From a bacterium (lineage in GTDB: Bacteria > SZUA-182 > DTGQ01): a stretch of DNA of 64,000 bases. The notes under the pieces were generated by a model, which worked only from the letters and a program-made list of their open reading frames with translations, did no database searches and was not told where the DNA came from. Of this stretch, positions 1 through 64,000 are shown in pieces (positions within the stretch are counted from its first letter, which is position 1; the number at the start of each line of letters is the position of its first letter). The position numbers and the translations under genes were made by a program. The DNA is taken from contig JBFLZW010000041.1 in NCBI GenBank assembly GCA_040755755.1, positions 2,102 through 66,101 on the forward strand, written 5' to 3'.

Positions 1-937
1 GAATCCGGAAACTGAAAAATCCCCGGTTAAACCCTACGGTAGCGCTGTAGCGATCCAAAGCCAGATCGTTATTGACCTTGACTCCGTAATGGCTCAGCAT
101 ATCGTCCAGGTTGTGTTTGACCTGCTGGGACTGGAGCATGTTCTTCTTATCAAGTTTTATCGTATCCACAAGAAAAATGGCTTTGCCGCCGCGCATGATG
201 AACTGATCGATCTCATACTGGGCCCGCTCGCTGGTCTCCTCCGGCCCCATGACAATGAGGGTGGTGACTGAGGCAGGGATTTTTTCCCCCTTTTTCAGAT
301 CAAGAACATCCACCGTATACTGCTTGCTCAGATCCTCCCTGACCCTCGTAGTTTCTTCATTGAGCTCCTGCTCCGGCCTGTCCGTCAGAAAGGCCACTGT
401 TTTCGGTTCCTTCTGGGTAACCCGGATTATGGCGCTGGTCAGATCGTACTCGAGGTTTCTGGTATCCTGAATTACCGGGATGGTTTCTTTCTTATCCTGG
501 TAGAGGATCATCATCCCAAGATAAACATTGGTCAATTGAGCCTGGTCTTTCTGAAAGACATTCAACTGGACTTTCGGTATACCGATAAAATGCATCCTTT
601 GCTCCAGGGTCGGGTCCGAGGCAGGATCGATGAATTCGATCTGAAGGTTGCCGCCGCTATAAGCCTTGTATTCATCCAGCATGTCCTGTACCTGGCTGTT
701 CAAGGTGGCCAGTTGCGGAGGCAACTCCTTGGAAAAGTATACCTTGATATTAACCACATCATTTAATTTGGCCAGGGCAGTCTGGGTGGATTTCGATATG
801 CTGTACATCTTCTCTGCCGTAAGGTCAAGACGCTTGAAATGACGGATGGAGAGGAAGTTGACGACCGCCAGAATCCCCAGCAGGATAAGAGTTACCAGAA
901 AAAGGTTGCTGCTGTATTTTACTTTTCTCAATCCCAT
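1..937 (-). CDS. GldG-like ABC-transporter auxiliary component (partial; C-terminal part lies beyond the left window edge)
   Basis: An ATG at 937..935 opens a minus-strand ORF that runs more than 300 codons to the window edge without a stop (MGLRKVKYSSNLFLVTLILLGILAVVNFLSIRHFKRLDLTAEKMYSISKST...). It has an N-terminal TM helix and GldG/COG3225-like sequence features. It sits immediately downstream of the GldF-like permease. It is absent from the ORF track because it is truncated by the window edge. Confidence 0.6.
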   Translation of the reverse strand, partial: MGLRKVKYSSNLFLVTLILLGILAVVNFLSIRHFKRLDLTAEKMYSISKSTQTALAKLNDVVNIKVYFSKELPPQLATLNSQVQDMLDEYKAYSGGNLQIEFIDPASDPTLEQRMHFIGIPKVQLNVFQKDQAQLTNVYLGMMILYQDKKETIPVIQDTRNLEYDLTSAIIRVTQKEPKTVAFLTDRPEQELNEETTRVREDLSKQYTVDVLDLKKGEKIPASVTTLIVMGPEETSERAQYEIDQFIMRGGKAIFLVDTIKLDKKNMLQSQQVKHNLDDMLSHYGVKVNNDLALDRYSATVGFNRGFFSFRI

Positions 938-949
938 AATTATCTCCAA

Positions 950-1666
950 TTATCTCCATTTCCGGCTTTCGACGGATCGAATGTTAAGGAATAAGAAGAA
1001 GATAATGACTGACACATAGTAGATAAGATCGCGGGAGTCGATAACCCCTCTGCCGATGCTTTCAAAATGGGACCCCAGACCGAGGAAGTTAAAGAGCGGG
1101 GCCAGCCAGCTCGGCAACGCGGTAATCACGATCTGCTCGCCGATGATAAACAGGGCAAAGCAGGTAAAGATACTGATAATGAATGCCACGATCTGATTTT
1201 CAGTCAGGCTGGAAATGAACAGGCCGATCGAGAGGTAGGCAGCCCCCATGAGGAGCGCTCCCAGATATCCCCCGATGATCGGGCCAATGTCTGGCTTGTT
1301 CAGGTAAAAAAGGGTCAGGGGAAAGGTAAAGGTCAAAAGTACGGTAATGGCCAGGAAGAGAAAGGCGGCCAGAAATTTACCCGTGACAATCTCATAGTCA
1401 TTGAGCGGAAAGGTCATGAGAAGCTCGATCGTCCCCAGCTTTTTTTCCTCAGCCCACATTCTCATGGTAACAGCCGGGACGAAAAAGAGAAATTCCCAGG
1501 GGAGAATGGAGAAAAAGGGCCTCATGGTGGCTTCTCCAATCAGAAAAAATCCCCGGAAGAACAGCCATCCGCTGAAAACCAGAAAAGCGGTTATAAAGAT
1601 ATAAGCAATCGGAGAATTGAAGTAGCTCCGGAATTCTTTCTTGAAAATAGCGAATATATTGCTCAT
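950..1666 (-). CDS. ABC-2 type transporter permease (GldF-like)
   Basis: 238-aa polytopic membrane protein whose N-terminus is MSNIFAIFKKEFRSYFNSPIAYIFITAFLVFSGWLFF, typical of the GldF/ABC-2 permease family. It is adjacent to an ABC ATPase. Confidence 0.8.
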   Translation of the reverse strand: MSNIFAIFKKEFRSYFNSPIAYIFITAFLVFSGWLFFRGFFLIGEATMRPFFSILPWEFLFFVPAVTMRMWAEEKKLGTIELLMTFPLNDYEIVTGKFLAAFLFLAITVLLTFTFPLTLFYLNKPDIGPIIGGYLGALLMGAAYLSIGLFISSLTENQIVAFIISIFTCFALFIIGEQIVITALPSWLAPLFNFLGLGSHFESIGRGVIDSRDLIYYVSVIIFFLFLNIRSVESRKWR

Positions 1667-1668
1667 AG

Positions 1669-2607
1669 CTAATTTTCCTCAGTGGTAAGTTGTTTAAAGA
1701 CATCTTCCAGGGTAATCTGGGTTCTCATGAGCTCGGTTAATGACCATTTGTTATCGACCACCAGCCGGAAAAGTGATTCCCGGATATCCATTCCCTGCCG
1801 GCTTTTGACCTCGAATCGGTGGCCTCCGTTTTCCGAAGTCAAAAGACGAAACTCCTGAACACCTTCCAGGGCACCCAGTTGCTCCTGGATTTTATCGGAA
1901 GGCCCGTTAACAGTAATATAGACAGTTTCTCCTCCCCCCTGAGCCTGAGTTGCCAGCTCCTCCGGTGTTCCGCTGCCGACGATCCGGCCATCTTTGATGA
2001 TAATAATGCGGTTACAGGTGGCCTGCACTTCAGGCAGGATATGCGAGCACAGGATAACGGTTTTTTGCTGGCCGATCTCCTTGATCAGACTCCGGATTTC
2101 GATGATCTGGTTGGGATCAAGGCCGGTGGTCGGCTCATCGAGGATAAGGACATCCGGATTATGGATCAGCGTCTGCGCCAGTCCCACCCTCTGACGGTAT
2201 CCTTTGGACAATTGTCCGATGTTCTTGCCCAGTTCCTTGTCCAGCCCACACAGATGGGCTATTTCCCTGATCCTGCTTTTCCGTTTGGCCTGGGGAATTT
2301 TGCGGATTTCAGCCACGAATTTCAGGTAGTCGATGACCCCCATATCGTGGTACAGGGGAGTATTCTCCGGGAGATAGCCGATCTTCTCCCTGACTTTGAG
2401 GGAATCCTCAAGAGTATCCAGCCCGTCCACAGTGGCTTTGCCTTCATCCGGAGGCATATAGCAGGTCAGGATTTTCATCGTGGTACTTTTCCCCGCGCCG
2501 TTCGGTCCCAGAAATCCCAGAATCTCACCTTTCTGGACCTCGAAAGAGATATTATCTACAGCCAGGGTCGGGCCGTATCTCTTGGTAAGATTGGTTACGG
2601 TGATCAT
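1669..2607 (-). CDS. ABC transporter ATP-binding protein (GldA-like)
   Basis: Walker A motif GPNGAGKST is present, followed by an ABC signature LSKGYRQR, a Walker B motif ILDEPTTGLD and an H-loop. There is a 3-bp gap to the permease gene. Confidence 0.9.
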   Translation of the reverse strand: MITVTNLTKRYGPTLAVDNISFEVQKGEILGFLGPNGAGKSTTMKILTCYMPPDEGKATVDGLDTLEDSLKVREKIGYLPENTPLYHDMGVIDYLKFVAEIRKIPQAKRKSRIREIAHLCGLDKELGKNIGQLSKGYRQRVGLAQTLIHNPDVLILDEPTTGLDPNQIIEIRSLIKEIGQQKTVILCSHILPEVQATCNRIIIIKDGRIVGSGTPEELATQAQGGGETVYITVNGPSDKIQEQLGALEGVQEFRLLTSENGGHRFEVKSRQGMDIRESLFRLVVDNKWSLTELMRTQITLEDVFKQLTTEEN

Positions 2608-2641
2608 AATTTATCTTTTCCTTTCTCATGATGTTATAAGT

Positions 2642-3451
2642 TTAAAATGAGATTTTTTGAATATATTCGCTCTGCACCCAACCATTCAATCCGTTTTTGA
2701 TGGTAATCTGAAGCCAATCCCCCCTTTGCTGATGAATTGAAAAGGTTGTCCCTTCATGCAGGGAAAAAAGAGTGGCCAGATTTTCTTCGGGGCCGCTTTT
2801 GATTTCGACTGCTTTGGAAATAATGACTCCGAATTGGGCTGTCTTTAATTGAGAGATTCGATAGAAAAGCACCCCTGCGGCCAGAATAAATATGGCCAAA
2901 AAGAGGGTTAAAAGGTGAAACAGCCTCTTTCTGACACTCTCCTCTTTTTTCCGGATAATAAGGATTCCCAACAAAACCAGAATAAGATAGATGCCGGTAT
3001 TCATCAGGGTCAGTTCGTTCAGGGTCAGAAAATTGATTGCTTTCTCTCCCAGGGAGAGCAGCGCGGAAGGGTGTGATTCAATCTTATCGACAGTCAGGGA
3101 ATGAGCATAAGCAAGATTCTTCTGGATATCCTCATCCCGGGGAAGGAGCCGACTGGCTTTCTCATAATAAAGAATAGCCCTCCCCAATTCTCCGTTCTTG
3201 AAATAGGCATTTCCCAGGTTATAGTAAATAAAGGGGTCCTGGTATCCCTGTCGGATAAGGTCAAGGTAGCATTGAATAGCCTCGGAATATTTTTGTTTCC
3301 CGTAATATTCGGTAGCCTGCTTGAACCGGTCAAGGCCCGATAACTTCGCTGTGCTCTCCCCTCTCGCCGGGGAGGAAGCACCGATGATCAGGCAAAGGAG
3401 AAAAACGAGGAGCAGTGGATATCCCTGAGAGCGAGTGCTGTTTGTGGTCAT
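2642..3451 (-). CDS. batE: BatE-like protein with TPR repeats and a C-terminal SH3-like domain
   Basis: It has a signal peptide and TPR-type repeats (YYNLGNAYFKNGELGRAILYYEKA), then a TM segment, then a C-terminal SH3b-like end (GDWLQITIKNGLNGWV). Its position is last in the Bat operon. Confidence 0.55.
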   Translation of the reverse strand: MTTNSTRSQGYPLLLVFLLCLIIGASSPARGESTAKLSGLDRFKQATEYYGKQKYSEAIQCYLDLIRQGYQDPFIYYNLGNAYFKNGELGRAILYYEKASRLLPRDEDIQKNLAYAHSLTVDKIESHPSALLSLGEKAINFLTLNELTLMNTGIYLILVLLGILIIRKKEESVRKRLFHLLTLFLAIFILAAGVLFYRISQLKTAQFGVIISKAVEIKSGPEENLATLFSLHEGTTFSIHQQRGDWLQITIKNGLNGWVQSEYIQKISF

Positions 3452-5331
3452 ATTTTCTCCCTGGTAGCTTTTTCGAGGTTGTAAATAACCTGTTCCGCTT
3501 CGGCCAGTAAGCTCTTTCGTGCCCGGCCATTACTGGATGCAGCGGCAAAGCGTGCATAATCGCATTCATCGAGGCAGTGCTGCAGCTGGGTCAATACTTC
3601 CCGCGTTACTCCAAGGGCTTGAAACTGCTCAACCATCTGTTGACTGGTGAGCCCTGCGGCCTGGACATTGAGCTTGTCAGCCGCATATTCGGTCAGAGAT
3701 TTTGAGACCGCAGCATAAAACTCCTTCTCCTCTCCTTTCTTATCGTGAAGGAGTGCCTGGCCAAGTTTTTTTCTGGCCAGCCGGTGTGCCCGCTTCAGCC
3801 GGGCGTACCGCTGATCTCCCTGGAGCTTTTGTGCCCGCCGGTCCATCACAAAACAGGCAAGGAGTACAAGAAGCGGAACCAGAAGGAAACTTAAGAATAC
3901 CTTATTGTCGAAGAAAAATAAATCTTTTTTTAAAAATTTCAGGTCCGTTTTAATATATTGGATATCTCTCCGGGTTAAGGTGACTTCCTGCTGATAAACC
4001 GGTGCCCTGTTTCCGCCGGAAGCGGGAGAGCCTGCCGTAACAGTACGCTGGTCCGGGGCCGCCGGAGCTATTGATACCAGGATAGGATCAGTCGTCAGGG
4101 TATGGTATTTTTCATCCTCCGGATTGAAAAAGGAAAAATGGAGCGATGGAATTTGCAGGTTTCCTGCATTGCGGGGAATCAGGAGAAAGTCAAAGCACTT
4201 TTCACCCTGCAGCTCATTCTGTTTAATCAGATTTTTGGTGCTCGTGGTATCATACTTCTGAAAGCCTTCCAGGGTGGAGAATTCAGGTTCCGGCAGGCTT
4301 TCGATGTAGCCGGCCCCCTTAATCCTGACATGCAGGGTAATGGGCTCGTTTTGAACACCGCTTTTTCGATCCACCTTGGCCGAAAGGGTAAACTTGCCAA
4401 CCGCTCCGCGAAAATCCGCAGGTTTTCCCTTCTCAGGCAGGGGAAGCACCTCGATCGTAATCGGCTCTGTTTTGAGCATCCGGGGGGGTGAAAAGAACCC
4501 TGCCTGATAAGACAGGGTGGCAGGTCCGATGGTGTGCTTTCCCGGACTCATGGGAAAAAGTGCCCGTTTGATTTCCTGAACCCGGTACTGCCTTCCGTCA
4601 ACAACCCTGATATCAGATGTGGCGGGTGCCTCCAGGTCCTCCACCCAGAAACCTTCCAGAGGAGCCTGCTGATAAGAGGGACTTTGCCATAAATCGATCC
4701 GCCGGTAGAAGCCAAAGGTCAGAATAATCTGCTCATTCACATAGGCTTTGGTTTTGTTGACCGTGTTGGTGATAAAAATATTCCCCCGCGCTGGCCGCTC
4801 TTCCGCATCTCCCCACGGATCGGCTGAGCGGGGTGGCAGAGGAGAAGGGGCATATGGCTGCTGAGGAGACCGGGATCGTGAAGAGTCACCTGGTGAAGCA
4901 GCCTGCGATACAGTTACCGTGATCGGCTCAGTCTGATAGGTCCTGCCTTCGTGAGACAGTTTGATGGCTCCAATGGTGAGCTTCCCGGAGGCTTCAGGCC
5001 GCAGGATATATTTTATGGTCTTTGATACGGAGACCTTTCCGTTAATCCAGGAAAAGTTTGATCCCTGGTAGGAGTTGACAACCGAAAAGCCCGGCAGATC
5101 CGGGAGCTCAGGATCGGGAAGAGAGCCGATATTTGAGCCCTCGATAACCACGGACAGGGAGAGGTGGTCATCGAGACTCAATTCGGTCTTATCAACCGAA
5201 GCCTGAATCGAAATGGATTCAGCCCGGGCTGCACCCGCCATGAGGAAGGTACAAAGGACCAGGAATATCAGCGTGGCACTATACCGCCTGGTTTTTTCAG
5301 CCGGCATGCTCCTACCAGTCATATTCGACAT
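3448..5331 (-). CDS. batD: BatD-like oxygen-tolerance protein
   Basis: 627 aa with an N-terminal signal/TM, a large periplasmic beta-rich region and a C-terminal TM plus cytoplasmic tail. It lies between batC and batE as in canonical Bat operons. Confidence 0.65.
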   Translation of the reverse strand: MSNMTGRSMPAEKTRRYSATLIFLVLCTFLMAGAARAESISIQASVDKTELSLDDHLSLSVVIEGSNIGSLPDPELPDLPGFSVVNSYQGSNFSWINGKVSVSKTIKYILRPEASGKLTIGAIKLSHEGRTYQTEPITVTVSQAASPGDSSRSRSPQQPYAPSPLPPRSADPWGDAEERPARGNIFITNTVNKTKAYVNEQIILTFGFYRRIDLWQSPSYQQAPLEGFWVEDLEAPATSDIRVVDGRQYRVQEIKRALFPMSPGKHTIGPATLSYQAGFFSPPRMLKTEPITIEVLPLPEKGKPADFRGAVGKFTLSAKVDRKSGVQNEPITLHVRIKGAGYIESLPEPEFSTLEGFQKYDTTSTKNLIKQNELQGEKCFDFLLIPRNAGNLQIPSLHFSFFNPEDEKYHTLTTDPILVSIAPAAPDQRTVTAGSPASGGNRAPVYQQEVTLTRRDIQYIKTDLKFLKKDLFFFDNKVFLSFLLVPLLVLLACFVMDRRAQKLQGDQRYARLKRAHRLARKKLGQALLHDKKGEEKEFYAAVSKSLTEYAADKLNVQAAGLTSQQMVEQFQALGVTREVLTQLQHCLDECDYARFAAASSNGRARKSLLAEAEQVIYNLEKATREKI

Positions 5332-6217
5332 CTCTTCCTCCTCCTTCTCCGTGCTGCTGCTGCTGCTGCATCAGACGGAGTTGCTCCCGGACCTTTTTTT
5401 CCCGCTCATCCAGGGATTGCAGTATCCTGAGGGCATCCTCTCTGGACATCTTCTGATCTTTCTTGTCCTGGTTCCCGGAATCCGGCTTACTCATGGCCGC
5501 CTCCTGCTGCTGCCGGTTTGGGTCCTGCTGAGCAGATTTTGCCTTTTCCTGCTCGCTGTTCTTTTGATCTTTCCGGTCCTGCTGGTTTCCCTGTTTTTGC
5601 TGGCCTTGCTTATTCTGCTGATCCTGTTTGCCCTGTTGATTCTTCCGGTCTTGCTGGCCCTGCTTGTTTTGTTGGTCCTGTGGGTTTTGCTGTTGATTCC
5701 GGGCCATCTCTTTCAGTTTTCGTTTGGCCAGTTCCAGGTTGAATTTGGCATCCTGGTCATCAGGCTCAAGGCCGAGAGATTTTTCGTACTGCTTGACAGC
5801 TTCGGGAAAATCATTCTGGCGGAATTTACAATTCCCAAGGTTATAGTGGGCTTTGGCCTGCACGGTACGGTCTTTTGACTGGGCCGCCTTGTGGTATTCT
5901 TCCGCTGCCTGCTCGAACTTCTCCTGCTTGAACAAAATATCCCCAATATTGAAATGGAGCACTTCCGATTCAGGATGGTCGAGCTGGGCATCCAGATATT
6001 CTTTTAATGCCTCCTCATACTTCCCCTGAGCATAGAGCTCATTCCCTCGTCTGGTTTTATTGATGAACGGGTTAGTCCAGGCCGTGCAGCAGGGGGCTGC
6101 CATAAAAAACAACATAACCACACAAACCCAAAAGAACAGAGGTGGAAATACCCTGCTCCCCTCTGTGTCTCTGTGTCTCTGTGGTTTCTTTTCCCCAAGG
6201 TACTGGTGATTCCTCAT
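5312..6217 (-). CDS. batC: BatC-like TPR protein with a Q/K/D-rich low-complexity C-terminal region
   Basis: TPR repeats are present (AQGKYEEALKEYLD, HYNLGNCKFRQNDFPEAVKQYEKSL), followed by a long QQNKQGQQDRKNQQ-type repetitive tract encoded by ~30-bp imperfect tandem DNA repeats. The ORF track extends it to 6340. The start at 6217 (MRNHQY) was chosen because it avoids overlap with batB. Confidence 0.55.
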   Translation of the reverse strand: MRNHQYLGEKKPQRHRDTEGSRVFPPLFFWVCVVMLFFMAAPCCTAWTNPFINKTRRGNELYAQGKYEEALKEYLDAQLDHPESEVLHFNIGDILFKQEKFEQAAEEYHKAAQSKDRTVQAKAHYNLGNCKFRQNDFPEAVKQYEKSLGLEPDDQDAKFNLELAKRKLKEMARNQQQNPQDQQNKQGQQDRKNQQGKQDQQNKQGQQKQGNQQDRKDQKNSEQEKAKSAQQDPNRQQQEAAMSKPDSGNQDKKDQKMSREDALRILQSLDEREKKVREQLRLMQQQQQHGEGGGRDVEYDW

Positions 6218-6227
6218 GGCCAGTTTC

Positions 6228-7259
6228 TTATTCAAAACGTCCCTCCCAGGTTTTTTTAACCTTGCGGTGATCCCCGAGGAAGAATTCCAGAAGTAACAGG
6301 AGAAGGGCTGGAAATAAAAAGTATACAAACCGGTCCTCATACTGGATATATTTTTTCGATTGGAGATTTTTTTTCTCCATATTGTCTATATCCTGATATA
6401 CTCTGTCGAGCTCCAGTTCGGCAGTGGCTGCATGGTAATATTCCCCGCCGGTCAGGTGGGCGATTTTTTCCAGGGTAGTCTGGTCCAGTCTGGACATGAT
6501 GATCTGTCCGTGTCGGTCCTTTTGATAGCCAAGATGTGCTCCGTTCTGATCCCTTATGGGGATAGGCTCTCCCGCTTCCGAGCCCAGGCCGATAGTATAG
6601 ATCCTGATCCCATCCTGCGCCGCTTCTTTGGCGGCCTCGAGAGGCTGACTGCTGTGATCTTCTCCATCTGTCAGCAGAATGAGTACCTTATATTTTTTTT
6701 CTTCCTGGATAAAAGCCTTCCGGGCCTGCTGAATAGCCTCGCCAATTGCGGTCCCCCGGATGGGGACCGTTTCCGTATCAATTATTCTCAACAGAATTTT
6801 CGCTGCTGCATGGTCCAGGGTCAGGGGACAATGGACCATGCTGGTCCCGGCAAAGCAGATGAGGCCGATGCGGTCTTGCGGTAATTTATCGATCAGTCTG
6901 GCAATCTCATGCTTGGCCCTCTCCAGCCGGTTCGGTTTGATGTCCTCGGCTAACATGCTCTTGGAGGTATCGAGAGCGATTAGAACGTCGATTCCCTTCC
7001 GGTGGATAGTCTGCATCCTGACTCCCCACTGCGGGCGGGCCAGAGCCAGAATGAGGAGCGATAAGGCCAGGAGCACAAGTACGATCTTGCGGGCGGGCCT
7101 TTTCAACCCGGAGGAAGAGGAGGAAAGCTTGTGCAGGAGCAGCGGATTTCCAAACCGCTGCACGGCTTTCTGCCTTCTCCCGTCCGCCCAGAGACAGAAG
7201 AGCACCAGAGCGGGAATGAGCACGAAAAGATAGAACCATTGTGGATCAGCGAATCTCAT
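6228..7259 (-). CDS. batB: BatB-like von Willebrand factor A (vWA) domain protein
   Basis: It has N-terminal TM helices and a vWA MIDAS motif (DTSKSM ... LLTDGEDHS). Confidence 0.8.
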   Translation of the reverse strand: MRFADPQWFYLFVLIPALVLFCLWADGRRQKAVQRFGNPLLLHKLSSSSSGLKRPARKIVLVLLALSLLILALARPQWGVRMQTIHRKGIDVLIALDTSKSMLAEDIKPNRLERAKHEIARLIDKLPQDRIGLICFAGTSMVHCPLTLDHAAAKILLRIIDTETVPIRGTAIGEAIQQARKAFIQEEKKYKVLILLTDGEDHSSQPLEAAKEAAQDGIRIYTIGLGSEAGEPIPIRDQNGAHLGYQKDRHGQIIMSRLDQTTLEKIAHLTGGEYYHAATAELELDRVYQDIDNMEKKNLQSKKYIQYEDRFVYFLFPALLLLLLEFFLGDHRKVKKTWEGRFE

Positions 7260-7260
7260 G

Positions 7261-8265
7261 TTACGGTATTGTCCTGAATCGGGTATTTTCGAGAATAATA
7301 CTGATAGTGAACAAAAGGAGAGCTATAGGTATAAGATACTGAAACAATTCTCTATACTCCATGTAATGCTTGACTTCTCTCTTGGTCTTTTCGAGGCGGT
7401 CGATCTGCTGATAGATTTTTTTGAGACTGTCTCTGTCTATTGCCCGGAAATACTGTCCGCCGGTAATTTTGGCTATTTCCTTCAGGGTTTTCTCATCCAT
7501 CTGAGTCAGCACCGGACGTCCGTCCGGCCCTATGATATATCTTTTGCCATAGACAGGATCATAAACCGGAATTGGCGCTCCTCCCTCCCTGCCGACTCCT
7601 ACCGTATATACTTTAATGCCGAAGGACTGGGCTATCCGGGCAGCGGTGATGGGATCGATCTCCCCCCGGTTATTCTGGCCATCGGTGAGCAAAATCACGA
7701 TCTTGCTTTTAGCCCTGGTATCTTTCAGCCGGTTTACACAATTGGCCAGTGCCATGCCGATTGCCGTTCCATCTTCCAGCATATCGAACTGAACATTTTC
7801 CAATAAGCTGAGCAGGACGCTGTAATCCGAGGTCAGAGGGCATTGAGTAATGGATTGTCCGGCAAAGACAACCATGCCGATCTGGTCCGAATCCCTGCCT
7901 CGGATGAATTCGGAAACCACCTGTTTGGCCACATGAAGCCGGTTGTTGGGTTTAAAATCTTCAGCCCGCATGGATCCTGAAGCATCGATGGTCAGCATGA
8001 CGTCAATCCCCCGGGTGGTAATGTCCCTGTTCTTTTTTCCCGCCTGCGGCCTGGCCAAAGCCAGAATAATCAATGCTGCGGCCGTTGCCTTCAGAATAAA
8101 AACCAGATGCCGGTAGCGGAGCGACCGGGAAGGCCGTATCTGCTTCAGCAGGCTGATATCCGAAAACCGAAGAGTTGCCTTTCTTCGCCTTCTGGTCAGG
8201 TACCAGAAAACCATGACCGGAATGATGAGGAGCCACCACAACTGATATCCATACATGAATCGCAT
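7261..8265 (-). CDS. batA: BatA-like vWA domain protein
   Basis: It has N-terminal TM helices and a vWA MIDAS motif (DASGSM ... LLTDGQNN). There is a 1-bp gap to batB. Confidence 0.8.
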   Translation of the reverse strand: MRFMYGYQLWWLLIIPVMVFWYLTRRRRKATLRFSDISLLKQIRPSRSLRYRHLVFILKATAAALIILALARPQAGKKNRDITTRGIDVMLTIDASGSMRAEDFKPNNRLHVAKQVVSEFIRGRDSDQIGMVVFAGQSITQCPLTSDYSVLLSLLENVQFDMLEDGTAIGMALANCVNRLKDTRAKSKIVILLTDGQNNRGEIDPITAARIAQSFGIKVYTVGVGREGGAPIPVYDPVYGKRYIIGPDGRPVLTQMDEKTLKEIAKITGGQYFRAIDRDSLKKIYQQIDRLEKTKREVKHYMEYRELFQYLIPIALLLFTISIILENTRFRTIP

Positions 8266-8266
8266 G

Positions 8267-8965
8267 TCACTTCAGCTCCACTGCCTGCTGTCCCTGCCGG
8301 ACAGGGATGTCCTCCCGTGCCTCCCGGCTGCTGCTGTCCGCAGGCCGGGTATGGTCAATTATCTCATAGGCCATCCGGTACCTGTGTTCCGTTTCCTCCA
8401 TCTGCGGGATGTACTTGGCAAACTTGACCAGATCGCATCCGCTTAAAAAATCCGAAATCAGCATCCTGTGCTGAACCTGAAGCGGCTGGTCCCGGAGATC
8501 GTGCAGCAGCTCTTCGGTTGTGGCCTCAAGAGCATTGATCTGATAGCGCCGGGCAAGGTATTGGCGGATGATCTCGGATAAGCGAAAATAGAATTCCTTG
8601 ATTTTCCCATCTTGCTTGAAATCATTCCAGAGCCTTGTTAACTCCGCCAAAGCGGCCTCGTGGGCAGGCAAGGGGGTAATCTCTTCATCCGAAACCCTGG
8701 AAACCTTCTTCTTCCAATAATGGTGGATTCCCCACCAGGCCAGAAGTAAGGCGGCTGCGACCAGCCCTCCCCAGAGCAGCGCTTTCCAATAGGGAGCCCA
8801 GTTTCTTTTCATCTCGAGAGGCGGTTTGATATCCTTGATATCCTCCGGAGCCGTTTCAGCAACCCCGGGCACATATCCGGCAGGAGCAGCCACCACAGGG
8901 TGAAAAACAGAAAAACTCATGAGTACCATCAGAAAGAGAACAATCTGAATTTTCATCATCGCCAT
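8267..8965 (-). CDS. hypothetical membrane-anchored protein (DUF4381-like) of the Bat operon
   Basis: 232 aa with a signal peptide and one TM. It sits between the DUF58 protein and BatA, where Bat operons usually carry a DUF4381 protein. Confidence 0.45.
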   Translation of the reverse strand: MAMMKIQIVLFLMVLMSFSVFHPVVAAPAGYVPGVAETAPEDIKDIKPPLEMKRNWAPYWKALLWGGLVAAALLLAWWGIHHYWKKKVSRVSDEEITPLPAHEAALAELTRLWNDFKQDGKIKEFYFRLSEIIRQYLARRYQINALEATTEELLHDLRDQPLQVQHRMLISDFLSGCDLVKFAKYIPQMEETEHRYRMAYEIIDHTRPADSSSREAREDIPVRQGQQAVELK

Positions 8966-9834
8966 CTTTTGGCCCTCATCCGGAAAAATTTATTCAATTC
9001 ATCCACATATGGACGGTCGGTTACTACCTCGATGGAGTCCAGGCTCAGGGAGCGAAAAAGCTTCTGTCTCTCTGCCCGCTGCCGGTCGCTGGCCTGAAAA
9101 AACATCTCCCGGAAAGCCCGATCGGAGGTATCGATCAGGATTGTCTCTCCGGTTTCAGCATCTTCCAGCTCAATCAATCCTGCATCCGCAAGCTGCACTT
9201 CCCGGGGATCGGCGATGGCAATGGGAATGAGATCATGCTTTTGAGCAACGATCTCAAGAGCCTTCCGGTAGTCTGAGGAAAAAAAGTCGGAAATAAGAAA
9301 AGCAACACATTTTCGCCGGCTGACCCGGTATAAAAACTCGAGGGCTGCGCTCAGGCTGGTTTGCCGGCCTTGAGGCTGGAAATACAAAAGCTCCCGGATA
9401 ACCCGCAGGACATGCTTTTTCCCCTTTTTCGGGGTGATGAACTTTTCGATCCTGTCGGTAAAGATAATGAGGCCCACCCGGTCATTGTTCTTGATCGCTG
9501 AAAAGGCCAGAAGGGCACAGATTTCAGCCGCTATTTCGCCCTTCATCTGCCGGGCAGTCCCGAACTCTCCGGAAGAGCTGGCATCTACCAGGAGCATCAC
9601 CGTAAGCTCCCGTTCTTCCCGGTACTGCTTGATATGCGGATGGCCAGTCCTGGCCGTTACGTTCCAGTCGATAGACCGGATATCATCACCCATCTGGTAC
9701 TCGCGGACTTCTGCAAAGTCGATCCCCTGGCCCTTGAAGACGCTGTGGTATCCACCGGCCAGAAGATCGTTGACCAGACGGTTGGTGTAGATTTCGATAT
9801 GCCTGATTTTCTGAATGATTTCCTTGGGGAGCAT
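8956..9834 (-). CDS. DUF58-domain protein (MoxR partner)
   Basis: 292 aa containing a ...DWNVTAR...MLLVDASSS... DUF58 signature. It is directly downstream of moxR with a 10-bp overlap. Confidence 0.8.
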   Translation of the reverse strand: MLPKEIIQKIRHIEIYTNRLVNDLLAGGYHSVFKGQGIDFAEVREYQMGDDIRSIDWNVTARTGHPHIKQYREERELTVMLLVDASSSGEFGTARQMKGEIAAEICALLAFSAIKNNDRVGLIIFTDRIEKFITPKKGKKHVLRVIRELLYFQPQGRQTSLSAALEFLYRVSRRKCVAFLISDFFSSDYRKALEIVAQKHDLIPIAIADPREVQLADAGLIELEDAETGETILIDTSDRAFREMFFQASDRQRAERQKLFRSLSLDSIEVVTDRPYVDELNKFFRMRAKRWR

Positions 9835-9857
9835 AGCCGTTTATTATGGCACTTCTC

Positions 9858-10844
<987 letters not shown>

Positions 10845-11018
10845 CGTTCAATCCTCCCCGAAAGTATAGCTCAAAACAAAGCTCATGGAATAATGAAAAA
10901 GGGACTTCACGGATTAGATAAAATTCCTTATAACCCATTTGTCCCTTTTACGGTATGTCCGTACAACAGCACAAGAATCTGCGAATAGTTCAAACCAATG
11001 CAGGAAAGATTGGTATAA

Positions 11019-12509
11019 TTATTTCTCCTTGATAGCAGTATACAGTAAATGGTCGTCCTCACGTTTAATAAGAAGGAGCAGGGTCTTTCTATTCTTTTTG
11101 GCTATCTTCTGGAATTCACTGACATCGGTAACTTTTTGCCGGTTAGCTTCCATGATAATATCACCCCTGCGGATATTTGCCCTGTCCGCTGCACTGCCGG
11201 GGGTAACATTGGTTACCAGAACGCCGGTGGTTTCGGACAGGTCGAAATGGTCAGCCAGTTCCGGGGTAATATTCTGAAGGCTCATGCCTAATTCGGTTTC
11301 CACCGGACCTTTTGCCACCTGCGCCTCGCCGGTGAAGGTTCCAATCTCGACCGTGACTTCCTTCTTCTTCATATCCCGGATAATTTCCAGCCGGACTTTG
11401 GTTCCCGGACGGGTAAGCCCTGCCATTCTGGACAGATCGGTGTATTCGCTGATCTCTTTTCCGTTAAAGGAAATGACTACATCCCCCTGTTTGAGTCCTG
11501 CCTTGTCTGCCGGGCTTCCTTCCACAACTTCTGCTACCAGGGCTCCCTTGTTTTCTTTCAGCCCGAAGGATTTGGCCAGGTCAGGAGTAACTTTTTGAAT
11601 GACCAGTCCAAGCCAGCCCCTGGTGATTTTTCCCTTCTCTTTCAGCTCCGGCATGGCCTCTTTGACCATATTGATGGGAATGGCAAACCCGATTCCCTGG
11701 CCTTCAGCCGTAATAGCCGTGTTGATGCCGACCACTTCTCCCCTGATATTGAGCAGCGGGCCTCCGCTGTTGCCCGGATTGATGGAAGCATCGGTCTGGA
11801 TAAACGAATCATAGGGCCCCTGCCCGATCGGCCGCCATTTGGCACTCACGATCCCGGCAGTTACGGTATGCTCCAGGCCAAAGGGATTGCCAATGGCTAC
11901 AACCCATTCTCCGATTTCCAGCCGGTCAGAGTCTCCGAACCTGACGAGCGGCAGATCTTCCTTGGCCTCGATTTTCAGGAGAGCAATGTCCATGTCCTCG
12001 TCGGACCCAATGACTTTGGCTTCGTACTCGTTTTTATTGGTCAGGGTGATCTTGATATCTTCGGCATCCTTCACCACGTGATTGTTGGTAAAAATATAAC
12101 CGTCTTTGCTGATGATAAAGCCCGATCCCAGGCTTTTCCTCTTCATGTCGCCTTTTGGTATCCCGAAGAATTTGTTGAAAAAGTCATCACCGAAAAAGTC
12201 CCGGAAGGGGTCGTTCATGGGAGCACGGAATTGAAAATTCTTGACCACCTGGGTGGAGCTGACATAAACGACAGCCGGATTTGCATCTTTGGCGATTTTA
12301 ACGAAGATATTGCCGGGAATGAAAGTTCCTGCTGGTTCAGCAGGCGGCTCTTTCGGTCTGGTATTGGTCTCAAGCTGGACTGCGGTACTGTTTCCCGTCC
12401 AGTTGAAATGCGAGGCGATCATGATCCCGATGAACACCGAAATGAGACAGGATACAACAATTCCCGGTACAATAAGCCTTTTTTTATCCATCCTCTTTTT
12501 CTCCTCCAT
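11019..12509 (-). CDS. htrA: periplasmic serine endoprotease DegP/HtrA with two PDZ domains
   Basis: It has a signal/TM at the N-terminus and the catalytic triad context (TNNHVV, D, GNSGGPL), followed by two PDZ-like regions. Confidence 0.9.
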   Translation of the reverse strand: MEEKKRMDKKRLIVPGIVVSCLISVFIGIMIASHFNWTGNSTAVQLETNTRPKEPPAEPAGTFIPGNIFVKIAKDANPAVVYVSSTQVVKNFQFRAPMNDPFRDFFGDDFFNKFFGIPKGDMKRKSLGSGFIISKDGYIFTNNHVVKDAEDIKITLTNKNEYEAKVIGSDEDMDIALLKIEAKEDLPLVRFGDSDRLEIGEWVVAIGNPFGLEHTVTAGIVSAKWRPIGQGPYDSFIQTDASINPGNSGGPLLNIRGEVVGINTAITAEGQGIGFAIPINMVKEAMPELKEKGKITRGWLGLVIQKVTPDLAKSFGLKENKGALVAEVVEGSPADKAGLKQGDVVISFNGKEISEYTDLSRMAGLTRPGTKVRLEIIRDMKKKEVTVEIGTFTGEAQVAKGPVETELGMSLQNITPELADHFDLSETTGVLVTNVTPGSAADRANIRRGDIIMEANRQKVTDVSEFQKIAKKNRKTLLLLIKREDDHLLYTAIKEK

Positions 12510-12633
12510 TCGTTAGAAATTGAATAATTATTGTACTACACTCGAATTTGTTTATCAATACGTTTGTTATGCTTTTTCTTGCCTGAAATCTTATCGTCTT
12601 CAATGAGGGAGGCAGTCGAGACAGAGAGAAAAC

Positions 12634-12680
12634 AAAAAGCAGCCATGACAGAGCAAAAGCCCTGTCATGGCTGCTTTTTG
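12634..12680 (-). terminator. rho-independent (bidirectional-type) terminator downstream of the sigma-factor gene
   Basis: There is a perfect 13-bp stem (GCAGCCATGACAG...CTGTCATGGCTGC) flanked by an A-tract on one side and a T-tract on the other. Confidence 0.7.
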
Positions 12681-12733
12681 CTGACACTCACCCGGTGCGG
12701 ATTTATTGCAGCCCGCAAGCTTGTGGGTTGCAG

Positions 12734-13747
12734 TTACGATTTATTGATAAAATCTATCAGTGGCGAAATTCTGTTAGGCTGTTTAAGCCGCTGCAGGGCT
12801 TTCTCCTCGATCTGGCGGATTCTCTCCCGGGTAAGATGAAAGTATTTACCGATCTCTTCCAGGGTTTGCTCTTTATGGGTTCCGATGCCATATCTCATCT
12901 CGATGATCGTTTTTTCCCGTTTGGTCAGGGTCTTAAGGACCTTTTGGATCTGCTCGATGAGATTGACATCAAAGACCGTATCCATGGGAGAGGCGCTGTT
13001 TTTATCCTCGATGTAATCGACGATGTTATAATTTCCCAACTCGTCGATAGGGGTTTCAACGGAAATGGGGTTTTTGATGATCCCAACCAGTTCATGGATT
13101 TTCTGGACGGGAACTCCCATATCAATGGCGATTTCGGTTATCGTCGGTTCCTTTTTCATCTCCTGGGTCAACCTCTGATGGCTTTTCATCATATTTTTGA
13201 TAGCGTCAAGGGTGTGAACCGGAATACGGATAGTTCTTCCCTTGTCAGCCAGAGCCCTGGTTATTGACTGACGAATCCACCAGATGGCATAGGTGCTGAA
13301 TTTGCAGCCCTTGCGGTAGTCAAACTTTTCCACTGCCTTCATTAACCCGATGTTGCCTTCCTGTACGAGATCGAGAAACGGGAGCCCGCTGTTGATATAT
13401 TTTTTCGCTATGCTTACCACCAGGCGCAGATTGGCCTTGATAAGCAGCTCTTTTGCCTTTTCATCACCGGCCACGATTCTCTTGGCGAGCTCGATTTCCT
13501 CGTCCTTGTCCAAAAGAGGAACCTTTCCGATTTCTTTAAGGTAGACGCGCACCTGATTGTCGGTCTCTTCGAGAATGCCTGCTTCTTCATTTTTAGTCTC
13601 TACCTCAATGTCCGGCTCACCGTCAGACTCCTCTGAAGTATCACTCAAAGGATCTTCACTGCTTTCGGATTCAAATTCAATGCAATCATCGTCAATGCAA
13701 TCAAGGTCTTCCTTAAAAAAGAAACCGTATGAATTAAATGCTTCCAT
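12734..13747 (-). CDS. rpoD: RNA polymerase sigma-70 family factor, RpoD-like (compact, 337 aa)
   Basis: Region 2 ([53 protein letters not shown]) and region 4 ([43 protein letters not shown]) are present. It also has an acidic N-terminal segment. Confidence 0.85.
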
Positions 13748-13789
13748 GGTAGCCTTCTCCTCTTCTACTACTACTCTCTGAACCCTCTT

Positions 13790-14371
13790 TTACTCCCCAT
13801 ACCTGATTTCATGCCAGGTGAACCAGATACGGTGGATTGCAGTCTGGTGGCACAGGATCACCAATATCCAAAGTGTTGGTTTGAGATAATTTATCAGTGA
13901 TCCGGCTGAAAGAACGAGCACTCTTTCAGGTCGTTCCATAAGGCCGACATCGCATGCTTTTATGATATTCTCCGCTCTTGCCTTGGTATAACTTGTCATG
14001 ATAAATCCGGCTGTGGCTATCAGGCTGAGGAGAACATATGCGGGTTGATTGATCCGGGCATAATACAGGGTGATGCCCCCCATGATACTCAGGTCGGAAT
14101 ACCGATCGACTGTTGAATCCCAAAACGCGCCAAATTTGCTGACTTGGCCTTTGTATCTGGAGTAAGCACCATCAAGCAGATCAAAAAAACCGGCAGCCAG
14201 AAGAAGAAACCCTGCAAGTTGAATCTTCCCTGAACCAAAAGCACAACCAGCCGCAAGGCTCATGAGGAGCCCCAGACTGGTTATTTGATTCGGGGATATC
14301 CAGGATGGAATTTTCCCGCTTATTGAAAATAATATCTTATCCGAGGAGGCTTTTACATATTTGGCCAGCAT
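13790..14371 (-). CDS. CDP-alcohol phosphatidyltransferase (PgsA-like)
   Basis: The CDP-OH transferase motif DGAYSR...G...D..VD is present in a small polytopic protein. The ORF track start at 14383 is a TTG. The ATG at 14371 has a better Shine-Dalgarno sequence (GGAGAG). Confidence 0.7.
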   Translation of the reverse strand: MLAKYVKASSDKILFSISGKIPSWISPNQITSLGLLMSLAAGCAFGSGKIQLAGFLLLAAGFFDLLDGAYSRYKGQVSKFGAFWDSTVDRYSDLSIMGGITLYYARINQPAYVLLSLIATAGFIMTSYTKARAENIIKACDVGLMERPERVLVLSAGSLINYLKPTLWILVILCHQTAIHRIWFTWHEIRYGE

Positions 14372-14947
14372 CCTGCTCTCCAACCCCTTCCCTTGCCTAA
14401 CCCATCGTGATACTCTTCAAACCTTCCCCAGAGGGAGTACCATTAAAGCCGAAAACCTGCTCTTCCGTAGTCCTCCTGATGAGAATTTAGTAAATGTTCT
14501 CATTATAGCTCAAATTTCACAATTCGCAAGTTTGATTTCTCAATGATCCCGGAAAATGAATTCTTTCTTACTGGGCAAAAAAGTATGCAATAAAATTGCC
14601 AACCTTGCTAACCGATGCGCTCAGAGTGGGAAATCCCTTTGGTTTTATACCCTGCCCGGCTTCTCTATAACGCTGGAGGCTGACGTATTTTCCCTTGTTT
14701 TATCAGAGAGTTAATAAGGCAGGTCACTGATGGCGGGGAAGTTGAAAAAGGGATATTCCCACAGTGTGGAAGGAAAAGGGAATCCGTGAATCAGTATGCA
14801 AAATTTTTCTTAATGGTCATTTTATTTACAGGTGAGGGGGAACCGATTATCCGTTCAGTTCTTTCAGTGGGGCAGGGCATTTCCCGAAAAGCACAGCAGC
14901 CGGCGGTATATAAATTTTTCACACCTACATGAGTTTTATACATCGCA

Positions 14948-14990
14948 GGCAAAGCCCTCTTTGCAATTTGATTGCAAAGAGGGCTTTGCC
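14948..14990 (-). terminator. hairpin terminator downstream of groEL
   Basis: There is a 19-bp near-perfect inverted repeat (GGCAAAGCCCTCTTTGCAA ... TTGCAAAGAGGGCTTTGCC) about 40 bp after the groEL stop codon. Confidence 0.6.
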
Positions 14991-15028
14991 ATACAAACAC
15001 CAGTTTTTTCGTCCGGTAGTCAGTTCAA

Positions 15029-16693
<1,665 letters not shown>

Positions 16694-16699
16694 TTATGG

Positions 16700-16990
16700 T
16701 TAACCTTCAATGATTCCTAAGATATCATCCTCGCGCATGATGAGGTATTCCTCATCCTCAATTTTGACCTCGGTACCGGCATACTTGCCAAAAAGGATTC
16801 GCTGGCCGACTCTAACATCCAGAGGAATCTTGGTTCCATCATCTTTGATCTTACCGCCGCCTACGGCGATGACTTTCCCTTCCATAGGCTTTTCCTTGGC
16901 TGTATCGGGGATAATGATGCCGCCTCGAACCTGTTCCCCCACTTCAACGCGCTTTACCAGAATCCTGTCGTGCAATGGTTTTATGTTCAT
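16700..16990 (-). CDS. groS: co-chaperonin GroES (10 kDa)
   Basis: 96 aa, [16 protein letters not shown]..., lying immediately upstream of groEL. Confidence 0.95.
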
Positions 16991-17156
16991 AGTTTTAGGA
17001 TCTCCTTTTTCGTAAGCAGTTATAATGCTTATTGCTTGGTTGCTGCAATCCTCACCCGCCTAAGCTGGCACTTCCTTACACAAATGGAAAGACAATCACC
17101 TCCTTTCGTTCAGAAACAAGCGGAAAAGCCTCATTATTGCGCACGGTTCTAAATTA

Positions 17157-17183
17157 TTAGCACTCACCAGAAGTGAGTGCTAA
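17157..17183 (-). promoter_or_regulatory. CIRCE operator (HrcA binding site) upstream of groES
   Basis: The sequence TTAGCACTC-ACCAGAAGT-GAGTGCTAA is a perfect match to the CIRCE consensus TTAGCACTC-N9-GAGTGCTAA. It lies about 170 bp upstream of the groES start. Confidence 0.9.
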
Positions 17184-17184
17184 T

Positions 17185-17213
17185 ACTATATTGTTCCCCC
17201 AAGTAAAAGGCAA
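17185..17213 (-). promoter_or_regulatory. putative sigma-70 promoter of groESL (TTGCCT-17 bp-TATAGT) abutting CIRCE
   Basis: On the minus strand the sequence reads TTGCCT, then a 17-nt spacer, then TATAGT, immediately followed by CIRCE. This is the classic arrangement. Confidence 0.5.
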
Positions 17214-17326
17214 GTTGAAAAATCTGTAATGGTGGCCAAATTTTGGCCAAAGTTGTCTATTATTGCCTTTTTTTTGAATTTTGCTTTCTCTTGTCATGAT
17301 TTTCGCATAATTATTTCCAATTCAAC

Positions 17327-18346
17327 TTAGCGTAAATCCAGATCGTCGAGCTGCTTTCTCAGCCAGTCTTCGATTTCAGCCTCCTCCCAGGCGGAGAGTG
17401 TGGCTTGGGAAATTTTCCTTTTCCGGTAATAGCCCAGGAGGAAAACCAGGCTGATGATAAACCATAAGACCGCAGAGCTCGTCAGGACAGGAACCCAGGT
17501 ATAGACCAGGCGAAGGTGCTTTCTCCATTGAAGCTCCAATTCACCGGGGTCAAGACCGACAGCCGTGCGCAGGGCCTGATCAATCGAGTCCCCCCGGAGC
17601 AGGCAGTGAGTTATTGCCCGCAGGGCATCATGGCCATAAGTATCGCGGATAAAGGTAACCATGCTGATGCTTTGGGCATAGGCGGTCTGGAGATGGTCGG
17701 GATCGGTCGGAAAGGATTGATCGAGGTGGCGCAGGGGGATAAGATTGCGGGTTATGCAGATGCGGGTCATGAGAGCCTGATAGTGCCAATTCCATTCTTC
17801 GGCCTCGAGCATGCTTACCCCCTCGTTGAACCAGTGAGGGATGGATGCCGATGGTCGGCAGGATGCTCCGATAAGAATATGGGTAAGCTCATGGATAAAT
17901 GTTTTCTCAAGATGAATGGAACCTGCCGGGGCAGCTCTGGGAGAAAGGAGCAGTATTCGGGACAGGCCCGGATAGGCAAGCCCTGTGACTTGTTCACTCA
18001 CCGGCGACAGGGAGGGCTGGATGCGGGTGAAAAGTTCCCTGGAGTCGGCCAGGTAGATATCGATTTGGGTGGCGGGGTGAAGACCAAGGTGACCTGCCAC
18101 CCGGGTATAGGACCGTTCGGCAAGGAGTGCCAGCTCTTGTGAAAAATATTTATCCTGAGCCTGGTAGCGGATGAGGAAGTGAGGAGTTTGTACCGTAAGC
18201 CAGCCGGACGGGCCATCCGGCAGCAGCGACCGGCTCAAGGCTGTGCAGTTACCCGCACGGACTATAACCCACAGGCAGAGGATGATCGATCCGATGATCA
18301 GTCCGCAATGCCGGAGTCCGGATAATCTGAAGCGGTCTTGAACCAT
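17327..18346 (-). CDS. putative zinc metallopeptidase (HExxH) with N- and C-terminal TM anchors
   Basis: An HELTH zinc-binding motif is present, with a downstream NEG. There is a hydrophobic N-terminal segment and a C-terminal TM. It overlaps the comEC 3' end by about 49 bp, so the start may be later. Confidence 0.5.
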   Translation of the reverse strand: MVQDRFRLSGLRHCGLIIGSIILCLWVIVRAGNCTALSRSLLPDGPSGWLTVQTPHFLIRYQAQDKYFSQELALLAERSYTRVAGHLGLHPATQIDIYLADSRELFTRIQPSLSPVSEQVTGLAYPGLSRILLLSPRAAPAGSIHLEKTFIHELTHILIGASCRPSASIPHWFNEGVSMLEAEEWNWHYQALMTRICITRNLIPLRHLDQSFPTDPDHLQTAYAQSISMVTFIRDTYGHDALRAITHCLLRGDSIDQALRTAVGLDPGELELQWRKHLRLVYTWVPVLTSSAVLWFIISLVFLLGYYRKRKISQATLSAWEEAEIEDWLRKQLDDLDLR

Positions 18347-20826
18347 GAGGGGTGCCTCGATTTATCTGCAAAGATATCTGCATAGGTGGAAAATTTACAC
18401 TCGACTCCATCCGTCTCAGCCGTAATCGCTCCATCGAGATCGGTGCGGTAAATTCTGCACGGGAGTTTCCGGTACCGTTCCAGAGTCTTCGGATGAGGGA
18501 ACTTTTGCCTGCCATAACTTCGGCCCGAAAAAACAGCCGTCTGAGGAAGCACCATACGCAGGAAGGGAATAGAGCTTGAGGAGCGGCTTCCATGATGGGG
18601 AACCTTTAAGACCGTGGATCGCAGCTTTTCCCCGAGGGATAGAAGACAACGCTCAGCTTTCGCTTCTATGTCGCCGGTAAAAAGAAAGCTTACCTGCCGG
18701 TAAGATAGCTTCAGGACCAGGGATCGATTGTTTTCTTCCTTGTAGGTTATCTTTGAACTTATCGGCAGATCCGGTAAATTACCGGCAGCCAGAACCTGAA
18801 GAAAAACACCATCCAGTTCTGCTTCCTCTCCAGCGGCCACAATGTGGAGGGGGACTTTTTTCTCCCGGATTATGTCTTCAAAAAGCCGGTATTCCCGGCT
18901 GTCGGATCGCTCTTTGGTCTTCCAGACACAGGCGGTGTCAAAGTGCTTCAGGACGAACAACAGCCCGTTGAGGTGGTCCGGGTGCGGATGGGAGAGAACG
19001 ACAAGGTCCAGGCGGGGGATTCTCTTATGCCAGAGATAGGGGGCGATTAGCCGGTGTCCGAAATCGAACTCATTGTTATAGCTTCCGCCGCCGTCGATCA
19101 GAATGTATTTGCCACCCGGCGTCTGAATGACGCACGCATCCCCCCTCCCGACATCGAGGAAAGTTACGGTCAGCGTATCATTGGGAATAAACCTGGGGGG
19201 CCGGGTCATGAAAAGGAGAAGAAGGGGCATGAGAACAAATGCCAGGAGCAGAAACGCGATCAGCAGGCCGGTTTTTTTCCGGGGTGATATGCTCCTGGTC
19301 AGAAAGTGGAAAATGAAGGCCGCGATGACTAGGCTGCCATAAATGGCCATGATCGCGGCTTTCGGAGGAGACGGAAGGTAAACAAAGGCCCCTGCAATCC
19401 TGGTGATGGTCGCACTGAGGCTAATCATGAGACGGGCCAGAAAAGCCGCGATCCGGAAAAAGTGCGCGGCCAGACCAGGGTGCAGGGGAAGCGCCAGGAT
19501 ACCCCCCAGGCCGGCATAGAGAATCCCGCTGACGAGAGGAATGGCGGCCAGGTTGGTGACAATTCCGATCGGTGAGATCAGGTTGAACGTATAAGCGACT
19601 AACGGGCTGGTCATGAGAAATGCGGCCAGGGACAGGCAGCATGAAAGAAAAAGGCTGTCCTTGAGTCGGACCAGGATCCCCTGGAGCGAAAGGCCGGAAT
19701 CAGGATTCAAATGCCGGGGGAAATCGCAGGCAAGGATAAAAACTATTCCACTGGAGGCCAGGAAGGTCAACTGGAAATCGAGCTTGAATAAAGCGTCAGG
19801 CTGCCAGAGCAGGATAGCCAGGGCGGCCAGGACAAGAGGCCGGAAAAGACTTCTTCTTCTCTCAAAGAGCAGGGCAAGAAAATATGAACTGACCATAATA
19901 CAGGCCCGGATGGTGGTTGTTTTGCTTCCGGTCATGACGGTATAGAGAATGATTACCGGGATGGAGAATAGCGCGGCCAGGCTGGAAGGTCTGATGATGC
20001 AGCAGAGGATCTCGAACAGGCGGTCCGGCAAAGCCCGCAGGATGCCCCTGAAGCAGGCAAAGACGGCCAGGGCCAGAGTGGCGATATGGAAGCCGGAGAT
20101 TGAAAGAAGATGAATCGCTCCTGCTTCACTGAACAAGTCTTTGATGCGGTTAGATACCTTATACCTCTCCCCCAGCAGAATCGCCTGCAGGATGCTTGAA
20201 CCCGGCTGGGGAATGGTGTTTTCGATGTACTCTGAAGCACGCCATCGAAAGCCGTAGACAGCACGGAGTATGGACTTTGTCCATGGAATCGTTTTTGCTT
20301 CTTTACAGAGAGAAAGCATTCGAATGCTGCCGGTGGCGCAGATACCTTTTTGGGAAAGATACTTGGAATACGAAAATCCTCCAGGGTTTTTGTAGTCCTG
20401 GGGAGCCTCAAGATGCGCGGTTATCTGGACCGTATCATAAAATTGACACGGTATTTTGGGCTTGTACCAATTAAGCTGCGCTCTTGCGGATGTCATAATA
20501 TTTTGTTCAGGGAGAATAATTTTCTGCACCTCAAGGTGCAGGCGGACCCGCTGGGAAAATTTTTCCGGCGGCTCGATAATCCTGCCCACCAGAGTGATCG
20601 GCTGGGGGATGGAATTTGGGTCCTGAGGCAAATAATGCGTAAGGTGACAGGGGGACAGGTCGTCTATCTGGTCAAAGTCGGTGTGGAGACAGGATGAGCC
20701 CGCAGCAAGGATGATGCCCGCAAGGAGAGCCAAAAGCATCGCCAGAGGGCTGAACAGGCCACGATGAAAGCGAAGTGATTTTGACCAGGGAAAAAACGCC
20801 CCACCAAAATTATTTATTTTTTTCAT
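18298..20826 (-). CDS. comEC: DNA internalization competence protein ComEC/Rec2
   Basis: It has a polytopic competence domain plus a C-terminal metallo-beta-lactamase domain (HPHPDHLNGL ... HHGS). The ORF track extends it to 21066, but the start was placed at MKKINNF (20826) before the first TM. Confidence 0.85.
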   Translation of the reverse strand: MKKINNFGGAFFPWSKSLRFHRGLFSPLAMLLALLAGIILAAGSSCLHTDFDQIDDLSPCHLTHYLPQDPNSIPQPITLVGRIIEPPEKFSQRVRLHLEVQKIILPEQNIMTSARAQLNWYKPKIPCQFYDTVQITAHLEAPQDYKNPGGFSYSKYLSQKGICATGSIRMLSLCKEAKTIPWTKSILRAVYGFRWRASEYIENTIPQPGSSILQAILLGERYKVSNRIKDLFSEAGAIHLLSISGFHIATLALAVFACFRGILRALPDRLFEILCCIIRPSSLAALFSIPVIILYTVMTGSKTTTIRACIMVSSYFLALLFERRRSLFRPLVLAALAILLWQPDALFKLDFQLTFLASSGIVFILACDFPRHLNPDSGLSLQGILVRLKDSLFLSCCLSLAAFLMTSPLVAYTFNLISPIGIVTNLAAIPLVSGILYAGLGGILALPLHPGLAAHFFRIAAFLARLMISLSATITRIAGAFVYLPSPPKAAIMAIYGSLVIAAFIFHFLTRSISPRKKTGLLIAFLLLAFVLMPLLLLFMTRPPRFIPNDTLTVTFLDVGRGDACVIQTPGGKYILIDGGGSYNNEFDFGHRLIAPYLWHKRIPRLDLVVLSHPHPDHLNGLLFVLKHFDTACVWKTKERSDSREYRLFEDIIREKKVPLHIVAAGEEAELDGVFLQVLAAGNLPDLPISSKITYKEENNRSLVLKLSYRQVSFLFTGDIEAKAERCLLSLGEKLRSTVLKVPHHGSRSSSSIPFLRMVLPQTAVFSGRSYGRQKFPHPKTLERYRKLPCRIYRTDLDGAITAETDGVECKFSTYADIFADKSRHPSWFKTASDYPDSGIAD

Positions 20827-20851
20827 AGCACAGTAAGGAAATGAATTCTCG

Positions 20852-21205
20852 ATGCGCCAATTAAATATGGAAAAGATAACAAACCTTATCCATTGGGTTG
20901 TCTCTCGTAATATAAAGAATTTTATCTCCGATGGCAAGAGAGGATATGCCTCACCAGAATATGCAATTGGATTCATAGTTATGTATTCAATTTCATTTTT
21001 ATGTAATGCCTTGTTAAATAAGCTAATGCCAAAGGTGGTATTCAGGATGTATGAAAGTATTTTCATACCTTTTTTTCAAAAAGGTAACGGCCCGGATCGC
21101 GCGATGGAGGGAAAATCCTTTATCAGTAAGGCCAAGGTGAGAGGTTGGTCTGAGAAAGAGCTTGATAGAAAAAGCATTTCACTTATCCGTGATTGTATGG
21201 CATAG
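20852..21205 (+). CDS. hypothetical small protein in an AT-rich divergent intergenic region
   Basis: 117-aa ORF with an AT-rich codon bias and no recognisable motifs. It may not be a real gene. Confidence 0.2.
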   Translation: MRQLNMEKITNLIHWVVSRNIKNFISDGKRGYASPEYAIGFIVMYSISFLCNALLNKLMPKVVFRMYESIFIPFFQKGNGPDRAMEGKSFISKAKVRGWSEKELDRKSISLIRDCMA

Positions 21206-21469
21206 ATGTTGCAAAACATTTTTAAGAATATCACTGGCAGTATAGATGCTGACATAATATGGCAAAAAGTATAACTGGTTTAAGGTAAGGTATTGAGGTT
21301 GATCCTCTTCTCAAAAATATTTTTGGTTATGTTAGGAGGTGATCGTATGATCGGTGAAAAAAAGATAAAAAAGGAGGTGAATACCGGGGCGGGAATTTAA
21401 CTGACTGAGAATTTACAGGGTGTTGTAATTTAGGCTAAAGAGCAAGCTTTCTGAAGGAAGGAGATTTTT

Positions 21470-23833
21470 TTGAAAGGAGTCATGGTTATGAATAAAAAAG
21501 GGTTTTGGAAAGTATTAATGGTAAGTTTGTTTATGGCTACAGCTATCGGGTTGGTGGCCAGTGGGGCGATGGCTCAGAATGTGCCAACTCAAGTGATGCT
21601 CACAGATGAGTATGGACTACAGGTACCATCCAATGTGGGTGGGACGATAGTTCTGGATAACTTCCAGTATTGGAACAGCCCCCGGGATATGGGATGGGAG
21701 CCGATAGAGCCTGCATATCCAATCTGGGGTGCCGGCATTGGTTATGGCATGGTGGAAACAGTGGTGGATTTCCAGGAAGGCAGCAGGGTAATGGAAGTAT
21801 ATTGCCCTCCATCAGTCTTCATGCAAATGAATGCTCCCACTATGATGCCGTATACCATCTCCAAATTGGCTAAATACCGACCTGCTCCTAACGGCGAAGA
21901 ATTACTGGGTATCCCTGGTGCTTTCAGCAATATGACCTTTAAGATCAAAGCACCGGTCAGCGTTGAATTGTTCGATACCTTCAGGGTTATTGTCAGAGTA
22001 AGAACAATAACTGACGCTAACACCGCCGCTGCCGTTAACCTCGCCAATGGGAAAACCGCTGATATGGATACCGTTACGGCAGGAGTGCAGGATGCAGATA
22101 TTCCAATTGGCGCTACTCAGGTAGGTTGTCCAAATTGCTTCCCTGCAAATCCACTTGCATTTGGCATAGTTGATATCGAATTCACCCCCAGGGATTTCCC
22201 GGTAGGATGTACACCCGATAACGTGGCTGGAAGAATTTTAACTCCAGTTCCTGCTACAACCGCAATCACTCCAGAAAGTGCTATCTATACTAAAGGCGGA
22301 CAGGCAACTGGTGCTCAGCCGAGCCGGATTCAGGTAGCTATGGGAAGAACCTTCCAGGATGGCTCCTGGCATTTTGAGCAGGAACCTCTGGCTACTATCG
22401 TGGGTGCTGTATATGGGCAGCAGATATTTGAAATTCTCGGTGTAACCGTAAGAGGTAATGGATATCGGTTAGACGATGTAATGTTCACTGTTCCCGGCGC
22501 TGACATCTCTAACAATAATGCGCCCTACCTGTTCCGCATTGGTCCTGTGTATGGTCAGTTATTCCTCACTGGACAGAGCAGATTCATCTTTGCTGAAGAT
22601 GCTGATAACGTCTGGTTCATGACTGATGCCGCCATGTTAGCTAAAGCACAGCTTGACCCCGCCTTCGGGCAAAAACTTAACGCCATGGCAGCTTCAATAC
22701 CTGCTTTGAAAGCCAGATTGCAAGCAGCTACTGCTACACCTGACTTTCCGTTCATCGAAGACAATGCCGGAAATACCCCCGGAAATAAAAGGGCTGATGG
22801 TACAGCGGGAACCGGCTTTACCCTTAGCGAGGCCCGTTTCAGAATCGGAGGAACATCGGTGGCCGGTTTGACCCAGCCAACGATCTTCCAGTTCACCGTA
22901 GGCGATACCCTTGGTCCAATATCACAGAACCTTGCTCAGCCGGTTGATCTTGCGACTGCTCTTGGTAGTGGTAATACTGATTTACTTCCTCCTTATATTC
23001 CGCTGCTCGGAGTTCCCGCTCAGAGATGGGTAATGAATACCCCTGCAGCAGGCGCTAACAATCCGATGGTTATCATGGCAATGGCTATGGCCAATACCTA
23101 TGGCGAGTTTATGGGTGTCCGGGTTCTGAAACCTGCCACCGGGCAAGTTTTTGAGGATATGATTGTAACTTGTAGAGTTACTGATTCAATGGCATATGAT
23201 ATGGAAACCTTCCCAATCAGTGTCGTAAATTATCCGGTAACTAACCTTCCTCCAATGATTGAGCAGTTGGAAGATCAGTTCTTCCAGGTTGGATCAACCG
23301 GAGTCTATCAGATTACCGCTACTGATCCCGACATGATTGATATGGTAGGTGGCTTGACCTATAAGGCTACCTTGAACGGTCTGCCAAATTATCAGTATGG
23401 TCCCTGGATGAATCAAATCATCAGTCCGACAACTGGTACCGTTTCATTTGCCCCTCAATTCGAGGGTGCTCTGACGTGCGTAGTGACGGTTACCGATCCT
23501 CGCGGAATGCAGGCTATAGGCCATTTCACCATCTTCTGTGTCAACTCCGGAACATGGCTTAACCATCCGCCTATTGTTACGAGTATCATCGAATCTCCGC
23601 AGATTACCAAGGCCGGTCAGTTGTTCACTATCAGTGATCTGAACATTGTTGATCCGGATAATCAGCAACTGTACTACTCTTGCAATGTTGGTGCTGTTGG
23701 AAGAGGCGGCGTCTTCACCTTCCAGAGCGAGTTCCCTGGCGAGTACTTAGTCCAGATTACCGCTTACGACATCCTGGGTGGCGCTGTAACACAACAGTTC
23801 GTCCTGCAAGTAATGCCCTGGTGGTCTTTCTAA
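21470..23833 (+). CDS. large secreted protein (putative surface/S-layer or adhesin-like) with a signal peptide
   Basis: It has a strong Shine-Dalgarno sequence (GAAAGGAG) and a signal peptide (...LVASGAMAQ). It is 787 aa and Thr/Gly/Ala/Val-rich. The C-terminal half has NxPP-initiated beta-domain-like repeats. It is preceded by a 260-nt leader and followed by a strong terminator. Confidence 0.7.
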   Translation: MKGVMVMNKKGFWKVLMVSLFMATAIGLVASGAMAQNVPTQVMLTDEYGLQVPSNVGGTIVLDNFQYWNSPRDMGWEPIEPAYPIWGAGIGYGMVETVVDFQEGSRVMEVYCPPSVFMQMNAPTMMPYTISKLAKYRPAPNGEELLGIPGAFSNMTFKIKAPVSVELFDTFRVIVRVRTITDANTAAAVNLANGKTADMDTVTAGVQDADIPIGATQVGCPNCFPANPLAFGIVDIEFTPRDFPVGCTPDNVAGRILTPVPATTAITPESAIYTKGGQATGAQPSRIQVAMGRTFQDGSWHFEQEPLATIVGAVYGQQIFEILGVTVRGNGYRLDDVMFTVPGADISNNNAPYLFRIGPVYGQLFLTGQSRFIFAEDADNVWFMTDAAMLAKAQLDPAFGQKLNAMAASIPALKARLQAATATPDFPFIEDNAGNTPGNKRADGTAGTGFTLSEARFRIGGTSVAGLTQPTIFQFTVGDTLGPISQNLAQPVDLATALGSGNTDLLPPYIPLLGVPAQRWVMNTPAAGANNPMVIMAMAMANTYGEFMGVRVLKPATGQVFEDMIVTCRVTDSMAYDMETFPISVVNYPVTNLPPMIEQLEDQFFQVGSTGVYQITATDPDMIDMVGGLTYKATLNGLPNYQYGPWMNQIISPTTGTVSFAPQFEGALTCVVTVTDPRGMQAIGHFTIFCVNSGTWLNHPPIVTSIIESPQITKAGQLFTISDLNIVDPDNQQLYYSCNVGAVGRGGVFTFQSEFPGEYLVQITAYDILGGAVTQQFVLQVMPWWSF

Positions 23834-23883
23834 GCTGTGAGTCTCGGAAGATATTGAGACACTGTTCTCAATATCGCATCATA

Positions 23884-23927
23884 CAAGCGGGCAGCAGAAG
23901 TTCTTGCTGCCCGCTTGATTTTTTTCT
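23884..23927 (+). terminator. rho-independent terminator
   Basis: The stem CAAGCGGGCAGCAGAAGTTCTTGCTGCCCGCTTG is followed by ATTTTTTTC. Confidence 0.85.
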
Positions 23928-24158
23928 GGCGGGTATCATTCGAGGTCATCACGGGGATGGGAAGATTACAAAATTGTTCATCCTCAATTACTCTTTGGTA
24001 ATGAAAGAAAAAACCGCGATACAGAATTGTAATGGCTTACATGATACTCTCCCCAACCTCCCCCAAAATCCTTGATCCTTCCTTCCTGGTACAAAATTTG
24101 CCCTAAGAGCAGGGAGAATATCCGAGTAATAAGATTCCACTCACGGGGAGGAAAACCT

Positions 24159-24773
24159 ATGACTGCAATTTTCCAGGGGGGAAGTGTATTTACCTATAGT
24201 ATTTTCGCTATCTCAATAATTGCTTTGGGCTTGTTTTGCGAGCGGATTAATTACCTGTACTTTCGCTTGAAATTAAATGCTGATGATACCCTTCAGAGAA
24301 TTGTGCTCCTGCTTGAAAAAACAAATATCCGGGGCGCATTGGAAGAGTGTGTCAAGATTGAAAAGCATCCTCTTGGCCGGACCCTGAAGGCAGGGCTCCT
24401 CAGATTGAATAAAAAAGACAAGGAGATCGAAATGGCCATGGAAGAGAAAATCCTGAGAGAAATCCCGATCATCAGGGCGGGAATAAACTATATGGCTCTA
24501 TTCGCAATCATATCAATTCTCCTTGGATTTTTGGGGACGATAATGGGTTTAATAACTTTCCTCAAGGGAATGGGTCAGGAAAGCGGTACGCAGATAATTA
24601 TGGGGGGAATATCTCAGGCAATGCTCAATATTGCCCTGGGCTTGATTGTAGCCATACCATGCCTGATTGGGTATTTTATTCTCAATAACCGGGGAAATTA
24701 CCTCATTGGTCAATTGAAGGAAAAATCACTGGGCCTTTTCAATGCTCTTTCTACCCTGAGGAGCAATGCCTGA
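24159..24773 (+). CDS. MotA/TolQ/ExbB-family proton channel protein (orphan, with no ExbD/TolR/MotB partner adjacent)
   Basis: It has the TolQ-like 3-TM topology and the conserved TM2/TM3 motifs (GFLGTIMGL; ALGLIVAIPCLIGY). The ATG at 24159 is preceded by GGGGAGGA. The ORF track starts earlier, at 24072. Confidence 0.8.
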   Translation: MTAIFQGGSVFTYSIFAISIIALGLFCERINYLYFRLKLNADDTLQRIVLLLEKTNIRGALEECVKIEKHPLGRTLKAGLLRLNKKDKEIEMAMEEKILREIPIIRAGINYMALFAIISILLGFLGTIMGLITFLKGMGQESGTQIIMGGISQAMLNIALGLIVAIPCLIGYFILNNRGNYLIGQLKEKSLGLFNALSTLRSNA

Positions 24774-24830
24774 TAAGAAGGTAAAAATAAGGTTTAAATA
24801 CACGTGCATCAGAACAGTGAAGAGGAAAAG

Positions 24831-27041
24831 ATGAATCTGAAGACCGAACCGGAACAAAGCATATTGACAAATGAGTTCATCCTGAATAGTCCTCTTGTAC
24901 CAGCATGGGAAGGCAAAGAACCAGGGTTGCAGCAGGAGGATGGAAAATTCCTGGAATTTTCGATTTTCGAGGGGAAGGATTTTTTCAGGAGTGAGCGGTT
25001 CTCCAAGGGAAAGATAATCGTAGGCAAAAGCGAAGAAGCAGACATCATTCTCCAGGGGCGAAATATTTTTGATATCCACGCTTTTTTTTACCGGAACGGT
25101 GATCAGGTTTTTGTATCGGATGGAGATCTTGGCAGCGGTGTTATAGTAAATGGCAGATTTGTATCCTCCCGAGCATTAAATCCTCATGATTTAGTATTCA
25201 TAGGTCCATATACGATCAAAGTTCAGCTAGGCAAAGCTTACAGTCAGCCTTCAGGAGACGATTTTCCGGATACGAATACCGTGACAGTTCAGGCTCCGGA
25301 AGAAGATGATTCCCCGGTGACGGAGATGGATACGGATACGGTTACAACAGGCGAATATAGCAAAAATGAGCCTGATGGAATGCAGGGGATCATCCGATCA
25401 CTGGAAAATGAACCTGACCAGGTTTTTCACGACTATGAGAAGCCGGATTTGACCATACCCCCTGATGTCATGAAAGAGCAGGTTTCACCCGGAATTGAAT
25501 TATCGTGGCATGAGGAGGTAGATTTTTCCCCGACGGGTGAAGATCTGCAAATTTACTCTGATGGAGAATATCCCGATCCAGAGGTTCAAAGAATTGAAGG
25601 CAATAATGTGCCGGAAGAGGATGACCTATCGGATTTTCAATTTGAGCCGTTATTTGCTGATCCTCATCCTGATTCTCAACACGAATTGCAAGAGAAGAAA
25701 AATGAGCCGGAAGACGATTCCGGGAGCGAGAGCTATTACGATGATGCTATCTTATTAACCTTTCCTAGGGCTGAGGACAATGATCAGTCCCATTCTGAGC
25801 CGGTAGTTTTGGAAGTAGAATCGCATGAAGATCCGCGAGTGCCTCACATATTGGAATTAGATGTCAGTGCACAGGCAGAGGCTGACATCCTATCGCAGAG
25901 CAAAAGCAATGAGGTTAGACTAGATGTTCCCAATTTCCCCTTTCTGGATGAGGAGGGTGAAAATAGCCATCACCCCCACCCAACCTCCCCCCTCAAGGGG
26001 GAGGGGAAAGATGGATGTCCTCAGCAAAGATGGGGAACATCTGAGAGTGGACCGGGAACAACAATCCATTCCGAAAATCAGGAAAATCCCCAGGAGGTAT
26101 TAAAGCGGATCATCGATCAAATTTCGAATTTTTCAAGTACCGCTACTGATATACCTGCTATCCCCCAAGGGGAAAGGGACCGGACATTTACTCATCAGGA
26201 AGAGAATGATAAGTATCATGAGGACACTGAGAACCATGCCCTGGAATTTTCAACCCAGAGAGTCCAGGAACCTGGAGTCAGTGCTGGATGGACAGGGATC
26301 GAGGATCGGATTCAACCTCCCGGCATAGGATCGGAAATCGACATCCCGGCTAACCAGGTGAATAGGGAGAATACGTCCCAAGGTTCAGATATCGAACAGG
26401 TAAGAACTGGAATTCGGAGCTTTTTCCCAAAGATCCTTAGTTCAATTGAAATGGTAAAAAGAAAAGTTCAGAGTTTAACTTGTGGCCACATACTTCACAA
26501 GAAACCGGATGAAGCGGGTGATGAAGATGAGGAGATGGAGATAGAGGGAAGGGAGGATTTTGATCAGCCACCGCAACTATTGGCCAGCCAGAGTGCAGGA
26601 GAAGAAGATGATGAGGAGGAGGAAATCCTCCCCAGGATCATATTTCCGATAAAAGAAAGCCTTATGCAGTATCAGCAGCAGGAAACCATTCTGGATCCTG
26701 GCGAGGTAGTGCTTGAAGTATTGAAGTGCCGGGGAGATGATGTAGTCGATATGTGCTTTTTAACCAGGAAGGAGAAATACAGCAGTTTGAATGAATTTGG
26801 CCGGTTTTATGTGGCTGAAAACAAGGATCAGGAAACCTTTTACTTTTATTTTACCGATCAATTCAAGGGCAAAATCCAGTTCAGTGACAGTTATTCTATA
26901 GACATTGAAAGATTATCCATCATTGAAGAGGTATACCGGAAAAAAGGAAGGGTTTACCGGTGTCTGCTCCCGATGAACGGAGTAGTATCCCTGTATGACG
27001 GCAGCTATGACTATTACCTGCGACTCGTCAAGCCCGCTTAA
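24831..27041 (+). CDS. FHA-domain protein with a long acidic disordered linker and an uncharacterised C-terminal domain
   Basis: An N-terminal FHA-like fold is present (IIVGKSEEADIILQGRNIFDIHAFFYRNGDQVFVSDGDLGSGVIVNGRFV...LVFIGPYTIKV). It is followed by about 400 aa of D/E-rich sequence and then a roughly 140-aa conserved-looking C-terminal domain. The ORF track start at 24804 is a GTG. The ATG at 24831 has a GAGGAAAAG Shine-Dalgarno sequence. Confidence 0.7.
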   Translation: MNLKTEPEQSILTNEFILNSPLVPAWEGKEPGLQQEDGKFLEFSIFEGKDFFRSERFSKGKIIVGKSEEADIILQGRNIFDIHAFFYRNGDQVFVSDGDLGSGVIVNGRFVSSRALNPHDLVFIGPYTIKVQLGKAYSQPSGDDFPDTNTVTVQAPEEDDSPVTEMDTDTVTTGEYSKNEPDGMQGIIRSLENEPDQVFHDYEKPDLTIPPDVMKEQVSPGIELSWHEEVDFSPTGEDLQIYSDGEYPDPEVQRIEGNNVPEEDDLSDFQFEPLFADPHPDSQHELQEKKNEPEDDSGSESYYDDAILLTFPRAEDNDQSHSEPVVLEVESHEDPRVPHILELDVSAQAEADILSQSKSNEVRLDVPNFPFLDEEGENSHHPHPTSPLKGEGKDGCPQQRWGTSESGPGTTIHSENQENPQEVLKRIIDQISNFSSTATDIPAIPQGERDRTFTHQEENDKYHEDTENHALEFSTQRVQEPGVSAGWTGIEDRIQPPGIGSEIDIPANQVNRENTSQGSDIEQVRTGIRSFFPKILSSIEMVKRKVQSLTCGHILHKKPDEAGDEDEEMEIEGREDFDQPPQLLASQSAGEEDDEEEEILPRIIFPIKESLMQYQQQETILDPGEVVLEVLKCRGDDVVDMCFLTRKEKYSSLNEFGRFYVAENKDQETFYFYFTDQFKGKIQFSDSYSIDIERLSIIEEVYRKKGRVYRCLLPMNGVVSLYDGSYDYYLRLVKPA
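25922..26043 (+). mobile_element. MITE-like repeat copy (family with AGATGTTCCCCATCT termini) embedded in-frame in the FHA-protein CDS
   Basis: It shares about 120 bp of collinear similarity with the intergenic copy at 38984..39129. The shared parts are the left end AGATGTTCCCAAT, the CATCACCCCCACCCA...CCTCAAGGGGGAGG core and the right end AAGATGGGGAACATCT. Confidence 0.55.
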
Positions 27042-27205
27042 AAGCTAACAACTCACAGAATCTATTCTTTCTTCCTTGACTTTAGCTATCTCTATCTTTT
27101 AAAATTCTGTGTTGGTCTTGCAGGAGGGAAATACTTACTCAATTCCAAATTTTTCATATACTGCTATTCAGATCCAGCAGGTATTACAATATAAAAAACA
27201 GGGAA

Positions 27206-27523
27206 ATGGCTCCAATAGAATCTGTTTTAAATGAGATAGTGCGCAGAATCGTTGAAACTGTGCATCCAAAAAGAATTATTCTTTTTGGATCTGCTGTTCG
27301 AGGAAATATGGGACCTGACAGCGATCTGGACCTGCTCATTGTTGTATCATCGGGTGAGCATCGACGTAAGACAGCGCAGAAAATTTATAGAAATCTAATC
27401 GGCGTAGGTTTTGCAACCGATATCGTTGTGGTTACAGAAGGTGATCTGGAAAATTATAAAGATTGTATCGACCTGGTAATCCAACCGGCCCTCGAAGAAG
27501 GGAGAGTGCTCTATGCTGCGTGA
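27206..27523 (+). CDS. nucleotidyltransferase (MNT-type antitoxin) of a HEPN/MNT toxin-antitoxin pair
   Basis: The Pol-beta-like NTase motif GSAVRGNMGPDSDLDLL is present in a 105-aa protein that overlaps the following HEPN gene. Confidence 0.85.
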   Translation: MAPIESVLNEIVRRIVETVHPKRIILFGSAVRGNMGPDSDLDLLIVVSSGEHRRKTAQKIYRNLIGVGFATDIVVVTEGDLENYKDCIDLVIQPALEEGRVLYAA

Positions 27524-27926
27524 TCCGGGTGATTACCGTAATCCACATGAATGGATCAAAAGAGCAAAAAGTAATCTTATCCGTGCCCGGCAGCCTAAAG
27601 TGGAGGGGATATTATGGGAGGACCTTTGTTTTGACACTCAGCAGGCTGTGGAAAAGGCATTGAAAGCAGTGCTCTTGTCGCGGGGCATACGGTTTCGGTT
27701 TGTTCATGATATTGCTGAGCTGCTGACGATCCTTGAAAAACATGCTATTCACTTGCCTGATGAGATACGGGCCGCCGCCGGGTTGACCGATTATGCAGTG
27801 GAAACCAGATATCCGGGCACGGCTGAACCGGTTACCGAGGAGGAATTCAAAGAAGCACTCAGGACTGCTGAAGCAGTAGTCGTCTGGGCTCAGAGTTTGA
27901 TTGACGGCCCATCCTGCCAGAAGTGA
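27513..27926 (+). CDS. HEPN-domain protein (toxin partner)
   Basis: 137 aa with an Rx4H motif (RFRFVH). It overlaps the NTase gene by 11 bp, which is the typical HEPN/MNT module arrangement. Confidence 0.8.
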   Translation: MLRDPGDYRNPHEWIKRAKSNLIRARQPKVEGILWEDLCFDTQQAVEKALKAVLLSRGIRFRFVHDIAELLTILEKHAIHLPDEIRAAAGLTDYAVETRYPGTAEPVTEEEFKEALRTAEAVVVWAQSLIDGPSCQK

Positions 27927-28054
27927 ATACTCGAAGCTAGCAATATCGCCTATTCCCTTCAGTAATCAATCCCCTTTTGCGGCTCGATTCCCTGTCTGAA
28001 GGCATACGGTATAGGCCCTTTGAATCATCTGGGGAGAGCATCTGTGCCTGAGAG

Positions 28055-29335
28055 TTATTTCGGCATCCAGCCCAGGGTGAGGCCAAAGGTTATATCATCG
28101 GGTTGAAGCGGTATCAGGTCATTCCGTACAAAGGTCTTTCCATTCCATTGATATTGGCGTAAGAAGTGCTGATCGTCCGAGGCCACGTAAATTTCGTTCT
28201 TACCATCGTGATCGAGGTCAGAAATGAGGGTGGCATGCTCAAAGCCGCTGGATTGGTCGTCGATCAGGGACTTCTCCCAATTCCCCTGCTCCTTTTGCCG
28301 TAACACCCAGATACCGGATTGCATGGTCGAAGCCACGATGTCAATAGACCCGTCTCCATCCACATCGGCAGCCGTGAGATAGCGGCAGAGCATATCCGGC
28401 AGGTCTGCAATGATCTGTCCGCTCAACTGCCCGTTCACAAACCGGTATTGCTTGATCTTGGCAGTGTCCACAAGGCCCGGCTGTCCCTGGACAGTGCCCA
28501 TTTCGCCCTCGATAGCTGCAAACAGGTCAGGATACCCGGAGCCGGTGACATCGGCGGCCAGGATCTCTTTAACGTGACGGTTGGGGAATTCCTCAACAAT
28601 ATCGCTCAGGAATCGCTCTCCATCGAACCGGTACATGATGATCTTTCCCGGTTGGGGGCTTCCGTCAAGACGATTGGGAGCACTGGGTGTGGAAAAGAAT
28701 TCCTTCTTCCCATCGTGGTTAATGTCCCCGATTTCGATTTCATGAACGAAAGTGTCCGGGGTCCGGCCAAGCTCCGTGATAACCCAGGCTCCATCTTTCC
28801 ACTGAAGCACGGCCACAATACCCTGGTCATGGGTGGCGATAACAAGATCATCTCCACCGTCCCCCGTTACATCGCCAGTTTCTACATCCCTCAATCGGTT
28901 CTGTTCCCCCCCAAAAGTGGGGTTCCAGAGCAAAGTCCCTTTCCACTGGCCTGCCTCGTTCCGGTGCCACAGTTTGAGGGCGGCGGCATTGCCGGAAATA
29001 GTTAAAATTCCCGGTTGTCCTGATGGCGGATTGAACCAGAGAGCTTTATGAAAAACATTACTTTCCGGATCTTCCAAAAGAGTGCTTTTCCATCCATCCG
29101 GCGTCCTTTTGACCATCGTCAGTTTGGCGGCACCGGGGATGGACCGTGCTTCCCCGTCCGGTTGTTGTTCTGTCCGAAACTGCGCCTGAGCCAGAAAAAG
29201 TACAGCAGAGGAGGATGCGGCATGGCTCAGGCCATTTCCTGAGGGAGCATGCGCCGCCTTCAGGCATCCGGTAATACCACCCAGCAAGGCTGCCAGAAGT
29301 ATGAAGAAGCAAAAATTCCTGTACCTGTATTTCAT
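28055..29335 (-). CDS. FG-GAP repeat (beta-propeller) lipoprotein
   Basis: A lipobox is present (LLGGITGC). Repeated FG-GAP/Ca-binding-like motifs follow (DVTGDGGDDLV, ADVTGSGYPDLF, ADVDGDGSIDIV, SDLDHDGKNEIYV). The ORF track start at 29422 would overlap the upstream gene, so MKYRYRN at 29335 was preferred. Confidence 0.7.
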   Translation of the reverse strand: MKYRYRNFCFFILLAALLGGITGCLKAAHAPSGNGLSHAASSSAVLFLAQAQFRTEQQPDGEARSIPGAAKLTMVKRTPDGWKSTLLEDPESNVFHKALWFNPPSGQPGILTISGNAAALKLWHRNEAGQWKGTLLWNPTFGGEQNRLRDVETGDVTGDGGDDLVIATHDQGIVAVLQWKDGAWVITELGRTPDTFVHEIEIGDINHDGKKEFFSTPSAPNRLDGSPQPGKIIMYRFDGERFLSDIVEEFPNRHVKEILAADVTGSGYPDLFAAIEGEMGTVQGQPGLVDTAKIKQYRFVNGQLSGQIIADLPDMLCRYLTAADVDGDGSIDIVASTMQSGIWVLRQKEQGNWEKSLIDDQSSGFEHATLISDLDHDGKNEIYVASDDQHFLRQYQWNGKTFVRNDLIPLQPDDITFGLTLGWMPK

Positions 29336-29336
29336 A

Positions 29337-29780
29337 TTATTTGACTCCAGATGGGGGATTTTTGATATAAATGACCTCAAAAGGGGCTTCATGAAGAGAA
29401 GTCGAAATACGCTTCTGGGCAATGATCGTAGATACCTGCTTTTCTTTGGCCAGGCGCAGAATATTATCGATATACGGTCCCTTGATAACGATAAATTCGG
29501 TCTCCAGACCCTTCTCCCGTGCTTTTTGCTGAATGCTGTGCAGGGCTTTCAGAATGACTTCGCCCCGCTTCTCTTTAATCTCTTCCCGGAGCTGATCGAG
29601 CACCTTTCGACCGAGAAAGCTTACATCTTCCATCATCCGGCTGACTTTGCCCGACATATTGGCCTCCCGGATGTCAAGGACAATCAGCCGGGCTTTCTTC
29701 TGGAGAGCCATCTCGATAGCATAGCTTGCAATTTTATCCGAAATTTGGGTGGCTGAAAATACCACCATGATTGTTTCCAT
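29337..29780 (-). CDS. universal stress protein (UspA)-like
   Basis: 147 aa with an alpha/beta USP-like pattern (MVVFSAT...ARLIVLDI...STIIAQKR). The match is weak. Confidence 0.45.
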   Translation of the reverse strand: METIMVVFSATQISDKIASYAIEMALQKKARLIVLDIREANMSGKVSRMMEDVSFLGRKVLDQLREEIKEKRGEVILKALHSIQQKAREKGLETEFIVIKGPYIDNILRLAKEKQVSTIIAQKRISTSLHEAPFEVIYIKNPPSGVK

Positions 29781-29804
29781 AGCAGTTTCGCTTTCCTTCT
29801 TTTT

Positions 29805-31244
29805 TTACAGGGATACTCCCACCAGAGGCCAATACCATTTTACCAGAATTAAAAAAATGATCCAGCAGCAAATGTGCAGAATTATTCCTGCCTTGATAAT
29901 ATCCCTGATGTCGTAATACCCTGATGAATAGGCAATAGCATTGGCAGGAGAACCCATGGGCAGAATAAAGGGCAAACCGGCAGGGACGGCTACACCGAAA
30001 ACCATGGCCAGGGGATTGATGGCATTCGCACGACAAATGCTGAACCCGATAGGAAGAATGATGGCCACGCAGGCTACATTGCTGATCCCTTCCGTAAGCA
30101 GGAAGGAGAACAGGGAGAAGATGCCGATTGTCCAGAGAGGCGCTAAGTGGACCCTGCTCAGCAATTGATGGGCAATCCAGCGGGCCGCCCCGGTCTGATC
30201 AACAGCTTTGGCGATAACGATGGCCCCTCCGTACATCAGGATTACTCCCCAGTTAACATAGCTGTTGACATCATCCCAGGTAATGACCTTGGCTATAAAC
30301 AGGGTTACAGCCGAAAAAAGTGAGACCATAGCCATCTCAAACCAGTGATTGAAAATAATCCAGATCAGGATGGTGGTAGTAAGAATGACAAGAACCTTTT
30401 TTTCCGTTAAAGTCATCGGGCCGATTTCCCGTAATTCTTCTTCCAGCTTCTTCCTGGCAGGTCTCACATCGGCTATATCGAGATTGAAGCCGAAAATCAA
30501 AATAGCATAGGCCACAATGAGCGTTATTCCGACCAGAGGAAGAGCTACCCTGGACCATCCCCAGAAGCTCAGGGATTGATGGAAAGCCTCCTGTAACATG
30601 CCGACAGCCAGAGGTGCCCGCGCTCCTCCGAGAAGGGTCCCCACTCCGCCGATTACTGATCCCCAGGACATGGCCAGAAACAGGCCGGTTCCATATTGAC
30701 TCTCACGGGGCTGGGAATCCAGACTCAGGGCAATGGTTCCCACTACGGGAAACATCAGGGCGGCGACAGCATGCTCCGGTATGATCAAGGCCATGAAGCC
30801 GCAGGTAATGAGAATACCCAAAATTAAAATGCGGGGGCTGTGGCTGAAGTGGGTGAGGATGGCGAGAGCCGTACGCTTGCTCAACCCGGATTTTATGGTG
30901 GCAGAAGCCATAATAAAAGCGCCGAGAATGAAAAATACCGCACTGTTGCCAAAAAAGGAGTAAGCCTGCTCGGCTTTCATGACCCGCAAGAGAGGAATCA
31001 GCGCAATAACCAGCAAGCCGGTAACCGAAAGGGGAAGTGCATTGGTAACCCACAAAATCAAGGCCAGGGAAAAAATTCCCAGTGAGCGTTGTCCGGCAGT
31101 TGAGAGGTTGGCCGGGCTGGGGAGAACAAGGAAAATAAGAAGGGTGAAAAAGGCCAGGAAAAGAAAAGCGAGCTCTCGTCTGCTCCCTGCGACAGTATCT
31201 CTGGAGTTATTGCCTCCTGATGTATGGGTATGGTTTTTTACCAT
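29805..31244 (-). CDS. anion/ion permease of the ArsB/NhaD/DASS/CitMHS superfamily
   Basis: 479 aa with about 12 or more TM helices and an internally repeated hairpin-like organisation typical of this transporter fold. Confidence 0.6.
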   Translation of the reverse strand: MVKNHTHTSGGNNSRDTVAGSRRELAFLFLAFFTLLIFLVLPSPANLSTAGQRSLGIFSLALILWVTNALPLSVTGLLVIALIPLLRVMKAEQAYSFFGNSAVFFILGAFIMASATIKSGLSKRTALAILTHFSHSPRILILGILITCGFMALIIPEHAVAALMFPVVGTIALSLDSQPRESQYGTGLFLAMSWGSVIGGVGTLLGGARAPLAVGMLQEAFHQSLSFWGWSRVALPLVGITLIVAYAILIFGFNLDIADVRPARKKLEEELREIGPMTLTEKKVLVILTTTILIWIIFNHWFEMAMVSLFSAVTLFIAKVITWDDVNSYVNWGVILMYGGAIVIAKAVDQTGAARWIAHQLLSRVHLAPLWTIGIFSLFSFLLTEGISNVACVAIILPIGFSICRANAINPLAMVFGVAVPAGLPFILPMGSPANAIAYSSGYYDIRDIIKAGIILHICCWIIFLILVKWYWPLVGVSL

Positions 31245-31388
31245 GAGAGTCTTTTATCCGAAGTCAATGCTTTGCCAGTCAGGGTTGTTATTTGGCTTTT
31301 GATCTTTTCTTTTCGGATTTTCTGCAATAAAACCTGCCAGGGCAGTATATCAGGATTCCCTGCTAAAATAAATATTGAATTTCGATCT

Positions 31389-34300
31389 TCAGGGGTGGCA
31401 TTCCTGGCAGGACTTTTTGGACGTAGTCATAGGGCCGGTCATGTCGTGCATTCCATTTCTCTCTGGGTAGGTATATACTTTTTTGGGCAGAGAGTGGCGG
31501 TTTCGATGGCAGGCCATGCAATTTATACTCGCCTGTTTGGATACTCCCTTCTGACCATGCTGAATATCCTGGTGGCACCGGAAACATTCAATCGATTGTT
31601 TATTAACATGAACAGTGTGGATGAGAGGGGTATCTCCGGCCAGCTTGTTTTTAGAATTGATATGGCAGGTGAAGCATCGTTCTCTGGGAACCTGACCCTC
31701 TCCCTGGGTGACTTTGATGTGGCAGTCGGTGCAGAGAAGATTTTCGTTATTAGCCAGAAATTTTTCATGATTGAGCTCAACTCCTGCAAAATTTATCGAA
31801 ATACCGGGTAAAGAGTGACAGGTAATGCACCTTCCAACCCCGGTATCCTTTTCCTGTCTTCCTTTAAAGTGGCAGTTAAAGCAGATCGTTTCGGTTACCC
31901 GTACATGTTTGCCCTGGACGATTTGTGAATGGCAGGTAATGCACCCAAGATGCTTGCCGCGGGGAGAAGTTTTTAAATGCTGCTCATGGCTGAATCGGAT
32001 ACCATGCTTGAACAGCTTTTCTTCCTGGATTTCAGCCCATTGATGACATCCCTGCTGCAAACAGGCCTGATCACTGACCCTGGATTTGGGTAAAATGGAA
32101 TAGGTTCTCGCCAGAGCCCTGATGACAAGGCTGAATTTATTACGATCTTCCTGGTTCCCGGAGGTGCTGAGATGTTCATAGTGGCAGGTTACACAACTTA
32201 CCGCCTGATGAGAAGAAGTCTGCCAGGACTCGGTATAGGGGCGCATATAGTGGCAGCGGTTGCAAAATCCCGGGTAATTAATGATTTTTTGGGAATAGAG
32301 GGGAATCAAAATTCCGGGGAAAAAAGCCAGTAATCCCAGGCAGGCAAGGGCTTTCTTCCAGTGGACCTTGGAGCGGGAGGATGTATCTCCTTCCATCCAA
32401 CTTGCGGACGGGGAAAGGAACAGGAAAAGGCCCAGAAAACTGATCAGGTAGAGGGAGTAGGCCGACAGGTCGCTTATGCATCTTTGGTGGTTAACCGTGA
32501 AAAAATTGTAGGCCAATAGTCCAAGAGTAATGGTTGTCAGATACAGATAAAGTTCCCTGCCCAATTGAACTGCCAGGAACATATAAAGCACAGCCGAGAG
32601 AAGGAGAAGCTTCTGAGAAACTTCCAGGTTCCCGGAAAAGAAAGCCATGATGCAGCACGTCAAAGCCACGAGTGTAGCTACATCGAAGATTGGCTGTGTC
32701 CGGTCCCGCCCTTGTTTCCTTTTTATGAAATAGCCAATCAGACAAAGAAAGAAAGGATCAAAGAAAAAATACTGCAAGCGCATGGTGGGCAATAATCCAG
32801 GCACCTCTCGCAAGCCAAAATAGAAGCATATGGAGAAAAAGGCAGCGGCCAGAAAAGAGTGCTCATAGCAGGGCGATATCCAGCTCAAAGCCAGATAGAA
32901 AAACAGATAGACCAGAAGGGAAAGAAAAAGCCAGTATGTTTTTCCTGCACCCGGATTGATTAATGCCAGAAGAATAATCGCTGATACCCAAAGATGTCCG
33001 GCATTTTTAAACATACTTTTTCCCCACGGAAGAAACGGCCTAGCCCATAAGCTGCATCCATAGAAAAGCACGACCAGCGGGAGGGCGGCAGTAAGTATCA
33101 TATTTCCGGGAATTCCTCCTGTCAGAAGCCCTTTATACCAGACTGCGGCTAAAACGAGGCAGGCTGCGCCGATGTGCCAGACCTTGTTCGTTTGACAGGC
33201 CATAAACAGGTGAGCGGCAAATAAGATGCAACTCAGAAATAGACCGGATGGAAGGTCTTGGGAATACAGCCAGGCGAGGACCGAAATCAGGCTTAAAAGA
33301 TTCCCTGCCCAGTAAGATACTTTGCTCAATCTGGGAAACTGTTTATCGGCAAAACTATAAGCCAGATAATGGAGAAAAACACACATTGACAAGCCGTAGA
33401 GTGAGTCAGGTGAAGCATAATTCAAGGTTACCAGAAAAAATCCACTCAGAGTCAGCCATCCGAAATACCAGACTTGTGCCAGAGGATAGCCTTTCTGCTG
33501 TGATCGCATACCCAGTCCCAGCAGGAGAAAACCAGGGAGTAAAAAGAGGAGATTAGTCCCGCCGGAAGAGATAAGCTCTTTGGGAATCAAGTAATAGTAT
33601 ATGAATGCCACAACCAGCACGACGGGGAAAAGGAACTTCTGGTCCTCGGTGATCAGAAAGAATACCAGCATGGAAAAAAGATAGCCAAAACCCAGCATGC
33701 AGATGAAGTCCAGGGAATAGCTGGACAGTTGCAAAGGAATGAGGAAAGCGAGGAGGACCGTGAGAAATTGGACCTCATAGATTGTTTTGCTGAAAACAAG
33801 CCGCCCCATCTGCTGACCCAGGTGCCCAAGCCAGAAAAACAGCCAGATTAAAGGGATAGTGAGGATCAGATACCAACTGATTTCATAGACCGGGGAGTGA
33901 ATCAATAATCCCTCGAAAAAGGCGATATTCATGAAAAGGCCAAACAGGTAGGTGGAAATGCTTTGCTCCCCTTCAGTCTCAAAGTTATTCTGCCAGCCTG
34001 CAAGAAAGTACAGAAAAGCATAAGCCAGCCCGATTACCAGGTAAAAAAGGCCCACCGGAAAGCCATTCCAGGCAAAAAGAAAAAGGTAACCCAGGGCGAA
34101 AAGGTAAGAAATTACCAGGAATTTGTTCTGCTTTCGTGGCAGGTCCTTACCTGCGGTTCGAGATAACCTTGTGTGCAAAACATGCAAGCGGTAAAAATGG
34201 AAGGAGTAAAGAAATCCGATAATCATGAGCAAATTTACCCGTGAGCAATAATACCAGAAAGCGAGTGCGAGCCCGATAAATCCGATAACAAAAGCAGGAT

Positions 34301-35315
34301 GCCAGAATTTTTCCCCTTCCTCCCGCCTCTGCTGGTAAACGCCTGCATACATGAAGATCATGAATAGAACAATCAGATATAATCCGTAAGCCTGATGGGG
34401 AATGACCGGGATTTGATGAAGAAAAAAAACCAGAGAAAAGGAAAGACATCCCAGAGAGAGGTATAACCAGCCAGCCAGCCCCTGCTGTTTCAGTTTCGTC
34501 CGCCGAGTGAGCTGCCAGTAGTAAAAAAAGCTGTAAAAGCCAAGTGTACAGGCAGCAATACACGGATGCTTCTCCAGATATTCTCGGCATTGGATCAGCA
34601 CAGTGCCGATAAAAAAAAAGCCCATCAGACAGGCGGCATTATCCAGCGGATGGAGAGCCTCTTCAGCAAAGACTTTCAATCTCGTAAGCCCGAGCGATAT
34701 TCCTGACAGCAGCAGAGCGAGGGGAACAGAAAGCAGGGGCATAACCAGAGAGAAAGACGGCACCAGCCGGAACGCGGAGAGAAAGCAGGAGAAAATCAGT
34801 AACAAAGCAGCAGGATACATAAATATCCTGCCCAGTAACCGGGCAAAGGCAAAGCTCAGCACAGAAAAAAGCATGAGGATACCACTGCCGAGCAGGGGAT
34901 TGTCAATCAGAAACCCACGGCTGGCAACCAGCAGGCAAACGCCCGCCAGCAGGATCAAACCGTGGCTGAGCTGCCTCCATCCTCCCTTTTCCATCAATCC
35001 GATAGTGACTCGTTCTTCTCTACTTTCCATAACCGCCCAGACTTCACCAAAGGTACCAGGGTGCGCACATAAGACAATTTCCGCATAATTCATGCCGAAA
35101 AAGCGGGCTGAATGTTGAATTGGTGGAAGGAGCGGGGCGCAATGAGTAATTAGTTGATTTGTTGAGGCTTGCTTAATAGAAAGGCAAAAATGTGAGGAAA
35201 TGTCCTGAAAAAGGAAAAGGGAAAGGGCAGGTACCCATTTTTCATACTCCCGGCTCTCTTGAGCAAGGATAATCAAGTGGTACCAAAATTGGCAGGTGTA
35301 AGTCATACTATGCAT
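31389..35315 (-). CDS. giant polytopic membrane protein fused to a C-terminal multihaem c-type cytochrome domain
   Basis: About 950 aa of densely packed TM helices precede a roughly 330-aa C-terminal region carrying 10 CxxCH motifs (CNRCH, CVTCH, CITCH, CFNCH, CITCH, CTDCH, CFTCH, CFRCH, CMACH, CQECH). There is also one possible Cx4CH (CLQQGCH). The true start is uncertain: the longest ORF begins at 35315, and alternative ATGs lie at 35030 and 34991. None has a clear Shine-Dalgarno sequence. Confidence 0.75.
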   Translation of the reverse strand: MHSMTYTCQFWYHLIILAQESREYEKWVPALSLFLFQDISSHFCLSIKQASTNQLITHCAPLLPPIQHSARFFGMNYAEIVLCAHPGTFGEVWAVMESREERVTIGLMEKGGWRQLSHGLILLAGVCLLVASRGFLIDNPLLGSGILMLFSVLSFAFARLLGRIFMYPAALLLIFSCFLSAFRLVPSFSLVMPLLSVPLALLLSGISLGLTRLKVFAEEALHPLDNAACLMGFFFIGTVLIQCREYLEKHPCIAACTLGFYSFFYYWQLTRRTKLKQQGLAGWLYLSLGCLSFSLVFFLHQIPVIPHQAYGLYLIVLFMIFMYAGVYQQRREEGEKFWHPAFVIGFIGLALAFWYYCSRVNLLMIIGFLYSFHFYRLHVLHTRLSRTAGKDLPRKQNKFLVISYLFALGYLFLFAWNGFPVGLFYLVIGLAYAFLYFLAGWQNNFETEGEQSISTYLFGLFMNIAFFEGLLIHSPVYEISWYLILTIPLIWLFFWLGHLGQQMGRLVFSKTIYEVQFLTVLLAFLIPLQLSSYSLDFICMLGFGYLFSMLVFFLITEDQKFLFPVVLVVAFIYYYLIPKELISSGGTNLLFLLPGFLLLGLGMRSQQKGYPLAQVWYFGWLTLSGFFLVTLNYASPDSLYGLSMCVFLHYLAYSFADKQFPRLSKVSYWAGNLLSLISVLAWLYSQDLPSGLFLSCILFAAHLFMACQTNKVWHIGAACLVLAAVWYKGLLTGGIPGNMILTAALPLVVLFYGCSLWARPFLPWGKSMFKNAGHLWVSAIILLALINPGAGKTYWLFLSLLVYLFFYLALSWISPCYEHSFLAAAFFSICFYFGLREVPGLLPTMRLQYFFFDPFFLCLIGYFIKRKQGRDRTQPIFDVATLVALTCCIMAFFSGNLEVSQKLLLLSAVLYMFLAVQLGRELYLYLTTITLGLLAYNFFTVNHQRCISDLSAYSLYLISFLGLFLFLSPSASWMEGDTSSRSKVHWKKALACLGLLAFFPGILIPLYSQKIINYPGFCNRCHYMRPYTESWQTSSHQAVSCVTCHYEHLSTSGNQEDRNKFSLVIRALARTYSILPKSRVSDQACLQQGCHQWAEIQEEKLFKHGIRFSHEQHLKTSPRGKHLGCITCHSQIVQGKHVRVTETICFNCHFKGRQEKDTGVGRCITCHSLPGISINFAGVELNHEKFLANNENLLCTDCHIKVTQGEGQVPRERCFTCHINSKNKLAGDTPLIHTVHVNKQSIECFRCHQDIQHGQKGVSKQASINCMACHRNRHSLPKKVYTYPERNGMHDMTGPMTTSKKSCQECHP

Positions 35316-35588
35316 TTTGTTGCATAGTAGATATGTTTATGGAAAGGGAGAGAGATTGTTACTGTGATCCATGGGGAACATAAGCGCCATAGATCCCCAC
35401 GCCCGTGGGGAACATTTTCAGGATACCGTGCAAAAGATCTAGGCTGTGTATCAGATGTTCCCCATCTTGTATGAGAGGCTGTCTGAAAAATAAGTGGGGG
35501 TATCTTTGAGGTGATTTATAAGTAGGACTGCTCCGAAATAAGGTGTAAGAGTAGTACATCGATAAACCTTACGTGGAGCAGCCCCAAG

Positions 35589-35891
35589 ATGGCAAGAAAA
35601 GCATATCCTCCAGACCTTACGAGCATTGAATTGGTTGATACTATGGGATTAGTTCTGATGGTGGTTGTGCCCGCTGCCAATATTCAAGATCGGGATGGAG
35701 CAAAGTTAGTGCTCGAAAAGGTTCTTGGACGATTCCCTCGGCTAAAACTGATCTGGGCCGATGGTGGTTATTCTGGAAAGTTGATTGATTGGGTCAGGGA
35801 ACAATGCCAGTGGGTCTTGGAAATAGTCAAACGATCTGATCAGTCCAAAGCGGCTGCCGCCGTACAGGATGATAATTGGCCGTGTAGTTAG
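35589..35891 (+). pseudogene. IS5-family (DDE_Tnp_1) transposase C-terminal fragment (decayed IS remnant)
   Basis: 100-aa ORF ending ...LKLIWADGGYSGKLIDWVREQCQWVLEIVKR, which is the C-terminal DDE region of IS5-type transposases. The N-terminal two-thirds is missing. Downstream sequence continues the transposase tail out of frame. Confidence 0.6.
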
Positions 35892-36010
35892 GTAAGAGCC
35901 TACGGCTTCGGTAAGTGCCATTCGGATTAGGAAGGGATAAGGCTATCAACACTGCCTGTGAGCACAGGCGTGTAAGAAGTATGCCGGATAAATAAAACAT
36001 GCCAAAATAT

Positions 36011-36044
36011 AAAAAAAGAGCGGCACTTTGAAAAGCGCCGCTCT
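36011..36044 (-). terminator. rho-independent terminator of the cold-shock gene
   Basis: On the minus strand the stem AGAGCGGC...GCCGCTCT is followed by a T7 run. Confidence 0.6.
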
Positions 36045-36071
36045 CGGTAATTCAGGGAACAATCAGCCCAG

Positions 36072-36275
36072 TTAGCAGGGGCGTACGTTCACAGCCTGGG
36101 GTCCTTTGGGACCTTGCTGAATATCGAATTCTACCAGTTGGTTTTCCTGAATACTCTTGAAGCCTGATCCCGAGATTGCTGAATAATGTACAAAAACGTC
36201 TTTGTTTTCACCTGAAACCGTGATGAAGCCAAAGCCTTTCTGATCATTAAACCACTTTACTCGTCCTTGAGCCAT
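36072..36275 (-). CDS. cspA: cold-shock protein (CspA family)
   Basis: The sequence [18 protein letters not shown]...VFVHYSAI is present. The ATG is preceded by AAGGAGGG. A long AT-rich 5' leader lies upstream. Confidence 0.95.
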
Positions 36276-36692
36276 ACGAAATATCCCTCCTTTCATAACT
36301 GTTTCTTAAGTTGGGATGTTTCTGTAAAGCTCAGGAAAAGCTATAGGCTCCCATAGTTTCAGATAACCTATCCACAACTTAATGCGCCCCCCCAAGAGAA
36401 AACTTACCTTATTTAGATAATCTCCATCCCAGAGGCAACTGTTTCTAAGAATTTAAGAATACACTAATGAGATTTTATTGTCAAGGAATTTTTATTTCTC
36501 TTATTTGATGTCCAAAATTTTTGTAAGATTTTATGATACATTTTTTGCTTTCTGTCACTTATATTTCGCTATTTCATTGAAAATGAGTAGAAACCAGGCT
36601 TGACCGTAACTACTCAGATACAAAACTTGACAGCAATAAACCAGGCTTCCTCTGTGACAGGTGAGGGGCCAGCATGTTTGCCTTATCATACA

Positions 36693-36731
36693 CCCCCTCA
36701 CCCCGACCCTCTCCCCAAAGGGGCGAGGGAG
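36693..36731 (+). repeat. GC-rich REP-like hairpin repeat (CCCTCACCCCGACCCTCTCCCCAAAGGGGCGAGGG)
   Basis: It contains the palindromic core CCCTCTCCCC-AAA-GGGGCGAGGG. An inverted near-copy lies at 62107..62149, and a related core sits inside the MITE-like elements. Confidence 0.6.
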
Positions 36732-36991
36732 AAAAACACTACTCCTCAGCTTGCCAATATGAATTCCACCTCTGCGCCTCTGCGTCTCTGCGGGAGATCA
36801 TTCTTCCATGTCTCATTGTACTAACCGGCCATGATTACAAAATGCCACTTTGAAATGAGCAGGATTTATTCATATTATACGATAAATAGATGTCAGATTG
36901 AGGTAGGGAGTTCCCGCCACAGGGGCTCCCTGAAGGTAACAGGGGATGTCGGGTGGGGGTGATTTTTGTCGAGAGGAAGGTTATCGGAAAA

Positions 36992-37918
36992 ATGGGAATT
37001 ACTGAAACAGACGAAGGGAAAAAGGAATCTCTTGAGATACTCGACTCTGGAGACGGTTTTTCAGAATCGGGGGATTTGATTCAGAAAGCGCGCCTGCCCT
37101 GGGTCGCCGGTCTTTTAACCCTGTTTGTAATCGGGCTGGGGCAGGTCTATAACGGTGAGTTAATGCAGGGGATCCGATATTACCTGGGGTCATTCGGGTT
37201 GAGCCTGCTGGCAGCCTTTTTGATCCTTTTCCTCCCCTTTCCCCTGAATCTTATGACCCTCACCCTGGGCTTTATTTACTTTATCTATATCTTTCGGATA
37301 AGCTGGAAGACAGCGAAAAGCAAAGGGAGCAATTACTGTCTGAAGCCATACAACAAGTCTTCTGTCTATATCATCTTTATTTTCCTCAGCTGGTACGTTA
37401 TCAATCCCCTGTTCTCTCAAATCACCAAGGATAATATCGTTCATGCCTATCGGGTAGTGGCCACTTCCATGCTGCCCACCATTCTGGATGGTGACCATAT
37501 TCTGGTAAATGAGCTGGTTTACAAGTTTGCTCATCCGCAAAGGCTTGATGTGGTCGTGTTTAAATATCCCAAGAACGAGAGCCAGTATTTCATCAAGCGG
37601 ATTATCGGTCTTCCGGGAGAAACAATCTGGATCCACCGTAAACAGTGCTACATCAACGGACGGCGAGTTCAGGAAAAGTACATAATTCACGCAGGGAATC
37701 AGGTGGCAAATTATCCTGAGCTGGATAATTTCGGACCCTTGACCGTCCCGCCTGATTCTTTTTTTGTCATGGGCGATAACCGGGACTGGAGCATGGACAG
37801 CAGAACATTCGGACCGGTCAAAAGATCAAAAATCCTCGGCAAGGCATTTATGATCTATTGGCCCGGTGCCCTTCACGGGCAGACAATCTGGCACCGGATC
37901 GGAAAAAAGATCCGTTAA
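36992..37918 (+). CDS. lepB: signal peptidase I
   Basis: It has an N-terminal TM region, a catalytic Ser box (VATSMLPTI) and a Lys box (KRIIGLPGE), then GDNRDWSMDSR. The ORF track starts at GTG 36953. The ATG at 36992 was preferred. Confidence 0.85.
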   Translation: MGITETDEGKKESLEILDSGDGFSESGDLIQKARLPWVAGLLTLFVIGLGQVYNGELMQGIRYYLGSFGLSLLAAFLILFLPFPLNLMTLTLGFIYFIYIFRISWKTAKSKGSNYCLKPYNKSSVYIIFIFLSWYVINPLFSQITKDNIVHAYRVVATSMLPTILDGDHILVNELVYKFAHPQRLDVVVFKYPKNESQYFIKRIIGLPGETIWIHRKQCYINGRRVQEKYIIHAGNQVANYPELDNFGPLTVPPDSFFVMGDNRDWSMDSRTFGPVKRSKILGKAFMIYWPGALHGQTIWHRIGKKIR

Positions 37919-38070
37919 ATGCCTCCTTCTGGAAAGCAGGAAGGTTTTTTCAGTTGGCCACTGGTTTTAGCATGAGATAGTGGTGGGGCAAAAAAGTGCC
38001 CCACCCTCCGGTTCATTCTATTCCTCTCTGGTCACGGTCGATGAACGCGCCGTGAGATCCGGCCGCGATC

Positions 38071-38919
38071 TCAAGCCATTCTCTCCAACCGGGCAATTCT
38101 GTCTTGAAGCGGCGGATGGGTACTGAAGAGCGCCTGAAGTCCTCCGCCGTGCAGCGGGTTAATGATAAACATATGAGCAGTGGAGGGGTTGGCCTGCATT
38201 GGAACAACCCGGTTTCCCCGTTCGAGTTTGCGCAGGGCATTGGCCAGCCAGAGCGGGTGGCCGCTTATCTTTGCCCCCTCTTCATCAGCCATATATTCAC
38301 GGGACCGTGAGATAGCCATCTGAATCATCGCGGCGGCAATCGGAGCAAGGATCATCATCACCAGGGCGGCAAGAGCGTTTCCTCCTCCCCTGCGGTCGCG
38401 GTCACCGCCTCCCATTCCTCCGAAGATGAATGCCCATCTGGCCATTGAGGCCAGCATGGTAATAGCCCCGGCTATGACAGCGGCAATAGTGCTGATCAGG
38501 ATATCCCGGTGTTTGACATGCGACAGCTCATGGGCCAGCACCCCGGCCAGCTCATCGCGGTCGAGAATCCTGAGAATACCCGAAGTGACCGCCACGGCGG
38601 CATGCCTCGGATTTCTTCCCGTAGCAAAAGCATTGGGAGTATCCTGGGGGGTGATGTATATCCGCGGCATGGGAAGGCCGGCCTTTCTGGTCAGTGTTTC
38701 CACGATATCGTACAGCTCCGGTGCCTGCTCCCTGCCGACCTCCTGAGCCCGGTACATTGCCAATACAATCTTGTCACTGAACCAGTATGTGCCGACATTC
38801 ATGACGAGCGCCAACACGAAAGCCATAATCAATCCCTGTTCGCCACCTATGGCATTACCTGCAAGAACCAGCAGTACTGTCAGTAAAACCATCAAAAACG
38901 TTGTCTTGATTGAATTCAT
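38071..38919 (-). CDS. htpX: protease HtpX (M48 family zinc metalloprotease)
   Basis: It has 2 N-terminal TM helices, an HELSH zinc motif and a Gly-rich loop, and shows HtpX-like sequence throughout. Confidence 0.9.
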
Positions 38920-38983
38920 AGAGGTTCAACCTCCTTTCCTCAATGACCTCATTATATTTTATATTCAAGGGGATGCGGTTGTC

Positions 38984-39129
38984 TAAAGATGTTCCCCATC
39001 TTCCTTATTCTTAACGAGGATGGTAAAAATAACCATCACCCCCACCCAGCCTCCCCTGCCACAGGGGCTCCCTGCCTCAAGGGGGAGGAGTGGAAGGGAT
39101 GTTCCCATCAAAGAAGGGGAACATCTGAA
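38984..39129 (+). mobile_element. MITE-like element with terminal inverted repeats AGATGTTCCCCATCT / AGATGGGGAACATCT
   Basis: It is a ~145-bp intergenic element between htpX and fmt, with perfect 15-bp terminal inverted repeats and a GC-rich core (CATCACCCCCACCCAGCCTCCCC...CCTCAAGGGGGAGG). Related copies lie at 25922..26043 and, degenerate and inverted, at ~36886..36995. Confidence 0.6.
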
Positions 39130-39139
39130 GTTGCTGCCT

Positions 39140-40090
39140 CTAGGCTGTGCCTGACCATCGCTGGCCTTCCAGTTCCTGATCGCGAACTCCCTGGAGGTAT
39201 TCCCAGGCAGACATTGCCTGTTTCCCTTCATGCTGAAGCCGGGTAATAGCCAGCATGCTGTTTTCTCCTGCCTCGACAACCAGTCCTTCCCTTCGATCAG
39301 CATGTACGATTCTACCGGGACAATCACCTCCCTGCTGCTTGACGATTTGTGCCTGCAATAATTTTATCCGTCGTCCGTTCAAATAGGAAAATGCTCCTGG
39401 CCAGGGATTCAAACCGCGAATCAACCTGCAGATTTTTTCGGCCGGCTGAGTCCAGTCGATTGCACCGTCCTCCTTTTTTAACAGCCGGGTATAGGTAGCC
39501 AGATCATTGCGCTGCTTATGGCGAATTACCTTCCCCTCCTCATACATGGCCAGTGTTTCCATCAAAACCTCCGCTCCCAGCCGGGCCAGTCGAGGAGAGA
39601 GTGTTCCTGCCGTATCATCGGGCAGGATGGCAATTTCTTTCTGCAGCAGGATATCGCCCGTATCCATGCCCGCATCCATCTGGATGGTGGTCACTCCCGT
39701 GATTTCATCTCCCTCGATGATTGCCCACTGGATCGGAGATGCTCCCCGGTGCCGGGGCAGGAGTGAGCCGTGGACATTAACGCAGCCGTGGACGGGGATC
39801 GATAACAGACTTTGTGACAGTATCTGCCCGTAGGCAACCACCACCACCAGTTCCGGCCCGGCCTGCTGAACAAGCTCCCTGCCCTGCGGACTCGATGCTT
39901 TTTCCGGCTGCTCGACGCGAAGCCCTGTTTGCTGCGCCAGGACCTTGACCGGCGAGGGATACGGCCGCTGCCCCCGTCCCTTTGGACGGTCGGGCTGGGT
40001 AATCACCATTTCGACCTGATGGCGGCTGTGAACGAGGGCCTCAAGGGATGGGCAGGAAAAATCAGCGGACCCGAAAAAGACGATCCTCAT
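39140..40090 (-). CDS. fmt: methionyl-tRNA formyltransferase
   Basis: The sequence MRIVFFGSADFSCPSLEAL...HGCVNVHGSLLPRHRGASPIQWAI is present, and the gene lies downstream of def. Confidence 0.9.
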   Translation of the reverse strand: MRIVFFGSADFSCPSLEALVHSRHQVEMVITQPDRPKGRGQRPYPSPVKVLAQQTGLRVEQPEKASSPQGRELVQQAGPELVVVVAYGQILSQSLLSIPVHGCVNVHGSLLPRHRGASPIQWAIIEGDEITGVTTIQMDAGMDTGDILLQKEIAILPDDTAGTLSPRLARLGAEVLMETLAMYEEGKVIRHKQRNDLATYTRLLKKEDGAIDWTQPAEKICRLIRGLNPWPGAFSYLNGRRIKLLQAQIVKQQGGDCPGRIVHADRREGLVVEAGENSMLAITRLQHEGKQAMSAWEYLQGVRDQELEGQRWSGTA

Positions 40091-40179
40091 CGTATTGGTT
40101 CCTCCTTATTCTCCCTTCCCCCTCCCCTGCCTGTCGCTTCTTCCATATCAGGAACTCCCCGCTCCACTCTTCTGCTTTT

Positions 40180-40257
40180 CTCTGTGTACCTCTGTGCCTC
40201 TGTGTCTCTGTGGTGTCCTTTGTCTTTGTCTCTGTTTTTGCCTTTGTCTTTACTCCC
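40180..40257 (-). repeat. dispersed repeat family with (CACAGAG)3-4 heptamer core and an A-rich flank; copy between def and fmt
   Basis: The sequence GACACCACAGAGACACAGAGGCACAGAG plus an A-rich ACAAAG flank is present. Near-identical copies lie at 43824..43882 and 59897..59955. A shorter copy lies at 6161..6184 and a CTCTGCG variant at 36769..36793. Confidence 0.7.
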
Positions 40258-40768
40258 TGGCTGCCAGTTTGGCTTTTTTGCGCAGTTTCATTTTGAGCAG
40301 GTCCCGTTTGATCTTGCTCATCCGGTCGATAAACAGGACCCCGTCCAGGTGGTCCACTTCATGCTGGATCACCCGGGCTAAAAGGTTTTCTGCGGTCAGC
40401 TCATGCTCGATCCCGGCCAAATCGAAGAATTTCAGCCTGACACGCTGAAACCGGCTTACATCGCCCCATACTTCAGGAATACTCAGACAGCCTTCTTCCC
40501 CGGTTATCATCTCTCCATCGGAATGGATGATTTCGGGGTTGATGAGTATCAGCGGATCCTTGCCCTTGTCTTCAGTAGCGACGTCAATAACTACAATCCT
40601 TTGTAAAACTCCCACCTGCGGGGCCGCCAGGCCTACGCCCGGTGCACCATACATTGTTTCCAGCATGTCCGCGACCAGCTTTCTGACCGACAGGTCAGAC
40701 TGATTGACCACAGCAGCCTTTTCCCGCAAAACGGAAGCCGGATATTTGAAAATTTCCAAGATGGCCAT
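40250..40768 (-). CDS. def: peptide deformylase
   Basis: The three peptide deformylase motifs GVGLAAPQVG, EGCLSIP and HEVDHLDG are present. Confidence 0.92.
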   Translation of the reverse strand: MAILEIFKYPASVLREKAAVVNQSDLSVRKLVADMLETMYGAPGVGLAAPQVGVLQRIVVIDVATEDKGKDPLILINPEIIHSDGEMITGEEGCLSIPEVWGDVSRFQRVRLKFFDLAGIEHELTAENLLARVIQHEVDHLDGVLFIDRMSKIKRDLLKMKLRKKAKLAARE

Positions 40769-40848
40769 ACGATATTATCTCTTCGTTTTTCGATAGTTAC
40801 TGTTAAAGTCCTTTCTTTTCATAAGAATAAGACAAAATCCCCTGCTTG

Positions 40849-41616
40849 TCAATGGGTAACAGGACTTACCGGCTTTCCCGTATCCGGCACATCCTCATCG
40901 ATCACCTCCACGCCCCTGGGAGGAACGAAATGAAATATCGTATCCGCTAACCCCTGGTTGCGCTGAAGGTGGAGAAAATCGATATCATTGGTATTTCCGT
41001 AGGGATCAACCAGAATGATCCCGGTAATGCCCAGTTCCCTGGCCTCCAGTTTCAATTGCATCTTTTTTATATTGGCCTGTGCCCGGCGGGGCACCAGGTT
41101 GAGCAGAACGACTCCGGAGTCATCCGGCTGCGATCCTCCATCTGCCAGGCTGATGATAAAGCTCTGCTGCAAATTCCCGAGGCCGGAAAGAAAGGACAGG
41201 GGTGTCGTGTCCTGCAGGACCGTGCTGGCCTTTCGTTTCACTACCTGGGCATCCTCCGGTACATACCACCAGAAGTCTTTTTGATTGATGACATATATTT
41301 GCTTTTCGGGAGATTCGTAATCCCATTTCATCAGGTTCGGCTTTTTAAAATAGATTTTCCCTCTGGCCTCGGTGGTTGTGTTCAGGGTTTGACTGAAGCT
41401 CTTTTGCCGGAAATCCGCCTGAAGATCGGTGAGCTTATCATACCACTCCTGGACCCGCCGGACAACCGGCTCGGCTTTGACCGCCTGCGGCCCTCCCTCT
41501 AATTTCTTCCCCTGCGATTCTCCCCCCCATGAAGGATGAGGGCTGATCACCTGAAACAGTGCCGCCGATACCAGAAAAAAAGCCGCCATGCCATAATAAA
41601 CGATCTTATTTTTCAT
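40849..41616 (-). CDS. lolA: LolA-like outer-membrane lipoprotein carrier protein
   Basis: It has a signal peptide and LolA-family sequence, and shows the conserved ftsK-lolA synteny. Confidence 0.6.
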   Translation of the reverse strand: MKNKIVYYGMAAFFLVSAALFQVISPHPSWGGESQGKKLEGGPQAVKAEPVVRRVQEWYDKLTDLQADFRQKSFSQTLNTTTEARGKIYFKKPNLMKWDYESPEKQIYVINQKDFWWYVPEDAQVVKRKASTVLQDTTPLSFLSGLGNLQQSFIISLADGGSQPDDSGVVLLNLVPRRAQANIKKMQLKLEARELGITGIILVDPYGNTNDIDFLHLQRNQGLADTIFHFVPPRGVEVIDEDVPDTGKPVSPVTH

Positions 41617-43810
41617 AATCCCTGCCAATTAACACCTCCCTTGGTTTGCTTCCCTGGGGTTTACTTACCACTCCGTCACGCTCCATAAGCTCGATCATCC
41701 GTGCCGCCCGGTTGTATCCGATTCTCAGGCGGCGCTGAATCATGGAAATCGAGGCCTGCCTGGTTTTGATCACCAGGTCCACGGCCTTGTCATACAGGTC
41801 ATCGTACTCCTCCTCGTCCTGCTTGCTTCCGGGCTTGGCATCATCCCCGCAGAAGGACAGGATGGTATCGTCATATTCCGGCTTCCCCTGTGAAGCCAGG
41901 TATTTTACCAGCCGCTTGATCTCCCCTTCGGTAATGGAAGAGCCGTGAAGCCGGACCAGGTCGGAGCTTCCGGGCGGCAGAAACAGCATATCTCCCAGTC
42001 CCAGCAGTTTTTCCGCTCCATTGGCATCCAGAATGGTTCGGGAGTCGGTTTTCGAGGAGACCCGGAAGGATATCCGGCTGGGAAAGTTGGCTTTGATCAG
42101 GCCGGTCACTACGTCAACCGACGGGCGCTGGGTGGCGATAATCAGATGGATGCCTACAGCTCTGGCCATCTGGGCGAGGCGGATAAGCAGGGTCTCCACT
42201 TCGCGGGCCGACATGATCATCAGATCGGCGAATTCGTCGATAACAATGACGATGTAGGGCAGAGGGCTGTGGTGCAGTATCCCTGCCGGGGACTCTTCCG
42301 GCGATCCTTCAGGCGCGGGCGGGGAGGGCTTTTTATCCTCGGAGAGGACCTGGTGATTATACTGGCCGATGTTCCTGACTCCCCGGTCGGCCAGGATCCG
42401 GTAGCGGTTTTCCATCTCCTGGGTAGCCCACCGAAGAGCGCTGGCCGCCTCCTTCGGCTCCACCACCACCGGGGTCAAAAGGTGGGGAATGTCATTATAG
42501 ACTCCCAGCTCGAGCATCTTGGGGTCGATCATGATAAACTTCACCTCGTCAGGGGTGGCATTGAAAAGAATGCTGCAAATCAGGGCGTTGATGGCCACGC
42601 TCTTGCCTGATCCTGTTGCTCCGGCAATCAGAAGATGAGGCATCCTGGCCAGGTCGGTGACATAGGGGGTACCGGCAATGTCCTTGCCAAGGGCCAGGGT
42701 CAGCCGGGAATTTGCCTTGGTAAACTGCTCCGATTCCAGGATTTCCCGAAGGTACACCACCTCCCGCTGCTGGTTGGGGATTTCCAGGCCGACCACGCTT
42801 TTGCCGGGAACCGGGGCCACGATCCGCACCGACAGGGCTTTCATGGCCAGAGCCAGATCATCGGACAGATTGGCGATTTTGGAAATCTTGACCCCCGGTG
42901 CAGGCTCGAACTCATACCGGGTTACGACCGGGCCGGGAAGCACCTGAACGACCTTGCCCTGAACCGCAAAGTTCAGGAGCTTTTCTTCCAGCTTCCGGCA
43001 ACTGTCCTGAATCCACTGTTTGCTCTCGGCAGTCTCCGTTTTCTGGGTCTGTTCGAGCAAAGACAGGGGAGGAAGAGCCCCTTTAGGTCCGGACAGGATT
43101 TCCTCGAATGCATCTTCTTCATCAGCCTGAGACTGCTTTTCCTTGCGCTTTCCCTTGCCGGGTGATTTTTTCGATTGTTTTTTATCCTTCTTCCCGTGCG
43201 ATGAGGGCTTATCCTCGCTCCCCCGGCTGCCCCTGACCCGGTCCCAGAGGAAAGTCACAGCCTGGACCACGAGGGAGGGGAGGGGGAGAATGAGGTCGAG
43301 TACTGAAACCTGCGTCAGGAGGATCAGGGAAATCGAAAACATGGTCAGCAGGATGATAAAGGTGCCCAGGGTGCCGAACGAGGAAACCATTTGCAGGGAA
43401 TTGATGACCAGATAGCCGGTCAGCCCGCCGTGACGGAACCCGGCGAAGGTCTCGCCGTTTAAACCGCCCAGGATCAGCGACAGCAGGCCGCAGGTCGAAG
43501 GCAGCAGAAGAAGAATCCCCAGCCATTGAGAGAACGAGTGATTCCAGCCGCGTAGGGTAATCATACGCCAGCCCCAAAAAATGAGAACGAGAGGGATCAG
43601 GAAAGCGACGCCGCCAATAATGATCACGAGATGATCGGCCAGCCATGCGCCGAAGCTGCCCATGAGATTATGAACAGCATACGATCCGACGCTGCTGAAG
43701 GAGGGGTCCTGGGGATGGTAGCTCAACAGGCTCAGGAGAATGAAAAGGGCCAGGGCAAAAAAAACCACTCCGAGAATTTCCTGAACCAGCCGCTGCTTTA
43801 ATGAATCCAT
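41606..43810 (-). CDS. ftsK: DNA translocase FtsK/SpoIIIE
   Basis: It has N-terminal TM helices, a P-loop GATGSGKS, a DExx box VIVIDEFADL and a C-terminal gamma (winged-helix) domain. The start was placed at MDSLKQ (43810). Confidence 0.9.
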   Translation of the reverse strand: MDSLKQRLVQEILGVVFFALALFILLSLLSYHPQDPSFSSVGSYAVHNLMGSFGAWLADHLVIIIGGVAFLIPLVLIFWGWRMITLRGWNHSFSQWLGILLLLPSTCGLLSLILGGLNGETFAGFRHGGLTGYLVINSLQMVSSFGTLGTFIILLTMFSISLILLTQVSVLDLILPLPSLVVQAVTFLWDRVRGSRGSEDKPSSHGKKDKKQSKKSPGKGKRKEKQSQADEEDAFEEILSGPKGALPPLSLLEQTQKTETAESKQWIQDSCRKLEEKLLNFAVQGKVVQVLPGPVVTRYEFEPAPGVKISKIANLSDDLALAMKALSVRIVAPVPGKSVVGLEIPNQQREVVYLREILESEQFTKANSRLTLALGKDIAGTPYVTDLARMPHLLIAGATGSGKSVAINALICSILFNATPDEVKFIMIDPKMLELGVYNDIPHLLTPVVVEPKEAASALRWATQEMENRYRILADRGVRNIGQYNHQVLSEDKKPSPPAPEGSPEESPAGILHHSPLPYIVIVIDEFADLMIMSAREVETLLIRLAQMARAVGIHLIIATQRPSVDVVTGLIKANFPSRISFRVSSKTDSRTILDANGAEKLLGLGDMLFLPPGSSDLVRLHGSSITEGEIKRLVKYLASQGKPEYDDTILSFCGDDAKPGSKQDEEEYDDLYDKAVDLVIKTRQASISMIQRRLRIGYNRAARMIELMERDGVVSKPQGSKPREVLIGRDYEK

Positions 43811-43823
43811 TGGGGTTGTCCAC

Positions 43824-43882
43824 AAATAAATAAAATACAAATACCAATACCAACGACACCACAGAGGCACAGAGACACAGAG
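43824..43882 (+). repeat. copy of the (CACAGAG)n repeat family between uppP and ftsK
   Basis: The sequence AAATAAATAAAATACAAATACCAATACCAACGACACCACAGAGGCACAGAGACACAGAG is present. Confidence 0.7.
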
Positions 43883-43933
43883 ATACCCGGAGAAAAGACA
43901 GGGAGTAATGTATTCATAGACAGCTCCATAACC

Positions 43934-44761
43934 TCAGACTTTTTTCAGATAGAGAAGCAGCCCGCTGCCGATCGCCACCAGCCAGCAGTACCAGGCAAAC
44001 AGGGACAGCCGCTGTCGGGAGAGGAGCTTGAGGAGGTATTTGATGGCCAAATAGCCGACAACGGCGGCTGCCAGGGTGCCCGCCAGGATGGCCGGTAAGT
44101 TGATACCCGGCTGCCAAAGAAGATGCATGCTGTCCTTTGCCTCCAGAACTGTGGCCCCCAGTATGGCCGGAATGGACAGCAGGAAGGAATACTCGACACA
44201 GGCCGAAGGCTCCAGGCCGCAAAAAAGACCCATGGCAATGGTCGCCCCGGAGCGGGATATGCCCGGAGTTATGGCAATCCCCTGGAAAAGGCCGATGAGC
44301 AGTGCATCCTGGATAGTCATCTTTTCCAGCTTCCGGGTGGCATTCATGCGCCTGCTGGCAAGCATTAACAGCCCGCCGGTAATACAGAGGGCCAAAAGTA
44401 CGAGATAAGTGTTTGAAAAGATTTGCTCGAAGAAATCCTTGGAGGCAAATCCGATTATGGCCGTTGGCACGGACCCGATCACCATCATGAGAAAAACCTT
44501 CCGCCCGCGCTGAAGAGCCCCGGCCCCCGGATCGGGCTTCCATCTCAGGAGCCCCTCGATAATCCGGGCAATTTCCTTGCGGTAATAGGCGAAAACAGAC
44601 AAAAGTGTGCCCAAATGGAGGAAAATTTCGAATAATAATCCTGGACGGTCAAAATTTTTTAGAAAAGATTCGATAATTACCAGATGACCTGAACTGCTTA
44701 CCGGGAAAAACTCGGTCAGGCCCTGAATAATTCCCAGGAGTATGGAGTGAAAGAAGCTCAT
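43934..44761 (-). CDS. uppP: undecaprenyl-diphosphate phosphatase
   Basis: The sequence MSFFHSILLGIIQGLTEFFPVSSSGHL... is present in a polytopic BacA/UppP-family protein. Confidence 0.9.
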   Translation of the reverse strand: MSFFHSILLGIIQGLTEFFPVSSSGHLVIIESFLKNFDRPGLLFEIFLHLGTLLSVFAYYRKEIARIIEGLLRWKPDPGAGALQRGRKVFLMMVIGSVPTAIIGFASKDFFEQIFSNTYLVLLALCITGGLLMLASRRMNATRKLEKMTIQDALLIGLFQGIAITPGISRSGATIAMGLFCGLEPSACVEYSFLLSIPAILGATVLEAKDSMHLLWQPGINLPAILAGTLAAAVVGYLAIKYLLKLLSRQRLSLFAWYCWLVAIGSGLLLYLKKV

Positions 44762-44998
44762 TGGACTTTTTCCCTTACGGTGCCGGCTGCTCGACGATGA
44801 TGCAGGCAGGGTTCTTGGTTACAGTTACTTGAATAGGTAAGTATATATCGTTCTTAATCTTGTGTAAAGACCAAAATGAGGAAACAGAAAGTACCTTGAT
44901 AAATCATCGGGAATATACTATTATTTTAGCTTTCATTTCTGGTTATAGTGAAAGAGGAGAGGTTAGAATTACATTTGGTTGGAAGGGAGTGACGAAAA

Positions 44999-47900
44999 AT
45001 GCGCGAAAAATCTGAGGGCAGGAAAAAGATATTGTGTCTTGGGATTGACATCGGATCGATCAGCGTCGACTTTGCCCTCGTTAACCAGGATCGTGAGATT
45101 ATCAGGACTTCCTATCACCGGGTCAAAGGACAGCCTATTCTCAAGACCCTTGAAGTGCTGGAGAAAGAGTTTGCCGATTTTCTGGCCGAAGATTCCATCA
45201 GCCTGTCGTTTACCGGGACCGGCGGACTGATCCTGAGCCATCTGCTGGATACGTTCTTTATCAATGAAATCATCGCCCAGATGAAAGCGGTCATCCTGCT
45301 TCATCCCGAGGCCAGAACCATTATCGAAATCGGCGGCGAGGATTCCAAACTCATTCTGCTCGACTACCAGCAGTCCTCACAATCTCTGGTCCTGAAGGAT
45401 TTTGCCATGAATACCATGTGCGCTGCGGGTACCGGCTCTTTTCTCGACCAGCAGGCTTCGCGGCTCGGCATCTCGATCGAGGAAGAGTTCGGCGAACTGG
45501 CCATGAAGTCGAAAAACCCGGCCCGTATTGCCGGGCGGTGCAGCGTTTTTGCCAAATCGGATATGATCCACCTCCAGCAGGAGGCCACCCCGGACTATGA
45601 CATCATTGCCGGGCTGTGCATGGCTATGGCCCGAAACTTCAGGGGAAGCATCGGCAAGGGGAAGGAGTTCCAGAAGCCCATTCTCTTTCAGGGAGGAGTT
45701 GCCGCCAATAAGGGCATGGTGAGGGCGTTTGAGACGCTTTTCAAGCTCGCTCCGGGAGAGTTGATCATCCCGAAGTACTATAACTGCATGGGCGCTATCG
45801 GAGCTGCCCTGGTCGCGCTCGAAACCCCGAAATTCATCAGGGGAAGGAATGTCCTGAAAACGATAGCCGATTATTTGAACCAGGACCGCTATCAGGAATC
45901 CCACCTGCCGCCGCTGCACGCTGGCAAGCCCCCGTCTTCGGGAAAACGCCCTGCGGATGCGGGAAAACCATCCGGGGCAGGGAACGGCCAGAGCGGGAGA
46001 GACGCAAAGCCGATTCCGGCCTTTCTGGGAATCGACGTCGGCTCGATCAGTACCAATGTGGTAGTGATCGACAGCAACAAAAAGGTCCTGGCAAAAAGAT
46101 ACCTGATGACTGCCGGACGCCCGATCGAAGCGGTCCGCACGGGGCTTGATGAAGTCGGGCGGGAGCTCCAGGACCGGGTCAGAATCTGCGGAGTGGGCAC
46201 CACCGGATCGGGAAGATACCTGATCGGGGATTTCGTGGGGGCCGATATCATCAAAAACGAGATCACCGCCCAGGCCAAGGCCGCGGCAGCCATTGACCGG
46301 CAGGTCGATACTATCTTCGAAATCGGCGGCCAGGATTCCAAGTACATCAGCCTCGATCAGGGTGCGGTCGTGGATTTCGAGATGAATAAGGTGTGCGCTG
46401 CCGGAACCGGCTCTTTCCTGGAAGAGCAGGCGGAAAAGATCGGCATCAATATCAAGGAGGAGTTCGGAAACCTGGCCCTCTGTGCTTCCGCTCCCGTAAG
46501 GATGGGGGAGCGCTGTACCGTATTCATGGAGTCTGACCTTGTCCACCATCAGCAGAGCGGTGCCGCCAAGGAGAACCTGGTGGCCGGTCTCAGCTATTCG
46601 ATCGTTCATAACTACCTGAACCGCGTGGTGGCCGGACGCAGGGTTGGAAACCGGATATTCTTCCAGGGCGGAGTGGCAGCCAATAAAGGCGTGGTCGCTG
46701 CCTTCGGGCAGGTCCTGCAAAAGCCGGTGATCGTTCCCGAACACCACGAAGTTACCGGGGCCATCGGCGTGGCCCTGATCGCCCAGGAGGAGCAGACCTG
46801 GACCCAGAGCAAATTCCGGGGATTTGATCTGAGCCACCGCCGCTATGAAATCGAGAGCTTTGAATGCGCAGGATGCGCCAATCACTGCCAGATTAAAAAG
46901 GTCGTGCTCGATCAGGACCGGCCGCTTTTCTACGGCAGCCGGTGTGACCGCTACGATGAAAAAAAAGGAGAAAAACTCTCCGCCCATCCCCTCGATCTGT
47001 TTGCCTTCCGGTCACAGGAGCTTCACCGGCAGTACCTGACTCCAGCCGGGGATTCATCTTCTTCCAGCGCGCCTCGCACAAAGATAGGTATCCCCTTATG
47101 CCTGTTCTTTCACGAGTGGCTTCCCTTCTGGCGGACCTTCTTTACGGCCCTGGGGCTTGAAGTCATCCTCTCTCAGGCAACGAACAAGGAGATCATCAAC
47201 CAGGGGGTACAGGCGGCTGTGGACGATACCTGCTTTCCCATCAAGGTGGCCTATGGACATATCCATAACCTCCTCCGGCAAAAGGTCGATTATCTCTTTT
47301 TGCCCAGCATCATCAACATGCCAACCGAGCAGAACGGTATCCATGACAGTTTCAACTGTCCCTACGTCCAGACGATTCCCTACACCGCCGCCGCGGCTAT
47401 CAATATCGAACAGAGCGGGACAAAGCTTCTGCGGCCTGTGGTATACCTGCGAAGAGGACTGAAATCTATCCGCAAAAGCCTCATCCCCCTTGGCCGAAGC
47501 CTGGGAAAATCCGCGGCGGACACCGGAAAAGCCATTGACCGGGCTTACGCTGCCCAAAGCTCCTTCCATGCCGCCCTCCAAAAAAAGGGAGAAGAGATTA
47601 TCAGCACACTCCCGGAACAGGAGAAGGCAATGGTCCTGATCAGCCGGCCCTACAATGGCTGCGATTTCGGGCTGAATCTGGAGATTCCCAGAATTTTTCG
47701 CGAAATGGGCTTTCTGATCATTCCGATGGACTTTCTGCCGCTCCACCAGAACCAGATCGCCGAAAACTGGCCCAATATGTACTGGCGCTACGGGCAAAGA
47801 ATCCTGAGCGCTGCCCGGTTTATCCGAACACGGGCAAACTTGTATGCCATCTACCTGACGAATTTCAGCTGCGGCCCTGATTCGTTCATCACCCAGTTTT

Positions 47901-49291
47901 TCCAGCACACGATGAGTGGAAAGCCCTACCTGCAGATCGAGGTTGACGAGCACAGCGCCGGTGCCGGAATAATCACCCGCTGTGAAGCCTTTGTCGATAG
48001 TCTGCGAAGCCGGCAGCGGCAGCAGGCTGTGGCCGGTGATATGCCTGAAACCGTGATGTGCCGGACGGTCTCTTCAAATTCATGCCGGAAGGATACCTAT
48101 TCTCACCGCAAGCTCTACATTCCCCCCATGGCCGGACATGCCCATGCCCTGTGTGCCGCCTTCAGATCCCAGGGAATAATGGCCGAGGTCATACCGGAGT
48201 CCGACGAGCAGACCCTGCAGTATGGCCGGATGTACACCTCCGGCAAGGAGTGCTTTCCCTGCCTGGTAACAACCGGCGACATGGTAAAAATCACCCGTTC
48301 ATCCCAGTTCGATCCTGAAAAGAGCGCCTTTCTCATGCCTTCCGGCGATGGTCCCTGCCGGTTCGGGCAGTACTATCAGCTGCACCGGCTGGTCCTCGAC
48401 CGCCTGGGTCTTCCCGAAGTGCCAATCTATTCTCCGAGTCAGGGGGAAACTTTTTACCGTGAGCTGGGGATCATGGGGAGAAAGTTTATTCGTCTTGCCT
48501 GGCAGGGGATCGTTATTACCGACTACCTCGAAAAGTGGCTTCTGCAAAACCGGCCCTATGAAAGCTCTCCCGGGGAGGCAGACCGGATTTATAACCAATG
48601 CCTGTCCCTGCTCTGCCAGACTATCGAAACTCAAGGGGCTGCCTTTCCGGTTATCGGGCAGATCCTGCGGATCCTCGGCGAATTTCGCCGGGAGCCGAAA
48701 ACACAGCGGCCAATCATCGGTATTGTGGGCGAGATTTTTGTCAGGTCCAACCGCTTCAGTAACAACGACCTGATCCGCAGAATCGAAGCCCTCGGCGGGG
48801 AGGTCTGGATGCCGCCAATTACCGAGTGGTTCCATTATATCAATTACACCAGCAAGATTCACAGCCTGGTCAATCAGAATCTGAAAAACCTGCTTTCGAC
48901 CATGATCCGGGATATTCTGCAAAAGAAGGACGAGCGCAAAATTCACCGCCTGCTCTGCCCGGCCATTCTCGACGGAAAAGACCCTTCGATCGAGCAGCTC
49001 CTCGATAACAGCCGCCCCTACCTGCATTCCTCCTTCGAGGGTGAGGCCATCCTGAGCATTGGCAAGGCCATAGATTATGCCGCTAAAAACATGGACGGAT
49101 TGATCAATGTCATGCCCTTCACCTGCATGCCGGGAACCATCGCTTCCACGATCATGAAACGAGTGCGGATGGACTACCGCGATTTTCCTTTCCTGAACCT
49201 GGCGTATGACGGCCTCGAGCAAACCTCCATCAAGACCCGGCTGGAGGCATTCCTGTACCAGGCCCGGCAATTCCAGGAAAAGGCGCGGTAA
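44999..49291 (+). CDS. CoA-substrate-specific enzyme activase fusion (two BadF/BadG/BcrA/BcrD-type ATPase domains plus a 2-hydroxyacyl-CoA-dehydratase-like DUF2229 domain)
   Basis: Two ASKHA ATPase repeats are present (LGIDIGSISVDFAL...CAAGTGSFL; LGIDVGSISTNVVV...CAAGTGSFL), followed by a Cys-containing dehydratase-like C-terminal half. The protein is 1430 aa. Confidence 0.85.
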   Translation: MREKSEGRKKILCLGIDIGSISVDFALVNQDREIIRTSYHRVKGQPILKTLEVLEKEFADFLAEDSISLSFTGTGGLILSHLLDTFFINEIIAQMKAVILLHPEARTIIEIGGEDSKLILLDYQQSSQSLVLKDFAMNTMCAAGTGSFLDQQASRLGISIEEEFGELAMKSKNPARIAGRCSVFAKSDMIHLQQEATPDYDIIAGLCMAMARNFRGSIGKGKEFQKPILFQGGVAANKGMVRAFETLFKLAPGELIIPKYYNCMGAIGAALVALETPKFIRGRNVLKTIADYLNQDRYQESHLPPLHAGKPPSSGKRPADAGKPSGAGNGQSGRDAKPIPAFLGIDVGSISTNVVVIDSNKKVLAKRYLMTAGRPIEAVRTGLDEVGRELQDRVRICGVGTTGSGRYLIGDFVGADIIKNEITAQAKAAAAIDRQVDTIFEIGGQDSKYISLDQGAVVDFEMNKVCAAGTGSFLEEQAEKIGINIKEEFGNLALCASAPVRMGERCTVFMESDLVHHQQSGAAKENLVAGLSYSIVHNYLNRVVAGRRVGNRIFFQGGVAANKGVVAAFGQVLQKPVIVPEHHEVTGAIGVALIAQEEQTWTQSKFRGFDLSHRRYEIESFECAGCANHCQIKKVVLDQDRPLFYGSRCDRYDEKKGEKLSAHPLDLFAFRSQELHRQYLTPAGDSSSSSAPRTKIGIPLCLFFHEWLPFWRTFFTALGLEVILSQATNKEIINQGVQAAVDDTCFPIKVAYGHIHNLLRQKVDYLFLPSIINMPTEQNGIHDSFNCPYVQTIPYTAAAAINIEQSGTKLLRPVVYLRRGLKSIRKSLIPLGRSLGKSAADTGKAIDRAYAAQSSFHAALQKKGEEIISTLPEQEKAMVLISRPYNGCDFGLNLEIPRIFREMGFLIIPMDFLPLHQNQIAENWPNMYWRYGQRILSAARFIRTRANLYAIYLTNFSCGPDSFITQFFQHTMSGKPYLQIEVDEHSAGAGIITRCEAFVDSLRSRQRQQAVAGDMPETVMCRTVSSNSCRKDTYSHRKLYIPPMAGHAHALCAAFRSQGIMAEVIPESDEQTLQYGRMYTSGKECFPCLVTTGDMVKITRSSQFDPEKSAFLMPSGDGPCRFGQYYQLHRLVLDRLGLPEVPIYSPSQGETFYRELGIMGRKFIRLAWQGIVITDYLEKWLLQNRPYESSPGEADRIYNQCLSLLCQTIETQGAAFPVIGQILRILGEFRREPKTQRPIIGIVGEIFVRSNRFSNNDLIRRIEALGGEVWMPPITEWFHYINYTSKIHSLVNQNLKNLLSTMIRDILQKKDERKIHRLLCPAILDGKDPSIEQLLDNSRPYLHSSFEGEAILSIGKAIDYAAKNMDGLINVMPFTCMPGTIASTIMKRVRMDYRDFPFLNLAYDGLEQTSIKTRLEAFLYQARQFQEKAR

Positions 49292-49894
49292 TAGGCAACC
49301 GGATTTTTCGGGGGGTGTTGGGTTTACCGTGAAAACATACGGCTTCCCTTAATCGTTCGCCTCCACCACCGACAGAGAAAGTCCTTGTGAAAGCAAAGTG
49401 ATGCAGTATATCCGGTGTGGCGCTTTTGTGCTTGATAGGATTTAAGAATCCATGCCGGTGAAGCATTTGGGCACAGGAGGGGATGAGGGGACAGGCATGA
49501 TAAGAAAAGGGATGAGGCAGATTCCTTCCGACTCACGCAGGCTGAGCTTGGCGCACTCAGGATATGACACCATCTTCACTTCACGAACTTTACCTTAAAA
49601 GCCCCAAGGCAATCTCCAACCTGCGATTTATTTCATCCATTAAATCCTTATCCATTTTTTCTCAGAGACGGAGTATCAACGAGTTATGGAGAACTGTTAA
49701 TTTATGCACTCTCAGCACTGAGCGTTGCTTCAAAACTGCCACGCATCACTATTTGTCGGGCCATTGGATTGGCTCACCATCTTCAGGCGAGTGAATATCC
49801 TCTTGGATCGATCAAGCATTGGATAGGCTGGTATTTGGTCTCCGGGTCTACTTTGGTCCGACCCGGACACCACGGACCCCAACGGCTCAGTATA

Positions 49895-51640
49895 TCACCA
49901 CAGGAACCCACTCAACCCGGTATAGCCGAAGATGCTGCCTGTCCCAAAACCGAAACCATACGCCGGACTGGAGGAGTAACCATACGTGCCGGAGAATTGG
50001 CCATAAGTTATGGGCGAACTGACCACACTCGTGAAGCCGAAGCTGCCCACGGGGCTGTACCAGCCGGAGGACATGCTGCCAAAGCCGCTTCCACCTCCCC
50101 CCCCACTTCCCCCATAGCCGAAGCCAGCCGCTGGACTGTATGCTGCGGGGCTATAGTTATACGCAGCGCCATAGTTGTACGCCGTGCCGCTGTACAGGCG
50201 GGGGGACTGGCTGTATGCAGCAGACTGGCCATAGGAAAAGGATGAGGGGCTGAGCGGACTGGCGGGATTAAAACTGACCACAGGGGTAACGCCACCGCTG
50301 GAGACAAAGCTCCCTGCCGGGCTATAGCCGGAGAATGAACTGCCAAAGCCGCCAGTGATTCCCCCTCCAAACCCAGGAGTATATCCGGACGCAGGAGGAG
50401 TATAGCTGCTTGCCTGTCTGCCGGGTGTTGATTGACCGGCGGTGCTGGATGTATGGGCAGGGTTGGCGGAAGAAGCGGGGTTGTTTCCGGTTGGACTATT
50501 CGAGGCCACAGGACCGGCCGGGGCAACCGATTGACTGACGGCACCGGGAGTAACCTCGAGGGAAAGAGCATAGTCACCGGCTGTGATATCATCTGTCTTT
50601 CTCAGGCAATTGATGTGAACTACATCGTTTTTGATCTCAAACACCAGGCCAGTCTCTGCCTGAGTAACCGAAGGGGCGGCATGATAGTAAGACCATGAGA
50701 TTGCTGACAGATCGGAATTATCTCTTCCATGAGCCTCCTTGAGGCGAAAGATATCGACGTGGTGAATATCGCGCTGGGCATCATACGGAATCCAGCCAAG
50801 TTCAGGATAGTAAACCTCGACCCAGGAATGAGGGCCGGTAAGCCAGCTCGTATAGTAGGTCGAATAGCCGATCGACCAGTCATACATTCTGGCCAGACTG
50901 ATTCCCGAAACGAAGCGGGCGGGGATTCCTCCGGCCCGCAGCAGGGCACAGGCAAGATGAGCAAAATTGGTGCAGACCCCTTTTCTGAGCATCAGGGTAG
51001 AGCGGGCATCAGAAGCTGGATTTGCATCGTACTCGATGTTGTTCAATATCCACTTGACGATATTTTCAACCGCCTGGAATTGATGGGTACAGCCGGCTAC
51101 CAGCTCATCAGCCTTGGCTTTGATCGCCTGATCGGTGGATTGAACCATACCGGTACCTGTGAGATATTGCTGTACATCAAGTGGCAGAGTCCCTTGATTG
51201 ACCGGGAAAGGATCACTGCTCACCAGGGGGTCGAGTATCGCCCTGACAGTTGCCTGCTGGGTTATGGTAATGTCCAGAGCAGTATTCCCGATGCCCTTCC
51301 AGATCAGATCGGTATACGAATTCCCATACTTATCGGTCCCCGGCCGCTGAATGTCCGGCTCTGATGAGAAGGAAAGGGAAAAGGCGCTGTCTTCCTGAAC
51401 ATTCGTGCGGTAGGTATACTGAGCAGGGTGAAAGTAGCGGTAGGAGAATTCGCTGACCGCTCCCGTGATCTGGAAGGTAAGTGTCTGCTCGGTAACGATA
51501 TCCGCTGACATGTTGCCGGTAATATAAAAGTATTCTGCCCTCAAGATGCCTGCCTTCATGAATTGCTGAAAAAAGAGCGAGATACACAGCAAAAAGATCA
51601 ACTTCGATTTGAGCAACAAAATTTTATCTATTTTCTTCAT
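49895..51640 (-). CDS. secreted transglutaminase-like cysteine protease domain protein with a ~230-aa Gly/Ser/Tyr/Ala-rich low-complexity C-terminal tail
   Basis: It has a signal peptide and the transglutaminase core (GVCTNFAHLACALLRAGGIPARFVSG ... HSWVEVY ... D). The tail is made of SGY/FG-type repeats and ends GLSGFLW. Confidence 0.75.
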   Translation of the reverse strand: MKKIDKILLLKSKLIFLLCISLFFQQFMKAGILRAEYFYITGNMSADIVTEQTLTFQITGAVSEFSYRYFHPAQYTYRTNVQEDSAFSLSFSSEPDIQRPGTDKYGNSYTDLIWKGIGNTALDITITQQATVRAILDPLVSSDPFPVNQGTLPLDVQQYLTGTGMVQSTDQAIKAKADELVAGCTHQFQAVENIVKWILNNIEYDANPASDARSTLMLRKGVCTNFAHLACALLRAGGIPARFVSGISLARMYDWSIGYSTYYTSWLTGPHSWVEVYYPELGWIPYDAQRDIHHVDIFRLKEAHGRDNSDLSAISWSYYHAAPSVTQAETGLVFEIKNDVVHINCLRKTDDITAGDYALSLEVTPGAVSQSVAPAGPVASNSPTGNNPASSANPAHTSSTAGQSTPGRQASSYTPPASGYTPGFGGGITGGFGSSFSGYSPAGSFVSSGGVTPVVSFNPASPLSPSSFSYGQSAAYSQSPRLYSGTAYNYGAAYNYSPAAYSPAAGFGYGGSGGGGGSGFGSMSSGWYSPVGSFGFTSVVSSPITYGQFSGTYGYSSSPAYGFGFGTGSIFGYTGLSGFLW

Positions 51641-52000
51641 ACCGTTTCCTCCGTTTGACCAGGCTGAATCCTGCCTGCCGACAGCTTCATCCGGTTTGGC
51701 TTGGGAGCAATTATGGAAAGTAAATGAGAATAGAACTGGATATTAGATAGTATACAAAATTACGTCTGATTTTGAAAGAGAAAGTTTCCAGCAGGATGGA
51801 TGATACCTGCAGGGTTTTTTTCCGATAAGTACGATAGCAAAGTTTTTGAAAAATGATCTCTCTGAATTTAACTCGACCGGACAGGAACTTCCATTCTATC
51901 TCTGGAGAGTTTCAGCACCAGCGCAGGATAACGCCGTGCGCCACTGGCCACTGACCACTTACTACTTACCTTAAACCTGGTACGGAGGATACAACTGACG

Positions 52001-53218
52001 ATGGAGGATAAGAAGGGTGTACTCAGGGAGCTTCCGGTGAATATTTTACACATCCTGGACCATTCTCTCCCGTACGTTACCGGATACAGCCTGAGAAGCC
52101 ATACCATGATAAAACTGCAACGGGATTTGGGGTTCAATCCTCTGATCATCACTTCTTCCCGGCATGCCCTTGTCTCTAATCCCGTGGAGTTGATCGATGG
52201 GATTTATCACTACCGGACCTTTTTTCCGGAAGAAGGGGAAAATTTCGGGAAACACTGCCTTTTGGGGAAAGAAAAGCTCCTGATTTCTCTCCTGAATCGG
52301 GCTGTTTCGAAGATAGCGGCCCAGCAGAGGGTAGATTTGATCCATGCCCATTCTCCCTGTACCAATGGACTGGCCGCTCTGGAAGTCTGCCGGAGAAAGA
52401 GAATACCCCTGCTGTATGAGATTGATGATGTTCAGGACACCTTAACTGCCGGCCGCAAGGAGGAAACTCCGCTGTCGAGCCCTGTTTTGAGGAGAAATCT
52501 GGAAGCTTTTTTATGGCAGCAGGCCGGGGCTGTGGTGGTCAGGGAAGAAAGACAGCGGGAGGAAATCATCCGTTCGGGAATTCCCGGAGAAAATGTTTAC
52601 GTAGTTCCCCGGGAAGATGGCTGCACCAGAGAGACAAATTTGCAGGAGGATAATCAGACAGCAGGTTTCATCTGCTCTCTGTATCATCTGCAAGGGGTCA
52701 GTTCCCTGCTCGGAGTATTTTTGAAAGAAAGAAATTCAACCGGCGGCTCCCTCGCTGTTCCCGGCACGGAAGGAGACAGGAGGAAGAAAAAATCAGGAGT
52801 CAAATCCCAAGGTTCTGATACTTCAGGGCATATTATTTATATCGGTCAGGTCAAGCCCCGGAATTCCCGACGCCTGCATCCGCTCATCAATGTTCTGGTT
52901 TATCCGTGGTTAGCGGCGGGTCCAATCGGGGAGAAAGTTCTTTCTTCAGATCCGATCGATGCCCTGCTTATCGATGGAGGTGCTGCGGCTGGTGAAGCAG
53001 CCGATTTATGGGAGATGAAAGCGGATAAGCAGGCGCAGTCAACTTTAGGGGCTGAAGATATTTCCGAATTAACCGGCAGGTGTCTCAAGCTTCTCATAAA
53101 CAGGCAAATCAGGCACATTTGTGAGGAAAGATGCAGGCAGCAGGCCGGGAAGAATCCCTCCCGGCTTGAAGTAATGGAGCAGTATCTCAAAATTTATAAA
53201 ACGCTGCTCTCTCTCTAG
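52001..53218 (+). CDS. GT4-family glycosyltransferase-like protein (resembles the exosortase-locus-associated subfamily; C-terminal half divergent)
   Basis: The N-terminus ILHILDHSLPYVTGYSLRSHTMIKLQRDLGF...DLIHAHSP is typical of the GT4 N-domain. The C-terminal region is poorly conserved. Confidence 0.5.
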   Translation: MEDKKGVLRELPVNILHILDHSLPYVTGYSLRSHTMIKLQRDLGFNPLIITSSRHALVSNPVELIDGIYHYRTFFPEEGENFGKHCLLGKEKLLISLLNRAVSKIAAQQRVDLIHAHSPCTNGLAALEVCRRKRIPLLYEIDDVQDTLTAGRKEETPLSSPVLRRNLEAFLWQQAGAVVVREERQREEIIRSGIPGENVYVVPREDGCTRETNLQEDNQTAGFICSLYHLQGVSSLLGVFLKERNSTGGSLAVPGTEGDRRKKKSGVKSQGSDTSGHIIYIGQVKPRNSRRLHPLINVLVYPWLAAGPIGEKVLSSDPIDALLIDGGAAAGEAADLWEMKADKQAQSTLGAEDISELTGRCLKLLINRQIRHICEERCRQQAGKNPSRLEVMEQYLKIYKTLLSL

Positions 53219-53356
53219 TTCCCTTCCCGAAGGGGAAATTACCTGGTGAGCATCCATAAAGTTCCGATAAGAACACTGATGGGTTTTCAACTGGCAGAGG
53301 GAACCTTGTGATCTCGATTTGTCATTCTTCCCCGGAATTTCAGCGGAGCGCGAATC

Positions 53357-55294
53357 ATGGGCGGAATTGTCGGAGCTTACGGATATTACAATCAGCAGCC
53401 GGTTCAGGAAGGGTTGATTCGGAAAATGACCAATACCTTAAAGCACCGGGGGCCGGACGAGAGGGGTGAATATCATGACCGGGAGCTTGCCCTGGGACAT
53501 CGGCGGCTGTGCATTATTGATAGGGAAGAAGGACAGCAGCCGCTGTTCAATGAAGACCGTTCAAAAGTGCTGGTCCTCGATGGAGAGATTTATAATTATC
53601 GAGAGCTGCAGCAGTATCTGAGGGGCAGGGGGCATTATTTCCAGACCGACTCCGATGCGGAAGTTGCTCTCCACCTCTATGAGGAAAAAGGAGTACAATT
53701 TCTTGGCGATCTGCAGGGCATGTTCTCCCTGGCACTGTGGGACAAGAAGGCCAGGCAACTGGTGCTGGCCCGCGACCAACTGGGCATCAAGCCGCTGTAT
53801 TACTGTTCTGACGGATACCGGCTGCTGTTTGCCTCCCAGATCAGAGCGCTTTTCCAGGACCGGACTGTGGACCGGGAGCTTAATCCCCGCAGCCTGGCCG
53901 ACTACTTGACTTACCTGTATGTTCCGGCACCCAAAAGCATTTTCCTGGGGATTTATAAAATCCCTCCGGGCTATTATCTGCTCTGTTCTCCGGAAGGGTA
54001 TGTGGTGCGAAAGTACTGGGATCTTGAATTACCTTCCCAGGAAGAGGAGGGGTCGTCTTGGGAGGAGTATCAGCACACCCTGCTCGATCTGCTTTCGGAG
54101 TCGATCAGCAGTCATTTGCCTGCCGGCATGCCGGCAGAGGTGTTCCTGAGTGGAGGGCTCGATTCGGCGACCCTGCTGGCTGTGGGGCATCGGCTGGGGG
54201 CAGACCTGCGGGCTTATACTCTCGGATTTGATGGGTCAGACATGGATGAGCGGCCCTTTTCACGCCTTCTGGCCCATTATTTCGACATTCCATACCGGGA
54301 ATGGGTCGGGAACCCGAAGATGATGCTGAAACGGTTGGACCAGGTGGTCCAGTCATATGATGAACCCCTGGGCGATGCCGCAACTGTTTTGACCTATGAA
54401 ATGGCCCGGCAGGCAGCAGGACAGCATACCAGAGTAGCCCTGTCCGGAGAAGGAGGGGGAATGATCTTTACCCCCTGCTGCCGGTATGGCCTGAACCGGG
54501 AGGATAATTGCATCCAGCGCTTGTGGTCAGACGGCATGGTGAATACTTATTCTCCGGGAGCGGGGAGCTGTTTGGGAGTTGGATGGATAGGTCGATTACT
54601 TCAGAGGCAACCCGGCCAGTCCGGGGCATCTTTGGCCCGTACGTACTTTAACTCCCTGGCCTGTTTTTCGGCCGAAGAGATCCATCGGCTTTTGAGCAGG
54701 GATTTCTTTTCCGAACTTCGCGGGTATGATCCATTTGTTCTGTTCCATGATCTCTACCAGAAGGCAGCCAGTCCCGACCCCTGCTCACGGCTGCACTATG
54801 TGGAGATGAAGAGCTATTTACCGGATAATGTACTGGCCAAAGTCGATCGAGCCGGTATGGCCAATTCCCTGGAAATCCGGCTGCCGCTTCTGAATCACCG
54901 GCTGGTGGAATTTCTCGTCCGGGTGCCGGTCCGGTTCAGGCTGAAGGGAACAGAAGAAAGATATCTTTTAAGAAAAACCCTGGAAGGGATTCTTCCGTCG
55001 GTAATTGTCTGGCGCAGGGAACAGAAAGCCGATCTCCTGTTCCGAAACCTGCTTTTGGATGACAGTTGCCTGACAGAGGAGGATTTGGGGCAGAGCAGTC
55101 ACTGTTCTCTTTTATCTGAAATCCTGAACTTTGACGAAATAACTTCCATCCGTCAGCACCATCGGCGGGGAAACCGGGATTACTCCAGGCAGATGTGGGC
55201 TGTACTTTTTTTGTGCAAATGGTACCGCCAGTACATGTCCAGAACCACCAGCAATGCCCGTGAAGAGGCTGAGCCATCGCTGGTGGTGTGCTAA
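53357..55294 (+). CDS. asparagine synthetase (AsnB)-family amidotransferase lacking the N-terminal nucleophilic Cys (MGGI instead of MCGI)
   Basis: It shows strong AsnB-like sequence (HRGPD, DGEIYN, the PP-loop SGGLDS), but codon 2 is GGC (Gly) rather than Cys. Confidence 0.85.
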   Translation: MGGIVGAYGYYNQQPVQEGLIRKMTNTLKHRGPDERGEYHDRELALGHRRLCIIDREEGQQPLFNEDRSKVLVLDGEIYNYRELQQYLRGRGHYFQTDSDAEVALHLYEEKGVQFLGDLQGMFSLALWDKKARQLVLARDQLGIKPLYYCSDGYRLLFASQIRALFQDRTVDRELNPRSLADYLTYLYVPAPKSIFLGIYKIPPGYYLLCSPEGYVVRKYWDLELPSQEEEGSSWEEYQHTLLDLLSESISSHLPAGMPAEVFLSGGLDSATLLAVGHRLGADLRAYTLGFDGSDMDERPFSRLLAHYFDIPYREWVGNPKMMLKRLDQVVQSYDEPLGDAATVLTYEMARQAAGQHTRVALSGEGGGMIFTPCCRYGLNREDNCIQRLWSDGMVNTYSPGAGSCLGVGWIGRLLQRQPGQSGASLARTYFNSLACFSAEEIHRLLSRDFFSELRGYDPFVLFHDLYQKAASPDPCSRLHYVEMKSYLPDNVLAKVDRAGMANSLEIRLPLLNHRLVEFLVRVPVRFRLKGTEERYLLRKTLEGILPSVIVWRREQKADLLFRNLLLDDSCLTEEDLGQSSHCSLLSEILNFDEITSIRQHHRRGNRDYSRQMWAVLFLCKWYRQYMSRTTSNAREEAEPSLVVC

Positions 55295-55836
55295 GTTGAG
55301 TTTGGCATGCCATTTGCATTAATGAACGTGGTAACGAAATAAATGCCCAGACCGGGGAGCTTCAACATGGCGGTGAATTGTGGGGGATGTTCGAAAACAT
55401 ATTGGAGCCCTTCCGGCCACGACAACTGAAGCGGAAAATCTGATTATTGCGAATTGTGAACGGTAATTTTCTCTGGTGACTGCGAACAAACTACTTGCGG
55501 AGCTTCGACTACACACGACAAATCCTATGACTGCTGGGTGAATGCTGCTGCTCACGAGGTATGGGAACTTTGCTCTCTGATCTGGGCTTTTATTACTGTC
55601 ATGGCACTGTTATGAGTGATTGTTGCCAGAGCCGACAGGAATTCTGCACTCAAATCTTGCTGGGCGGAATCCGGAAAGAGCGTGGCCGGCGTGCCCCTGT
55701 TGTGGACTGGCCTTCCAGAATCTGTATAAATTTTTACCAGGCACGATAGTGAGCTCGTCTCTCAGATCGAGGTATAGTATCTATATGTAATATTTATTCA
55801 TAACTTATACTAATTAATAACTATTTTAGCTTTATT

Positions 55837-55936
55837 TCTCCTGACTTCTGGCTCCTGATTTCTGACTTCCGGTTTCTGACTCCTGACTTCGCTCTCCTGA
55901 CCACGGACCATTGACTTTTGGCTCCTGACTCCGGGC
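55837..55936 (+). repeat. tandem heptamer/14-mer repeat array (CTCCTGA CTTCTGG)n upstream of the wza promoter
   Basis: It consists of 14 consecutive 7-bp units with TGA/TGG at fixed phase (ctcctga cttctgg ctcctga tttctga cttccgg tttctga ctcctga ...). Confidence 0.8.
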
Positions 55937-56006
55937 TTGGATCTCCTTAACTTGTAATTTACTAAATTTTACAATAAGTTTCTTACATAGCTGTCTGAAA
56001 AACTAG

Positions 56007-56035
56007 TTGACAAAGGGGTGGGCATGGTTTAATAT
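56007..56035 (+). promoter_or_regulatory. putative sigma-70 promoter (TTGACA-17 bp-TAATAT) about 210 bp upstream of wza
   Basis: It has a perfect -35 hexamer, a 17-bp spacer and an AT-rich -10 hexamer. Confidence 0.5.
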
Positions 56036-56247
56036 ACGTTCCGAAAAGCTGGCAAGAAATTATTACAATTAATTCAACTTCTACACTATAGTATGTCAAT
56101 TATCAAATGAGCTTCCTCGGGTGACAATTATCAACTAATTTTACTCACTTTTTTCTCGCTGTACAGAGTTTCGCGGATATTTTTGCCTGGAGGAGAGATT
56201 TCCCCGGTCACGAGTGCCCAATACGATAACTCCAATACGGGAAGGGG

Positions 56248-57249
56248 ATGAGAATGCTAACTATACTTATATTTATGCCTATGCTCCTGAAGGTCGGCTT
56301 ATTTTCCTGGGCTAGAGCTTGCTTTTTCTTCTCTGTTCAATTAAGGCGTCTGGCAGCGGTTCTCTTTTCCCTGGTTATCACCTGCCTTATCTCATCATCT
56401 TCCATCTCCATAGAGTTGAAGGATTATTCTATAGGTCCTCAGGATGTTTTAAAAATCGAGGTCTGGGATAATCCCGATTTATCGAGGGAAGTGACGGTCT
56501 CATTGAAAAATACCATTTCCTTCCCGCTGATAGGAGAAATGCAGGTTGAAGGGTATACCGTAGAGAATCTCCAGCAGAAGATCCGGACCCGTCTGGCAGA
56601 TGGTTATCTGGTTAATCCCCAGGTTACGGTAACGGTCAAGGAATATAACAGCAAAAAGGTTTATGTGCTGGGAGAGGTCGAGAAGCCCGGCTATTATCCC
56701 TTCTCCAAAGTAACCACCATGGTCGAGATCATCTCGATGGCTGGCGGACTTACTCCCGATGCCGGGCAGGAAGCTTATATTATCCGGTCTCCGGAGAAAA
56801 TTGACCCTGACGATATCAAACACCTCATTCAGGGAGGAAAAAACGACCTTCCCTCCGAAACTGCAATCAACAGCTCAAACACCATCCCCGGCAAGGGTTC
56901 TGCATCCGAGGGTGCAGTCAAAAACCAGGTTATTACTCTTAACCTGAACGACTTTAATCAGGGCATCAATCTCAATTTCGAGCTTCAGAATAATGATACT
57001 CTCTACATTCCCAAGGCCCAGTTTTTCTATGTGATTGGGGAAGTGAAATCTCCCGGACGGTTCAAGCTGGAAAAAGAGGTTAATGTACTGCAAACCATCT
57101 CGATGGCAGGCGGGCTTACTCAGAAGGCCAGTGAAAGAAAGATCAGGATCATCAGGACCCTGGATGGCAAGGAGCATGAGATAAAAGCCAAAATGACGGA
57201 TCTGGTTTTGCCGGATGACATAATCAAGGTTCCTGAGAGTTTCTTTTGA
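56248..57249 (+). CDS. wza: polysaccharide export outer-membrane protein (Wza/Poly_export + SLBB domains)
   Basis: The Poly_export motif IGPQDVLKIEVWDNPDL is present, followed by two SLBB-like repeats (...ISMAGGLT... twice). The exact start is uncertain. Confidence 0.85.
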   Translation: MRMLTILIFMPMLLKVGLFSWARACFFFSVQLRRLAAVLFSLVITCLISSSSISIELKDYSIGPQDVLKIEVWDNPDLSREVTVSLKNTISFPLIGEMQVEGYTVENLQQKIRTRLADGYLVNPQVTVTVKEYNSKKVYVLGEVEKPGYYPFSKVTTMVEIISMAGGLTPDAGQEAYIIRSPEKIDPDDIKHLIQGGKNDLPSETAINSSNTIPGKGSASEGAVKNQVITLNLNDFNQGINLNFELQNNDTLYIPKAQFFYVIGEVKSPGRFKLEKEVNVLQTISMAGGLTQKASERKIRIIRTLDGKEHEIKAKMTDLVLPDDIIKVPESFF

Positions 57250-57431
57250 ATTTAGCTGTTTATCCATCAAAGTTTATCTCCTCATAAGTTATATCTCAAG
57301 GTTTGGGTTTTCCCTTTCAGCATCACCATGCAGCGTTTTATTTGAAGTATGTATGTGCAGGAATAATTGTCGGTGTGGTTGTATGGCCGGGTTATCATTG
57401 CATCAGGTAACTCACAGGGCGAAGCTATTTT

Positions 57432-57503
57432 CAGGAGTCAGAATCCAGAAGTCAGAAGTCAGGAGAAGAGGATTGCTTATTCTGACTCCTGACTCCTGAC
57501 TCC
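57432..57503 (+). repeat. inverted array of the same heptamer repeat (AGTCAGA/TCTGACT) forming a long imperfect palindrome between wza and wzc
   Basis: The sequence CAGGAGTCAGAATCCAGAAGTCAGAAGTCAGGAG ... TTCTGACTCCTGACTCCTGACTCC is present. Confidence 0.75.
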
Positions 57504-57566
57504 AGGGTACGATATAGTTCAAACTTAAGGATAGTTGCCACAATCAGTATAGGGGAATACTTATCT

Positions 57567-59879
57567 ATGGAGCATCAACAATTGAGCTTTCAAGAGGAAG
57601 AGATACATCTTCGGGACTATTGGCGGGTCGTCATGAAGTATCGATGGACCGTCGTCACCCTCTTTATCATCGTGTTCGTAACCGTAGCTATAGCTACTTT
57701 CAGCGCCGAGCCGGTCTACAAGGCCACTGCCCAGATTCTCATCGATAAGGAAAACCCCAATGTTCTCTCAATCCAGGAGGTCATGTCCCTGGATGCTCAG
57801 GATCTTGACTACTATCAGACGCAATATAAAATTCTCCAGAGCCGGTCCCTGACCAGGGCGGTCATCAAGGCCATGGACCTTGCCCATCACAAGGAGTTTG
57901 ACAGTACTCAGCAGGAAAAAGGGCTGATTGCCACAGTCGCCAGCTCTATCAGGGAATCGCTCAGCTCCCTGCTGCATACCTTCTTTCCTTCCCGGCCTGA
58001 TTCTTCGGCAACAGCCACTCTGACTCCTCAGGAGATCCGTGACCGGGAGGAAGGCAGGCTGATCGATGCCTTTCTCGACAAGCTGCAGGTCGAGCCGATC
58101 AGAAACAGCCACCTGGTCAACATCAGCTTTCTGGCCCATGACCCGACCCTGACGGCAAGGGTTGTCAATGTCCTGGCCGATCAGTACATTCAACACAACC
58201 TGAAGCTCAAGTTCGAGGCCTCGATGGATGCCTCCGAGTGGTTGAACCGGAATGTGGGCGAGCTCAAGAAGAAGGTGGAAACCTCCGAGGAGGCCCTTCA
58301 CTCCTATAAGGAGGAGAATAAGATTGTCTCTCTTGAGGAAAAGCAGGACATTATCGTCCAGAAGCTTTCCGAGCTCAACACCGCAGTCACGGATGCCAAA
58401 ACCAAGAGGATCCGTCTTGAGACCCTCTATAATCAGGCAAACAAATTTAAAGCCAGCGGGGAGATGCTCGAATCCCTCCCTTCGGTCATGAATAACCCTC
58501 TCATCCAGGAGCTGAAAAAGGATTATATCTCTCTTCTGGCCGAGTATAACCGGGAGTCCAAACAATATGGTTCCAAGCATCCGCACATCATCAAGATCAG
58601 CTCTCAATTGACCTCTCTCAAGAACAGGATTCAGTCCGAGGTTCAAAAGATTGCCAACAGCATCAAGACCGAGTATGAAATCGCCGTAGCCCAGGAGCAG
58701 GTCCTGATCGAGGCCCTGAACGAGCAAAAGGAAGAGGCCCTGGAGCTGAACAAGAAGGCGATTCAATACAACGTCCTGAAGCGGGATGCCGAAAGCAACC
58801 AGCAGATGTTCGAGGTGGTCCTGAACCGCCTGAAAGAGACCGATCTGACCCGCGGCCTGAAGAACAGCAACATCCGGATCATCGACCGGGCCGAAGTGCC
58901 CGAATTTCCGATCAAGCCCAATAAAAAGCTCAACCTGTTACTGGGTGCGATCGTCGGGCTGTTTGCCGGTATCGGGCTGTCCTTCTTCTTTGAATATCTG
59001 GATAATACTATCAAGACCCCGGAAGACCTCAAGCGCTATCTTAACCTTACCTTTCTCGGTCCGGTTCCCCATCTGGATTTATCCGAAACAGAGGGACTTC
59101 CCTGCCCTGAGATGATAGCCCTGCACAAACCCAAAAGCCATACCAGTGAGGCCTACAAGGGCCTGCGGACCAGCGTCCTGTTCTCCTTCCCCGACCATGA
59201 TCCCAAGGCATTGCTGATTACCAGCGCCTCTCCTTCTGAAGGAAAGACCATTACATCGACCAATCTGGCCATCACCATGGCCCAGGGAGGCTCGCGGGTG
59301 GTCATGATTGACTGCGATATGCGCAAACCCCGTCTTCACCGCCTGTTGAATATGAAGAATGAAAAGGGAATTTCGAACCTGCTCATCGGCCAGTGCCCGA
59401 TCGAGGATGTTCTGCAGAATGGACCGGTGGACAATCTCAAGATTATAACCTGCGGCCATCGCCCTCCCAATCCTTCCGAGCTTCTGGTTTCTGATAACCT
59501 GAAAAATATCCTGACTGAGCTTAAAAAACGGTTCGATCATATCATCATCGACTCACCCCCGCTGGTTGCGGTAACGGATTCGGTAATCATCAGCCGCATT
59601 GTCGATGGTGTCATTCTGGTGATCCACGGAGGTGTGACCAGCAGGGAAGTCATCAAGCGGGGTTATGACCTTTTGAAAAATGTCAATGCCCCGATGCTCG
59701 GTGGAATCATAAATAATATTGACCTTGGCAAGCGAAGCTACTATTATTACTACCAGTATTATTATTACCAGTATTATGGAGACGGGGAAACGAAAACACA
59801 CAAGCGGCGCACGAGGAAAAAACGCGTACAGCATGCTGAGCACGAGGTAAACGAAAGCCGGGAGGTTGCCTGGAAATAA
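57567..59879 (+). CDS. wzc: polysaccharide co-polymerase / tyrosine autokinase (Wzc-like: Wzz chain-length domain + BY-kinase)
   Basis: It has 2 TM helices flanking a coiled-coil periplasmic domain, a Walker A motif SASPSEGKT and a C-terminal Tyr cluster YYYYYQYYYYQYY, followed by a basic tail. Confidence 0.9.
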   Translation: MEHQQLSFQEEEIHLRDYWRVVMKYRWTVVTLFIIVFVTVAIATFSAEPVYKATAQILIDKENPNVLSIQEVMSLDAQDLDYYQTQYKILQSRSLTRAVIKAMDLAHHKEFDSTQQEKGLIATVASSIRESLSSLLHTFFPSRPDSSATATLTPQEIRDREEGRLIDAFLDKLQVEPIRNSHLVNISFLAHDPTLTARVVNVLADQYIQHNLKLKFEASMDASEWLNRNVGELKKKVETSEEALHSYKEENKIVSLEEKQDIIVQKLSELNTAVTDAKTKRIRLETLYNQANKFKASGEMLESLPSVMNNPLIQELKKDYISLLAEYNRESKQYGSKHPHIIKISSQLTSLKNRIQSEVQKIANSIKTEYEIAVAQEQVLIEALNEQKEEALELNKKAIQYNVLKRDAESNQQMFEVVLNRLKETDLTRGLKNSNIRIIDRAEVPEFPIKPNKKLNLLLGAIVGLFAGIGLSFFFEYLDNTIKTPEDLKRYLNLTFLGPVPHLDLSETEGLPCPEMIALHKPKSHTSEAYKGLRTSVLFSFPDHDPKALLITSASPSEGKTITSTNLAITMAQGGSRVVMIDCDMRKPRLHRLLNMKNEKGISNLLIGQCPIEDVLQNGPVDNLKIITCGHRPPNPSELLVSDNLKNILTELKKRFDHIIIDSPPLVAVTDSVIISRIVDGVILVIHGGVTSREVIKRGYDLLKNVNAPMLGGIINNIDLGKRSYYYYYQYYYYQYYGDGETKTHKRRTRKKRVQHAEHEVNESREVAWK

Positions 59880-59896
59880 CCCGTGCAGGATAAGGC

Positions 59897-59955
59897 AAAA
59901 TACGAAATACAAAATGAAAATACAAAGGACACCACAGAGACACAGAGGCACAGAG
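59897..59955 (+). repeat. copy of the (CACAGAG)n repeat family between wzc and rfbD
   Basis: The sequence AAAATACGAAATACAAAATGAAAATACAAAGGACACCACAGAGACACAGAGGCACAGAG is present. Confidence 0.7.
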
Positions 59956-59981
59956 AAAAGCGAAGATAGATCAGGGAGATC

Positions 59982-60869
59982 ATGGTGAAAATTTTGCTGA
60001 TTGGATCCGGCGGCCAGGTTGGATGGGAGCTTGACAGGACATTGCAGGTTCTGGGCGAGGTCATCGCCCTGGATTATCCGGCAATCGATCTGACCAGCCC
60101 GGAGCAGATACGGAAAACGGTACGGGATATCCGTCCCGCGCTCATCGTCAATGCCGCCGCCTACACAGCCGTGGACAAGGCGGAGGAAGAGCCCGATGTC
60201 GCCCTGGCGATCAATGGCCGGGCACCGGGCATTCTGGCTGAAGAGGCAAAAAGGGTCGGGGCCGCTATCGTGCACTACTCCACCGACTATGTGTTCGATG
60301 GCCGGGGAAGCTCCCCCTATACCGAAAACGATACACCCAATCCCCTGAATACTTACGGTCGCACCAAGCTGGAGGGTGATCTGGCTGTCCAGGCGGCGGG
60401 TGTGCCGCATCTCATCCTGCGGGTCAGTTGGGTGTACGGAGCCCGGGGGAAGAATTTCCTGCTCACCATGCTGAAGCTGGCCGGGGAGAGGGAGGAAATC
60501 CGGGTGGTGGATGACCAGATCGGCAGCCCCACCTGGTGTCGGATGATCGCCGAGGCCACGGCCCAGATTCTGGCCCAGGGAGTGAGTGACCTTTCGGGGT
60601 TCCTCCGGGACCGGGGCGGGCTCTATCACCTGACCGCCGCAGGAAAGACAAGCTGGTTTGGCTTCACCAGGGCGATTCTGGCCGCAGATCCTCACCGGAA
60701 TGAGCACAAAGCCGTGCGGCTCATCCCGATTTCAACGGCTGAATATCCCACCAAAGCCAGGCGGCCTGCTTATTCGCTGTTATCATCCGAGGCTGCCCGT
60801 GCAGCGTTCGGTATCCGGCTTCCCGGATGGGAAAGCTCACTGAACCAGGTGTTATCAACTACAACCTAA
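59982..60869 (+). CDS. rfbD: dTDP-4-dehydrorhamnose reductase
   Basis: The sequence MVKILLIGSGGQVGWEL...YHYSTDYVFDG is RmlD-like. Confidence 0.9.
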   Translation: MVKILLIGSGGQVGWELDRTLQVLGEVIALDYPAIDLTSPEQIRKTVRDIRPALIVNAAAYTAVDKAEEEPDVALAINGRAPGILAEEAKRVGAAIVHYSTDYVFDGRGSSPYTENDTPNPLNTYGRTKLEGDLAVQAAGVPHLILRVSWVYGARGKNFLLTMLKLAGEREEIRVVDDQIGSPTWCRMIAEATAQILAQGVSDLSGFLRDRGGLYHLTAAGKTSWFGFTRAILAADPHRNEHKAVRLIPISTAEYPTKARRPAYSLLSSEAARAAFGIRLPGWESSLNQVLSTTT

Positions 60870-60904
60870 TAGAGTCAAGATAGAGTAAAGATAGAGTAAC
60901 GCCA

Positions 60905-62059
60905 ATGGGAAGATCATCTTTTGTGCAATTTTCGCCAATACCCCGGTCTCCGCAATCTCATCAGGTTATTCTGGTCACCGGCGGGGCGGGATTCATCGGA
61001 TCGAATTTCATTCGCTCCGCGCTTGCCAGCCGGCCCGGCTGGCGGATCGTCAACCTCGATGCCCTGACCTATGCCGGGAATCTGGCCAATTTCAGCGACC
61101 TCCCCCCCCAAGATGCGCAGCGGCACCGCTTTGTTCAGGGCGATATCAGGGACACGAAGTGTCTGAAGCAGATTTTCGAACAGGAAGCGATAAGCGCAGT
61201 CGTTCACTTTGCCGCCGAGTCCCATGTTGACCGCTCCATCCTCGGCCCCGATGCCTTTGTCGATACCAATGTCCTGGGAACCTTCCGGCTGCTGGAAGCG
61301 GCACGGGCCTGTTGGGAAGGCAGGGGCAGGCCCGAAGCTTTCCGGTTTCTGCATGTCTCGACCGATGAGGTATATGGAAGCCTCGGCCCCACGGGCCGCT
61401 TCCATGAGGACACCCCCTACGATCCTTCGAGTCCGTACTCGGCCTCGAAGGCTTCTTCGGACCATTTCGTGAGGGCATATTACCGCACCTTCGGTCTGCC
61501 GACCCTGGTCACGAACTGCTCCAATAACTACGGACCCTATCAGTTTCCCGAAAAGCTCATTCCGCTGATGATCATCAACATCATCGAAAAAAAGCCCCTC
61601 CCGGTCTACGGGGACGGGAAAAACGTCCGCGACTGGCTCTACGTGCTCGATCACTGCGAGGCCCTGCTCAGGGTTCTTGAGGCAGGGGTGCCGGGTGAGA
61701 CCTATAATGTCGGCGGAGGGGCCGAGCGGGGGAACATCGATATCGTCCATCAACTGTGCGACCTTCTCGACCGCCGCCTGATGAGACCGGCAGCGGATTC
61801 GAGCCATCAGCTCATCCGCTTCGTTCCCGACCGCCCCGGCCACGACCGGCGCTACGCCATCGATTCCTCGAAGATTCGGCGGGAGCTGGGCTGGTCGCCG
61901 CAGCATGATTTCGAGCAGGCCCTTGCGGCCACGGTTGACTGGTACCTGAACCACCTCGATTGGGTCGAGGCTGTCCGCAGCGGAGAATACCGCACCTGGA
62001 TCAGCCTGAATTACCAGAACCGGGAGGAATGGTGTAAAAAAGAAGACACGGTGGGGTAG
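60905..62059 (+). CDS. rfbB: dTDP-glucose 4,6-dehydratase
   Basis: The sequence VTGGAGFIGSNF...YSASKASSDH is RmlB-like. It carries a ~25-aa N-terminal extension relative to the typical start. Confidence 0.9.
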   Translation: MGRSSFVQFSPIPRSPQSHQVILVTGGAGFIGSNFIRSALASRPGWRIVNLDALTYAGNLANFSDLPPQDAQRHRFVQGDIRDTKCLKQIFEQEAISAVVHFAAESHVDRSILGPDAFVDTNVLGTFRLLEAARACWEGRGRPEAFRFLHVSTDEVYGSLGPTGRFHEDTPYDPSSPYSASKASSDHFVRAYYRTFGLPTLVTNCSNNYGPYQFPEKLIPLMIINIIEKKPLPVYGDGKNVRDWLYVLDHCEALLRVLEAGVPGETYNVGGGAERGNIDIVHQLCDLLDRRLMRPAADSSHQLIRFVPDRPGHDRRYAIDSSKIRRELGWSPQHDFEQALAATVDWYLNHLDWVEAVRSGEYRTWISLNYQNREEWCKKEDTVG

Positions 62060-62106
62060 GTATAATCCCTCCCCGTGGAGGGCACCCTCATCTCGTGGAA
62101 AATACA

Positions 62107-62149
62107 CTCCCTCGCCCCTTGGGGGAGAGGGTTGGGGTGAGGGGGATGG
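62107..62149 (-). repeat. second copy of the GC-rich REP-like hairpin repeat, between rfbB and rfbA
   Basis: The sequence CTCCCTCGCCCCTTGGGGGAGAGGGTTGGGGTGAGGGGGATGG is the reverse complement of the 36693 copy, with a few substitutions. Confidence 0.6.
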
Positions 62150-62205
62150 CAGTTAGCAGGGTTTGGGGAAGGATTTTCGTCAGGAAGGAAGGATAAGGAA
62201 GGATT

Positions 62206-63099
62206 ATGAAAGGTATCATTCTTGCCGGGGGGTCGGGAACACGGCTGTATCCCATCACCCAGGTTGTGAGCAAGCAGCTTATGCCGGTGTATGACAAGCC
62301 GATGATTTACTATCCCTTGTCGGTACTCATGCTGGCCGGGATCCGGGAGATTCTGGTCATTTCCACGCCGTCGGATTTGCCCCGGTTCCGGGAGCTTCTG
62401 GGGGACGGGACCCAATGGGGTCTTTCCTTCTCGTATGCCGAGCAGCCCCGTCCGGAGGGCCTGGCGCAGGCTTTTATCATCGGCCGGGAATTTGTCGGCA
62501 GCGACTCGGTTTCCCTGATCCTGGGGGATAATATCTTCTATGGCCATGATCTGGTGAAAATCCTCCGACGGGCAGCAGCCCAGAGCGAAGGAGCGACCAT
62601 TTTCGGCTATTGGGTGCGGGACCCGGAACGCTACGGGGTGGTGTCCTTCGATGAGAGCGGGCAGGCAATAAGCATCGAGGAAAAGCCGGCCCGGCCGAAA
62701 TCTCACTATGCCGTGACCGGCCTGTATTTCTATGACAGCCGGGTCCTGGACATAGCCCTTGGCCTGAAGCCTTCGGCCAGGGGAGAGCTGGAAATCACCG
62801 ATGTCAATCGGACGTATCTTGCATTGGGGGCTCTCAAAGTGGAAAAACTGGGCCGGGGCATTGCCTGGCTGGATACCGGGACCCATGAGTCCCTGCTTCA
62901 GGCATCGAACTTTATCGAAGTCGTCGAGCACCGCCAGGGGCTGAAAATTGCCTGTATCGAGGAAATCGCCTACCGCCTCGGCTATATCGATGCCAGCCAG
63001 GTGGAGAGCCTGGCCGGATGTCTGGCCAAGAACAGCTATGGTCAATACCTGCTGCATATGCTGCAAGCAACTGACCGGGAACAGGACATAGCGCCATGA
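62206..63099 (+). CDS. rfbA: glucose-1-phosphate thymidylyltransferase
   Basis: The sequence [18 protein letters not shown]...LGDNIFYG is RmlA-like. Confidence 0.95.
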
Positions 63100-63194
63100 A
63101 CGTTTTCCGTACGTTAGATGTTCCCCATCTTGTATAGAAGTATCCAATACACTATAATGATACAAGCAGTGGAGAACTTTCCAGGAGGCAAGCT

Positions 63195-63416
63195 ATGAAA
63201 CAGGATATAAAAATCACTTCTCAGCACGAGCAAAGCCTTGTTGAGAAGATCCGCAGTCTTTCGCCTGAGAGGATTGCCGAGGTGGAAGACTTTATTGACT
63301 TCCTGTGTCAGCGCGACCTGGATCATCGTCTGACCCAATCGGCTGCCAGGCTCTCTGAACCAGCATTTCAAAAGGTATGGGATAATCCTGACGATGCAGA
63401 CTATGATCAGCTATGA
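63195..63416 (+). CDS. putative type II antitoxin
   Basis: 73-aa ORF overlapping the start of the downstream MazF/PemK-like toxin. Its own sequence is not diagnostic. Confidence 0.5.
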   Translation: MKQDIKITSQHEQSLVEKIRSLSPERIAEVEDFIDFLCQRDLDHRLTQSAARLSEPAFQKVWDNPDDADYDQL

Positions 63417-63759
63417 ATTTGGTGATGTTGTCCTTGTCCCGTTTCCTTTCACCGATCAGTCAGTCAGCAAAAAACGCCCGGCCATAGTCGTCAGCTCCAG
63501 CGCTTATCACCGGGAGCGTCAAGATATTGTCCTCATGGCGGCGACGAGCCAGATAAAACCATCGGCATCTTTTGGCGAAGTTACGATCGCTCAATGGGAG
63601 CAAGCCGGTCTCCTTAAACCATCAGTAATTAAGCCGATCTTTACCACGATCGAGAAGCTGCTTGTCTTGAGAAAGCTCGGAAGGCTCGATAAACGAGACA
63701 GGCGGAATCTTCAAGAGAGCCTTCGAGAGATTCTGGGCGAAGACGATGGTCACGGTTAA
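63403..63759 (+). CDS. MazF/PemK-family toxin (mRNA interferase-like)
   Basis: The sequence MISYEFGDVVLVPFPFTDQSVSKKRPAIVVSS is the PemK/MazF N-terminal signature. The ORF track start is 63394. Confidence 0.7.
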   Translation: MISYEFGDVVLVPFPFTDQSVSKKRPAIVVSSSAYHRERQDIVLMAATSQIKPSASFGEVTIAQWEQAGLLKPSVIKPIFTTIEKLLVLRKLGRLDKRDRRNLQESLREILGEDDGHG

Positions 63760-63789
63760 CCAGGTAAGTTTAGTAGGATAGGAAAGAGC

Positions 63790-64000
63790 ATGAATATTTA
63801 TCATACCTCACTCGAAGGAATACTGCTGATCGAGCCGCGTGTTTTCGAGGATTACCGGGGGTTCTTTCTGGAAACTTATCACCAGCGAAGGTTCCAGGAA
63901 GCGGGAATCAATCAGGCTTTTGTCCAGGATAACCATTCCCATTCCGTGCGGAATACGCTGCGGGGCCTGCACTACCAGCTTCAGCACCCGCAGGGGAAGC
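63790..64000 (+). CDS. rfbC: dTDP-4-dehydrorhamnose 3,5-epimerase (partial; continues beyond the right window edge)
   Basis: The sequence MNIYHTSLEGILLIEPRVFEDYRGFFLETY... is RmlC-like. The ATG at 63790 is preceded by AGGATAGGAAAG. Confidence 0.85.
   Translation, partial: MNIYHTSLEGILLIEPRVFEDYRGFFLETYHQRRFQEAGINQAFVQDNHSHSVRNTLRGLHYQLQHPQGK

Follow-up and report, generated by a model that had tools for sequence, protein, structure and literature searches.

A two-gene ExbB-FHA locus as a probable reduced paralogue of the Agl/Glt core complex inner-membrane module

TolQ-TolR-TolA and ExbB-ExbD-TonB are 5:2 proton-driven energisers; what, then, could an ExbB-like gene be doing when the gene directly behind it encodes not a B-subunit but a soluble FHA-domain protein? 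This question is raised by a two-gene locus in the stretch of bacterial DNA of 64,000 nucleotides analysed here (the window), which an earlier note had read as an orphan channel gene with a partner of a kind not previously described.

Both genes lie on the forward strand. On its 5' side the two-gene unit is bounded by a strong intrinsic-terminator hairpin on the same strand (23884-23917; a 14-bp stem containing 9 GC pairs and then the T-run ATTTTTTTCT), which closes the upstream gene for a 787-aa secreted protein; a terminator between the two genes was looked for, and none was found. The ExbB-like gene (24159-24773) encodes 204 aa and has a GGGGAGG ribosome-binding site 5' of its ATG. The FHA gene (24831-27041) encodes 736 aa from the ATG at 24831, or 745 aa from the alternative GTG at 24804 used in the NCBI annotation (P0121); the first start leaves 57 nt between the genes and the second 30 nt, only trivially different from the 55 bp first reported. 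Using the operon partners described below as queries, including two ExbD paralogues, tblastn found no match to ExbD or to the TonB-like AgmX/PglI tail within the 64-kb window, and Pfam scans found ExbD (PF02472), TonB, MotB and Ser/Thr kinase families absent from its 38 ORFs, and no kinase or phosphatase gene; the initial observation that no B-subunit or TonB is encoded nearby is thus confirmed. Nor were significant homologues of the OMP (TIGR04565) or TPR (GltC/D/E-like) partners found in the window by tblastn, the best match being that of TPR504 to a TPR ORF at 5312-6340 (E 0.006).

The ExbB-like protein is a three-TM member of its family, as had been proposed: it matches Pfam PF01618 (MotA_ExbB; E 2.6e-22, 79.4 bits against a cut-off of 22.9), has three hydrophobic segments (aa 7-33, 102-139 and 145-178), and carries the TM2 G-x-x-G-T motif as GFLGT127, aligned to TolQ T145, as well as the TM3 motif AIP167, aligned to TolQ P187. 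It scores below the equivalog cut-offs for both TolQ (TIGR02796, 50.8 vs 221) and ExbB (TIGR02797, 31 vs 206). It is 58-65% identical to the ExbB genes at the head of full Agl/Glt-like operons, and in a neighbour-joining (NJ) tree it branches within or next to the clade of these full-operon ExbBs. AglR/ExbB-like subunits form pentamers in relatives, and the Agl/Glt core complex is itself a system of the TolQRA/ExbBD-TonB kind, comprising AglR, AglQ/S, GltG and envelope TPR and OMP proteins.

In ~60 genomes, homologues of the window protein (35-65% identity) stand first in a conserved operon with the gene order ExbB, ExbD, ExbD, p106, FHA/MID/TM/tail protein, OMP, TPR504, TPR1137; where the window has its short intergenic gap, these operons have ExbD1 and ExbD2. 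Their GltG-like protein consists of an FHA domain, an acidic linker, a second FHA-like domain, a TM helix and an AgmX/PglI TonB-like tail, and matches the profiles for GltG (NF033760, E 2.9e-36) and for the AgmX/PglI tail (NF033768, 106 bits vs a cut-off of 40); the OMP is OMP_myx_plus (TIGR04565, 75 vs a cut-off of 60), and another partner is GltC-like (E 8e-26). The full operon matches the Agl/Glt "core complex" defined by Luciano 2011 (aglR, aglQ/S, gltG, gltC/D/E), for which a two-hybrid interaction between AglR and GltG was reported (PMC3169522). In an AlphaFold model of the M. xanthus proteins, the central FHA domain of GltG, located before the TM helix, is docked on the cytoplasmic face of the AglR pentamer, and the FHA domains of GltG are modelled as protein-docking modules (PMC11761067). 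The idea that an FHA partner is an undescribed arrangement must therefore be given up: AglR-GltG(FHA) is described in both papers, and the ~60 genomes whose operons combine ExbB and two ExbD genes with a GltG-like FHA protein likewise contradict it. Since the window pair appears to be a cut-down copy of the Agl/Glt core with a GltG-like partner, its FHA partner is a known arrangement, and indeed the normal one for this family, which removes a false lead; what is new is the reduced two-gene version, which has no earlier description.

The 736-aa protein follows the GltG layout for part of its length, and the description of it as an FHA domain, an acidic region and a further domain was correct. 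The N-terminal FHA domain (aa 41-140; 24951-25250, forward strand) is of a non-canonical, YscD-like type; the Pfam matches cover aa 55-139, with FHA at 27.7 bits (cut-off 20.7) and Yop-YscD_cpl at E 6.8e-8, the latter being the best E-value of the domain, yet 0.1 bits under the family cut-off. In an alignment with the FHA domain of DgcB (6hc1), the canonical GR appears as GK, the S-x-x-H motif as F-D-I-H, and the loop Asn as Ser. A 456-aa acidic low-complexity linker follows (aa 141-596; 25251-26618; 24% D+E, pI 4.15), and then a 140-aa C-terminal domain, here called MID (aa 597-736; 26619-27038), and the stop codon. MID was at first called unrecognised, and it indeed has no Pfam match, but it occupies the place that the central FHA domain has in GltG and is predicted by structure modelling to adopt a degenerate FHA-like fold. 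In full-length GltG-type proteins this domain sits directly before the TM helix; the window protein ends with YYLRLVKPA directly after MID, about where the helix would start, and it contains no TM segment (maximum Kyte-Doolittle value over 19 residues, 1.02). Its similarity to the full-type protein covers the FHA and MID domains and nothing beyond: tblastn against an 830-aa GltG-like protein of Desulfuromonas matched both domains (4e-10 and 2e-10), and the GltG profile NF033760 matched weakly and at the N-terminus only (E 0.002). BLAST/HMM gives MID a marginal match to Myxococcota GltG (E 2e-4, one locus); what connects the window protein with M. xanthus GltG is therefore its domain position, its fold and its operon context. 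Relatives of the FHA protein were gathered by exhaustive profile search; a word-index protein search gave no match with the C-terminal domain alone and only six proteins with the full-length query. Whole FHA proteins of these relatives span 425 to 745 aa, with linkers of variable length. Two further candidates were rejected: the in-frame peptide past the window stop codon, considered as a TM-helix remnant, is mildly hydrophobic and not collinear with the anchors of the relative MAG299 or of L079, and a weak match to the T6SS protein TagH/Fha (TIGR03354, E 0.001) is far under its cut-off and has no T6SS context.

Neighbourhood comparison bears out the tight coupling of the two genes: an ExbB gene is followed directly by the FHA gene in the window and at loci L004, L007, L054, L055, L079 and L082-84, and ExbD is also missing from the reduced loci L004, L079 and L082-84. 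The five reduced ExbBs compared (the window and four others) form one clade in the NJ tree, and the reduced pair occurs in at least five species-level lineages, with intact ORFs and divergence to ~50% identity. The FHA proteins form a reductive series, from those that keep a C-terminal TM anchor without the periplasmic part or ExbD (L079/L054, and MAG299 with L007 and L080) to soluble ones (window, L004, L082-84). FHA-MID genes also stand alone at L077 and L081, so adjacency to ExbB is not obligatory; a degraded ExbB gene upstream of these two was considered and rejected, the 700-750-bp gaps being AT-rich intergenic DNA without similarity.

As estimated from coding-sequence divergence, the reduced pair is under purifying selection. 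For the ExbB-like protein, dN/dS is ~0.1 over the whole length and low across the TM regions too; for the N-terminal FHA domain it is 0.09 against L004. MID (dN 0.14) is conserved as strongly as ExbB, and the linker evolves ~4.5 times faster than the flanking domains (dN 0.63 vs 0.13-0.14).

The membrane-embedded part of the reduced ExbB has nonetheless diverged. In TolQ, T145 and T178 (ExbB T148/T181) form the proton gate together with TolR D23 (PMC12965293). The window protein keeps the T145 equivalent (T127) and has I158 in place of T178, whose equivalent is lost in four of the five reduced members and retained in L054/L079. At positions 117 and 120, where all 66 full-type sequences have N and T, the window has I117 and I120, and all five reduced members have I, V or C. 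Identity over TM2, the periplasmic loop and TM3 is lower in the reduced form than in each of 51 full-type sequences, whereas the cytoplasmic loop and the C-terminal tail are inside the full-type range. The retention of the T145 equivalent and the AIP motif, along with the low dN/dS in the TM regions, may indicate some channel or B-subunit-dependent function.

A B-subunit encoded elsewhere had been allowed for, and a complete operon with two ExbD genes (L085) is indeed present in the same sequencing run as the window (SRR25621602). Of all loci, it has the highest tetranucleotide correlation with the window (r=0.954), a value inside the window-internal range of 0.92-0.97; composition and the shared sample suggest that both come from one genome. 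MAG299 likewise has a reduced form (L007) and a full form (L014), while a pattern-based scan of incomplete MAGs found no full operon in three of the four reduced-pair reference genomes. Because the reduced ExbB lacks pore residues that are invariant in full-type sequences, it is doubtful that it uses the ExbD proteins of the paralogous operon.

Based on these data, we suggest, with moderate confidence, that the two genes descend from the inner-membrane module of an Agl/Glt-type core complex as its reduced paralogue, most likely with an accessory, scaffolding or regulatory role beside the complete paralogous operon. Shared with the core complex are the 58-65% identity of the ExbB-like protein to the ExbB genes of matching operons and the placement of ExbB-family and FHA-protein genes in one operon, and shared with M. 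xanthus GltG are the N-terminal FHA domain, the central FHA-like domain and the variable acidic linker between them. In contrast, the window pair has lost both ExbD-type genes (AglQ/AglS), the small 106-aa protein, and the OMP and TPR genes; its GltG-like protein has lost the TM helix, the Pro/Lys-rich periplasmic linker and the AgmX/PglI TonB-like tail (NF033768); and its ExbB has lost the invariant TM2/TM3 pore residues of the full family. The 204-aa protein would then be the AglR/ExbB-like subunit, and the 736-aa protein the cytoplasmic half of GltG, a TolA/TonB-like output protein. The contact between MID and AglR has been predicted for M. xanthus in a published AlphaFold model, and binding within the window pair is putative; if MID continues to bind the ExbB-like oligomer at its conserved cytoplasmic face, it would hold the long acidic linker, and with it the non-phospho-type FHA domain, at the membrane, where these could serve as an adaptor for some cytoplasmic partner. 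Proton-motive energy would no longer be passed across the periplasm, and the 5:2 proton motor would probably no longer run. More tentatively, and with clearly less confidence, we speculate that the reduced clade could be the first case of a MotA/ExbB-family protein working without any B-subunit: a pentameric platform or gated channel capped by an FHA fold, in which an envelope motor has been turned into a cytoplasm-facing device whose linker and FHA domain recruit a new partner.

The strongest competing explanation, which we regard as rather unlikely, is that the reduced ExbB pentamer borrows ExbD1/ExbD2 in trans from the paralogous operon, or another TolR/ExbD protein, and still runs as a 5:2 proton motor, one that acts on the cytoplasm by way of the soluble FHA-MID protein and not on the outer membrane. 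The composition-matched full operon in the same sample and the one in MAG299 would provide such subunits, and the retained T127 and P167, the T178 equivalent in L054/L079, and the dN/dS of ~0.1 over the whole ExbB are all in line with a working motor. However, TM2, the periplasmic loop and TM3 lie outside the identity range of the 51 full-type sequences, the polar N117 and T120 present in all 66 full-type proteins are hydrophobic in all five reduced members, four of the five have lost the T178 equivalent, and the scan of three of the four reference genomes gave no full operon. It is also improbable that the pair is a non-functional relic, decaying after the duplication or partial deletion of an Agl/Glt-like operon. 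The loss of most operon components, the long branches in the ExbB tree and the progressive shortening of the FHA protein across lineages would fit decay, but at least five lineages, diverged to ~50% identity, keep undamaged ORFs, the pair retains its ribosome-binding site and operon structure, the FHA protein is truncated exactly at a domain boundary, and strong constraint on ExbB, the N-terminal FHA domain and MID goes with a fast-evolving linker. Finally, a phospho-threonine-dependent signalling or energy module, with an orphan ExbB channel under a Ser/Thr-kinase-regulated FHA protein, could draw on the above-cut-off FHA match and the missing neighbouring B-subunit, but is very improbable: the phosphothreonine-binding Arg, Ser and Asn are missing, which leaves this reading without support, the best E-value is to the YscD cytoplasmic type, the window holds no kinase or phosphatase gene, and the protein is apparently inherited from GltG, whose FHA domains are modelled as docking modules.

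Seen against other systems, the reduced paralogue of the core complex module shares with TolQ-TolR-TolA and ExbB-ExbD-TonB the PF01618 three-TM subunit, with the AIP motif (TolQ P187) and the Thr equivalent to TolQ T145; it differs in having no TolR/ExbD nearby, a soluble partner with no periplasmic domain, and Ile and Gln at the equivalents of TolQ T178 and E173. Unlike the FHA domains of YscD/EscD/MxiG-type type III secretion and of EssC, that of the window has no secretion-system context, and the FHA protein itself is not membrane-anchored. We believe that the pair amounts to a natural dissection, in which evolution retained exactly the AglR-like subunit and the central FHA-like domain of GltG; as these are the parts predicted to be in contact by the 2025 structural model, their joint retention lends independent comparative support to that contact. 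The pair thus offers a small, tractable system in which to test the contact, as well as the role of an ExbB-family oligomer without an ExbD-type partner, and a co-resident accessory paralogue may help to work out the function of this widespread core complex outside Myxococcus.

The ExbB-like gene (24159-24773, + strand) has a good ribosome-binding site and encodes a protein of 204 aa with three hydrophobic segments, matching PF01618 MotA_ExbB at 79.4 bits (cut-off 22.9). A strong terminator at 23884-23917 ends the gene upstream, and none lies between the ExbB-like gene and the FHA gene, which runs from an ATG at 24831 to 27041 (the NCBI annotation starts at a GTG at 24804). The FHA protein comprises an N-terminal FHA/YscD-like domain, a 456-aa linker (D+E 24%, pI 4.15) and a 140-aa C-terminal domain without a Pfam match; it has no TM segment. 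ORFs, Pfam matches and hydrophobic segments thus bear out the coordinates and anatomy in the earlier note. Its claim that a B-subunit and TonB are missing locally also holds within the 64-kb window: tblastn with operon partners as queries found neither ExbD nor a TonB-like tail, and ExbD, TonB, MotB and Ser/Thr-kinase families were absent from Pfam scans of 38 window ORFs. The surrounding genes are housekeeping or unrelated: a Bat/MoxR operon, HtrA, a sigma factor, GroEL, ComEC, an NTase/HEPN pair, FG-GAP, Usp, a multihaem cytochrome, FtsK, LolA, Def/Fmt and EPS genes.

A protein search returned 318 relatives of the ExbB-like protein. A Desulfuromonas homologue, 58% identical, sits in an eight-gene operon in the order ExbB, ExbD, ExbD, 106-aa protein, 830-aa FHA protein, OMP, 504-aa TPR protein and 1137-aa TPR protein. 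Classified with NCBIfam, the 830-aa FHA protein matched GltG (NF033760, E = 2.9e-36, under the equivalog cut-off) and, at its C-terminus, the AgmX/PglI C-terminal domain (NF033768, 106 bits vs cut-off 40); the OMP matched OMP_myx_plus (TIGR04565, 75 bits vs cut-off 60), and the 504-aa protein was GltC-like (E = 8e-26). A scan of one genome per species yielded 71 loci, and tblastn mapping gave the identical order in ~60, from Desulfobacterota, Thermodesulfovibrionia, Bacteriovoracaceae, Myxococcota and a few Gammaproteobacteria. This full-type operon corresponds to what Luciano et al. (2011) called the "core complex", in which aglR, aglQ, aglS, gltG and gltC/D/E are grouped in one region and to which no function is assigned outside gliders (PMC3169522). 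GltG/PglI is described there as bitopic: its FHA domain is cytosolic, its periplasmic part is TonB-like, and a two-hybrid assay showed it to interact with AglR (PMC3169522). The ExbB family and its partnership with FHA proteins are known, from AglR-GltG and from the ~60 operons, and not the undescribed arrangement first supposed; the coupling is conserved across orthologue neighbourhoods, and most loci also carry two ExbD genes. The two ExbD paralogues of full operons (locus L001, 8660-9649, and 60-70 others) differ at the key TM position, which is Asn in 68/68 ExbD1 (motif P.MN.F.V.IPFLL) and Asp in 62/62 ExbD2 (TSMMDMFTI), so that a B-subunit pair would hold only one protonatable Asp.

The window FHA protein aligns to a full-type protein at two places only, the N-terminal FHA domain and MID (E = 4e-10 and 2e-10), the latter being the domain that immediately precedes the TM helix of full-type proteins and the C-terminal 140 aa here. 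It ends with "...YYLRLVKPA*", while the closest full-type protein, that of locus L008, goes on "...YFLRRVTQGQSPYIPDPPKIKNKFPKILLQSALFHLAVVF..." into a TM helix, a Lys/Pro-rich linker and a TonB-like tail. In divergent operons a MID HMM ends ~17-20 residues ahead of the TM helix (E = 1e-9 to 1e-27); in Myxococcota its match is marginal, at one locus (E = 2e-4). A 2025 structural-modelling paper gives GltG a further FHA domain, central in the protein and directly before the TM helix; in its AglR5QS-GltG AlphaFold model, this domain and the helix dock on the AglR pentamer from the cytoplasmic side (PMC11761067). By position, fold and operon context, the C-terminal domain, previously called unrecognised, thus corresponds to this central FHA domain, direct homology to Myxococcota GltG being marginal.

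We suggest that the pair is a reduced paralogue of the inner-membrane Agl/Glt module, and for homology and identity alone our confidence is high. MID would dock on an ExbB-like oligomer, exposing the acidic linker and a docking-type FHA domain on the cytoplasmic side; energy would no longer be transferred across the envelope, and the 5:2 proton-motor cycle would probably be lost too. With docking and loss of energy transfer included, the whole statement seems to us moderately probable.

The FHA gene comes immediately after ExbB, with no ExbD, in the window and at loci L004/L006, L082-84, L007 (relative genome MAG299), L054/L079 and L055; the five reduced ExbBs form a single clade with long branches. 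Compared by region with the consensus of 51 full-type sequences, their identities lie inside the full-type range for the cytoplasmic loop (0.61-0.72; lowest full-type 0.58) and C-terminal tail (0.64-0.76; 0.40), whereas TM2 (0.44-0.67; 0.70), the periplasmic loop (0.17-0.33; 0.50) and TM3 (0.55-0.69; 0.72) fall under all 51. Two TM2 residues, N117 and T120 (window numbering), occur without exception in 66/66 full-type proteins; in 5/5 reduced ones their places are taken by I, V or C. By profile alignment to E. coli TolQ (8odt), window I117, I120, T127, Q153, I158 and P167 map to S135, P138, T145, E173, T178 and P187. The proposed proton gate consists of TolQ T145 and T178 with TolR D23 (PMC12965293); one gate threonine is thus kept in the window protein (T127), the other being lost in 4/5 reduced members. 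This pattern fits relaxed or changed constraint on B-subunit-helix surfaces, with the cytoplasmic docking surface retained.

The earlier note had also allowed for a B-subunit encoded elsewhere. In MAG299, L007 is a reduced pair and L014, on a separate contig, a full operon. Logan run SRR25621602, which records the window's ExbB, also contains a full-type ExbB (P0045) that shares 59% identity with the window protein and 88% with the MAG299 full-type copy. Its locus, L085, is a complete operon (ExbB, ExbD, ExbD, 117-aa protein, 843-aa FHA protein, OMP, 504-aa protein, 1142-aa TPR protein). The tetranucleotide correlation of L085 with the window (r = 0.954) is the highest among all loci of at least 10 kb and sits inside the window's internal range of 0.92-0.97; GC is 0.523 vs 0.504. 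Judged by composition and shared sample, not by an assembled genome, the window organism very probably has a full paralogue. ExbD could then be used in trans, with the pair an inward-facing motor, which we consider unlikely.

Between the window and L004, where dS is near saturation and ratios are approximate, dN/dS is 0.11 for ExbB and 0.09 for the N-terminal FHA domain; dN is 0.138 for MID and 0.63 for the linker. On these sequence comparisons the reduced form has been maintained as a lineage and is no chance product, and a non-functional relic appears improbable. When 1.84 billion representative proteins were searched exhaustively with a profile, no more than 76 clusters carried MID, ~50 of them with the complete FHA-MID-TM-tail architecture; confident soluble MID proteins are P0121 (window), P0122, P0123-5 and P0127. 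A reductive series is visible in the predicted proteins: L079/L054 and MAG299 (L007 with L080) keep a C-terminal TM anchor with the periplasmic part gone, in the lineage of the window and L004 the anchor has gone as well, and at L077 and L081 the FHA-MID genes stand alone, with a short amphipathic tail at the end and neither an adjoining ExbB nor an ExbB remnant upstream. ORF-less AT-rich stretches of ~700-750 bp precede these stand-alone genes (L077 2309-3056, L081 2824-3516; GC 24-27% vs 38% for the contigs), which suggests a large regulatory region.

A phospho-signalling module is the least credible explanation, since the residues by which canonical FHA domains bind phosphopeptides are replaced in the N-terminal one (G-R to G-K, S-x-x-H to F-D-I-H, loop Asn to Ser); in this the domain resembles YscD-type docking FHA domains. 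No description of a pair lacking both B-subunit and periplasmic part was found in the literature searched. The pair is of value chiefly as a naturally occurring, minimal AglR-GltG(cytoplasmic) set, and is a possible example of an ExbB-family protein working without a B-subunit.

Directly 5' of the pair lies a 787-aa secreted protein (21470-23833, +) with a signal peptide, a weak Big_9 match and the ending ...PWWSF. Its homologue at the distant locus L054 (7066-9354, -; 37% identity, E = 2e-159 over 849 aa) is directly upstream of the reduced pair on the opposite strand; none adjoins the pair in L004 or L007. This may reflect a functional link or residual synteny. A nucleotidyltransferase/HEPN pair (27206-27926, +; PF01909 and PF05168, overlapping by 11 nt) between the FHA and FG-GAP genes is missing from the equivalent position in syntenic L004 and so looks like an inserted toxin-antitoxin-type module; MAG299 locus L014 holds an NTase 64% identical to it. 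The Bat/MoxR-type operon (2642-10844, -) is complete: MoxR AAA_3 ATPase, DUF58, DUF4381, two BatA/VWA proteins, a TPR protein, BatD and a TPR-SH3 protein. A 1308-aa protein (31389-35315, -) joins a very large polytopic membrane N-terminal region to a C-terminal multihaem cytochrome region (Cytochrome_C7, MtrC/MtrF-like and NapC/NirT-like matches); a 71%-identical counterpart adjoins the pair in L004, and multihaem cytochromes also flank the stand-alone FHA-MID gene of L077.

Follow-up and report, generated by a model that had tools for sequence, protein, structure and literature searches.

The window analysed here, a stretch of 64,000 nucleotides from an unclassified bacterial MAG, carries on its plus strand an ORF (24804..27041) that encodes a 745-aa FHA-domain protein, as determined by ORF calling and Pfam. 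Its upstream neighbour is a MotA/ExbB-family gene (24072-24773), and the same MotA_ExbB-FHA gene order was also observed in locus L009. The Pfam matches, FHA and Yop-YscD_cpl, fall at aa 55-139 and correspond to the FHA domain, which is followed by an acidic linker (approximately aa 146-633) and by a C-terminal beta domain (approximately aa 634-745). In the AlphaFold2 model the FHA domain reached a pLDDT of about 80 and the linker remained below 50; the region of the insert described below (aa 373-417) was unstructured, with pLDDT values of 31-42.

A copy of a MITE, 123 nt in length, is located inside the FHA-protein ORF at positions 25921-26043, and a second copy of 142 nt is intergenic, at 38986-39127. 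Both pairs of borders were set by the register of related elements. The original prediction had placed them at about 25922-26043 and 38984-39129; the position was correct and the ends were refined. On the plus strand, the FHA copy begins with the left TIR TAGATGTTCCCAATTTC (25921..25937), which is decayed and agrees with the 17-nt TIR consensus of the family, CAGATGTTCCCCATCTT, in 13 of 17 positions. The left spacer (25938..25966), also read on the plus strand, encodes ..PFLDEEGENS.. in the reading frame and is the best-conserved part among the in-frame copies. The core of the element, a triplex-type motif, lies on the minus strand (25973..26004), and its plus-strand translation is HPHPTSPLKGEG. 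The right TIR on the plus strand, AAGATGGGGAACATCTG (26027..26043), is the reverse complement of the consensus in 17 of 17 positions.

The element is flanked on the plus strand by the nonamers AGGTTAGAC (25912..25920) and AGAGTGGAC (26044..26052), with six of nine bases in common (null P of at least six matches, in the window, 0.018). The search for a target-site duplication (TSD) at these borders, proposed with the original prediction, yielded a putative decayed 9-bp remnant and not an intact repeat. The register for the two window copies was fixed by metagenome MITEs with the same TIR. Judged from the flanking bases, a TSD at the window's own two DNA copies is suggestive rather than proven, because only 6/9 positions match at the FHA copy and 3/9 at the intergenic copy. 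The 123 nt of the element and 9 nt of TSD sum to 132 nt, or 44 codons, and the reading frame is therefore kept. Of the six frames through the FHA copy only two are open, one of them being the frame of the FHA gene. The element-encoded stretch of the protein comprises 41 residues, ..DVPNFPFLDEEGENSHHPHPTSPLKGEGKDGCPQQRWGTS.., and the translation quoted in the earlier work is identical to that of the FHA ORF.

The intergenic copy, on the plus strand, lies between two minus-strand genes, fmt (39140-40090) and an M48 peptidase gene (38071-38919); it is 12 nt downstream of the stop codon of the former and upstream of the latter. Both of its TIRs match the consensus in 16 of 17 positions. Its length plus a TSD (142 + 9) is not divisible by three, and stop codons are present in the frame used by the FHA gene. 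The two copies were aligned end to end with MAFFT, termini matching, and the order common to both was AGATGTTCCC.., the exact 16-mer CCATCACCCCCACCCA, CCTCAAGGGGGAGG, and ..GGGGAACATCT; BLASTN within the window gave 71.8% identity over 142 columns (E = 1e-19), and the identity between the copies was about 72-79%. The collinearity previously claimed for the two segments was thus upheld. The alignment contained one gap in the FHA copy, formerly estimated at about 17 bp and here measured as 18 nt, plus a 1-nt indel. Similarity by chance was excluded, because the 16-mer CCATCACCCCCACCCA occurred twice (0.05 expected), the terminal 11-mer with at most one mismatch ten times (2.1 expected) and GGGGAACAT eight times (0.86 expected). 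In the computed fold of either copy the TIRs close a long hairpin (z = -3.5 to -4.9). The additional 18 nt of the intergenic copy (39057-39074, plus strand), missing from the FHA copy, constitute a hairpin module, TGCCACAGGGGCTCCCTG, which recurs at 36913-36932 and is present at other positions in protein-borne copies, where it is translated as PCHRGS or ATGAP.

With lengths of 123 and 142 nt, no transposase gene and only short read-through open frames, the element is a MITE, dispersed over the 64-kb window as two full copies and two solo TIRs. One solo TIR, CAGATGTTCCCCATCTTGTAT (35452..35472, plus strand), is directly adjacent to a truncated insertion sequence of the IS5 family (35473-35890), at the inverted repeat of the latter. 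The second, an identical 20-mer, AGATGTTCCCCATCTTGTAT (63115..63135, plus strand), lies upstream of a DUF2281/MazF toxin-antitoxin pair; a promoter supplied by this repeat was considered and obtained no support from the promoter scan. The DDE_Tnp_1 fragment at 35526-35888 was rejected as the parent transposase: it belongs to the IS5-family remnant, the only one of a transposase in the vicinity, and this remnant has its own inverted repeat from 35473 (GAGAGGCTGTCTGAAAAAT; AGAGCTTGTCTGAAAAGT in the full-length relative in locus L038). The MITE TIR sits outside this remnant and is different from its inverted repeat, so that derivation of the MITE from the adjacent IS5 element is not supported. 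No autonomous IS with these TIRs was detected in the window, the 42 fetched loci or the viral-contig scan, and in viral contigs the 17-nt TIR gave chance matches only, inside A+T-rich genes. Rfam returned no family at gathering score, and only meaningless eukaryotic matches at E values up to 10. The spacer-plus-core pattern AAAATARCCATCACCCCCACCC gave 0 matches in the metagenome scan, so the composite family is absent from the searched JGI contigs.

Twenty further elements, 121-141 nt long, have the same TIR at their ends; 18 of them come from metagenome Ga0315268, whose MITE family falls within loci L010 and L013-L037. Their TSDs were perfect (9/9) in 12 elements and nearly so (7-8/9) in three more. 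Loci L031, L032, L034 and L036 were discarded as MITEs, as they share the same 123-nt homologous stretch, have no TSD and look like a conserved gene; L011, L012, L019 and L022, among the 28 metagenome hits, were unrelated. The Ga0315268 family resembles the one described here in its identical 17-nt TIR (CAGATGTTCCCCATCTT), its similar size and its 9-bp TSDs, which implies a related transposase. In contrast, its interior is wholly different, A+T-rich, with TTGACAGGATAACAGGAT.. subterminal repeats and no triplex core; its copies are young, with perfect TSDs, unlike those of the window, and the host organism is a different one.

On the minus strand, the core at 25973-26004 reads CCTCCCCC-TTGAG-GGGGGAGG-TTG-GGTGGGGG, a pyrimidine arm followed by its purine complement and then by a G/T mirror arm. 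A strict three-arm search retrieved 25973-26004 as the sole match in the window and 0 matches in 30 shuffles, and a hairpin at the core was present in the computed fold. In the intergenic copy, the 18-nt module splits the first arm of the core. On the evidence of its arms, the core is a BoxC/PIT-type motif of the class-II intrastrand-triplex class (BoxC/PIT/TMECO; Holder et al. 2015, PMC4666352). Compared by sequence, the three-arm class-II architecture is the shared feature, whereas the arms CCTCCCCC/GGGGGAGG/GGTGGGGG miss the TMECO consensus CCCTCNCCC-N3-6-GGGNGAGGG-N3-GGGNGAGGG. Furthermore, the E. coli motif has been reported as always intergenic and without transposon association (PMC4666352), unlike the core described here, which is enclosed in a TIR-bounded element and translated within genes. 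Exact matches to the TMECO consensus were observed in the window only at 36695-36729 and 62109-62143, neither of them a MITE core. A genome scan with the core 24-mer, in a collection that does not hold the source genome, found only eight isolated triplex-type motifs, in other phyla and without the TIRs.

The peptide encoded by the element was also detected in other proteins. A word-indexed protein search with the alignment of four peptides gave no match, and the exhaustive HMMER search with a peptide profile against 1.84 billion proteins succeeded, retrieving copies in P0006, a PKS-like reductase (one copy), P0008, an N-6 DNA methylase, and P0009, a FliK protein; P0007, a second PKS fragment with two copies, had been found by the first word-indexed search. 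Including the FHA protein, there are six in-frame copies in five proteins. The element peptide is ..LDEEGENSHHPHPxSPLKGE.., in which LDEE.EN.HHPHP.SP.KGE is invariant among the six in-frame copies, and every insert is placed between or outside Pfam domains. The common frame of all copies is an ascertainment effect, because the peptide of one frame alone was searched. The five host proteins have NCBI accessions in the range MEW6378038-MEW6380988 and the label 'MAG: ... [bacterium]'; judging only from this accession range, all of them appear to belong to one MAG. In FliK (P0009), once 61 aa (183 nt = 174 + 9) are taken out, the sequence again conforms to VKQDEHTLQAETEQ, the repeat-unit consensus of 14 paralogous units, and the insert is flanked by a duplicated EHT, that is, a 9-bp TSD. 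The element peptide also yields protein matches across families, e.g., FHA protein versus PKS, and spurious cross-family hits are possible through it.

The orthologues P0002-P0005 share with the FHA protein the N- and C-terminal domains only. The closest, P0002, has about 75-80% identity in these domains and likewise a MotA_ExbB neighbour, and both the element peptide and the TIR are absent from it; P0003-P0005 also lack the inserted segment. The comparison of orthologues suggested with the original prediction therefore came out as anticipated. The linker of the nearest orthologue could not be aligned at the nucleotide level, and the exact empty site is not reconstructable.

The element represents a new MITE family, similar in behaviour to the Rickettsia palindromic elements (RPEs). 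The copy in the FHA-protein gene is probably an old, tolerated in-frame insertion into the linker, moved in trans, whose peptide is a passenger (probability of about 0.8). The central claim of the original prediction, a MITE-like repeat in-frame in the FHA linker, is sustained by the TIRs, the TSD remnant, the 44 codons, the absence from orthologues, the non-coding copy and the other in-frame copies. Its proposal of a very recent insertion is not supported: with a left TIR reduced to 13/17, a TSD reduced to 6/9 and window copies only about 72-79% identical, the insertion is old, not recent. The element would have been mobilised in trans by a transposase, its type inferred, making 9-bp staggered cuts, and one copy would have inserted into the extended, acidic and unstructured linker that joins the FHA domain to the conserved C-terminal domain. 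The gene would have survived because 44 codons were added, one frame was free of stops and the target region could tolerate extra residues; from a survival explained by length, frame and tolerant target, it would follow that the 41 residues are a passenger peptide and not a selected module, and we infer that the peptide is neutral. The family would also have entered linkers between domains in four or more further proteins, apparently in the same MAG.

Three other explanations were weighed. The peptide could have been recruited as a spacer or interaction motif and be selected at the protein level in all hosts, an exaptation that the original prediction had also offered. The six open in-frame copies in five proteins with LDEE.EN.HHPHP.SP.KGE invariant, the confinement of all copies to interdomain linkers and a frame still open in the FHA copy despite its decayed TIR and TSD are in line with such a module. 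Nevertheless, the intergenic copy keeps the same DNA stretch and does not translate it in that frame, so the conservation of the peptide is that of common descent of the DNA; the orthologues function without the segment, AlphaFold2 predicts no structure at it, and the search was biased in that only open copies of one frame could be found. Exaptation, for which nothing positive emerged from a segment that is unstructured in the model and dispensed with by orthologues, is thus considered unlikely. Metagenome assemblies are notoriously prone to errors at repeats, and as the source is a MAG, the contig might have been mis-joined at the repeat copy or the ORF miscalled, in which case the FHA halves would not form one gene. 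This artefact is very improbable. Single proteins of independent assemblies (P0002-P0005) contain orthologous counterparts of the two ORF halves in the same arrangement, synteny extends to the MotA_ExbB gene upstream, homology to P0002 is regained within this linker to the left and to the right of the insert, and the frame is exact.

The remaining explanation concerns the mode of spread. REP/REPIN elements are short imperfect palindromes with a conserved 5' tetranucleotide, mobilised by RAYT and devoid of TSDs, and duplications of fixed length from staggered cuts are a signature of DDE transposition and not of REP spread. Mobilisation of the REP/REPIN type by a tyrosine transposase, one of the routes taken by G+C-rich structured repeats, or recombination or replication slippage promoted by the triplex or hairpin core, with the terminal repeats being structural, would agree with the occurrence of the BoxC/PIT-type core alone, without these TIRs, in distant phyla, with hairpin modules that differ in number and position among copies, and with the missing clean TSD at the window's own two copies. 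The identical 17-nt TIR around an unrelated interior, with perfect 9-bp TSDs, in other metagenomes and the 9-bp duplication at the FliK copy speak against a spread without a DDE-type transposase, and the fixed 9-bp duplications in particular against the REP/REPIN mode; this alternative is quite improbable. Transposition in trans followed by passive tolerance is retained as the preferred reading. More tentatively, and with considerable doubt, the MITE family may be adapted to genes, with lengths that are multiples of three (123 and 174 nt), a stop-free hydrophilic frame and disordered linkers as safe havens in the manner of RPEs, and may have spread BoxC/PIT-type motifs. A BoxC-like triplex core carried by a transposon offers a way, open to testing, in which these widely conserved motifs could spread. 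In addition, insertions of this kind show how a multidomain protein, such as a PKS module, FliK or an FHA scaffold, can acquire a linker of altered length and sequence in one step.

Among known elements, MITEAba12 of Acinetobacter is described as IS-derived, with 9-bp target duplications (PMC6382973). As far as that description extends, it is similar to the present family in being non-autonomous, of about 110-140 bp, and bounded by TIRs and 9-bp TSDs; it differs in its IS origin, as no parent IS was found here and the inverted repeat of the neighbouring IS5-family remnant is not that of the MITE. In-frame fusions of MITEs and ORFs are 'not unusual' according to a 2024 review, with RPEs as the extreme case (PMC10969869), and the original description of such an insertion as uncommon is accordingly a relative one. 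RPEs (Ogata et al. 2000, cited in PMC10969869 and PMC3184786) are palindromic repeats of about 105-150 bp present in intergenic regions and in many unrelated genes, where their in-frame translation gives a conserved peptide at positions compatible with the fold and function of the protein; 44 genic copies were reported in R. conorii. Rickettsia offers the best-documented case of small repeats colonising genes in-frame. The family described here, from an uncultured bacterium, adds an independent second system, in which the mechanism is easier to follow because of the clear terminal repeats and the measurable 9-bp TSD. It is likewise a short palindromic repeat with intergenic and in-frame copies and a conserved peptide, in hosts as unrelated as the FHA protein, two PKS-like proteins (three copies), an N-6 DNA methylase and FliK, the likeness drawn here being one of behaviour and not of homology. 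The in-frame copies, at least six in five proteins and all in linkers, are far fewer than the 44 of R. conorii. In contrast to RPEs, the family has clear 17-nt TIRs, a 9-bp TSD and a triplex-type core, and its host is an unclassified, apparently free-living bacterium represented by a MAG and not a Rickettsia.

The FHA-protein ORF (24804..27041, plus strand; ORF call) encodes 745 aa with an FHA / Yop-YscD_cpl domain at aa 55-139 (Pfam), and a MotA/ExbB-family gene is located directly upstream. Alignment confirmed, with slightly refined borders, the original prediction that the segment 25922-26043 within this ORF is collinear with an intergenic element (38987-39126), and the peptide quoted for it is the actual ORF translation. 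Both copies contain, in the same order, AGATGTTCCC.., the exact 16-mer CCATCACCCCCACCCA (observed twice in the window vs 0.05 expected by chance), CCTCAAGGGGGAGG and ..GGGGAACATCT, and differ by one 18-nt gap (TGCCACAGGGGCTCCCTG, at 39057-39074 of the intergenic copy) and a 1-nt indel. The identity was 71.8% over 142 columns (E = 1e-19, BLASTN within the window). Both are closed by inverted termini, the terminal motif being enriched about five-fold in the window, and their single strands form long hairpins, stabler than shuffled controls (z = -3.5 to -4.9).

Metagenomes were scanned for the two termini spaced 90-120 nt apart, and 28 loci were obtained. Twenty of these loci hold elements 121-141 nt long (18 in metagenome Ga0315268), with an identical 17-nt terminal inverted repeat (TIR), CAGATGTTCCCCATCTT, but an unrelated, A+T-rich interior. 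Target-site duplications (TSDs) of 9 bp were perfect in 12/20, and three more matched at 7-8 of 9 positions, which fixes the register of the element ends. Fixed-length TSDs are linked to DDE transposition, and on this basis the TIR would be that of a cut-and-paste system making 9-bp staggered cuts. Loci L013-L037 (Ga0315268), L010 (Ga0315282) and L020 represent a young, abundant family of MITEs (non-autonomous TIR transposons) of 121-141 nt with the same 17-nt TIR; this family shows TTGACAGGATAACAGGAT subterminal repeats, perfect 9-bp TSDs, several length variants and both orientations.

In the refined register the FHA copy spans 25921-26043 (123 nt; TIR consensus match 13/17 left, 17/17 right) and the intergenic copy 38986-39127 (142 nt; 16/17 at each end). 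The TSD sought at the borders of the FHA copy is partial: the 9-mers AGGTTAGAC and AGAGTGGAC are identical at 6/9 positions, a level of agreement reached by 1.8% of the window's 9-mer pairs at that spacing, and the flanks of the intergenic copy at only 3/9. With its TSD, the FHA copy accounts for 123 + 9 = 132 nt, that is, 44 codons, and the reading frame is therefore kept. Only two of its six frames are stop-free, and the gene uses one of these; the intergenic copy would shift the frame (142 + 9 nt) and has three stops in the frame used by the FHA gene.

The closest orthologue found was P0002 (673 aa, JGI 3300009503), which closely resembles the window protein in the N-terminal FHA region and in the C-terminal domain and whose gene also has a MotA_ExbB gene upstream. 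Its linker shares the anchor blocks ..LLTFP.. and ..P.EVL.RIIDQIS.. on either side of the insert; between them it has unrelated sequence, without element peptide or TIR. The more distant orthologues P0003-P0005 (453-471 aa) were also without the insert. The exact empty site was not demonstrable, the linker being unalignable with that of P0002 at the nucleotide level. Asp and Glu make up 24% of the linker. In an AlphaFold2 model, to be read cautiously given its shallow alignment of five sequences, aa 146-633 were unstructured and the insert region (aa 373-417) had pLDDT of 31-42, compared with ~80 for the FHA domain and 50-73 for the C-terminal beta domain.

In a first protein search, two PKS-like 'SDR family' proteins had unexpectedly matched the FHA protein, through the element peptide alone. 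An exhaustive profile search of 1.84 billion representative proteins retrieved the full element peptide in four: the FHA protein, P0006, P0008 and P0009. The profile covered the peptide of one frame only and would miss copies in the other open frame, and the common frame of the copies is thus an ascertainment effect. In P0006 (KR, ACP and reductase domains) the insert, of the same 41-residue (123-nt) form as in the FHA gene (83% identity), lies between ACP (377-442) and NAD_binding_4 (from 526). P0007, from the first search, carries two copies, in the KR/methyltransferase and methyltransferase/ACP gaps; in P0008, an N-6 DNA methylase, the insert is just C-terminal to the N6_Mtase domain, and in P0009 (FliK, 2250 aa) it falls within the repetitive centre of the protein, a long way from the Flg_hook domain. 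All inserts are thus between or outside Pfam domains. The accessions of the five proteins (MEW6378038 to MEW6380988) and their labels ('MAG: ... [bacterium]') point to a single MAG, that of the window.

The FliK copy constitutes the cleanest proof of insertion. This FliK is unusually long, its centre consisting of ~15 or more degenerate units of ~50 residues each (..QAEPDQKGELNPEPV..). The insert breaks one of these ~15 paralogous units, and once 61 aa (183 nt = 174 + 9) are removed the unit again reads as the consensus ..VKQDEHTLQAETEQ..; the repeat units served as internal empty-site controls. The insert is flanked on each side by EHT, a duplication that represents the 9-bp TSD at the protein level.

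The element interior contains a G+C-rich motif on the minus strand at 25973-26004, CCTCCCCC-TTGAG-GGGGGAGG-TTG-GGTGGGGG, formed by a pyrimidine arm, its complement and a mirror G/T arm, unique in the window (strict search) and not found in shuffles. Judged from sequence, it is a candidate triplex with the class-II architecture of the BoxC / PIT / 'TMECO' intrastrand-triplex motifs (Holder et al. 2015, PMC4666352), but a pattern search of the window did not match it to the published TMECO consensus. Exact fits to that consensus are two intergenic motifs, CCCTCGCCCCTTTGGGGAGAGGGTCGGGGTGAGGG and a near-twin, at 36695-36729 (-) and 62109-62143 (+); the former is one loop base off E. coli K-12 sequences listed in PMC4666352, and is thus strikingly conserved in an unclassified MAG. 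The core 24-mer, without TIRs, is also present in eight genomes of distant phyla, and the peptide profile also retrieved P0010-P0018, small spurious ORFs made of such triplex-type motifs. Hairpin modules vary in number and position between copies: the 18-nt module of the intergenic copy recurs at 36913-36932, and protein-borne copies carry PCHRGS or ATGAP. This variation explains the ~17 bp originally described as missing from the FHA copy, a real gap measured here as 18 nt. A rearranged MITE-core fragment at 36913-36963, the 18-nt module GCCACAGGGGCTCCCTG followed by GGGTGGGGGTGAT, is just upstream of a signal peptidase gene (36953-37918).

A DDE_Tnp_1 fragment (35526-35888) beside a solo MITE TIR (35452-35472) was rejected as parent, since it is of the IS5 family (NF033580) and has its own inverted repeat, GAGAGGCTGTCTGAAAAAT, beginning at 35473, which a full-length relative with AGAGCTTGTCTGAAAAGT at its ends bears out; the fragment and the MITE end are simply neighbours. 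This truncated IS (35473-35890), directly against the solo TIR, retains the left inverted repeat and the internal fragment, without N-terminal part or right end. At metagenome locus L026:3418-3470 an IS5-type end interrupts a MITE copy in the same arrangement, so IS5 may insert preferentially into these MITEs. A second solo TIR with the identical 20-mer AGATGTTCCCCATCTTGTAT (63115-63135), where a promoter scan found nothing, has a nucleotidyl-transferase gene (62206-63099) on one side and a DUF2281/MazF toxin-antitoxin pair (63195-63759) on the other. The FHA-protein gene is followed immediately on its 3' side by a type II toxin-antitoxin-like module consisting of a nucleotidyltransferase/HEPN pair (27206-27926); with the MazF pair and the IS remnant also present, the region seems to be rich in mobile or accessory DNA.

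Other repeats were observed in the window. A separate intergenic family rich in CTCTGTG / CACAGAG (6160-6193, 36769-36801, 40175-40246, 43833-43905, 59912-59978) occurs in both orientations and includes a 65-nt arm pair 3.6 kb apart (40175-40239, 43833-43897). Inverted TGACTYCTG-type short-repeat clusters (55836-55942, 57431-57513), ~1.5 kb apart, flank at least one gene. The segments 45317-45502 and 46310-46477, ~75% identical, ~1 kb apart and unrelated to the MITE, are probably within tandem paralogous genes.

We favour, with a probability of about 0.8, the reading that the in-frame MITE insertion is old and has been tolerated: a copy would have landed in the permissive disordered linker of the FHA gene and kept the frame. 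Three observations argue against the very recent insertion originally proposed: decay of the left TIR, a TSD matching at 6/9 positions, and copies that are 72-79% identical. Exaptation of the peptide as a linker module, also proposed, is unlikely, nothing pointing to selection on the peptide. Transposase-independent spread of the element as a structured repeat is considered improbable, and an assembly artefact very improbable. These two and exaptation are all less likely than an old in-frame MITE insertion. The search for a parent transposase was negative, and the fetched loci and viral contigs contained no long element bounded by the MITE termini.

Two features are worth recording: the colonization of linkers in at least five proteins of what the accessions indicate to be one uncultured bacterium, and a BoxC-like triplex-type core inside a mobile element. 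For specialists in bacterial repeats the case is unsurprising, yet a clean and tractable example. The E. coli motif has been reported as always intergenic and without transposon association (PMC4666352), whereas the variant described here is inside a transposon and translated as HHPHPxSPLKGE. The behaviour of the element matches that of the Rickettsia palindromic elements (PMC10969869, PMC3184786) and is in accordance with a recent review in which in-frame MITE-ORF fusions are 'not unusual' (PMC10969869). In size, TIRs and 9-bp duplication it resembles ordinary bacterial MITEs and appears to belong with them, MITEAba12 (PMC6382973) being one example.

Follow-up and report, generated by a model that had tools for sequence, protein, structure and literature searches.

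An NrfH-like multihaem cytochrome behind a new 32-helix repeat membrane module, a candidate membrane electron gateway of uncultivated bacteria

Results

The cytochrome gene and its intactness

The window, i.e., the whole stretch of 64,000 nucleotides analysed here, carries a gene for a very large membrane-bound multihaem cytochrome, which heads a cluster with three further genes on the same strand. The features of this region are:

28055..29335, reverse strand, FG-GAP beta-propeller protein, fourth gene of the cluster (PF13517, 1.2e-18)
29337..29780, reverse strand, universal stress protein (Usp), third gene of the cluster (PF00582)
29805..31244, reverse strand, DASS-family anion:Na+ symporter (PF00939, 1.2e-68; TIGR00785, 7.7e-80)
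31389..35030, reverse strand, cytochrome gene, 1213 aa plus stop, starting at M96 of the maximal ORF
31392..31856, reverse strand, distal six-haem extension of the cytochrome (residues 1059-1213), c3/c7-like and resembling domain II of MtrC
31857..32273, reverse strand, NrfH/NapC-like proximal haem block (residues 920-1058)
32277..32372, reverse strand, predicted anchor helix TM33, N-in/C-out, directly before haem 1 (residues 887-918)
32415..34985, reverse strand, predicted 32-TM repeat membrane module (residues 16-872 of the 1213-aa protein)
35589..35891, forward strand, upstream fragment of an IS5-type DDE transposase (DDE_Tnp_1; PF01609, 7.4e-10, partial match)

The first-pass annotation, made from the sequence alone, had described a single ORF of about 1200-1300 aa. 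The maximal ORF exists (31389..35315, reverse strand, 1308 aa), but its first 95 codons show no conservation in homologues. Since M96 (MESREE...) is the start in the homologues as well as in the identical MAG protein annotated by NCBI (P0001, 1213 aa), the gene is taken to span 31389..35030; the N-termini of all close homologues read MESREE or MEQG.

It had also been considered that the ORF might be two genes, one for a membrane protein and one for a cytochrome, joined by an assembly or frameshift-repair error, that the haem-rich segment might be non-coding or lie in another frame in related genomes, or that homologues might always be split into separate membrane and cytochrome genes. Apart from the unusual length and the 95 N-terminal codons, which are indeed spurious, nothing speaks for an artefact, and comparative data leave practically no room for it: fused full-length proteins recur in independent assemblies (NCBI, JGI, ENA, and Logan), with 63-72% identity among close homologues and the same architecture in distant relatives at 16-31% identity; relatives encode the CxxCH segment in frame; and natural splits break within the membrane module (N-half on one side, C-half plus cytochrome on the other), never at the membrane-cytochrome junction. 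By these sequence comparisons, the gene is real and intact and the fusion is not an assembly artefact.

The haem domain

As the first-pass annotation had counted, the protein contains 10 CxxCH motifs and one Cx4CH candidate (CLQQGCH). All of them lie inside the last 291 residues. The proximal block comprises CxxCH motifs at residues 923, 946, 1030, and 1050, with the Cx4CH inserted at 990. This latter motif is conserved throughout the family, being invariant in 6/6 close homologues and 19/19 aligned full-length relatives, and it is absent from only three of the 29 haem-bearing members that were tabulated. Haem 1 is bound by a CxxCHxM motif (CNRCHYM), of which C923, C926, H927, and M929 are invariant in the 19 full-length relatives. 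Two short-form homologues (P0005 and P0006) retain the proximal haem block alone. The distal extension, with CxxCH motifs at 1068, 1100, 1119, 1149, 1171, and 1208, is matched by the Pfam families PF14522 (3e-12), PF22113 (9.7e-9), PF02085, and PF14537, and weak sequence matches in the PDB are to MtrC and ActA-type cytochromes.

On the window protein itself, PF03264 scores 19.6 bits (cut-off 24.1) and TIGR03153, the NrfH model, 30.1 bits (cut-off 134.2), both below threshold; PF03264 matches 27 of the 47 family members (best E=9.5e-12). The NrfH/NapC/NirT/CymA cytochromes (PF03264) share with the window protein an N-in/C-out anchor followed by haem 1 with CxxCHxM, a close second CxxCH, and periplasmic haems. 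Around haems 1 and 2, NrfH of D. vulgaris (PDB 2j7a) aligns clearly, FCTSCHIM of 2j7a_C corresponding to CNRCHYM. Judged by its sequence, the haem domain is NapC/NirT/NrfH-like. In contrast to these cytochromes, which possess one TM helix and four haems in about 160-200 aa, the window protein has a predicted 33 TM helices and 11 haem motifs including the Cx4CH. TM33 does lie directly before the CxxCH at 923 and corresponds to the lone anchor helix found in NapC/NirT/NrfH cytochromes and in the widespread relatives with a single TM helix, but 32 further helices precede it.

The membrane module

A confident AlphaFold model (pLDDT 88), obtained from a 47-sequence alignment, contains 33 helices, close to the roughly 30 first estimated; an earlier model from six sequences reached a pLDDT of only 56 and was set aside. 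The polypeptide is predicted to cross the membrane 33 times with its N-terminus inside and its C-terminus outside. The positive-inside rule (35 versus 7 K+R) likewise places the haem domain on the periplasmic side, where the first-pass annotation had put it. The module preceding TM33 is built from eight units, each about 105 aa long and with four TM helices, joined by very short loops, i.e., 16 hairpins in one chain. The four-helix repeats have diverged and, although the hydrophobicity of a profile can raise repeat-detection scores, the difference seen between unit pairs (97% versus about 1%) speaks for a specific repeat signal.

No sequence match for the 32-TM module was obtained in Pfam, NCBIfam, or the PDB, and a fold search of the PDB returned no known natural membrane fold like it. 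NrfD/PsrC, DUF2339, GT-C, and transporter folds, which the first-pass annotation had named for comparison, showed no likeness to the membrane part in sequence or in that fold search. In the family alignment, almost no polar or charged intramembrane residues of the module are conserved. Three histidines are partly conserved, namely at residues 23 (66% of members), 234 (52%), and 679 (70%), all of them on the cytoplasmic side, and a His pattern for two b-haems is not seen in the alignment. No quinone site was identifiable in the repeat module.

Distribution of the family and single-anchor relatives

A profile search seeded with the window protein finds the module in 51 clusters among 1.84 billion representatives and in 9 of 185,579 species genomes. 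A cytochrome, with 3-16 CxxCH motifs and in most cases also the Cx4CH, is present in all members that are full-length or comprise the C-half. The lineages that harbour the module are unclassified MAGs and MAGs of Fidelibacterota, Chloroflexota, and Pseudomonadota. As far as sequence comparison can tell, the 32-TM module is a new and very rare protein family of a previously undescribed kind, which bears out the early impression of an unusual architecture.

The cytochrome part has a different distribution. Searching the species genomes with a 9-sequence alignment detects it in at least 571 stretches, and in 71 of the best 80 it is accompanied by one or two TM helices at most, as opposed to the 33 of the window protein. 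These single-anchor cytochromes with 11-21 haems are 34-44% identical to residues ~890-1212 and display the same order of haems including the Cx4CH, and the cytochrome part is accordingly assigned to a large and widespread single-anchor multihaem family, whose members are its true homologues. Many of them possess further haems and a helical tail of about 100 aa that are missing from the window protein. Their annotations go no further than 'cytochrome c3 family' or 'NapC/NirT family', and they occur in Gemmatimonadota, Planctomycetota, Eisenbacteria, Acidobacteriota, and other MAGs. Other multihaem genes were noted near single-TM relatives, in high-GC loci where ORF calling gave spurious ORFs.

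Genomic neighbourhoods

The DASS symporter gene lies 144 bp downstream of the cytochrome gene, and a terminator scan detects no terminator-like site between the two. The order cytochrome-DASS-Usp-FG-GAP is conserved in six independent loci of the window's clade. The FG-GAP protein carries a lipoprotein-type signal (…LLGGITGC) and its gene likely starts at the ATG at 29335, the listed ORF starting at a TTG at 29422. The first-pass annotation had correctly noticed the anion permease gene and the IS5 remnant as flanking features. Its view of the cytochrome gene as monocistronic and of accessory origin does not hold, because the gene heads this conserved cluster; moreover, the region is chromosomal with housekeeping genes and of unremarkable GC content. 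In a GroEL comparison, matches of 85% identity or higher are confined to unclassified 'bacterium' MAGs, and among named taxa Nitrospinota and Methylomirabilales come closest, at about 80%. The IS5-type fragment is not conserved at that position in the related loci L001, L003, L006, and L097 and is incidental, outside the system. The upstream repeats are present as described, but they are not local: they belong to families of short intergenic repeats with copies throughout the window, and they are genome-wide. Rfam, tRNA, and tandem-repeat scans gave nothing relevant.

A search of metagenomes for orthologues and their neighbours, as had been suggested with the first-pass annotation, reveals Hdr operons outside the window's clade. 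In all 11 loci of other clades with readable flanks (L008, L011, L012, L016-L021, L093, and L094), genes for HdrC and HdrB, CCG-domain Fe-S proteins, adjoin the module, either before or after it, usually followed by HdrA and often by FlxDCBA; the neighbours in these clades are redox proteins rather than transporters. Not one of 71 single-anchor relatives has Hdr or Flx genes nearby, and DASS, Usp, or FG-GAP neighbours are likewise absent there. Within the window's clade no Hdr gene occurs within 64 kb, nor is a NrfA, Nap, or Nir partner encoded nearby.

Discussion

Membrane-bound multihaem cytochromes connect the metabolism of anaerobes to minerals, electrodes, syntrophic partners, and periplasmic reductases. 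To our knowledge, all known gateways of this sort (NrfH, CymA, ImcH, CbcL, Tmc, Hmc, and Dsr) make use of one to a few anchor helices or of a small cytochrome b. Our search of the literature on multihaem cytochromes with Hdr/Flx, on ImcH/NapC homologues, on the cytochromes of Desulfuromonadia, and on the SRB partners of ANME found no description of the architecture reported here.

Multihaem cytochromes of the inner membrane that are thought to connect the quinone pool with carriers in the periplasm are also known from Geobacter, namely ImcH, CbcL, and CbcBA. ImcH contains a NapC/NirT-like region (PMC6295460, PMC4251993) and is defined by three TM helices, an atypical CX3CH close to the membrane, and 5-9 CxxCH motifs, with six such motifs in about 500 aa (495-519) in Geobacter (PMC6295460), whereas the window protein has 33 TM helices, no Cx3CH, and a canonical CxxCH as its first motif and thus is not an ImcH. 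CbcL possesses a 6-TM b-type domain of the HydC/FdnI kind with conserved histidines (PMC6295460). An assignment of the module to this type, or to the NarI/HdrE/DsrM-type cytochromes b, was rejected as well, only the three partly conserved histidines being present and neither a Pfam match nor the fold.

The three-compartment logic of HdrDE, DsrMK(JOP), TmcABCD, and HmcABCDEF is found again in the relatives of the window protein, where the genes for HdrB (a CCG-domain Fe-S protein) and HdrC adjoin a membrane subunit plus a periplasmic multihaem cytochrome. In the known complexes, however, the membrane subunit is a NarI/HdrE-type dihaem cytochrome b of 5-6 TM helices, whereas here a 32-TM repeat domain without that His pattern is fused to the cytochrome c, and the window's clade differs further in having no adjacent Hdr genes.

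Our preferred interpretation, which we hold to be somewhat better than evenly supported, is that the protein is a membrane electron gateway in which a multihaem cytochrome of the NapC/NirT/NrfH kind stands behind the new 32-helix module and takes part in a quinone-mediated redox loop. Haem 1 would exchange electrons with menaquinol or menaquinone at the periplasmic surface of the membrane, as in NrfH and CymA, and the haem chain would carry them onward to partners in the periplasm or bring them from there. The repeat module may couple the cytochrome to the cytoplasmic side, because HdrC and HdrB genes adjoin the genes that bear the module and none of the 71 single-anchor relatives. A cytoplasmic partner or the bulk quinone pool would then reduce or oxidize quinone in or at the repeat module, while the NrfH-like haem 1 would perform the converse reaction on the outer face. 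Since the window's clade lacks an Hdr gene within 64 kb, the inference based on Hdr may not transfer to it, and there, with a DASS symporter, a Usp protein, and a periplasmic FG-GAP lipoprotein as adjacent partners, the protein would most probably act as a quinol:periplasmic-acceptor gateway, or in the reverse direction, without neighbouring Hdr. The idea of a quinol-oxidizing or transmembrane electron conduit, put forward in the first-pass annotation, is strengthened by the invariant CxxCHxM and by the HdrC/HdrB operons outside the window's clade, and the protein probably provides electrons with a new route through the cell membrane or out of it.

The module might instead be a transmembrane wire, in which one or several b-type haems or another metal cofactor bound by conserved histidines connect a cytoplasmic partner directly with the periplasmic c-haems. 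It would be a functional equivalent of HdrE, DsrM, TmcC, HmcE, or NarI-type subunits. In HdrDE, DsrMK, and TmcBC, a CCG protein is partnered by a membrane cytochrome b, and the presence of HdrC and HdrB beside the module in every locus examined outside the window's clade favours a wire because it mirrors these pairs; the three histidines could also be read in this sense. We nevertheless regard a direct wire as unlikely, and the lack of a two-b-haem His pattern leads us to favour a link mediated by quinone over one mediated by haem b.

About equally doubtful is a mainly architectural role, with a two-layer wall or a closed ring of TM hairpins that fences a patch of lipid and quinone or organizes a supercomplex, electron transfer being left to the NrfH-like cytochrome and quinone alone. 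AlphaFold may over-regularize repeat proteins, and a structural role alone would leave the tight link with HdrCB unexplained. That the module serves as a transporter or channel, for example together with the DASS permease, and that the cytochrome is attached to it for regulation or as an accessory, seems very improbable: in the window's clade the symporter gene invariably comes next and a ring-like helical assembly could in principle hold a pore, but the module matches no transporter fold or family, its neighbours in other clades are redox proteins, and the near lack of conserved polar or charged intramembrane residues also disfavours the cytochrome-anchored enzyme or transporter that the first-pass annotation had entertained.

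Beyond the electron gateway that we prefer, a bolder proposal can be offered only tentatively. The 32-TM domain could be a natural single-chain transmembrane toroid of alpha-hairpins that encloses or lines a private compartment of lipid and quinone and that, together with the NrfH-like cytochrome and in most clades HdrCBA-FlxDCBA, would constitute an unrecognized class of respiratory complex. Among the closest known systems are designed circular tandem-repeat proteins and toroids (PDB 7rdr and 6xr1), which differ in being soluble and artificial. By analogy, ATP-synthase c-rings are hairpin rings too, but they are built from separate subunits with a conserved carboxylate, whereas the module is a single chain, and no such repeated carboxylate is among its conserved residues. 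If the proposal is true, a toroid complex would link NADH oxidation or flavin-based electron bifurcation in the cytoplasm to electron transfer in the periplasm or outside the cell, with no cytochrome b involved.

For structural biology, the module offers a possible natural case of a single-chain transmembrane repeat toroid. For the physiology of the uncultivated lineages concerned, a module tied to an NrfH-like cytochrome and usually accompanied by HdrCBA/Flx points to an undescribed link between cytoplasmic low-potential redox chemistry and the exterior of the membrane.

Limits and Integrity of the Giant Gene

The ORF of about 1200-1300 aa proposed in the first-pass annotation is real. The maximal minus-strand ORF, 31389..35315, comprises 1308 aa, and both the identical protein of an NCBI MAG (P0001, 1213 aa) and all close homologs start at its M96 (MESREE…), so that the gene is placed at 31389..35030 (-); the 95 codons that the longer frame has in front of it are unconserved read-through. 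Fused full-length homologs with 63-72% identity (P0002-P0004) are encoded in independent NCBI, JGI, ENA, and Logan assemblies, and P0005 and P0006 are shorter complete forms that stop after the first five haem motifs. In some relatives, the membrane module is split into two genes, an N-half gene being followed by an overlapping gene for the C-half plus cytochrome. The break in these two-gene relatives is always inside the module and never between membrane part and cytochrome. Homologs are thus not consistently divided into membrane and cytochrome genes, the CxxCH-rich segment is neither non-coding nor in another frame in relatives, and the recurrence of the fusion in independent assemblies speaks against an artificial join of two genes; that the giant ORF is an artefact can practically be dismissed. 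Six split N-halves (P0015, P0016, P0020, P0026, P0045, and P0049) carry a soluble N-terminal extension of ~70-110 aa, predicted to be cytoplasmic, which the fused forms lack.

The Multihaem Cytochrome

The last 291 residues of the protein contain 10 CxxCH motifs and one Cx4CH (CLQQGCH), as had been counted at first pass. The latter is invariant in 6/6 close homologs and 19/19 aligned full-length relatives and is absent in only three of 29 tabulated members that bear haem motifs; being so widely kept, it very probably serves as an eleventh haem site. Pfam matches of the C-terminus are to c7, c3, and MtrC domain II/IV, with NapC/NirT below threshold, and there is no Pfam match on the first ~900 residues. 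The sole NCBIfam match, NrfH, is also below threshold. The anchor-proximal segment FCNRCHYMRPYTESWQTSSHQAVSCVTCHYEH aligns with FCTSCHIMNPVGVTHKLSGHANISCNDCHAPH of Desulfovibrio vulgaris NrfH, and the haem-1 CxxCHxM, the Met of which is invariant in 19 relatives, falls inside this alignment. In NrfH, the Met-ligated haem 1 adjoins the menaquinol site.

In 185,579 species, each represented by a single genome, at least 571 stretches encode relatives of residues ~890-1212. Among the best 80 of these, 71 are cytochromes from many phyla with one or, at most, two TM helices (406-899 aa, 8-21 CxxCH) and only 9 possess the giant module, so that the cytochrome part belongs to a common but uncharacterised family to which the module is a rare addition. 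Longer relatives (P0007, P0009, P0014, P0025, P0039-41, P0050, P0053, and P0055; loci L016-L021; and many single-TM loci, L022-L092) have one further CxxCH (11 in total, plus Cx4CH) and a helical C-terminal tail of ~100 aa with a conserved DGSxG(V/A)HNxxY, which the window protein lacks. This tail may resemble the C-terminal helices of NrfA/HAO-type enzymes, and its His could be a distal haem ligand.

The Membrane Module

AlphaFold2, run on residues 1-920 with a 47-sequence alignment, gave a confident model (pLDDT 87.8, pTM 0.76) with 33 long helices connected by loops of 1-14 residues, in good agreement with the ~30 TM helices first estimated. When loops are alternated between the two sides from a cytoplasmic N-terminus, inside loops contain 35 Lys and Arg residues and outside loops 7, from which the last helix is predicted to run in-to-out and the haem domain to face the periplasm, as initially supposed and as c-type haem attachment requires. 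Profile self-comparison of the module yields several off-diagonal alignments at 98-99% probability. Among its eight 4-TM units, U1, U2, U6, and U7 match one another over ~100 columns (94-98%), and U4 and U5 match these over two helices only, whereas U3 and U8 have diverged (about 1-10% with U1 and U2), a contrast that controls internally for a purely hydrophobic signal. The module is therefore built from repeats, and the model depicts TM hairpins arranged in two layers, in the manner of a solenoid or toroid. P0003 and P0004 contain a low-complexity insert of 45-70 aa (e.g., SQESGVRSQESEVRIQESGVR repeats) in the cytoplasmic TM10-TM11 loop (columns ~300-370 of alignment A1), a loop that thus tolerates large insertions.

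NrfD/PsrC, GT-C, and transporter folds, considered as possible identities of the module, had no match in the fold comparison with the PDB, and neither had NarI. None of the 47 members has a Pfam match in this domain, even at E<=5. An exhaustive HMMER search with a module-only profile recovers just 51 clusters among 1.84 billion representative proteins. Every full-length or C-half member has a multihaem C-terminus (3-16 CxxCH, mostly also Cx4CH), and the names given to members in databases do not go beyond "cytochrome c3 family protein," "NapC/NirT family cytochrome c," and the like. The members are without exception of MAG or metagenome origin (unclassified "bacterium," Fidelibacterota, Chloroflexota, and Pseudomonadota), and the window clade is found in only two JGI metagenome contigs among 241 million records. 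Full-text literature searches yielded no description of a 32-TM module joined to a multihaem cytochrome. ImcH (3 TM, CX3CH, ~500 aa) and CbcL (HydC-like cytochrome b) differ from the window protein in their defining features (PMC6295460).

Gene Neighborhoods

In the window clade, genes for a DASS anion symporter, a Usp protein, and an FG-GAP lipoprotein come after the giant gene in the same orientation. The DASS gene, noted earlier as a flanking anion permease, starts 144 bp downstream in the window, and the terminator scan detects no terminator-like site in this gap. It directly follows the giant gene in each of the six independent loci whose sequence extends downstream (window, L001, L003, L006, L007, and L097), and the Usp and FG-GAP genes come next in all five that are long enough, the L007 contig ending after DASS. 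Upstream genes vary between these loci. The window is chromosomal (FtsK, LolA, Fmt, ComEC, and GroEL genes) and of ordinary GC content. With a conserved cluster in such a setting and with repeats that are genome-wide, a monocistronic gene of accessory origin, as first proposed, is not supported. The IS5 remnant reported beside the gene is indeed present upstream, and the repeats are scattered across the whole window and not specific to the locus.

Further features of the window
15029-16657 (-): GroEL
24072-27041 (+): MotA/ExbB-family and FHA/YscD-like genes
35589-35891 (+): truncated IS5-type DDE_Tnp_1 ORF, upstream of the giant gene
36016-36045: intrinsic-terminator-like hairpin with the CspA-like gene, the only strong one in the region
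36072-36275 (-): cold-shock protein gene (CspA-like, 67 aa), upstream of the IS fragment
44999-49291 (+): BcrAD/BadFG-type double ATPase, 1430 aa, with DUF2229 domain (CoA-enzyme activase type)
6160-6192, 36769-36801, 40189-40221, 43852-43897, 59918-59978: intergenic repeats, first group
36693-36731, 62107-62145, 25929-26044, 38995-39128: intergenic repeats, second group

The short dispersed intergenic repeats form two families, a CTCTGTG-rich element and a C/G-rich palindromic element (CCCCCTCACCCCGACCCTCTCCCCAAAGGGGCGAGGGAG), both resembling REP/MITE-like genome-wide elements. In locus L004, from another metagenome, a full-length DDE_Tnp_1 transposase (4511-5251) lies ~2 kb upstream of P0004, which may be coincidence or mark a recurrent insertion region. 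The MotA/ExbB-family and FHA/YscD-like genes are convergent to the FG-GAP gene in the window, L001 (17412-20100), and L097 (15970-18640), so that synteny among the closest relatives exceeds the four-gene cluster. The BcrAD/BadFG-type ATPase suggests an anaerobic lifestyle of the host. GroEL shares at least 85% identity only with "bacterium" MAG proteins and about 80% with Nitrospinota and Methylomirabilales proteins.

Other clades encode hdrC and hdrB immediately after the giant gene (L008, L016, and L018-L021), followed in L016 and L018-L021 by hdrA, an mvhD/flxD gene, two Fe-S protein genes, and a FAD/NAD-binding flxA-like gene. Locus L011 has hdrC, hdrB, an HdrA-like flavoprotein with a 2Fe-2S thioredoxin-like domain, and a NuoF-like protein, and the contigs of L017 and L012 end soon past hdrC. 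In the split form of L093/L094, genes for a 389-aa multihaem cytochrome, hdrC, and hdrB precede the module genes, and 3' of them L093 encodes an EB_dh-domain protein and a second hdrC-hdrB-hdrA set. HdrC, HdrB, and HdrA genes are absent from the flanks (up to 8 kb) of all 71 single-anchor loci; what the Hdr link follows is therefore the membrane module and not the cytochrome. The L093 operon (5408-17573), whose C-half cytochrome has 11 CxxCH, has a sigma-54 two-component system upstream. In P0044 (557 aa), the module's C-half and two CxxCH are continued by CCG/HdrB-like sequence, which reflects a frameshift in the assembly or else a natural membrane protein-HdrB fusion.

A Possible Quinone-Linked Electron Gateway

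The best-supported reading, to which we give a little better than an even chance, is that of a quinone-linked electron gateway in the inner membrane. The NrfH-like haem 1 would take electrons from, or give them to, quinol/quinone on the outer face of the membrane, and the chain of 11 haems would link it to partners in the periplasm. Coupling to the cytoplasmic side would fall to the repeat module, with HdrCB as its counterpart in most clades. In HdrDE, DsrMK, TmcB, GlpC, and type-E Sdh, CCG proteins are known to pass electrons to membrane acceptors. The window clade has no neighboring hdr genes; there, the giant protein probably operates in the same way but with the bulk quinone pool, and the conserved FG-GAP lipoprotein is a candidate periplasmic partner.

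The module might instead be a cofactor-bearing wire. Across the family, conserved residues are nearly all Pro, Gly, Tyr, Phe, or Leu, and partial conservation of polar residues is limited to His23 (66%), position 234 (His in 52%, Gln in the window protein), Glu419 (61%), and His679 (70%). As all three His positions are situated near cytoplasmic helix ends, a transmembrane wire of two b-haems does not fit, and since the sequence shows no b-haem pattern, a loop mediated by quinone is likelier than a haem-b wire; we regard a cofactor-bearing wire as improbable. A module acting mainly as an architectural ring or fence is considered just as improbable, and a transporter or channel, given the lack of any transporter fold in the comparison, very improbable indeed.

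A more radical reading, to which we give clearly less than an even chance, would see in the module a new membrane fold and in its association with Hdr a respiratory complex of a new class. Membrane-anchored multihaem quinol-linked cytochromes are of an already known kind; what is new is a membrane domain without known natural relative.

Follow-up and report, generated by a model that had tools for sequence, protein, structure and literature searches.

The window analysed here, a 64-kb (64,000-nucleotide) stretch of bacterial DNA, is ordinary chromosome containing groEL, a sigma factor gene, comEC, ftsK, def-fmt, lolA and rfb genes. Pfam and translation identified the genes next to the repeat described below as htpX, fmt, lepB, a DDE_Tnp_1 remnant, a PemK/MazF toxin, a DUF2281 antitoxin, rfbA and rfbC, in agreement with the names given in the initial annotation. 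That annotation had also proposed a dispersed repeat family with inverted termini and with full, partial and solo members. Such a family is present, with five full or degenerate copies (A to E) and two end fragments (s1 and s2) in the 64-kb window, and elements with the same ends found elsewhere show 9-bp target duplications.

The termini occur far above chance. In the window, the 15-mer AGATGTTCCCCATCT had six matches with two or fewer mismatches (0.20 expected), the extended 17-mer CAGATGTTCCCCATCTT had five with three or fewer mismatches (0.40 expected) and the 20-mer of the solo sites had five with three or fewer mismatches (0 expected). The 15-bp terminal palindrome described initially is interrupted (AGATG-N5-CATCT) and is contained in the true 17-nt terminal inverted repeat, CAGATGTTCCCCATCTT, which forms both ends of copy A and the right end of copy B. 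The ends are accordingly one base longer than first described (C-AGATGTTCCCCATCTT ... AAGATGGGGAACATCT-G). Elements measure 123 and 142 nt in the window and 119-144 nt among the metagenome sister elements. The interior of the window subfamily is G+C-rich and three of its six reading frames are open. No ORF of the element matched a transposase, the open frames encoding low-complexity peptide only, and a search with Rfam at gathering thresholds returned no match anywhere in the window.

Copies in the window

Copy A (38986..39127, plus strand) is a full element of 142 nt in the spacer that separates the fmt stop (39140) from the htpX start (38919); the full copy initially placed at 38984..39129 in this spacer is thereby retained with corrected coordinates. 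Its left end, AAGATGTTCCCCATCTT, occupies 38986..39002 and its right end, the reverse complement of CAGATGTTCCCCTTCTT, occupies 39111..39127, with AGATG at 38987 and CATCT ending at 39126. The copy abuts the -35 of htpX predicted by the promoter scan. Copy B (25921..26043, plus strand) is a full element of 123 nt that lies in frame in the FHA-domain ORF 24804..27041 (745 aa), one base longer than the in-frame copy reported at 25922..26043. Its right end is a perfect 17-mer (26027..26043) and its left end, TAGATGTTCCCAATTTC, is eroded. The two copies are collinear over their whole length and not only over the 15-bp ends, with identities of 77% over 73 nt, 81% over 54 nt and 90% over a 41-nt core. 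A palindromic insert of 19-23 nt (~39053..39075) is found in copy A and is absent from copy B. Both copies form a fold closed by the two ends (for copy A, z = -3.7 and -4.3). The organism is represented in Logan assemblies at 100% identity. Two of its contigs there, spanning 36785..39054 and 36785..39041, break off within copy A and within another short repeat, as would be predicted for a sequence present in several copies.

The extra segment of copy A, CCCCTGCCACAGGGGCTCCCTGC (39053..39075), is a small palindrome and a separate mini-repeat. It also occurs inverted inside copy C (36916..36932) and is 23/23 identical in two metagenome contigs (L124 8465..8487 and L141 978..1000).

The FHA protein carrying copy B is identical to MEW6380536.1. 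A further in-frame copy is held by MEW6380988.1 (P0006), encoded on another contig of the same MAG. This 937-aa, PKS-like protein combines ketoreductase, carrier-protein, reductase and GMC-oxidoreductase parts, and its copy (residues 463-511) lies in the linker after the acyl-carrier domain, in the same reading frame as copy B, with an element peptide of 62% identity over 68 residues. The 123-nt element together with 9 duplicated nucleotides adds 132 nt, or 44 codons, and preserves the reading frame. Two copies persist inside genes because this footprint is a multiple of three and three frames of the element are open. Insertions into disordered protein linkers would thus survive as in-frame 44-residue insertions, an outcome seen twice. 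A protein search with an alignment of the element peptide gave only six word-sharing candidates, none of which scored. In an orthologue of the FHA protein (P0002, 36% identity) the linker is too divergent for an empty-site comparison, and the end is absent from the contig of this orthologue. The FHA gene is immediately followed by a second toxin-antitoxin-like pair, a nucleotidyltransferase with a HEPN protein (27206..27926).

Three further copies are eroded. Copy C (36887..37004, minus strand) is degenerate and inverted, and corresponds to the partial copy noted at ~36886..36995 over the lepB upstream region. It shares ATCACCCCCACCC and the CAGGGGCTCCCTG palindrome; its eroded left end, CAGTAATTCCCATTTTT, is present as the reverse complement at 36988..37004, and no significant fold was obtained for this copy. 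Both candidate starts of lepB fall inside copy C, ATG 36992 in the eroded end and GTG 36953 in the body, and gene calls on the Logan contigs likewise place the lepB start there. The translation start of this essential gene may therefore come from copy C. Gene callers use GTG 36953. ATG 36992 is preceded by GAGAGGAAGG and is the ATG of the eroded end, in which ATGGGGAACATCTG became ATGGGAATTACTG.

Copy D (62085..62201, minus strand) is degenerate and fills the rfbB-rfbA intergenic region, with a conserved interior and eroded ends. Copy E (36647..36751, plus strand), also degenerate and without recognisable ends, lies upstream of copy C. Local alignment of copy D with copy B scored 54, where shuffles reached at most 35, and with copy A it scored 46, where they reached at most 42; copy E scored 48 with copy B (shuffle maximum 37). 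The conserved core of D and E is a 39-nt repeat homologous to the A/B interior (37/43, score 43, shuffle maximum 23).

Several other repeats were recorded. A G+C-rich short repeat, CCCCCTCACCCC(G/A)ACCCTCTCCCC..GGGGCGAGGGAG, occurs at 36688..36734 and 62107..62145 and, at 85-90% identity, in a contig of metagenome sample Ga0315268 (L139 7108..7155). It is homologous to the A/B interior (37/43) and is either a unit captured by the MITE or the interior relics of copies D and E. Arrays of (C/T)CTCTG(T/C)G stand at gene ends (6161..6192, 36769..36801, 40167..40246, 43833..43905 and 59912..59978). The array variant CCTCTGCGCCTCTGCGTCTCTGCGGGAGATCATTCTTCC at 36770..36810 recurs with 91-97% identity in four Ga0315268 contigs (L132, L136, L138 and L139), so the metagenome organism shares a short-repeat repertoire with the MAG. 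Inverted CTGACT(T/C) heptamer-like arrays (55836..55942 and 57431..57513) flank ORF 56248..57249. Inside the 1430-aa ORF 44999..49291, a 106-nt direct repeat of 75% identity (45397..45502 and 46372..46477, 975 nt apart) is probably an internal domain duplication.

Sister elements and 9-bp target duplications

Metagenomes were scanned with a query consisting of the two ends only (AGATGTTCCCC-N92-122-GGGGAACATCT). Of 29 loci recovered, 20 carry elements of 119-144 nt with the 17-nt ends of the window family, 19 of them from Ga0315268 and one from Ga0315282; apart from L131, the remaining loci are long palindromes or coding-sequence coincidences. Each of the 20 sister elements has the 17-nt repeat at both termini, in a few cases with 1-3 substitutions at inner positions, and all 20 are intergenic. 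Their interior is unrelated to that of the window copies (TTGACAGGATAACAGGAT ... ATCCTGTTATCCTGTCAA), and at locus L131 the same ends enclose a third, unrelated interior.

Direct duplications were found immediately outside the terminal C...G of the sister elements. They are perfect (9/9) in 13 of the 20, 8/9 in two and 7/9 in one, and the target sequence differs each time (for example TGGCCGAGT, TGGTCAATA and GAGTTTATA). These clean 9-bp duplications belong to sister elements of another organism and not to the source genome. In the window, the target-site duplications for which the initial annotation had suggested a search are at best suggestive. The flanks of copy B, AGGTTAGAC (25912..25920) and AGAGTGGAC (26044..26052), are identical at 6/9 positions (binomial p ~0.01), the match falling at exactly the predicted 9-mer positions, while those of copy A, GGTTGTCTA and AAGTTGCTG, match at 3/9 and show no clear duplication. 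Such poor flank matches indicate that the window copies are old, in agreement with their ~20% divergence and with the eroded state of copies C, D and E.

Two of the metagenome loci hold nested or broken copies resembling those of the window. At L123, a sister copy is directly followed by a partial second end, GGGAACATCTG (336..350), and at L137 an IS5-like end, AGGCTATCCGAAAAGTCC, truncates a sister copy (3418..3472) to 55 nt.

Other searches returned little. A metagenome scan requiring the interior ATCACCCCCACCC together with the right end gave 0 matches. Scanning viral contigs with the 15-mer gave 89 single matches, approximately the chance level; two contigs with an extended 15-mer match (L073 and L077) were set aside, as the matches look like coding sequence in an A+T-rich contig. 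The 18-mer AGATGTTCCCCATCTTGT had 21 single matches, mostly coding, in unrelated taxa of a genome collection that does not include the source genome, again at chance level. The element and the sister-family end gave nothing relevant in BLAST searches of plasmids and phages, and the end sequences met only unrelated primer matches in full-text literature.

Terminal inverted repeats, a duplication of fixed length, small size and the lack of coding capacity assign the repeat to the MITEs. Most likely it is an old, decaying MITE family of ~120-145 nt with 17-nt ends that was mobilised in trans, and the solo sites are broken copies. The family is previously undescribed but is otherwise a typical MITE. 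A DDE-type transposase encoded elsewhere would recognise the 17-nt ends in trans, excise or copy the element, and insert it via a staggered cut that duplicates 9 bp. Subsequent decay would have left copies A and B with both ends, eroded copies C, D and E, and reduced others to the solo ends, as fragments of copies otherwise lost. Pfam detected no intact transposase among the window ORFs, and no transposase with matching ends was found in the window (39 ORFs) or in the fetched metagenome loci; mobilisation in trans is for this reason what we infer rather than observe.

Identical ends enclose at least three different interiors, one of which is in turn a dispersed short repeat of another kind. 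It is conceivable, though on balance doubtful, that some undescribed transposase uses the 17-nt end as a portable handle and has repeatedly recruited unrelated interiors in related uncultured bacteria, and that the 123-nt subfamily is gene-tolerant, seeding the 44-residue linkers and providing lepB with its ribosome-binding site and start codon.

Solo ends beside accessory DNA

The first solo end, s1 (35452..35474, plus strand; CAGATGTTCCCCATCTTGTATGA), contains the 20-mer at 35453..35472. Its presence upstream of an IS5 remnant had been described correctly, with a position (35458..35477) that required adjustment. The remnant (35475..35860, plus strand) derives from an IS5-family (IS1031/IS427-like) element, truncates s1 and stands outside the repeat family. 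Its left end, GAGGCTGTCTGAAAAA, occupies 35475..35490 and begins 2 nt past the 20-mer, the junction reading ...CATCTTGTA TGA GAGGCTGTCTGAAAAA.... An internal deletion has fused the orfA start (ATG 35589, MARKAYPPDLTSIE) to a DDE segment of orfB, and the 3' end is missing. The homologues of the remnant are two-ORF IS5-family elements (DUF4096 orfA, DDE_Tnp_1 orfB). Intact relatives (L113, GAGCGTGTCTAAAAA, with target duplication TTA; L115 and L116, TTA|GAGGGTGTTTTTGAAA) have ends reading GAG(C/G)(G/C)TGT.. after TTA, and the IS duplication is 3 bp (TNA). The solo end s1 is thus demonstrably the terminal fragment of a copy that was cut by an IS5-family insertion at a TGA target.

Since the remnant has its own end at 35475, the 20-mer is not the end of that IS. 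The suggestion of an IS with the motif as its ends accordingly fails for this neighbour, whose relatives duplicate 3 bp (TNA) as opposed to the 9 bp of the repeat family. Another candidate for the IS end, GGACTGCTCCGAAATAAGG at 35526, was ruled out by the ends of the relatives. The 3' junction of the remnant, CAGTCCAAAGCGGCTGCCGCCGTACAGGATGATAATTGGCCGTGTAGTTA (35841..35890), matches a Ga0315268 contig (L139 3462..3511) with 80% identity over 50 nt; it is possibly the end of a further repeated or mobile element by which the IS was cut short.

Two partial end-core matches on the minus strand, ATGTTCCCCAT (35371..35381) and ATGTTCCCCA (35406..35415), point away from s1. They are direct partial copies 34 nt apart, upstream of a 1308-aa multihaem cytochrome ORF. 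Matches to the half-site GGGGAACAT number eight in the window against 0.86 expected, and the two here are real, lying at 35373..35381 and 35407..35415 in place of the ~35385 and ~35413 first reported. They are probably relics of further copies. Their spacing is too close for chance and is not explained by the MITE account. The ATGTTCCCCA match also overlaps a perfect palindrome, CCCCACG-CC-CGTGGGG (~35394..35409).

The second solo end, s2 (63115..63157, plus strand), is flanked by the rfbA stop (63099) and the antitoxin start (63195) and consists of TAGATGTTCCCCATCTTGTAT followed by ~22 nt weakly resembling the right end of copy A; over 43 nt it is 72% identical to that end. The 20-mer was correctly placed at 63116..63135, 5' of the MazF-type toxin-antitoxin cassette. 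At s2 and in the DNA after the IS remnant, no interior sequence of either subfamily is retained, and the body of the s2 copy would have been lost. The two solos share ~22 nt only and are unrelated downstream. They are identical over 20 nt, whereas copies A and B are only ~80% alike, and their common TTGTAT tail differs from the A/B subfamily and from the metagenome subfamily. The 20-nt identity could reflect either selection on the motif or a younger third subfamily; the solos probably belong to such a third, younger subfamily, the full form of which was not seen.

The location of both solos beside accessory DNA had suggested that the 20-mers are functional, either as recombination or insertion targets or as the borders of a larger unit on which the IS/csp region and the MazF-type cassette arrived. 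Their 20/20 identity despite the divergence of the full copies, and the landing of the IS right beside s1, speak for this explanation, and at L137 an IS5-like end similarly abuts a truncated sister element. These two insertions lend anecdotal support to the notion of an insertion hot spot. Delivery of cargo is contradicted by several observations. Neither the cassette (63136..63789) nor the IS/csp region is bordered by a further motif in either orientation, and no inverted partner is present on the far side of the cassette or of the IS remnant; the sequences downstream of the solos are unrelated past ~22 nt; and the rfbA-TA-rfbC layout is identical in three Logan contigs of the organism from other sequencing runs. 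The IS, moreover, has a different end of its own and relatives with 3-bp duplications, and the motif is the end of a transposon making 9-bp duplications. A functional role of the solo 20-mers is consequently improbable. The association with accessory cassettes reflects broken copies of the MITE in junk-rich spacers and not a delivery mechanism.

The tail of the s2 20-mer, CTTGTAT, forms an inverted repeat with ATACAAG 24 nt downstream (63125..63164), bracketing a perfect TATAAT. This pair could be the operator of the toxin-antitoxin system. The arrangement TTGTAT-17-TATAAT was considered as a promoter and is not called by the promoter scan.

Relation to known repeat families

A slightly less probable explanation than functional solo sites holds that the motif is a protein-binding or regulatory site, such as an operator for a dimeric regulator on AGATG-N5-CATCT, and that the copies are domesticated structural RNA or DNA modules acting, for example, as terminator, promoter or mRNA-stability element. 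The end is indeed an interrupted palindrome, three core sites fall within 95 nt upstream of the cytochrome ORF, and the last hexamer of s2 (TTGTAT) stands 17 nt upstream of the perfect TATAAT ahead of the antitoxin gene. Copy A, which folds strongly, separates the fmt stop from the predicted htpX promoter, and promoters and RNase sites contributed by MITEs are on record (PMC10969869). Against this reading, the promoter scan calls no promoter at s2, copies are present inside coding sequence, no Rfam family matches, and the sister elements, at unrelated intergenic sites, are flanked by target duplications, a feature not generated by binding sites. Regulatory side-effects are possible; they would be compatible with, and secondary to, a transposon origin.

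REP sequences moved by RAYT transposases are imperfect palindromes of 20-40 nt with a conserved 5' tetranucleotide, the RAYT gene being flanked by REPs; 9-bp duplications are a hallmark of DDE transposition, and REP/REPIN elements have none. It is very improbable that the family represents REPIN-like doublets of REP moved by such a RAYT (IS200/IS605-type Y1) transposase, with the solos as REP singlets: the ends are small hairpins in themselves, a full element has a short spacer between its two inverted ends, and singlets occur together with doublets, but 9-bp duplications are present, the end hairpin has a stem of only 5 bp, the interiors (85-110 nt) are much longer than REPIN spacers, and no Y1 transposase domain was detected among the window ORFs scanned with Pfam.

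A decaying MITE family, by comparison, has close counterparts in other bacteria, where partial copies, clusters and nested insertions are normal for MITEs (PMC10969869). The closest documented analogue is MITEAba12 of Acinetobacter, a small, non-coding element of 113 bp with short (16-bp) inverted repeats, a 9-bp target duplication and an interior unrelated to its own or any other IS, as in a 'type II' MITE (PMC6382973). It is mobilised by ISAba12 (IS5 family/IS903 group), and its transposition has been observed experimentally (PMC6382973). Like the window family, MITEAba12 is mostly intergenic and can affect neighbouring genes (PMC6382973). Its ends, GGCTTTGTTGCACAAA, are wholly different, its parent is known, and the window copies are by contrast old and eroded.

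For copies inside genes the closest analogue is the in-frame insertion typical of Rickettsia palindromic elements, RPEs (PMC10969869). RPEs, QMITE1 of Coxiella and the Anabaena MITEs are palindromic elements of ~100-150 bp that form in-frame peptide insertions, as here (PMC10969869, PMC5896051). RPEs have no sequence relationship to the window family, whose host is of a different, free-living lineage, and they lack the clear terminal repeats and duplications that the window family has. In-frame RPE insertions number dozens, as opposed to the two cases here (the FHA protein and P0006), both in linkers. The Correia/NEMIS elements of Neisseria resemble the window family in being dispersed, ~100-155 bp long, bounded by terminal inverted repeats, strongly inclined to form hairpins and accompanied by many partial copies, and both occur beside promoters and gene ends. 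Correia elements have 26-bp ends and duplicate a TA dinucleotide, whereas the window family has 17-nt ends and a 9-bp duplication.

With respect to the parent transposase, Tn10 and Tn5 (IS10 and IS50, IS4 family) make a 9-bp target duplication, and the IS4 (IS10-like) transposase is a DDE enzyme with a YREK signature. Elements of the IS5/IS903 group, IS256 and ISLre2 also duplicate 8-9 bp. The IS10 outside end, CTGATGAATCCCC, a sequence contained in PMC3159471 and PMC2705183, resembles CAGATGTTCCCC in its C.GATG start followed by a CCCC run; identity to the family end is ~10/17, with the CCCC run offset by one base. No transposase of the IS4 type was found. Based on the 9-bp duplication and this loose resemblance, the IS4 family may be regarded as a candidate lead to the parent and not as a claim of membership. 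The Ga0315268 sister family, which is young, with perfect 9-bp duplications and closely similar copies, would offer a good handle for finding the transposase.

The finding matters mainly for annotation and leaves the current understanding of bacterial transposons unchanged. A single MITE family accounts for the spurious ORFs between htpX and fmt, the 44-residue insertions in the FHA and PKS-like proteins, the uncertain lepB start and the breaks in assembly, and the proposal that a motif-bounded unit brought in the toxin-antitoxin cassette falls away. With its in-frame copies, the family provides a free-living case of RPE-type selfish DNA inside genes.
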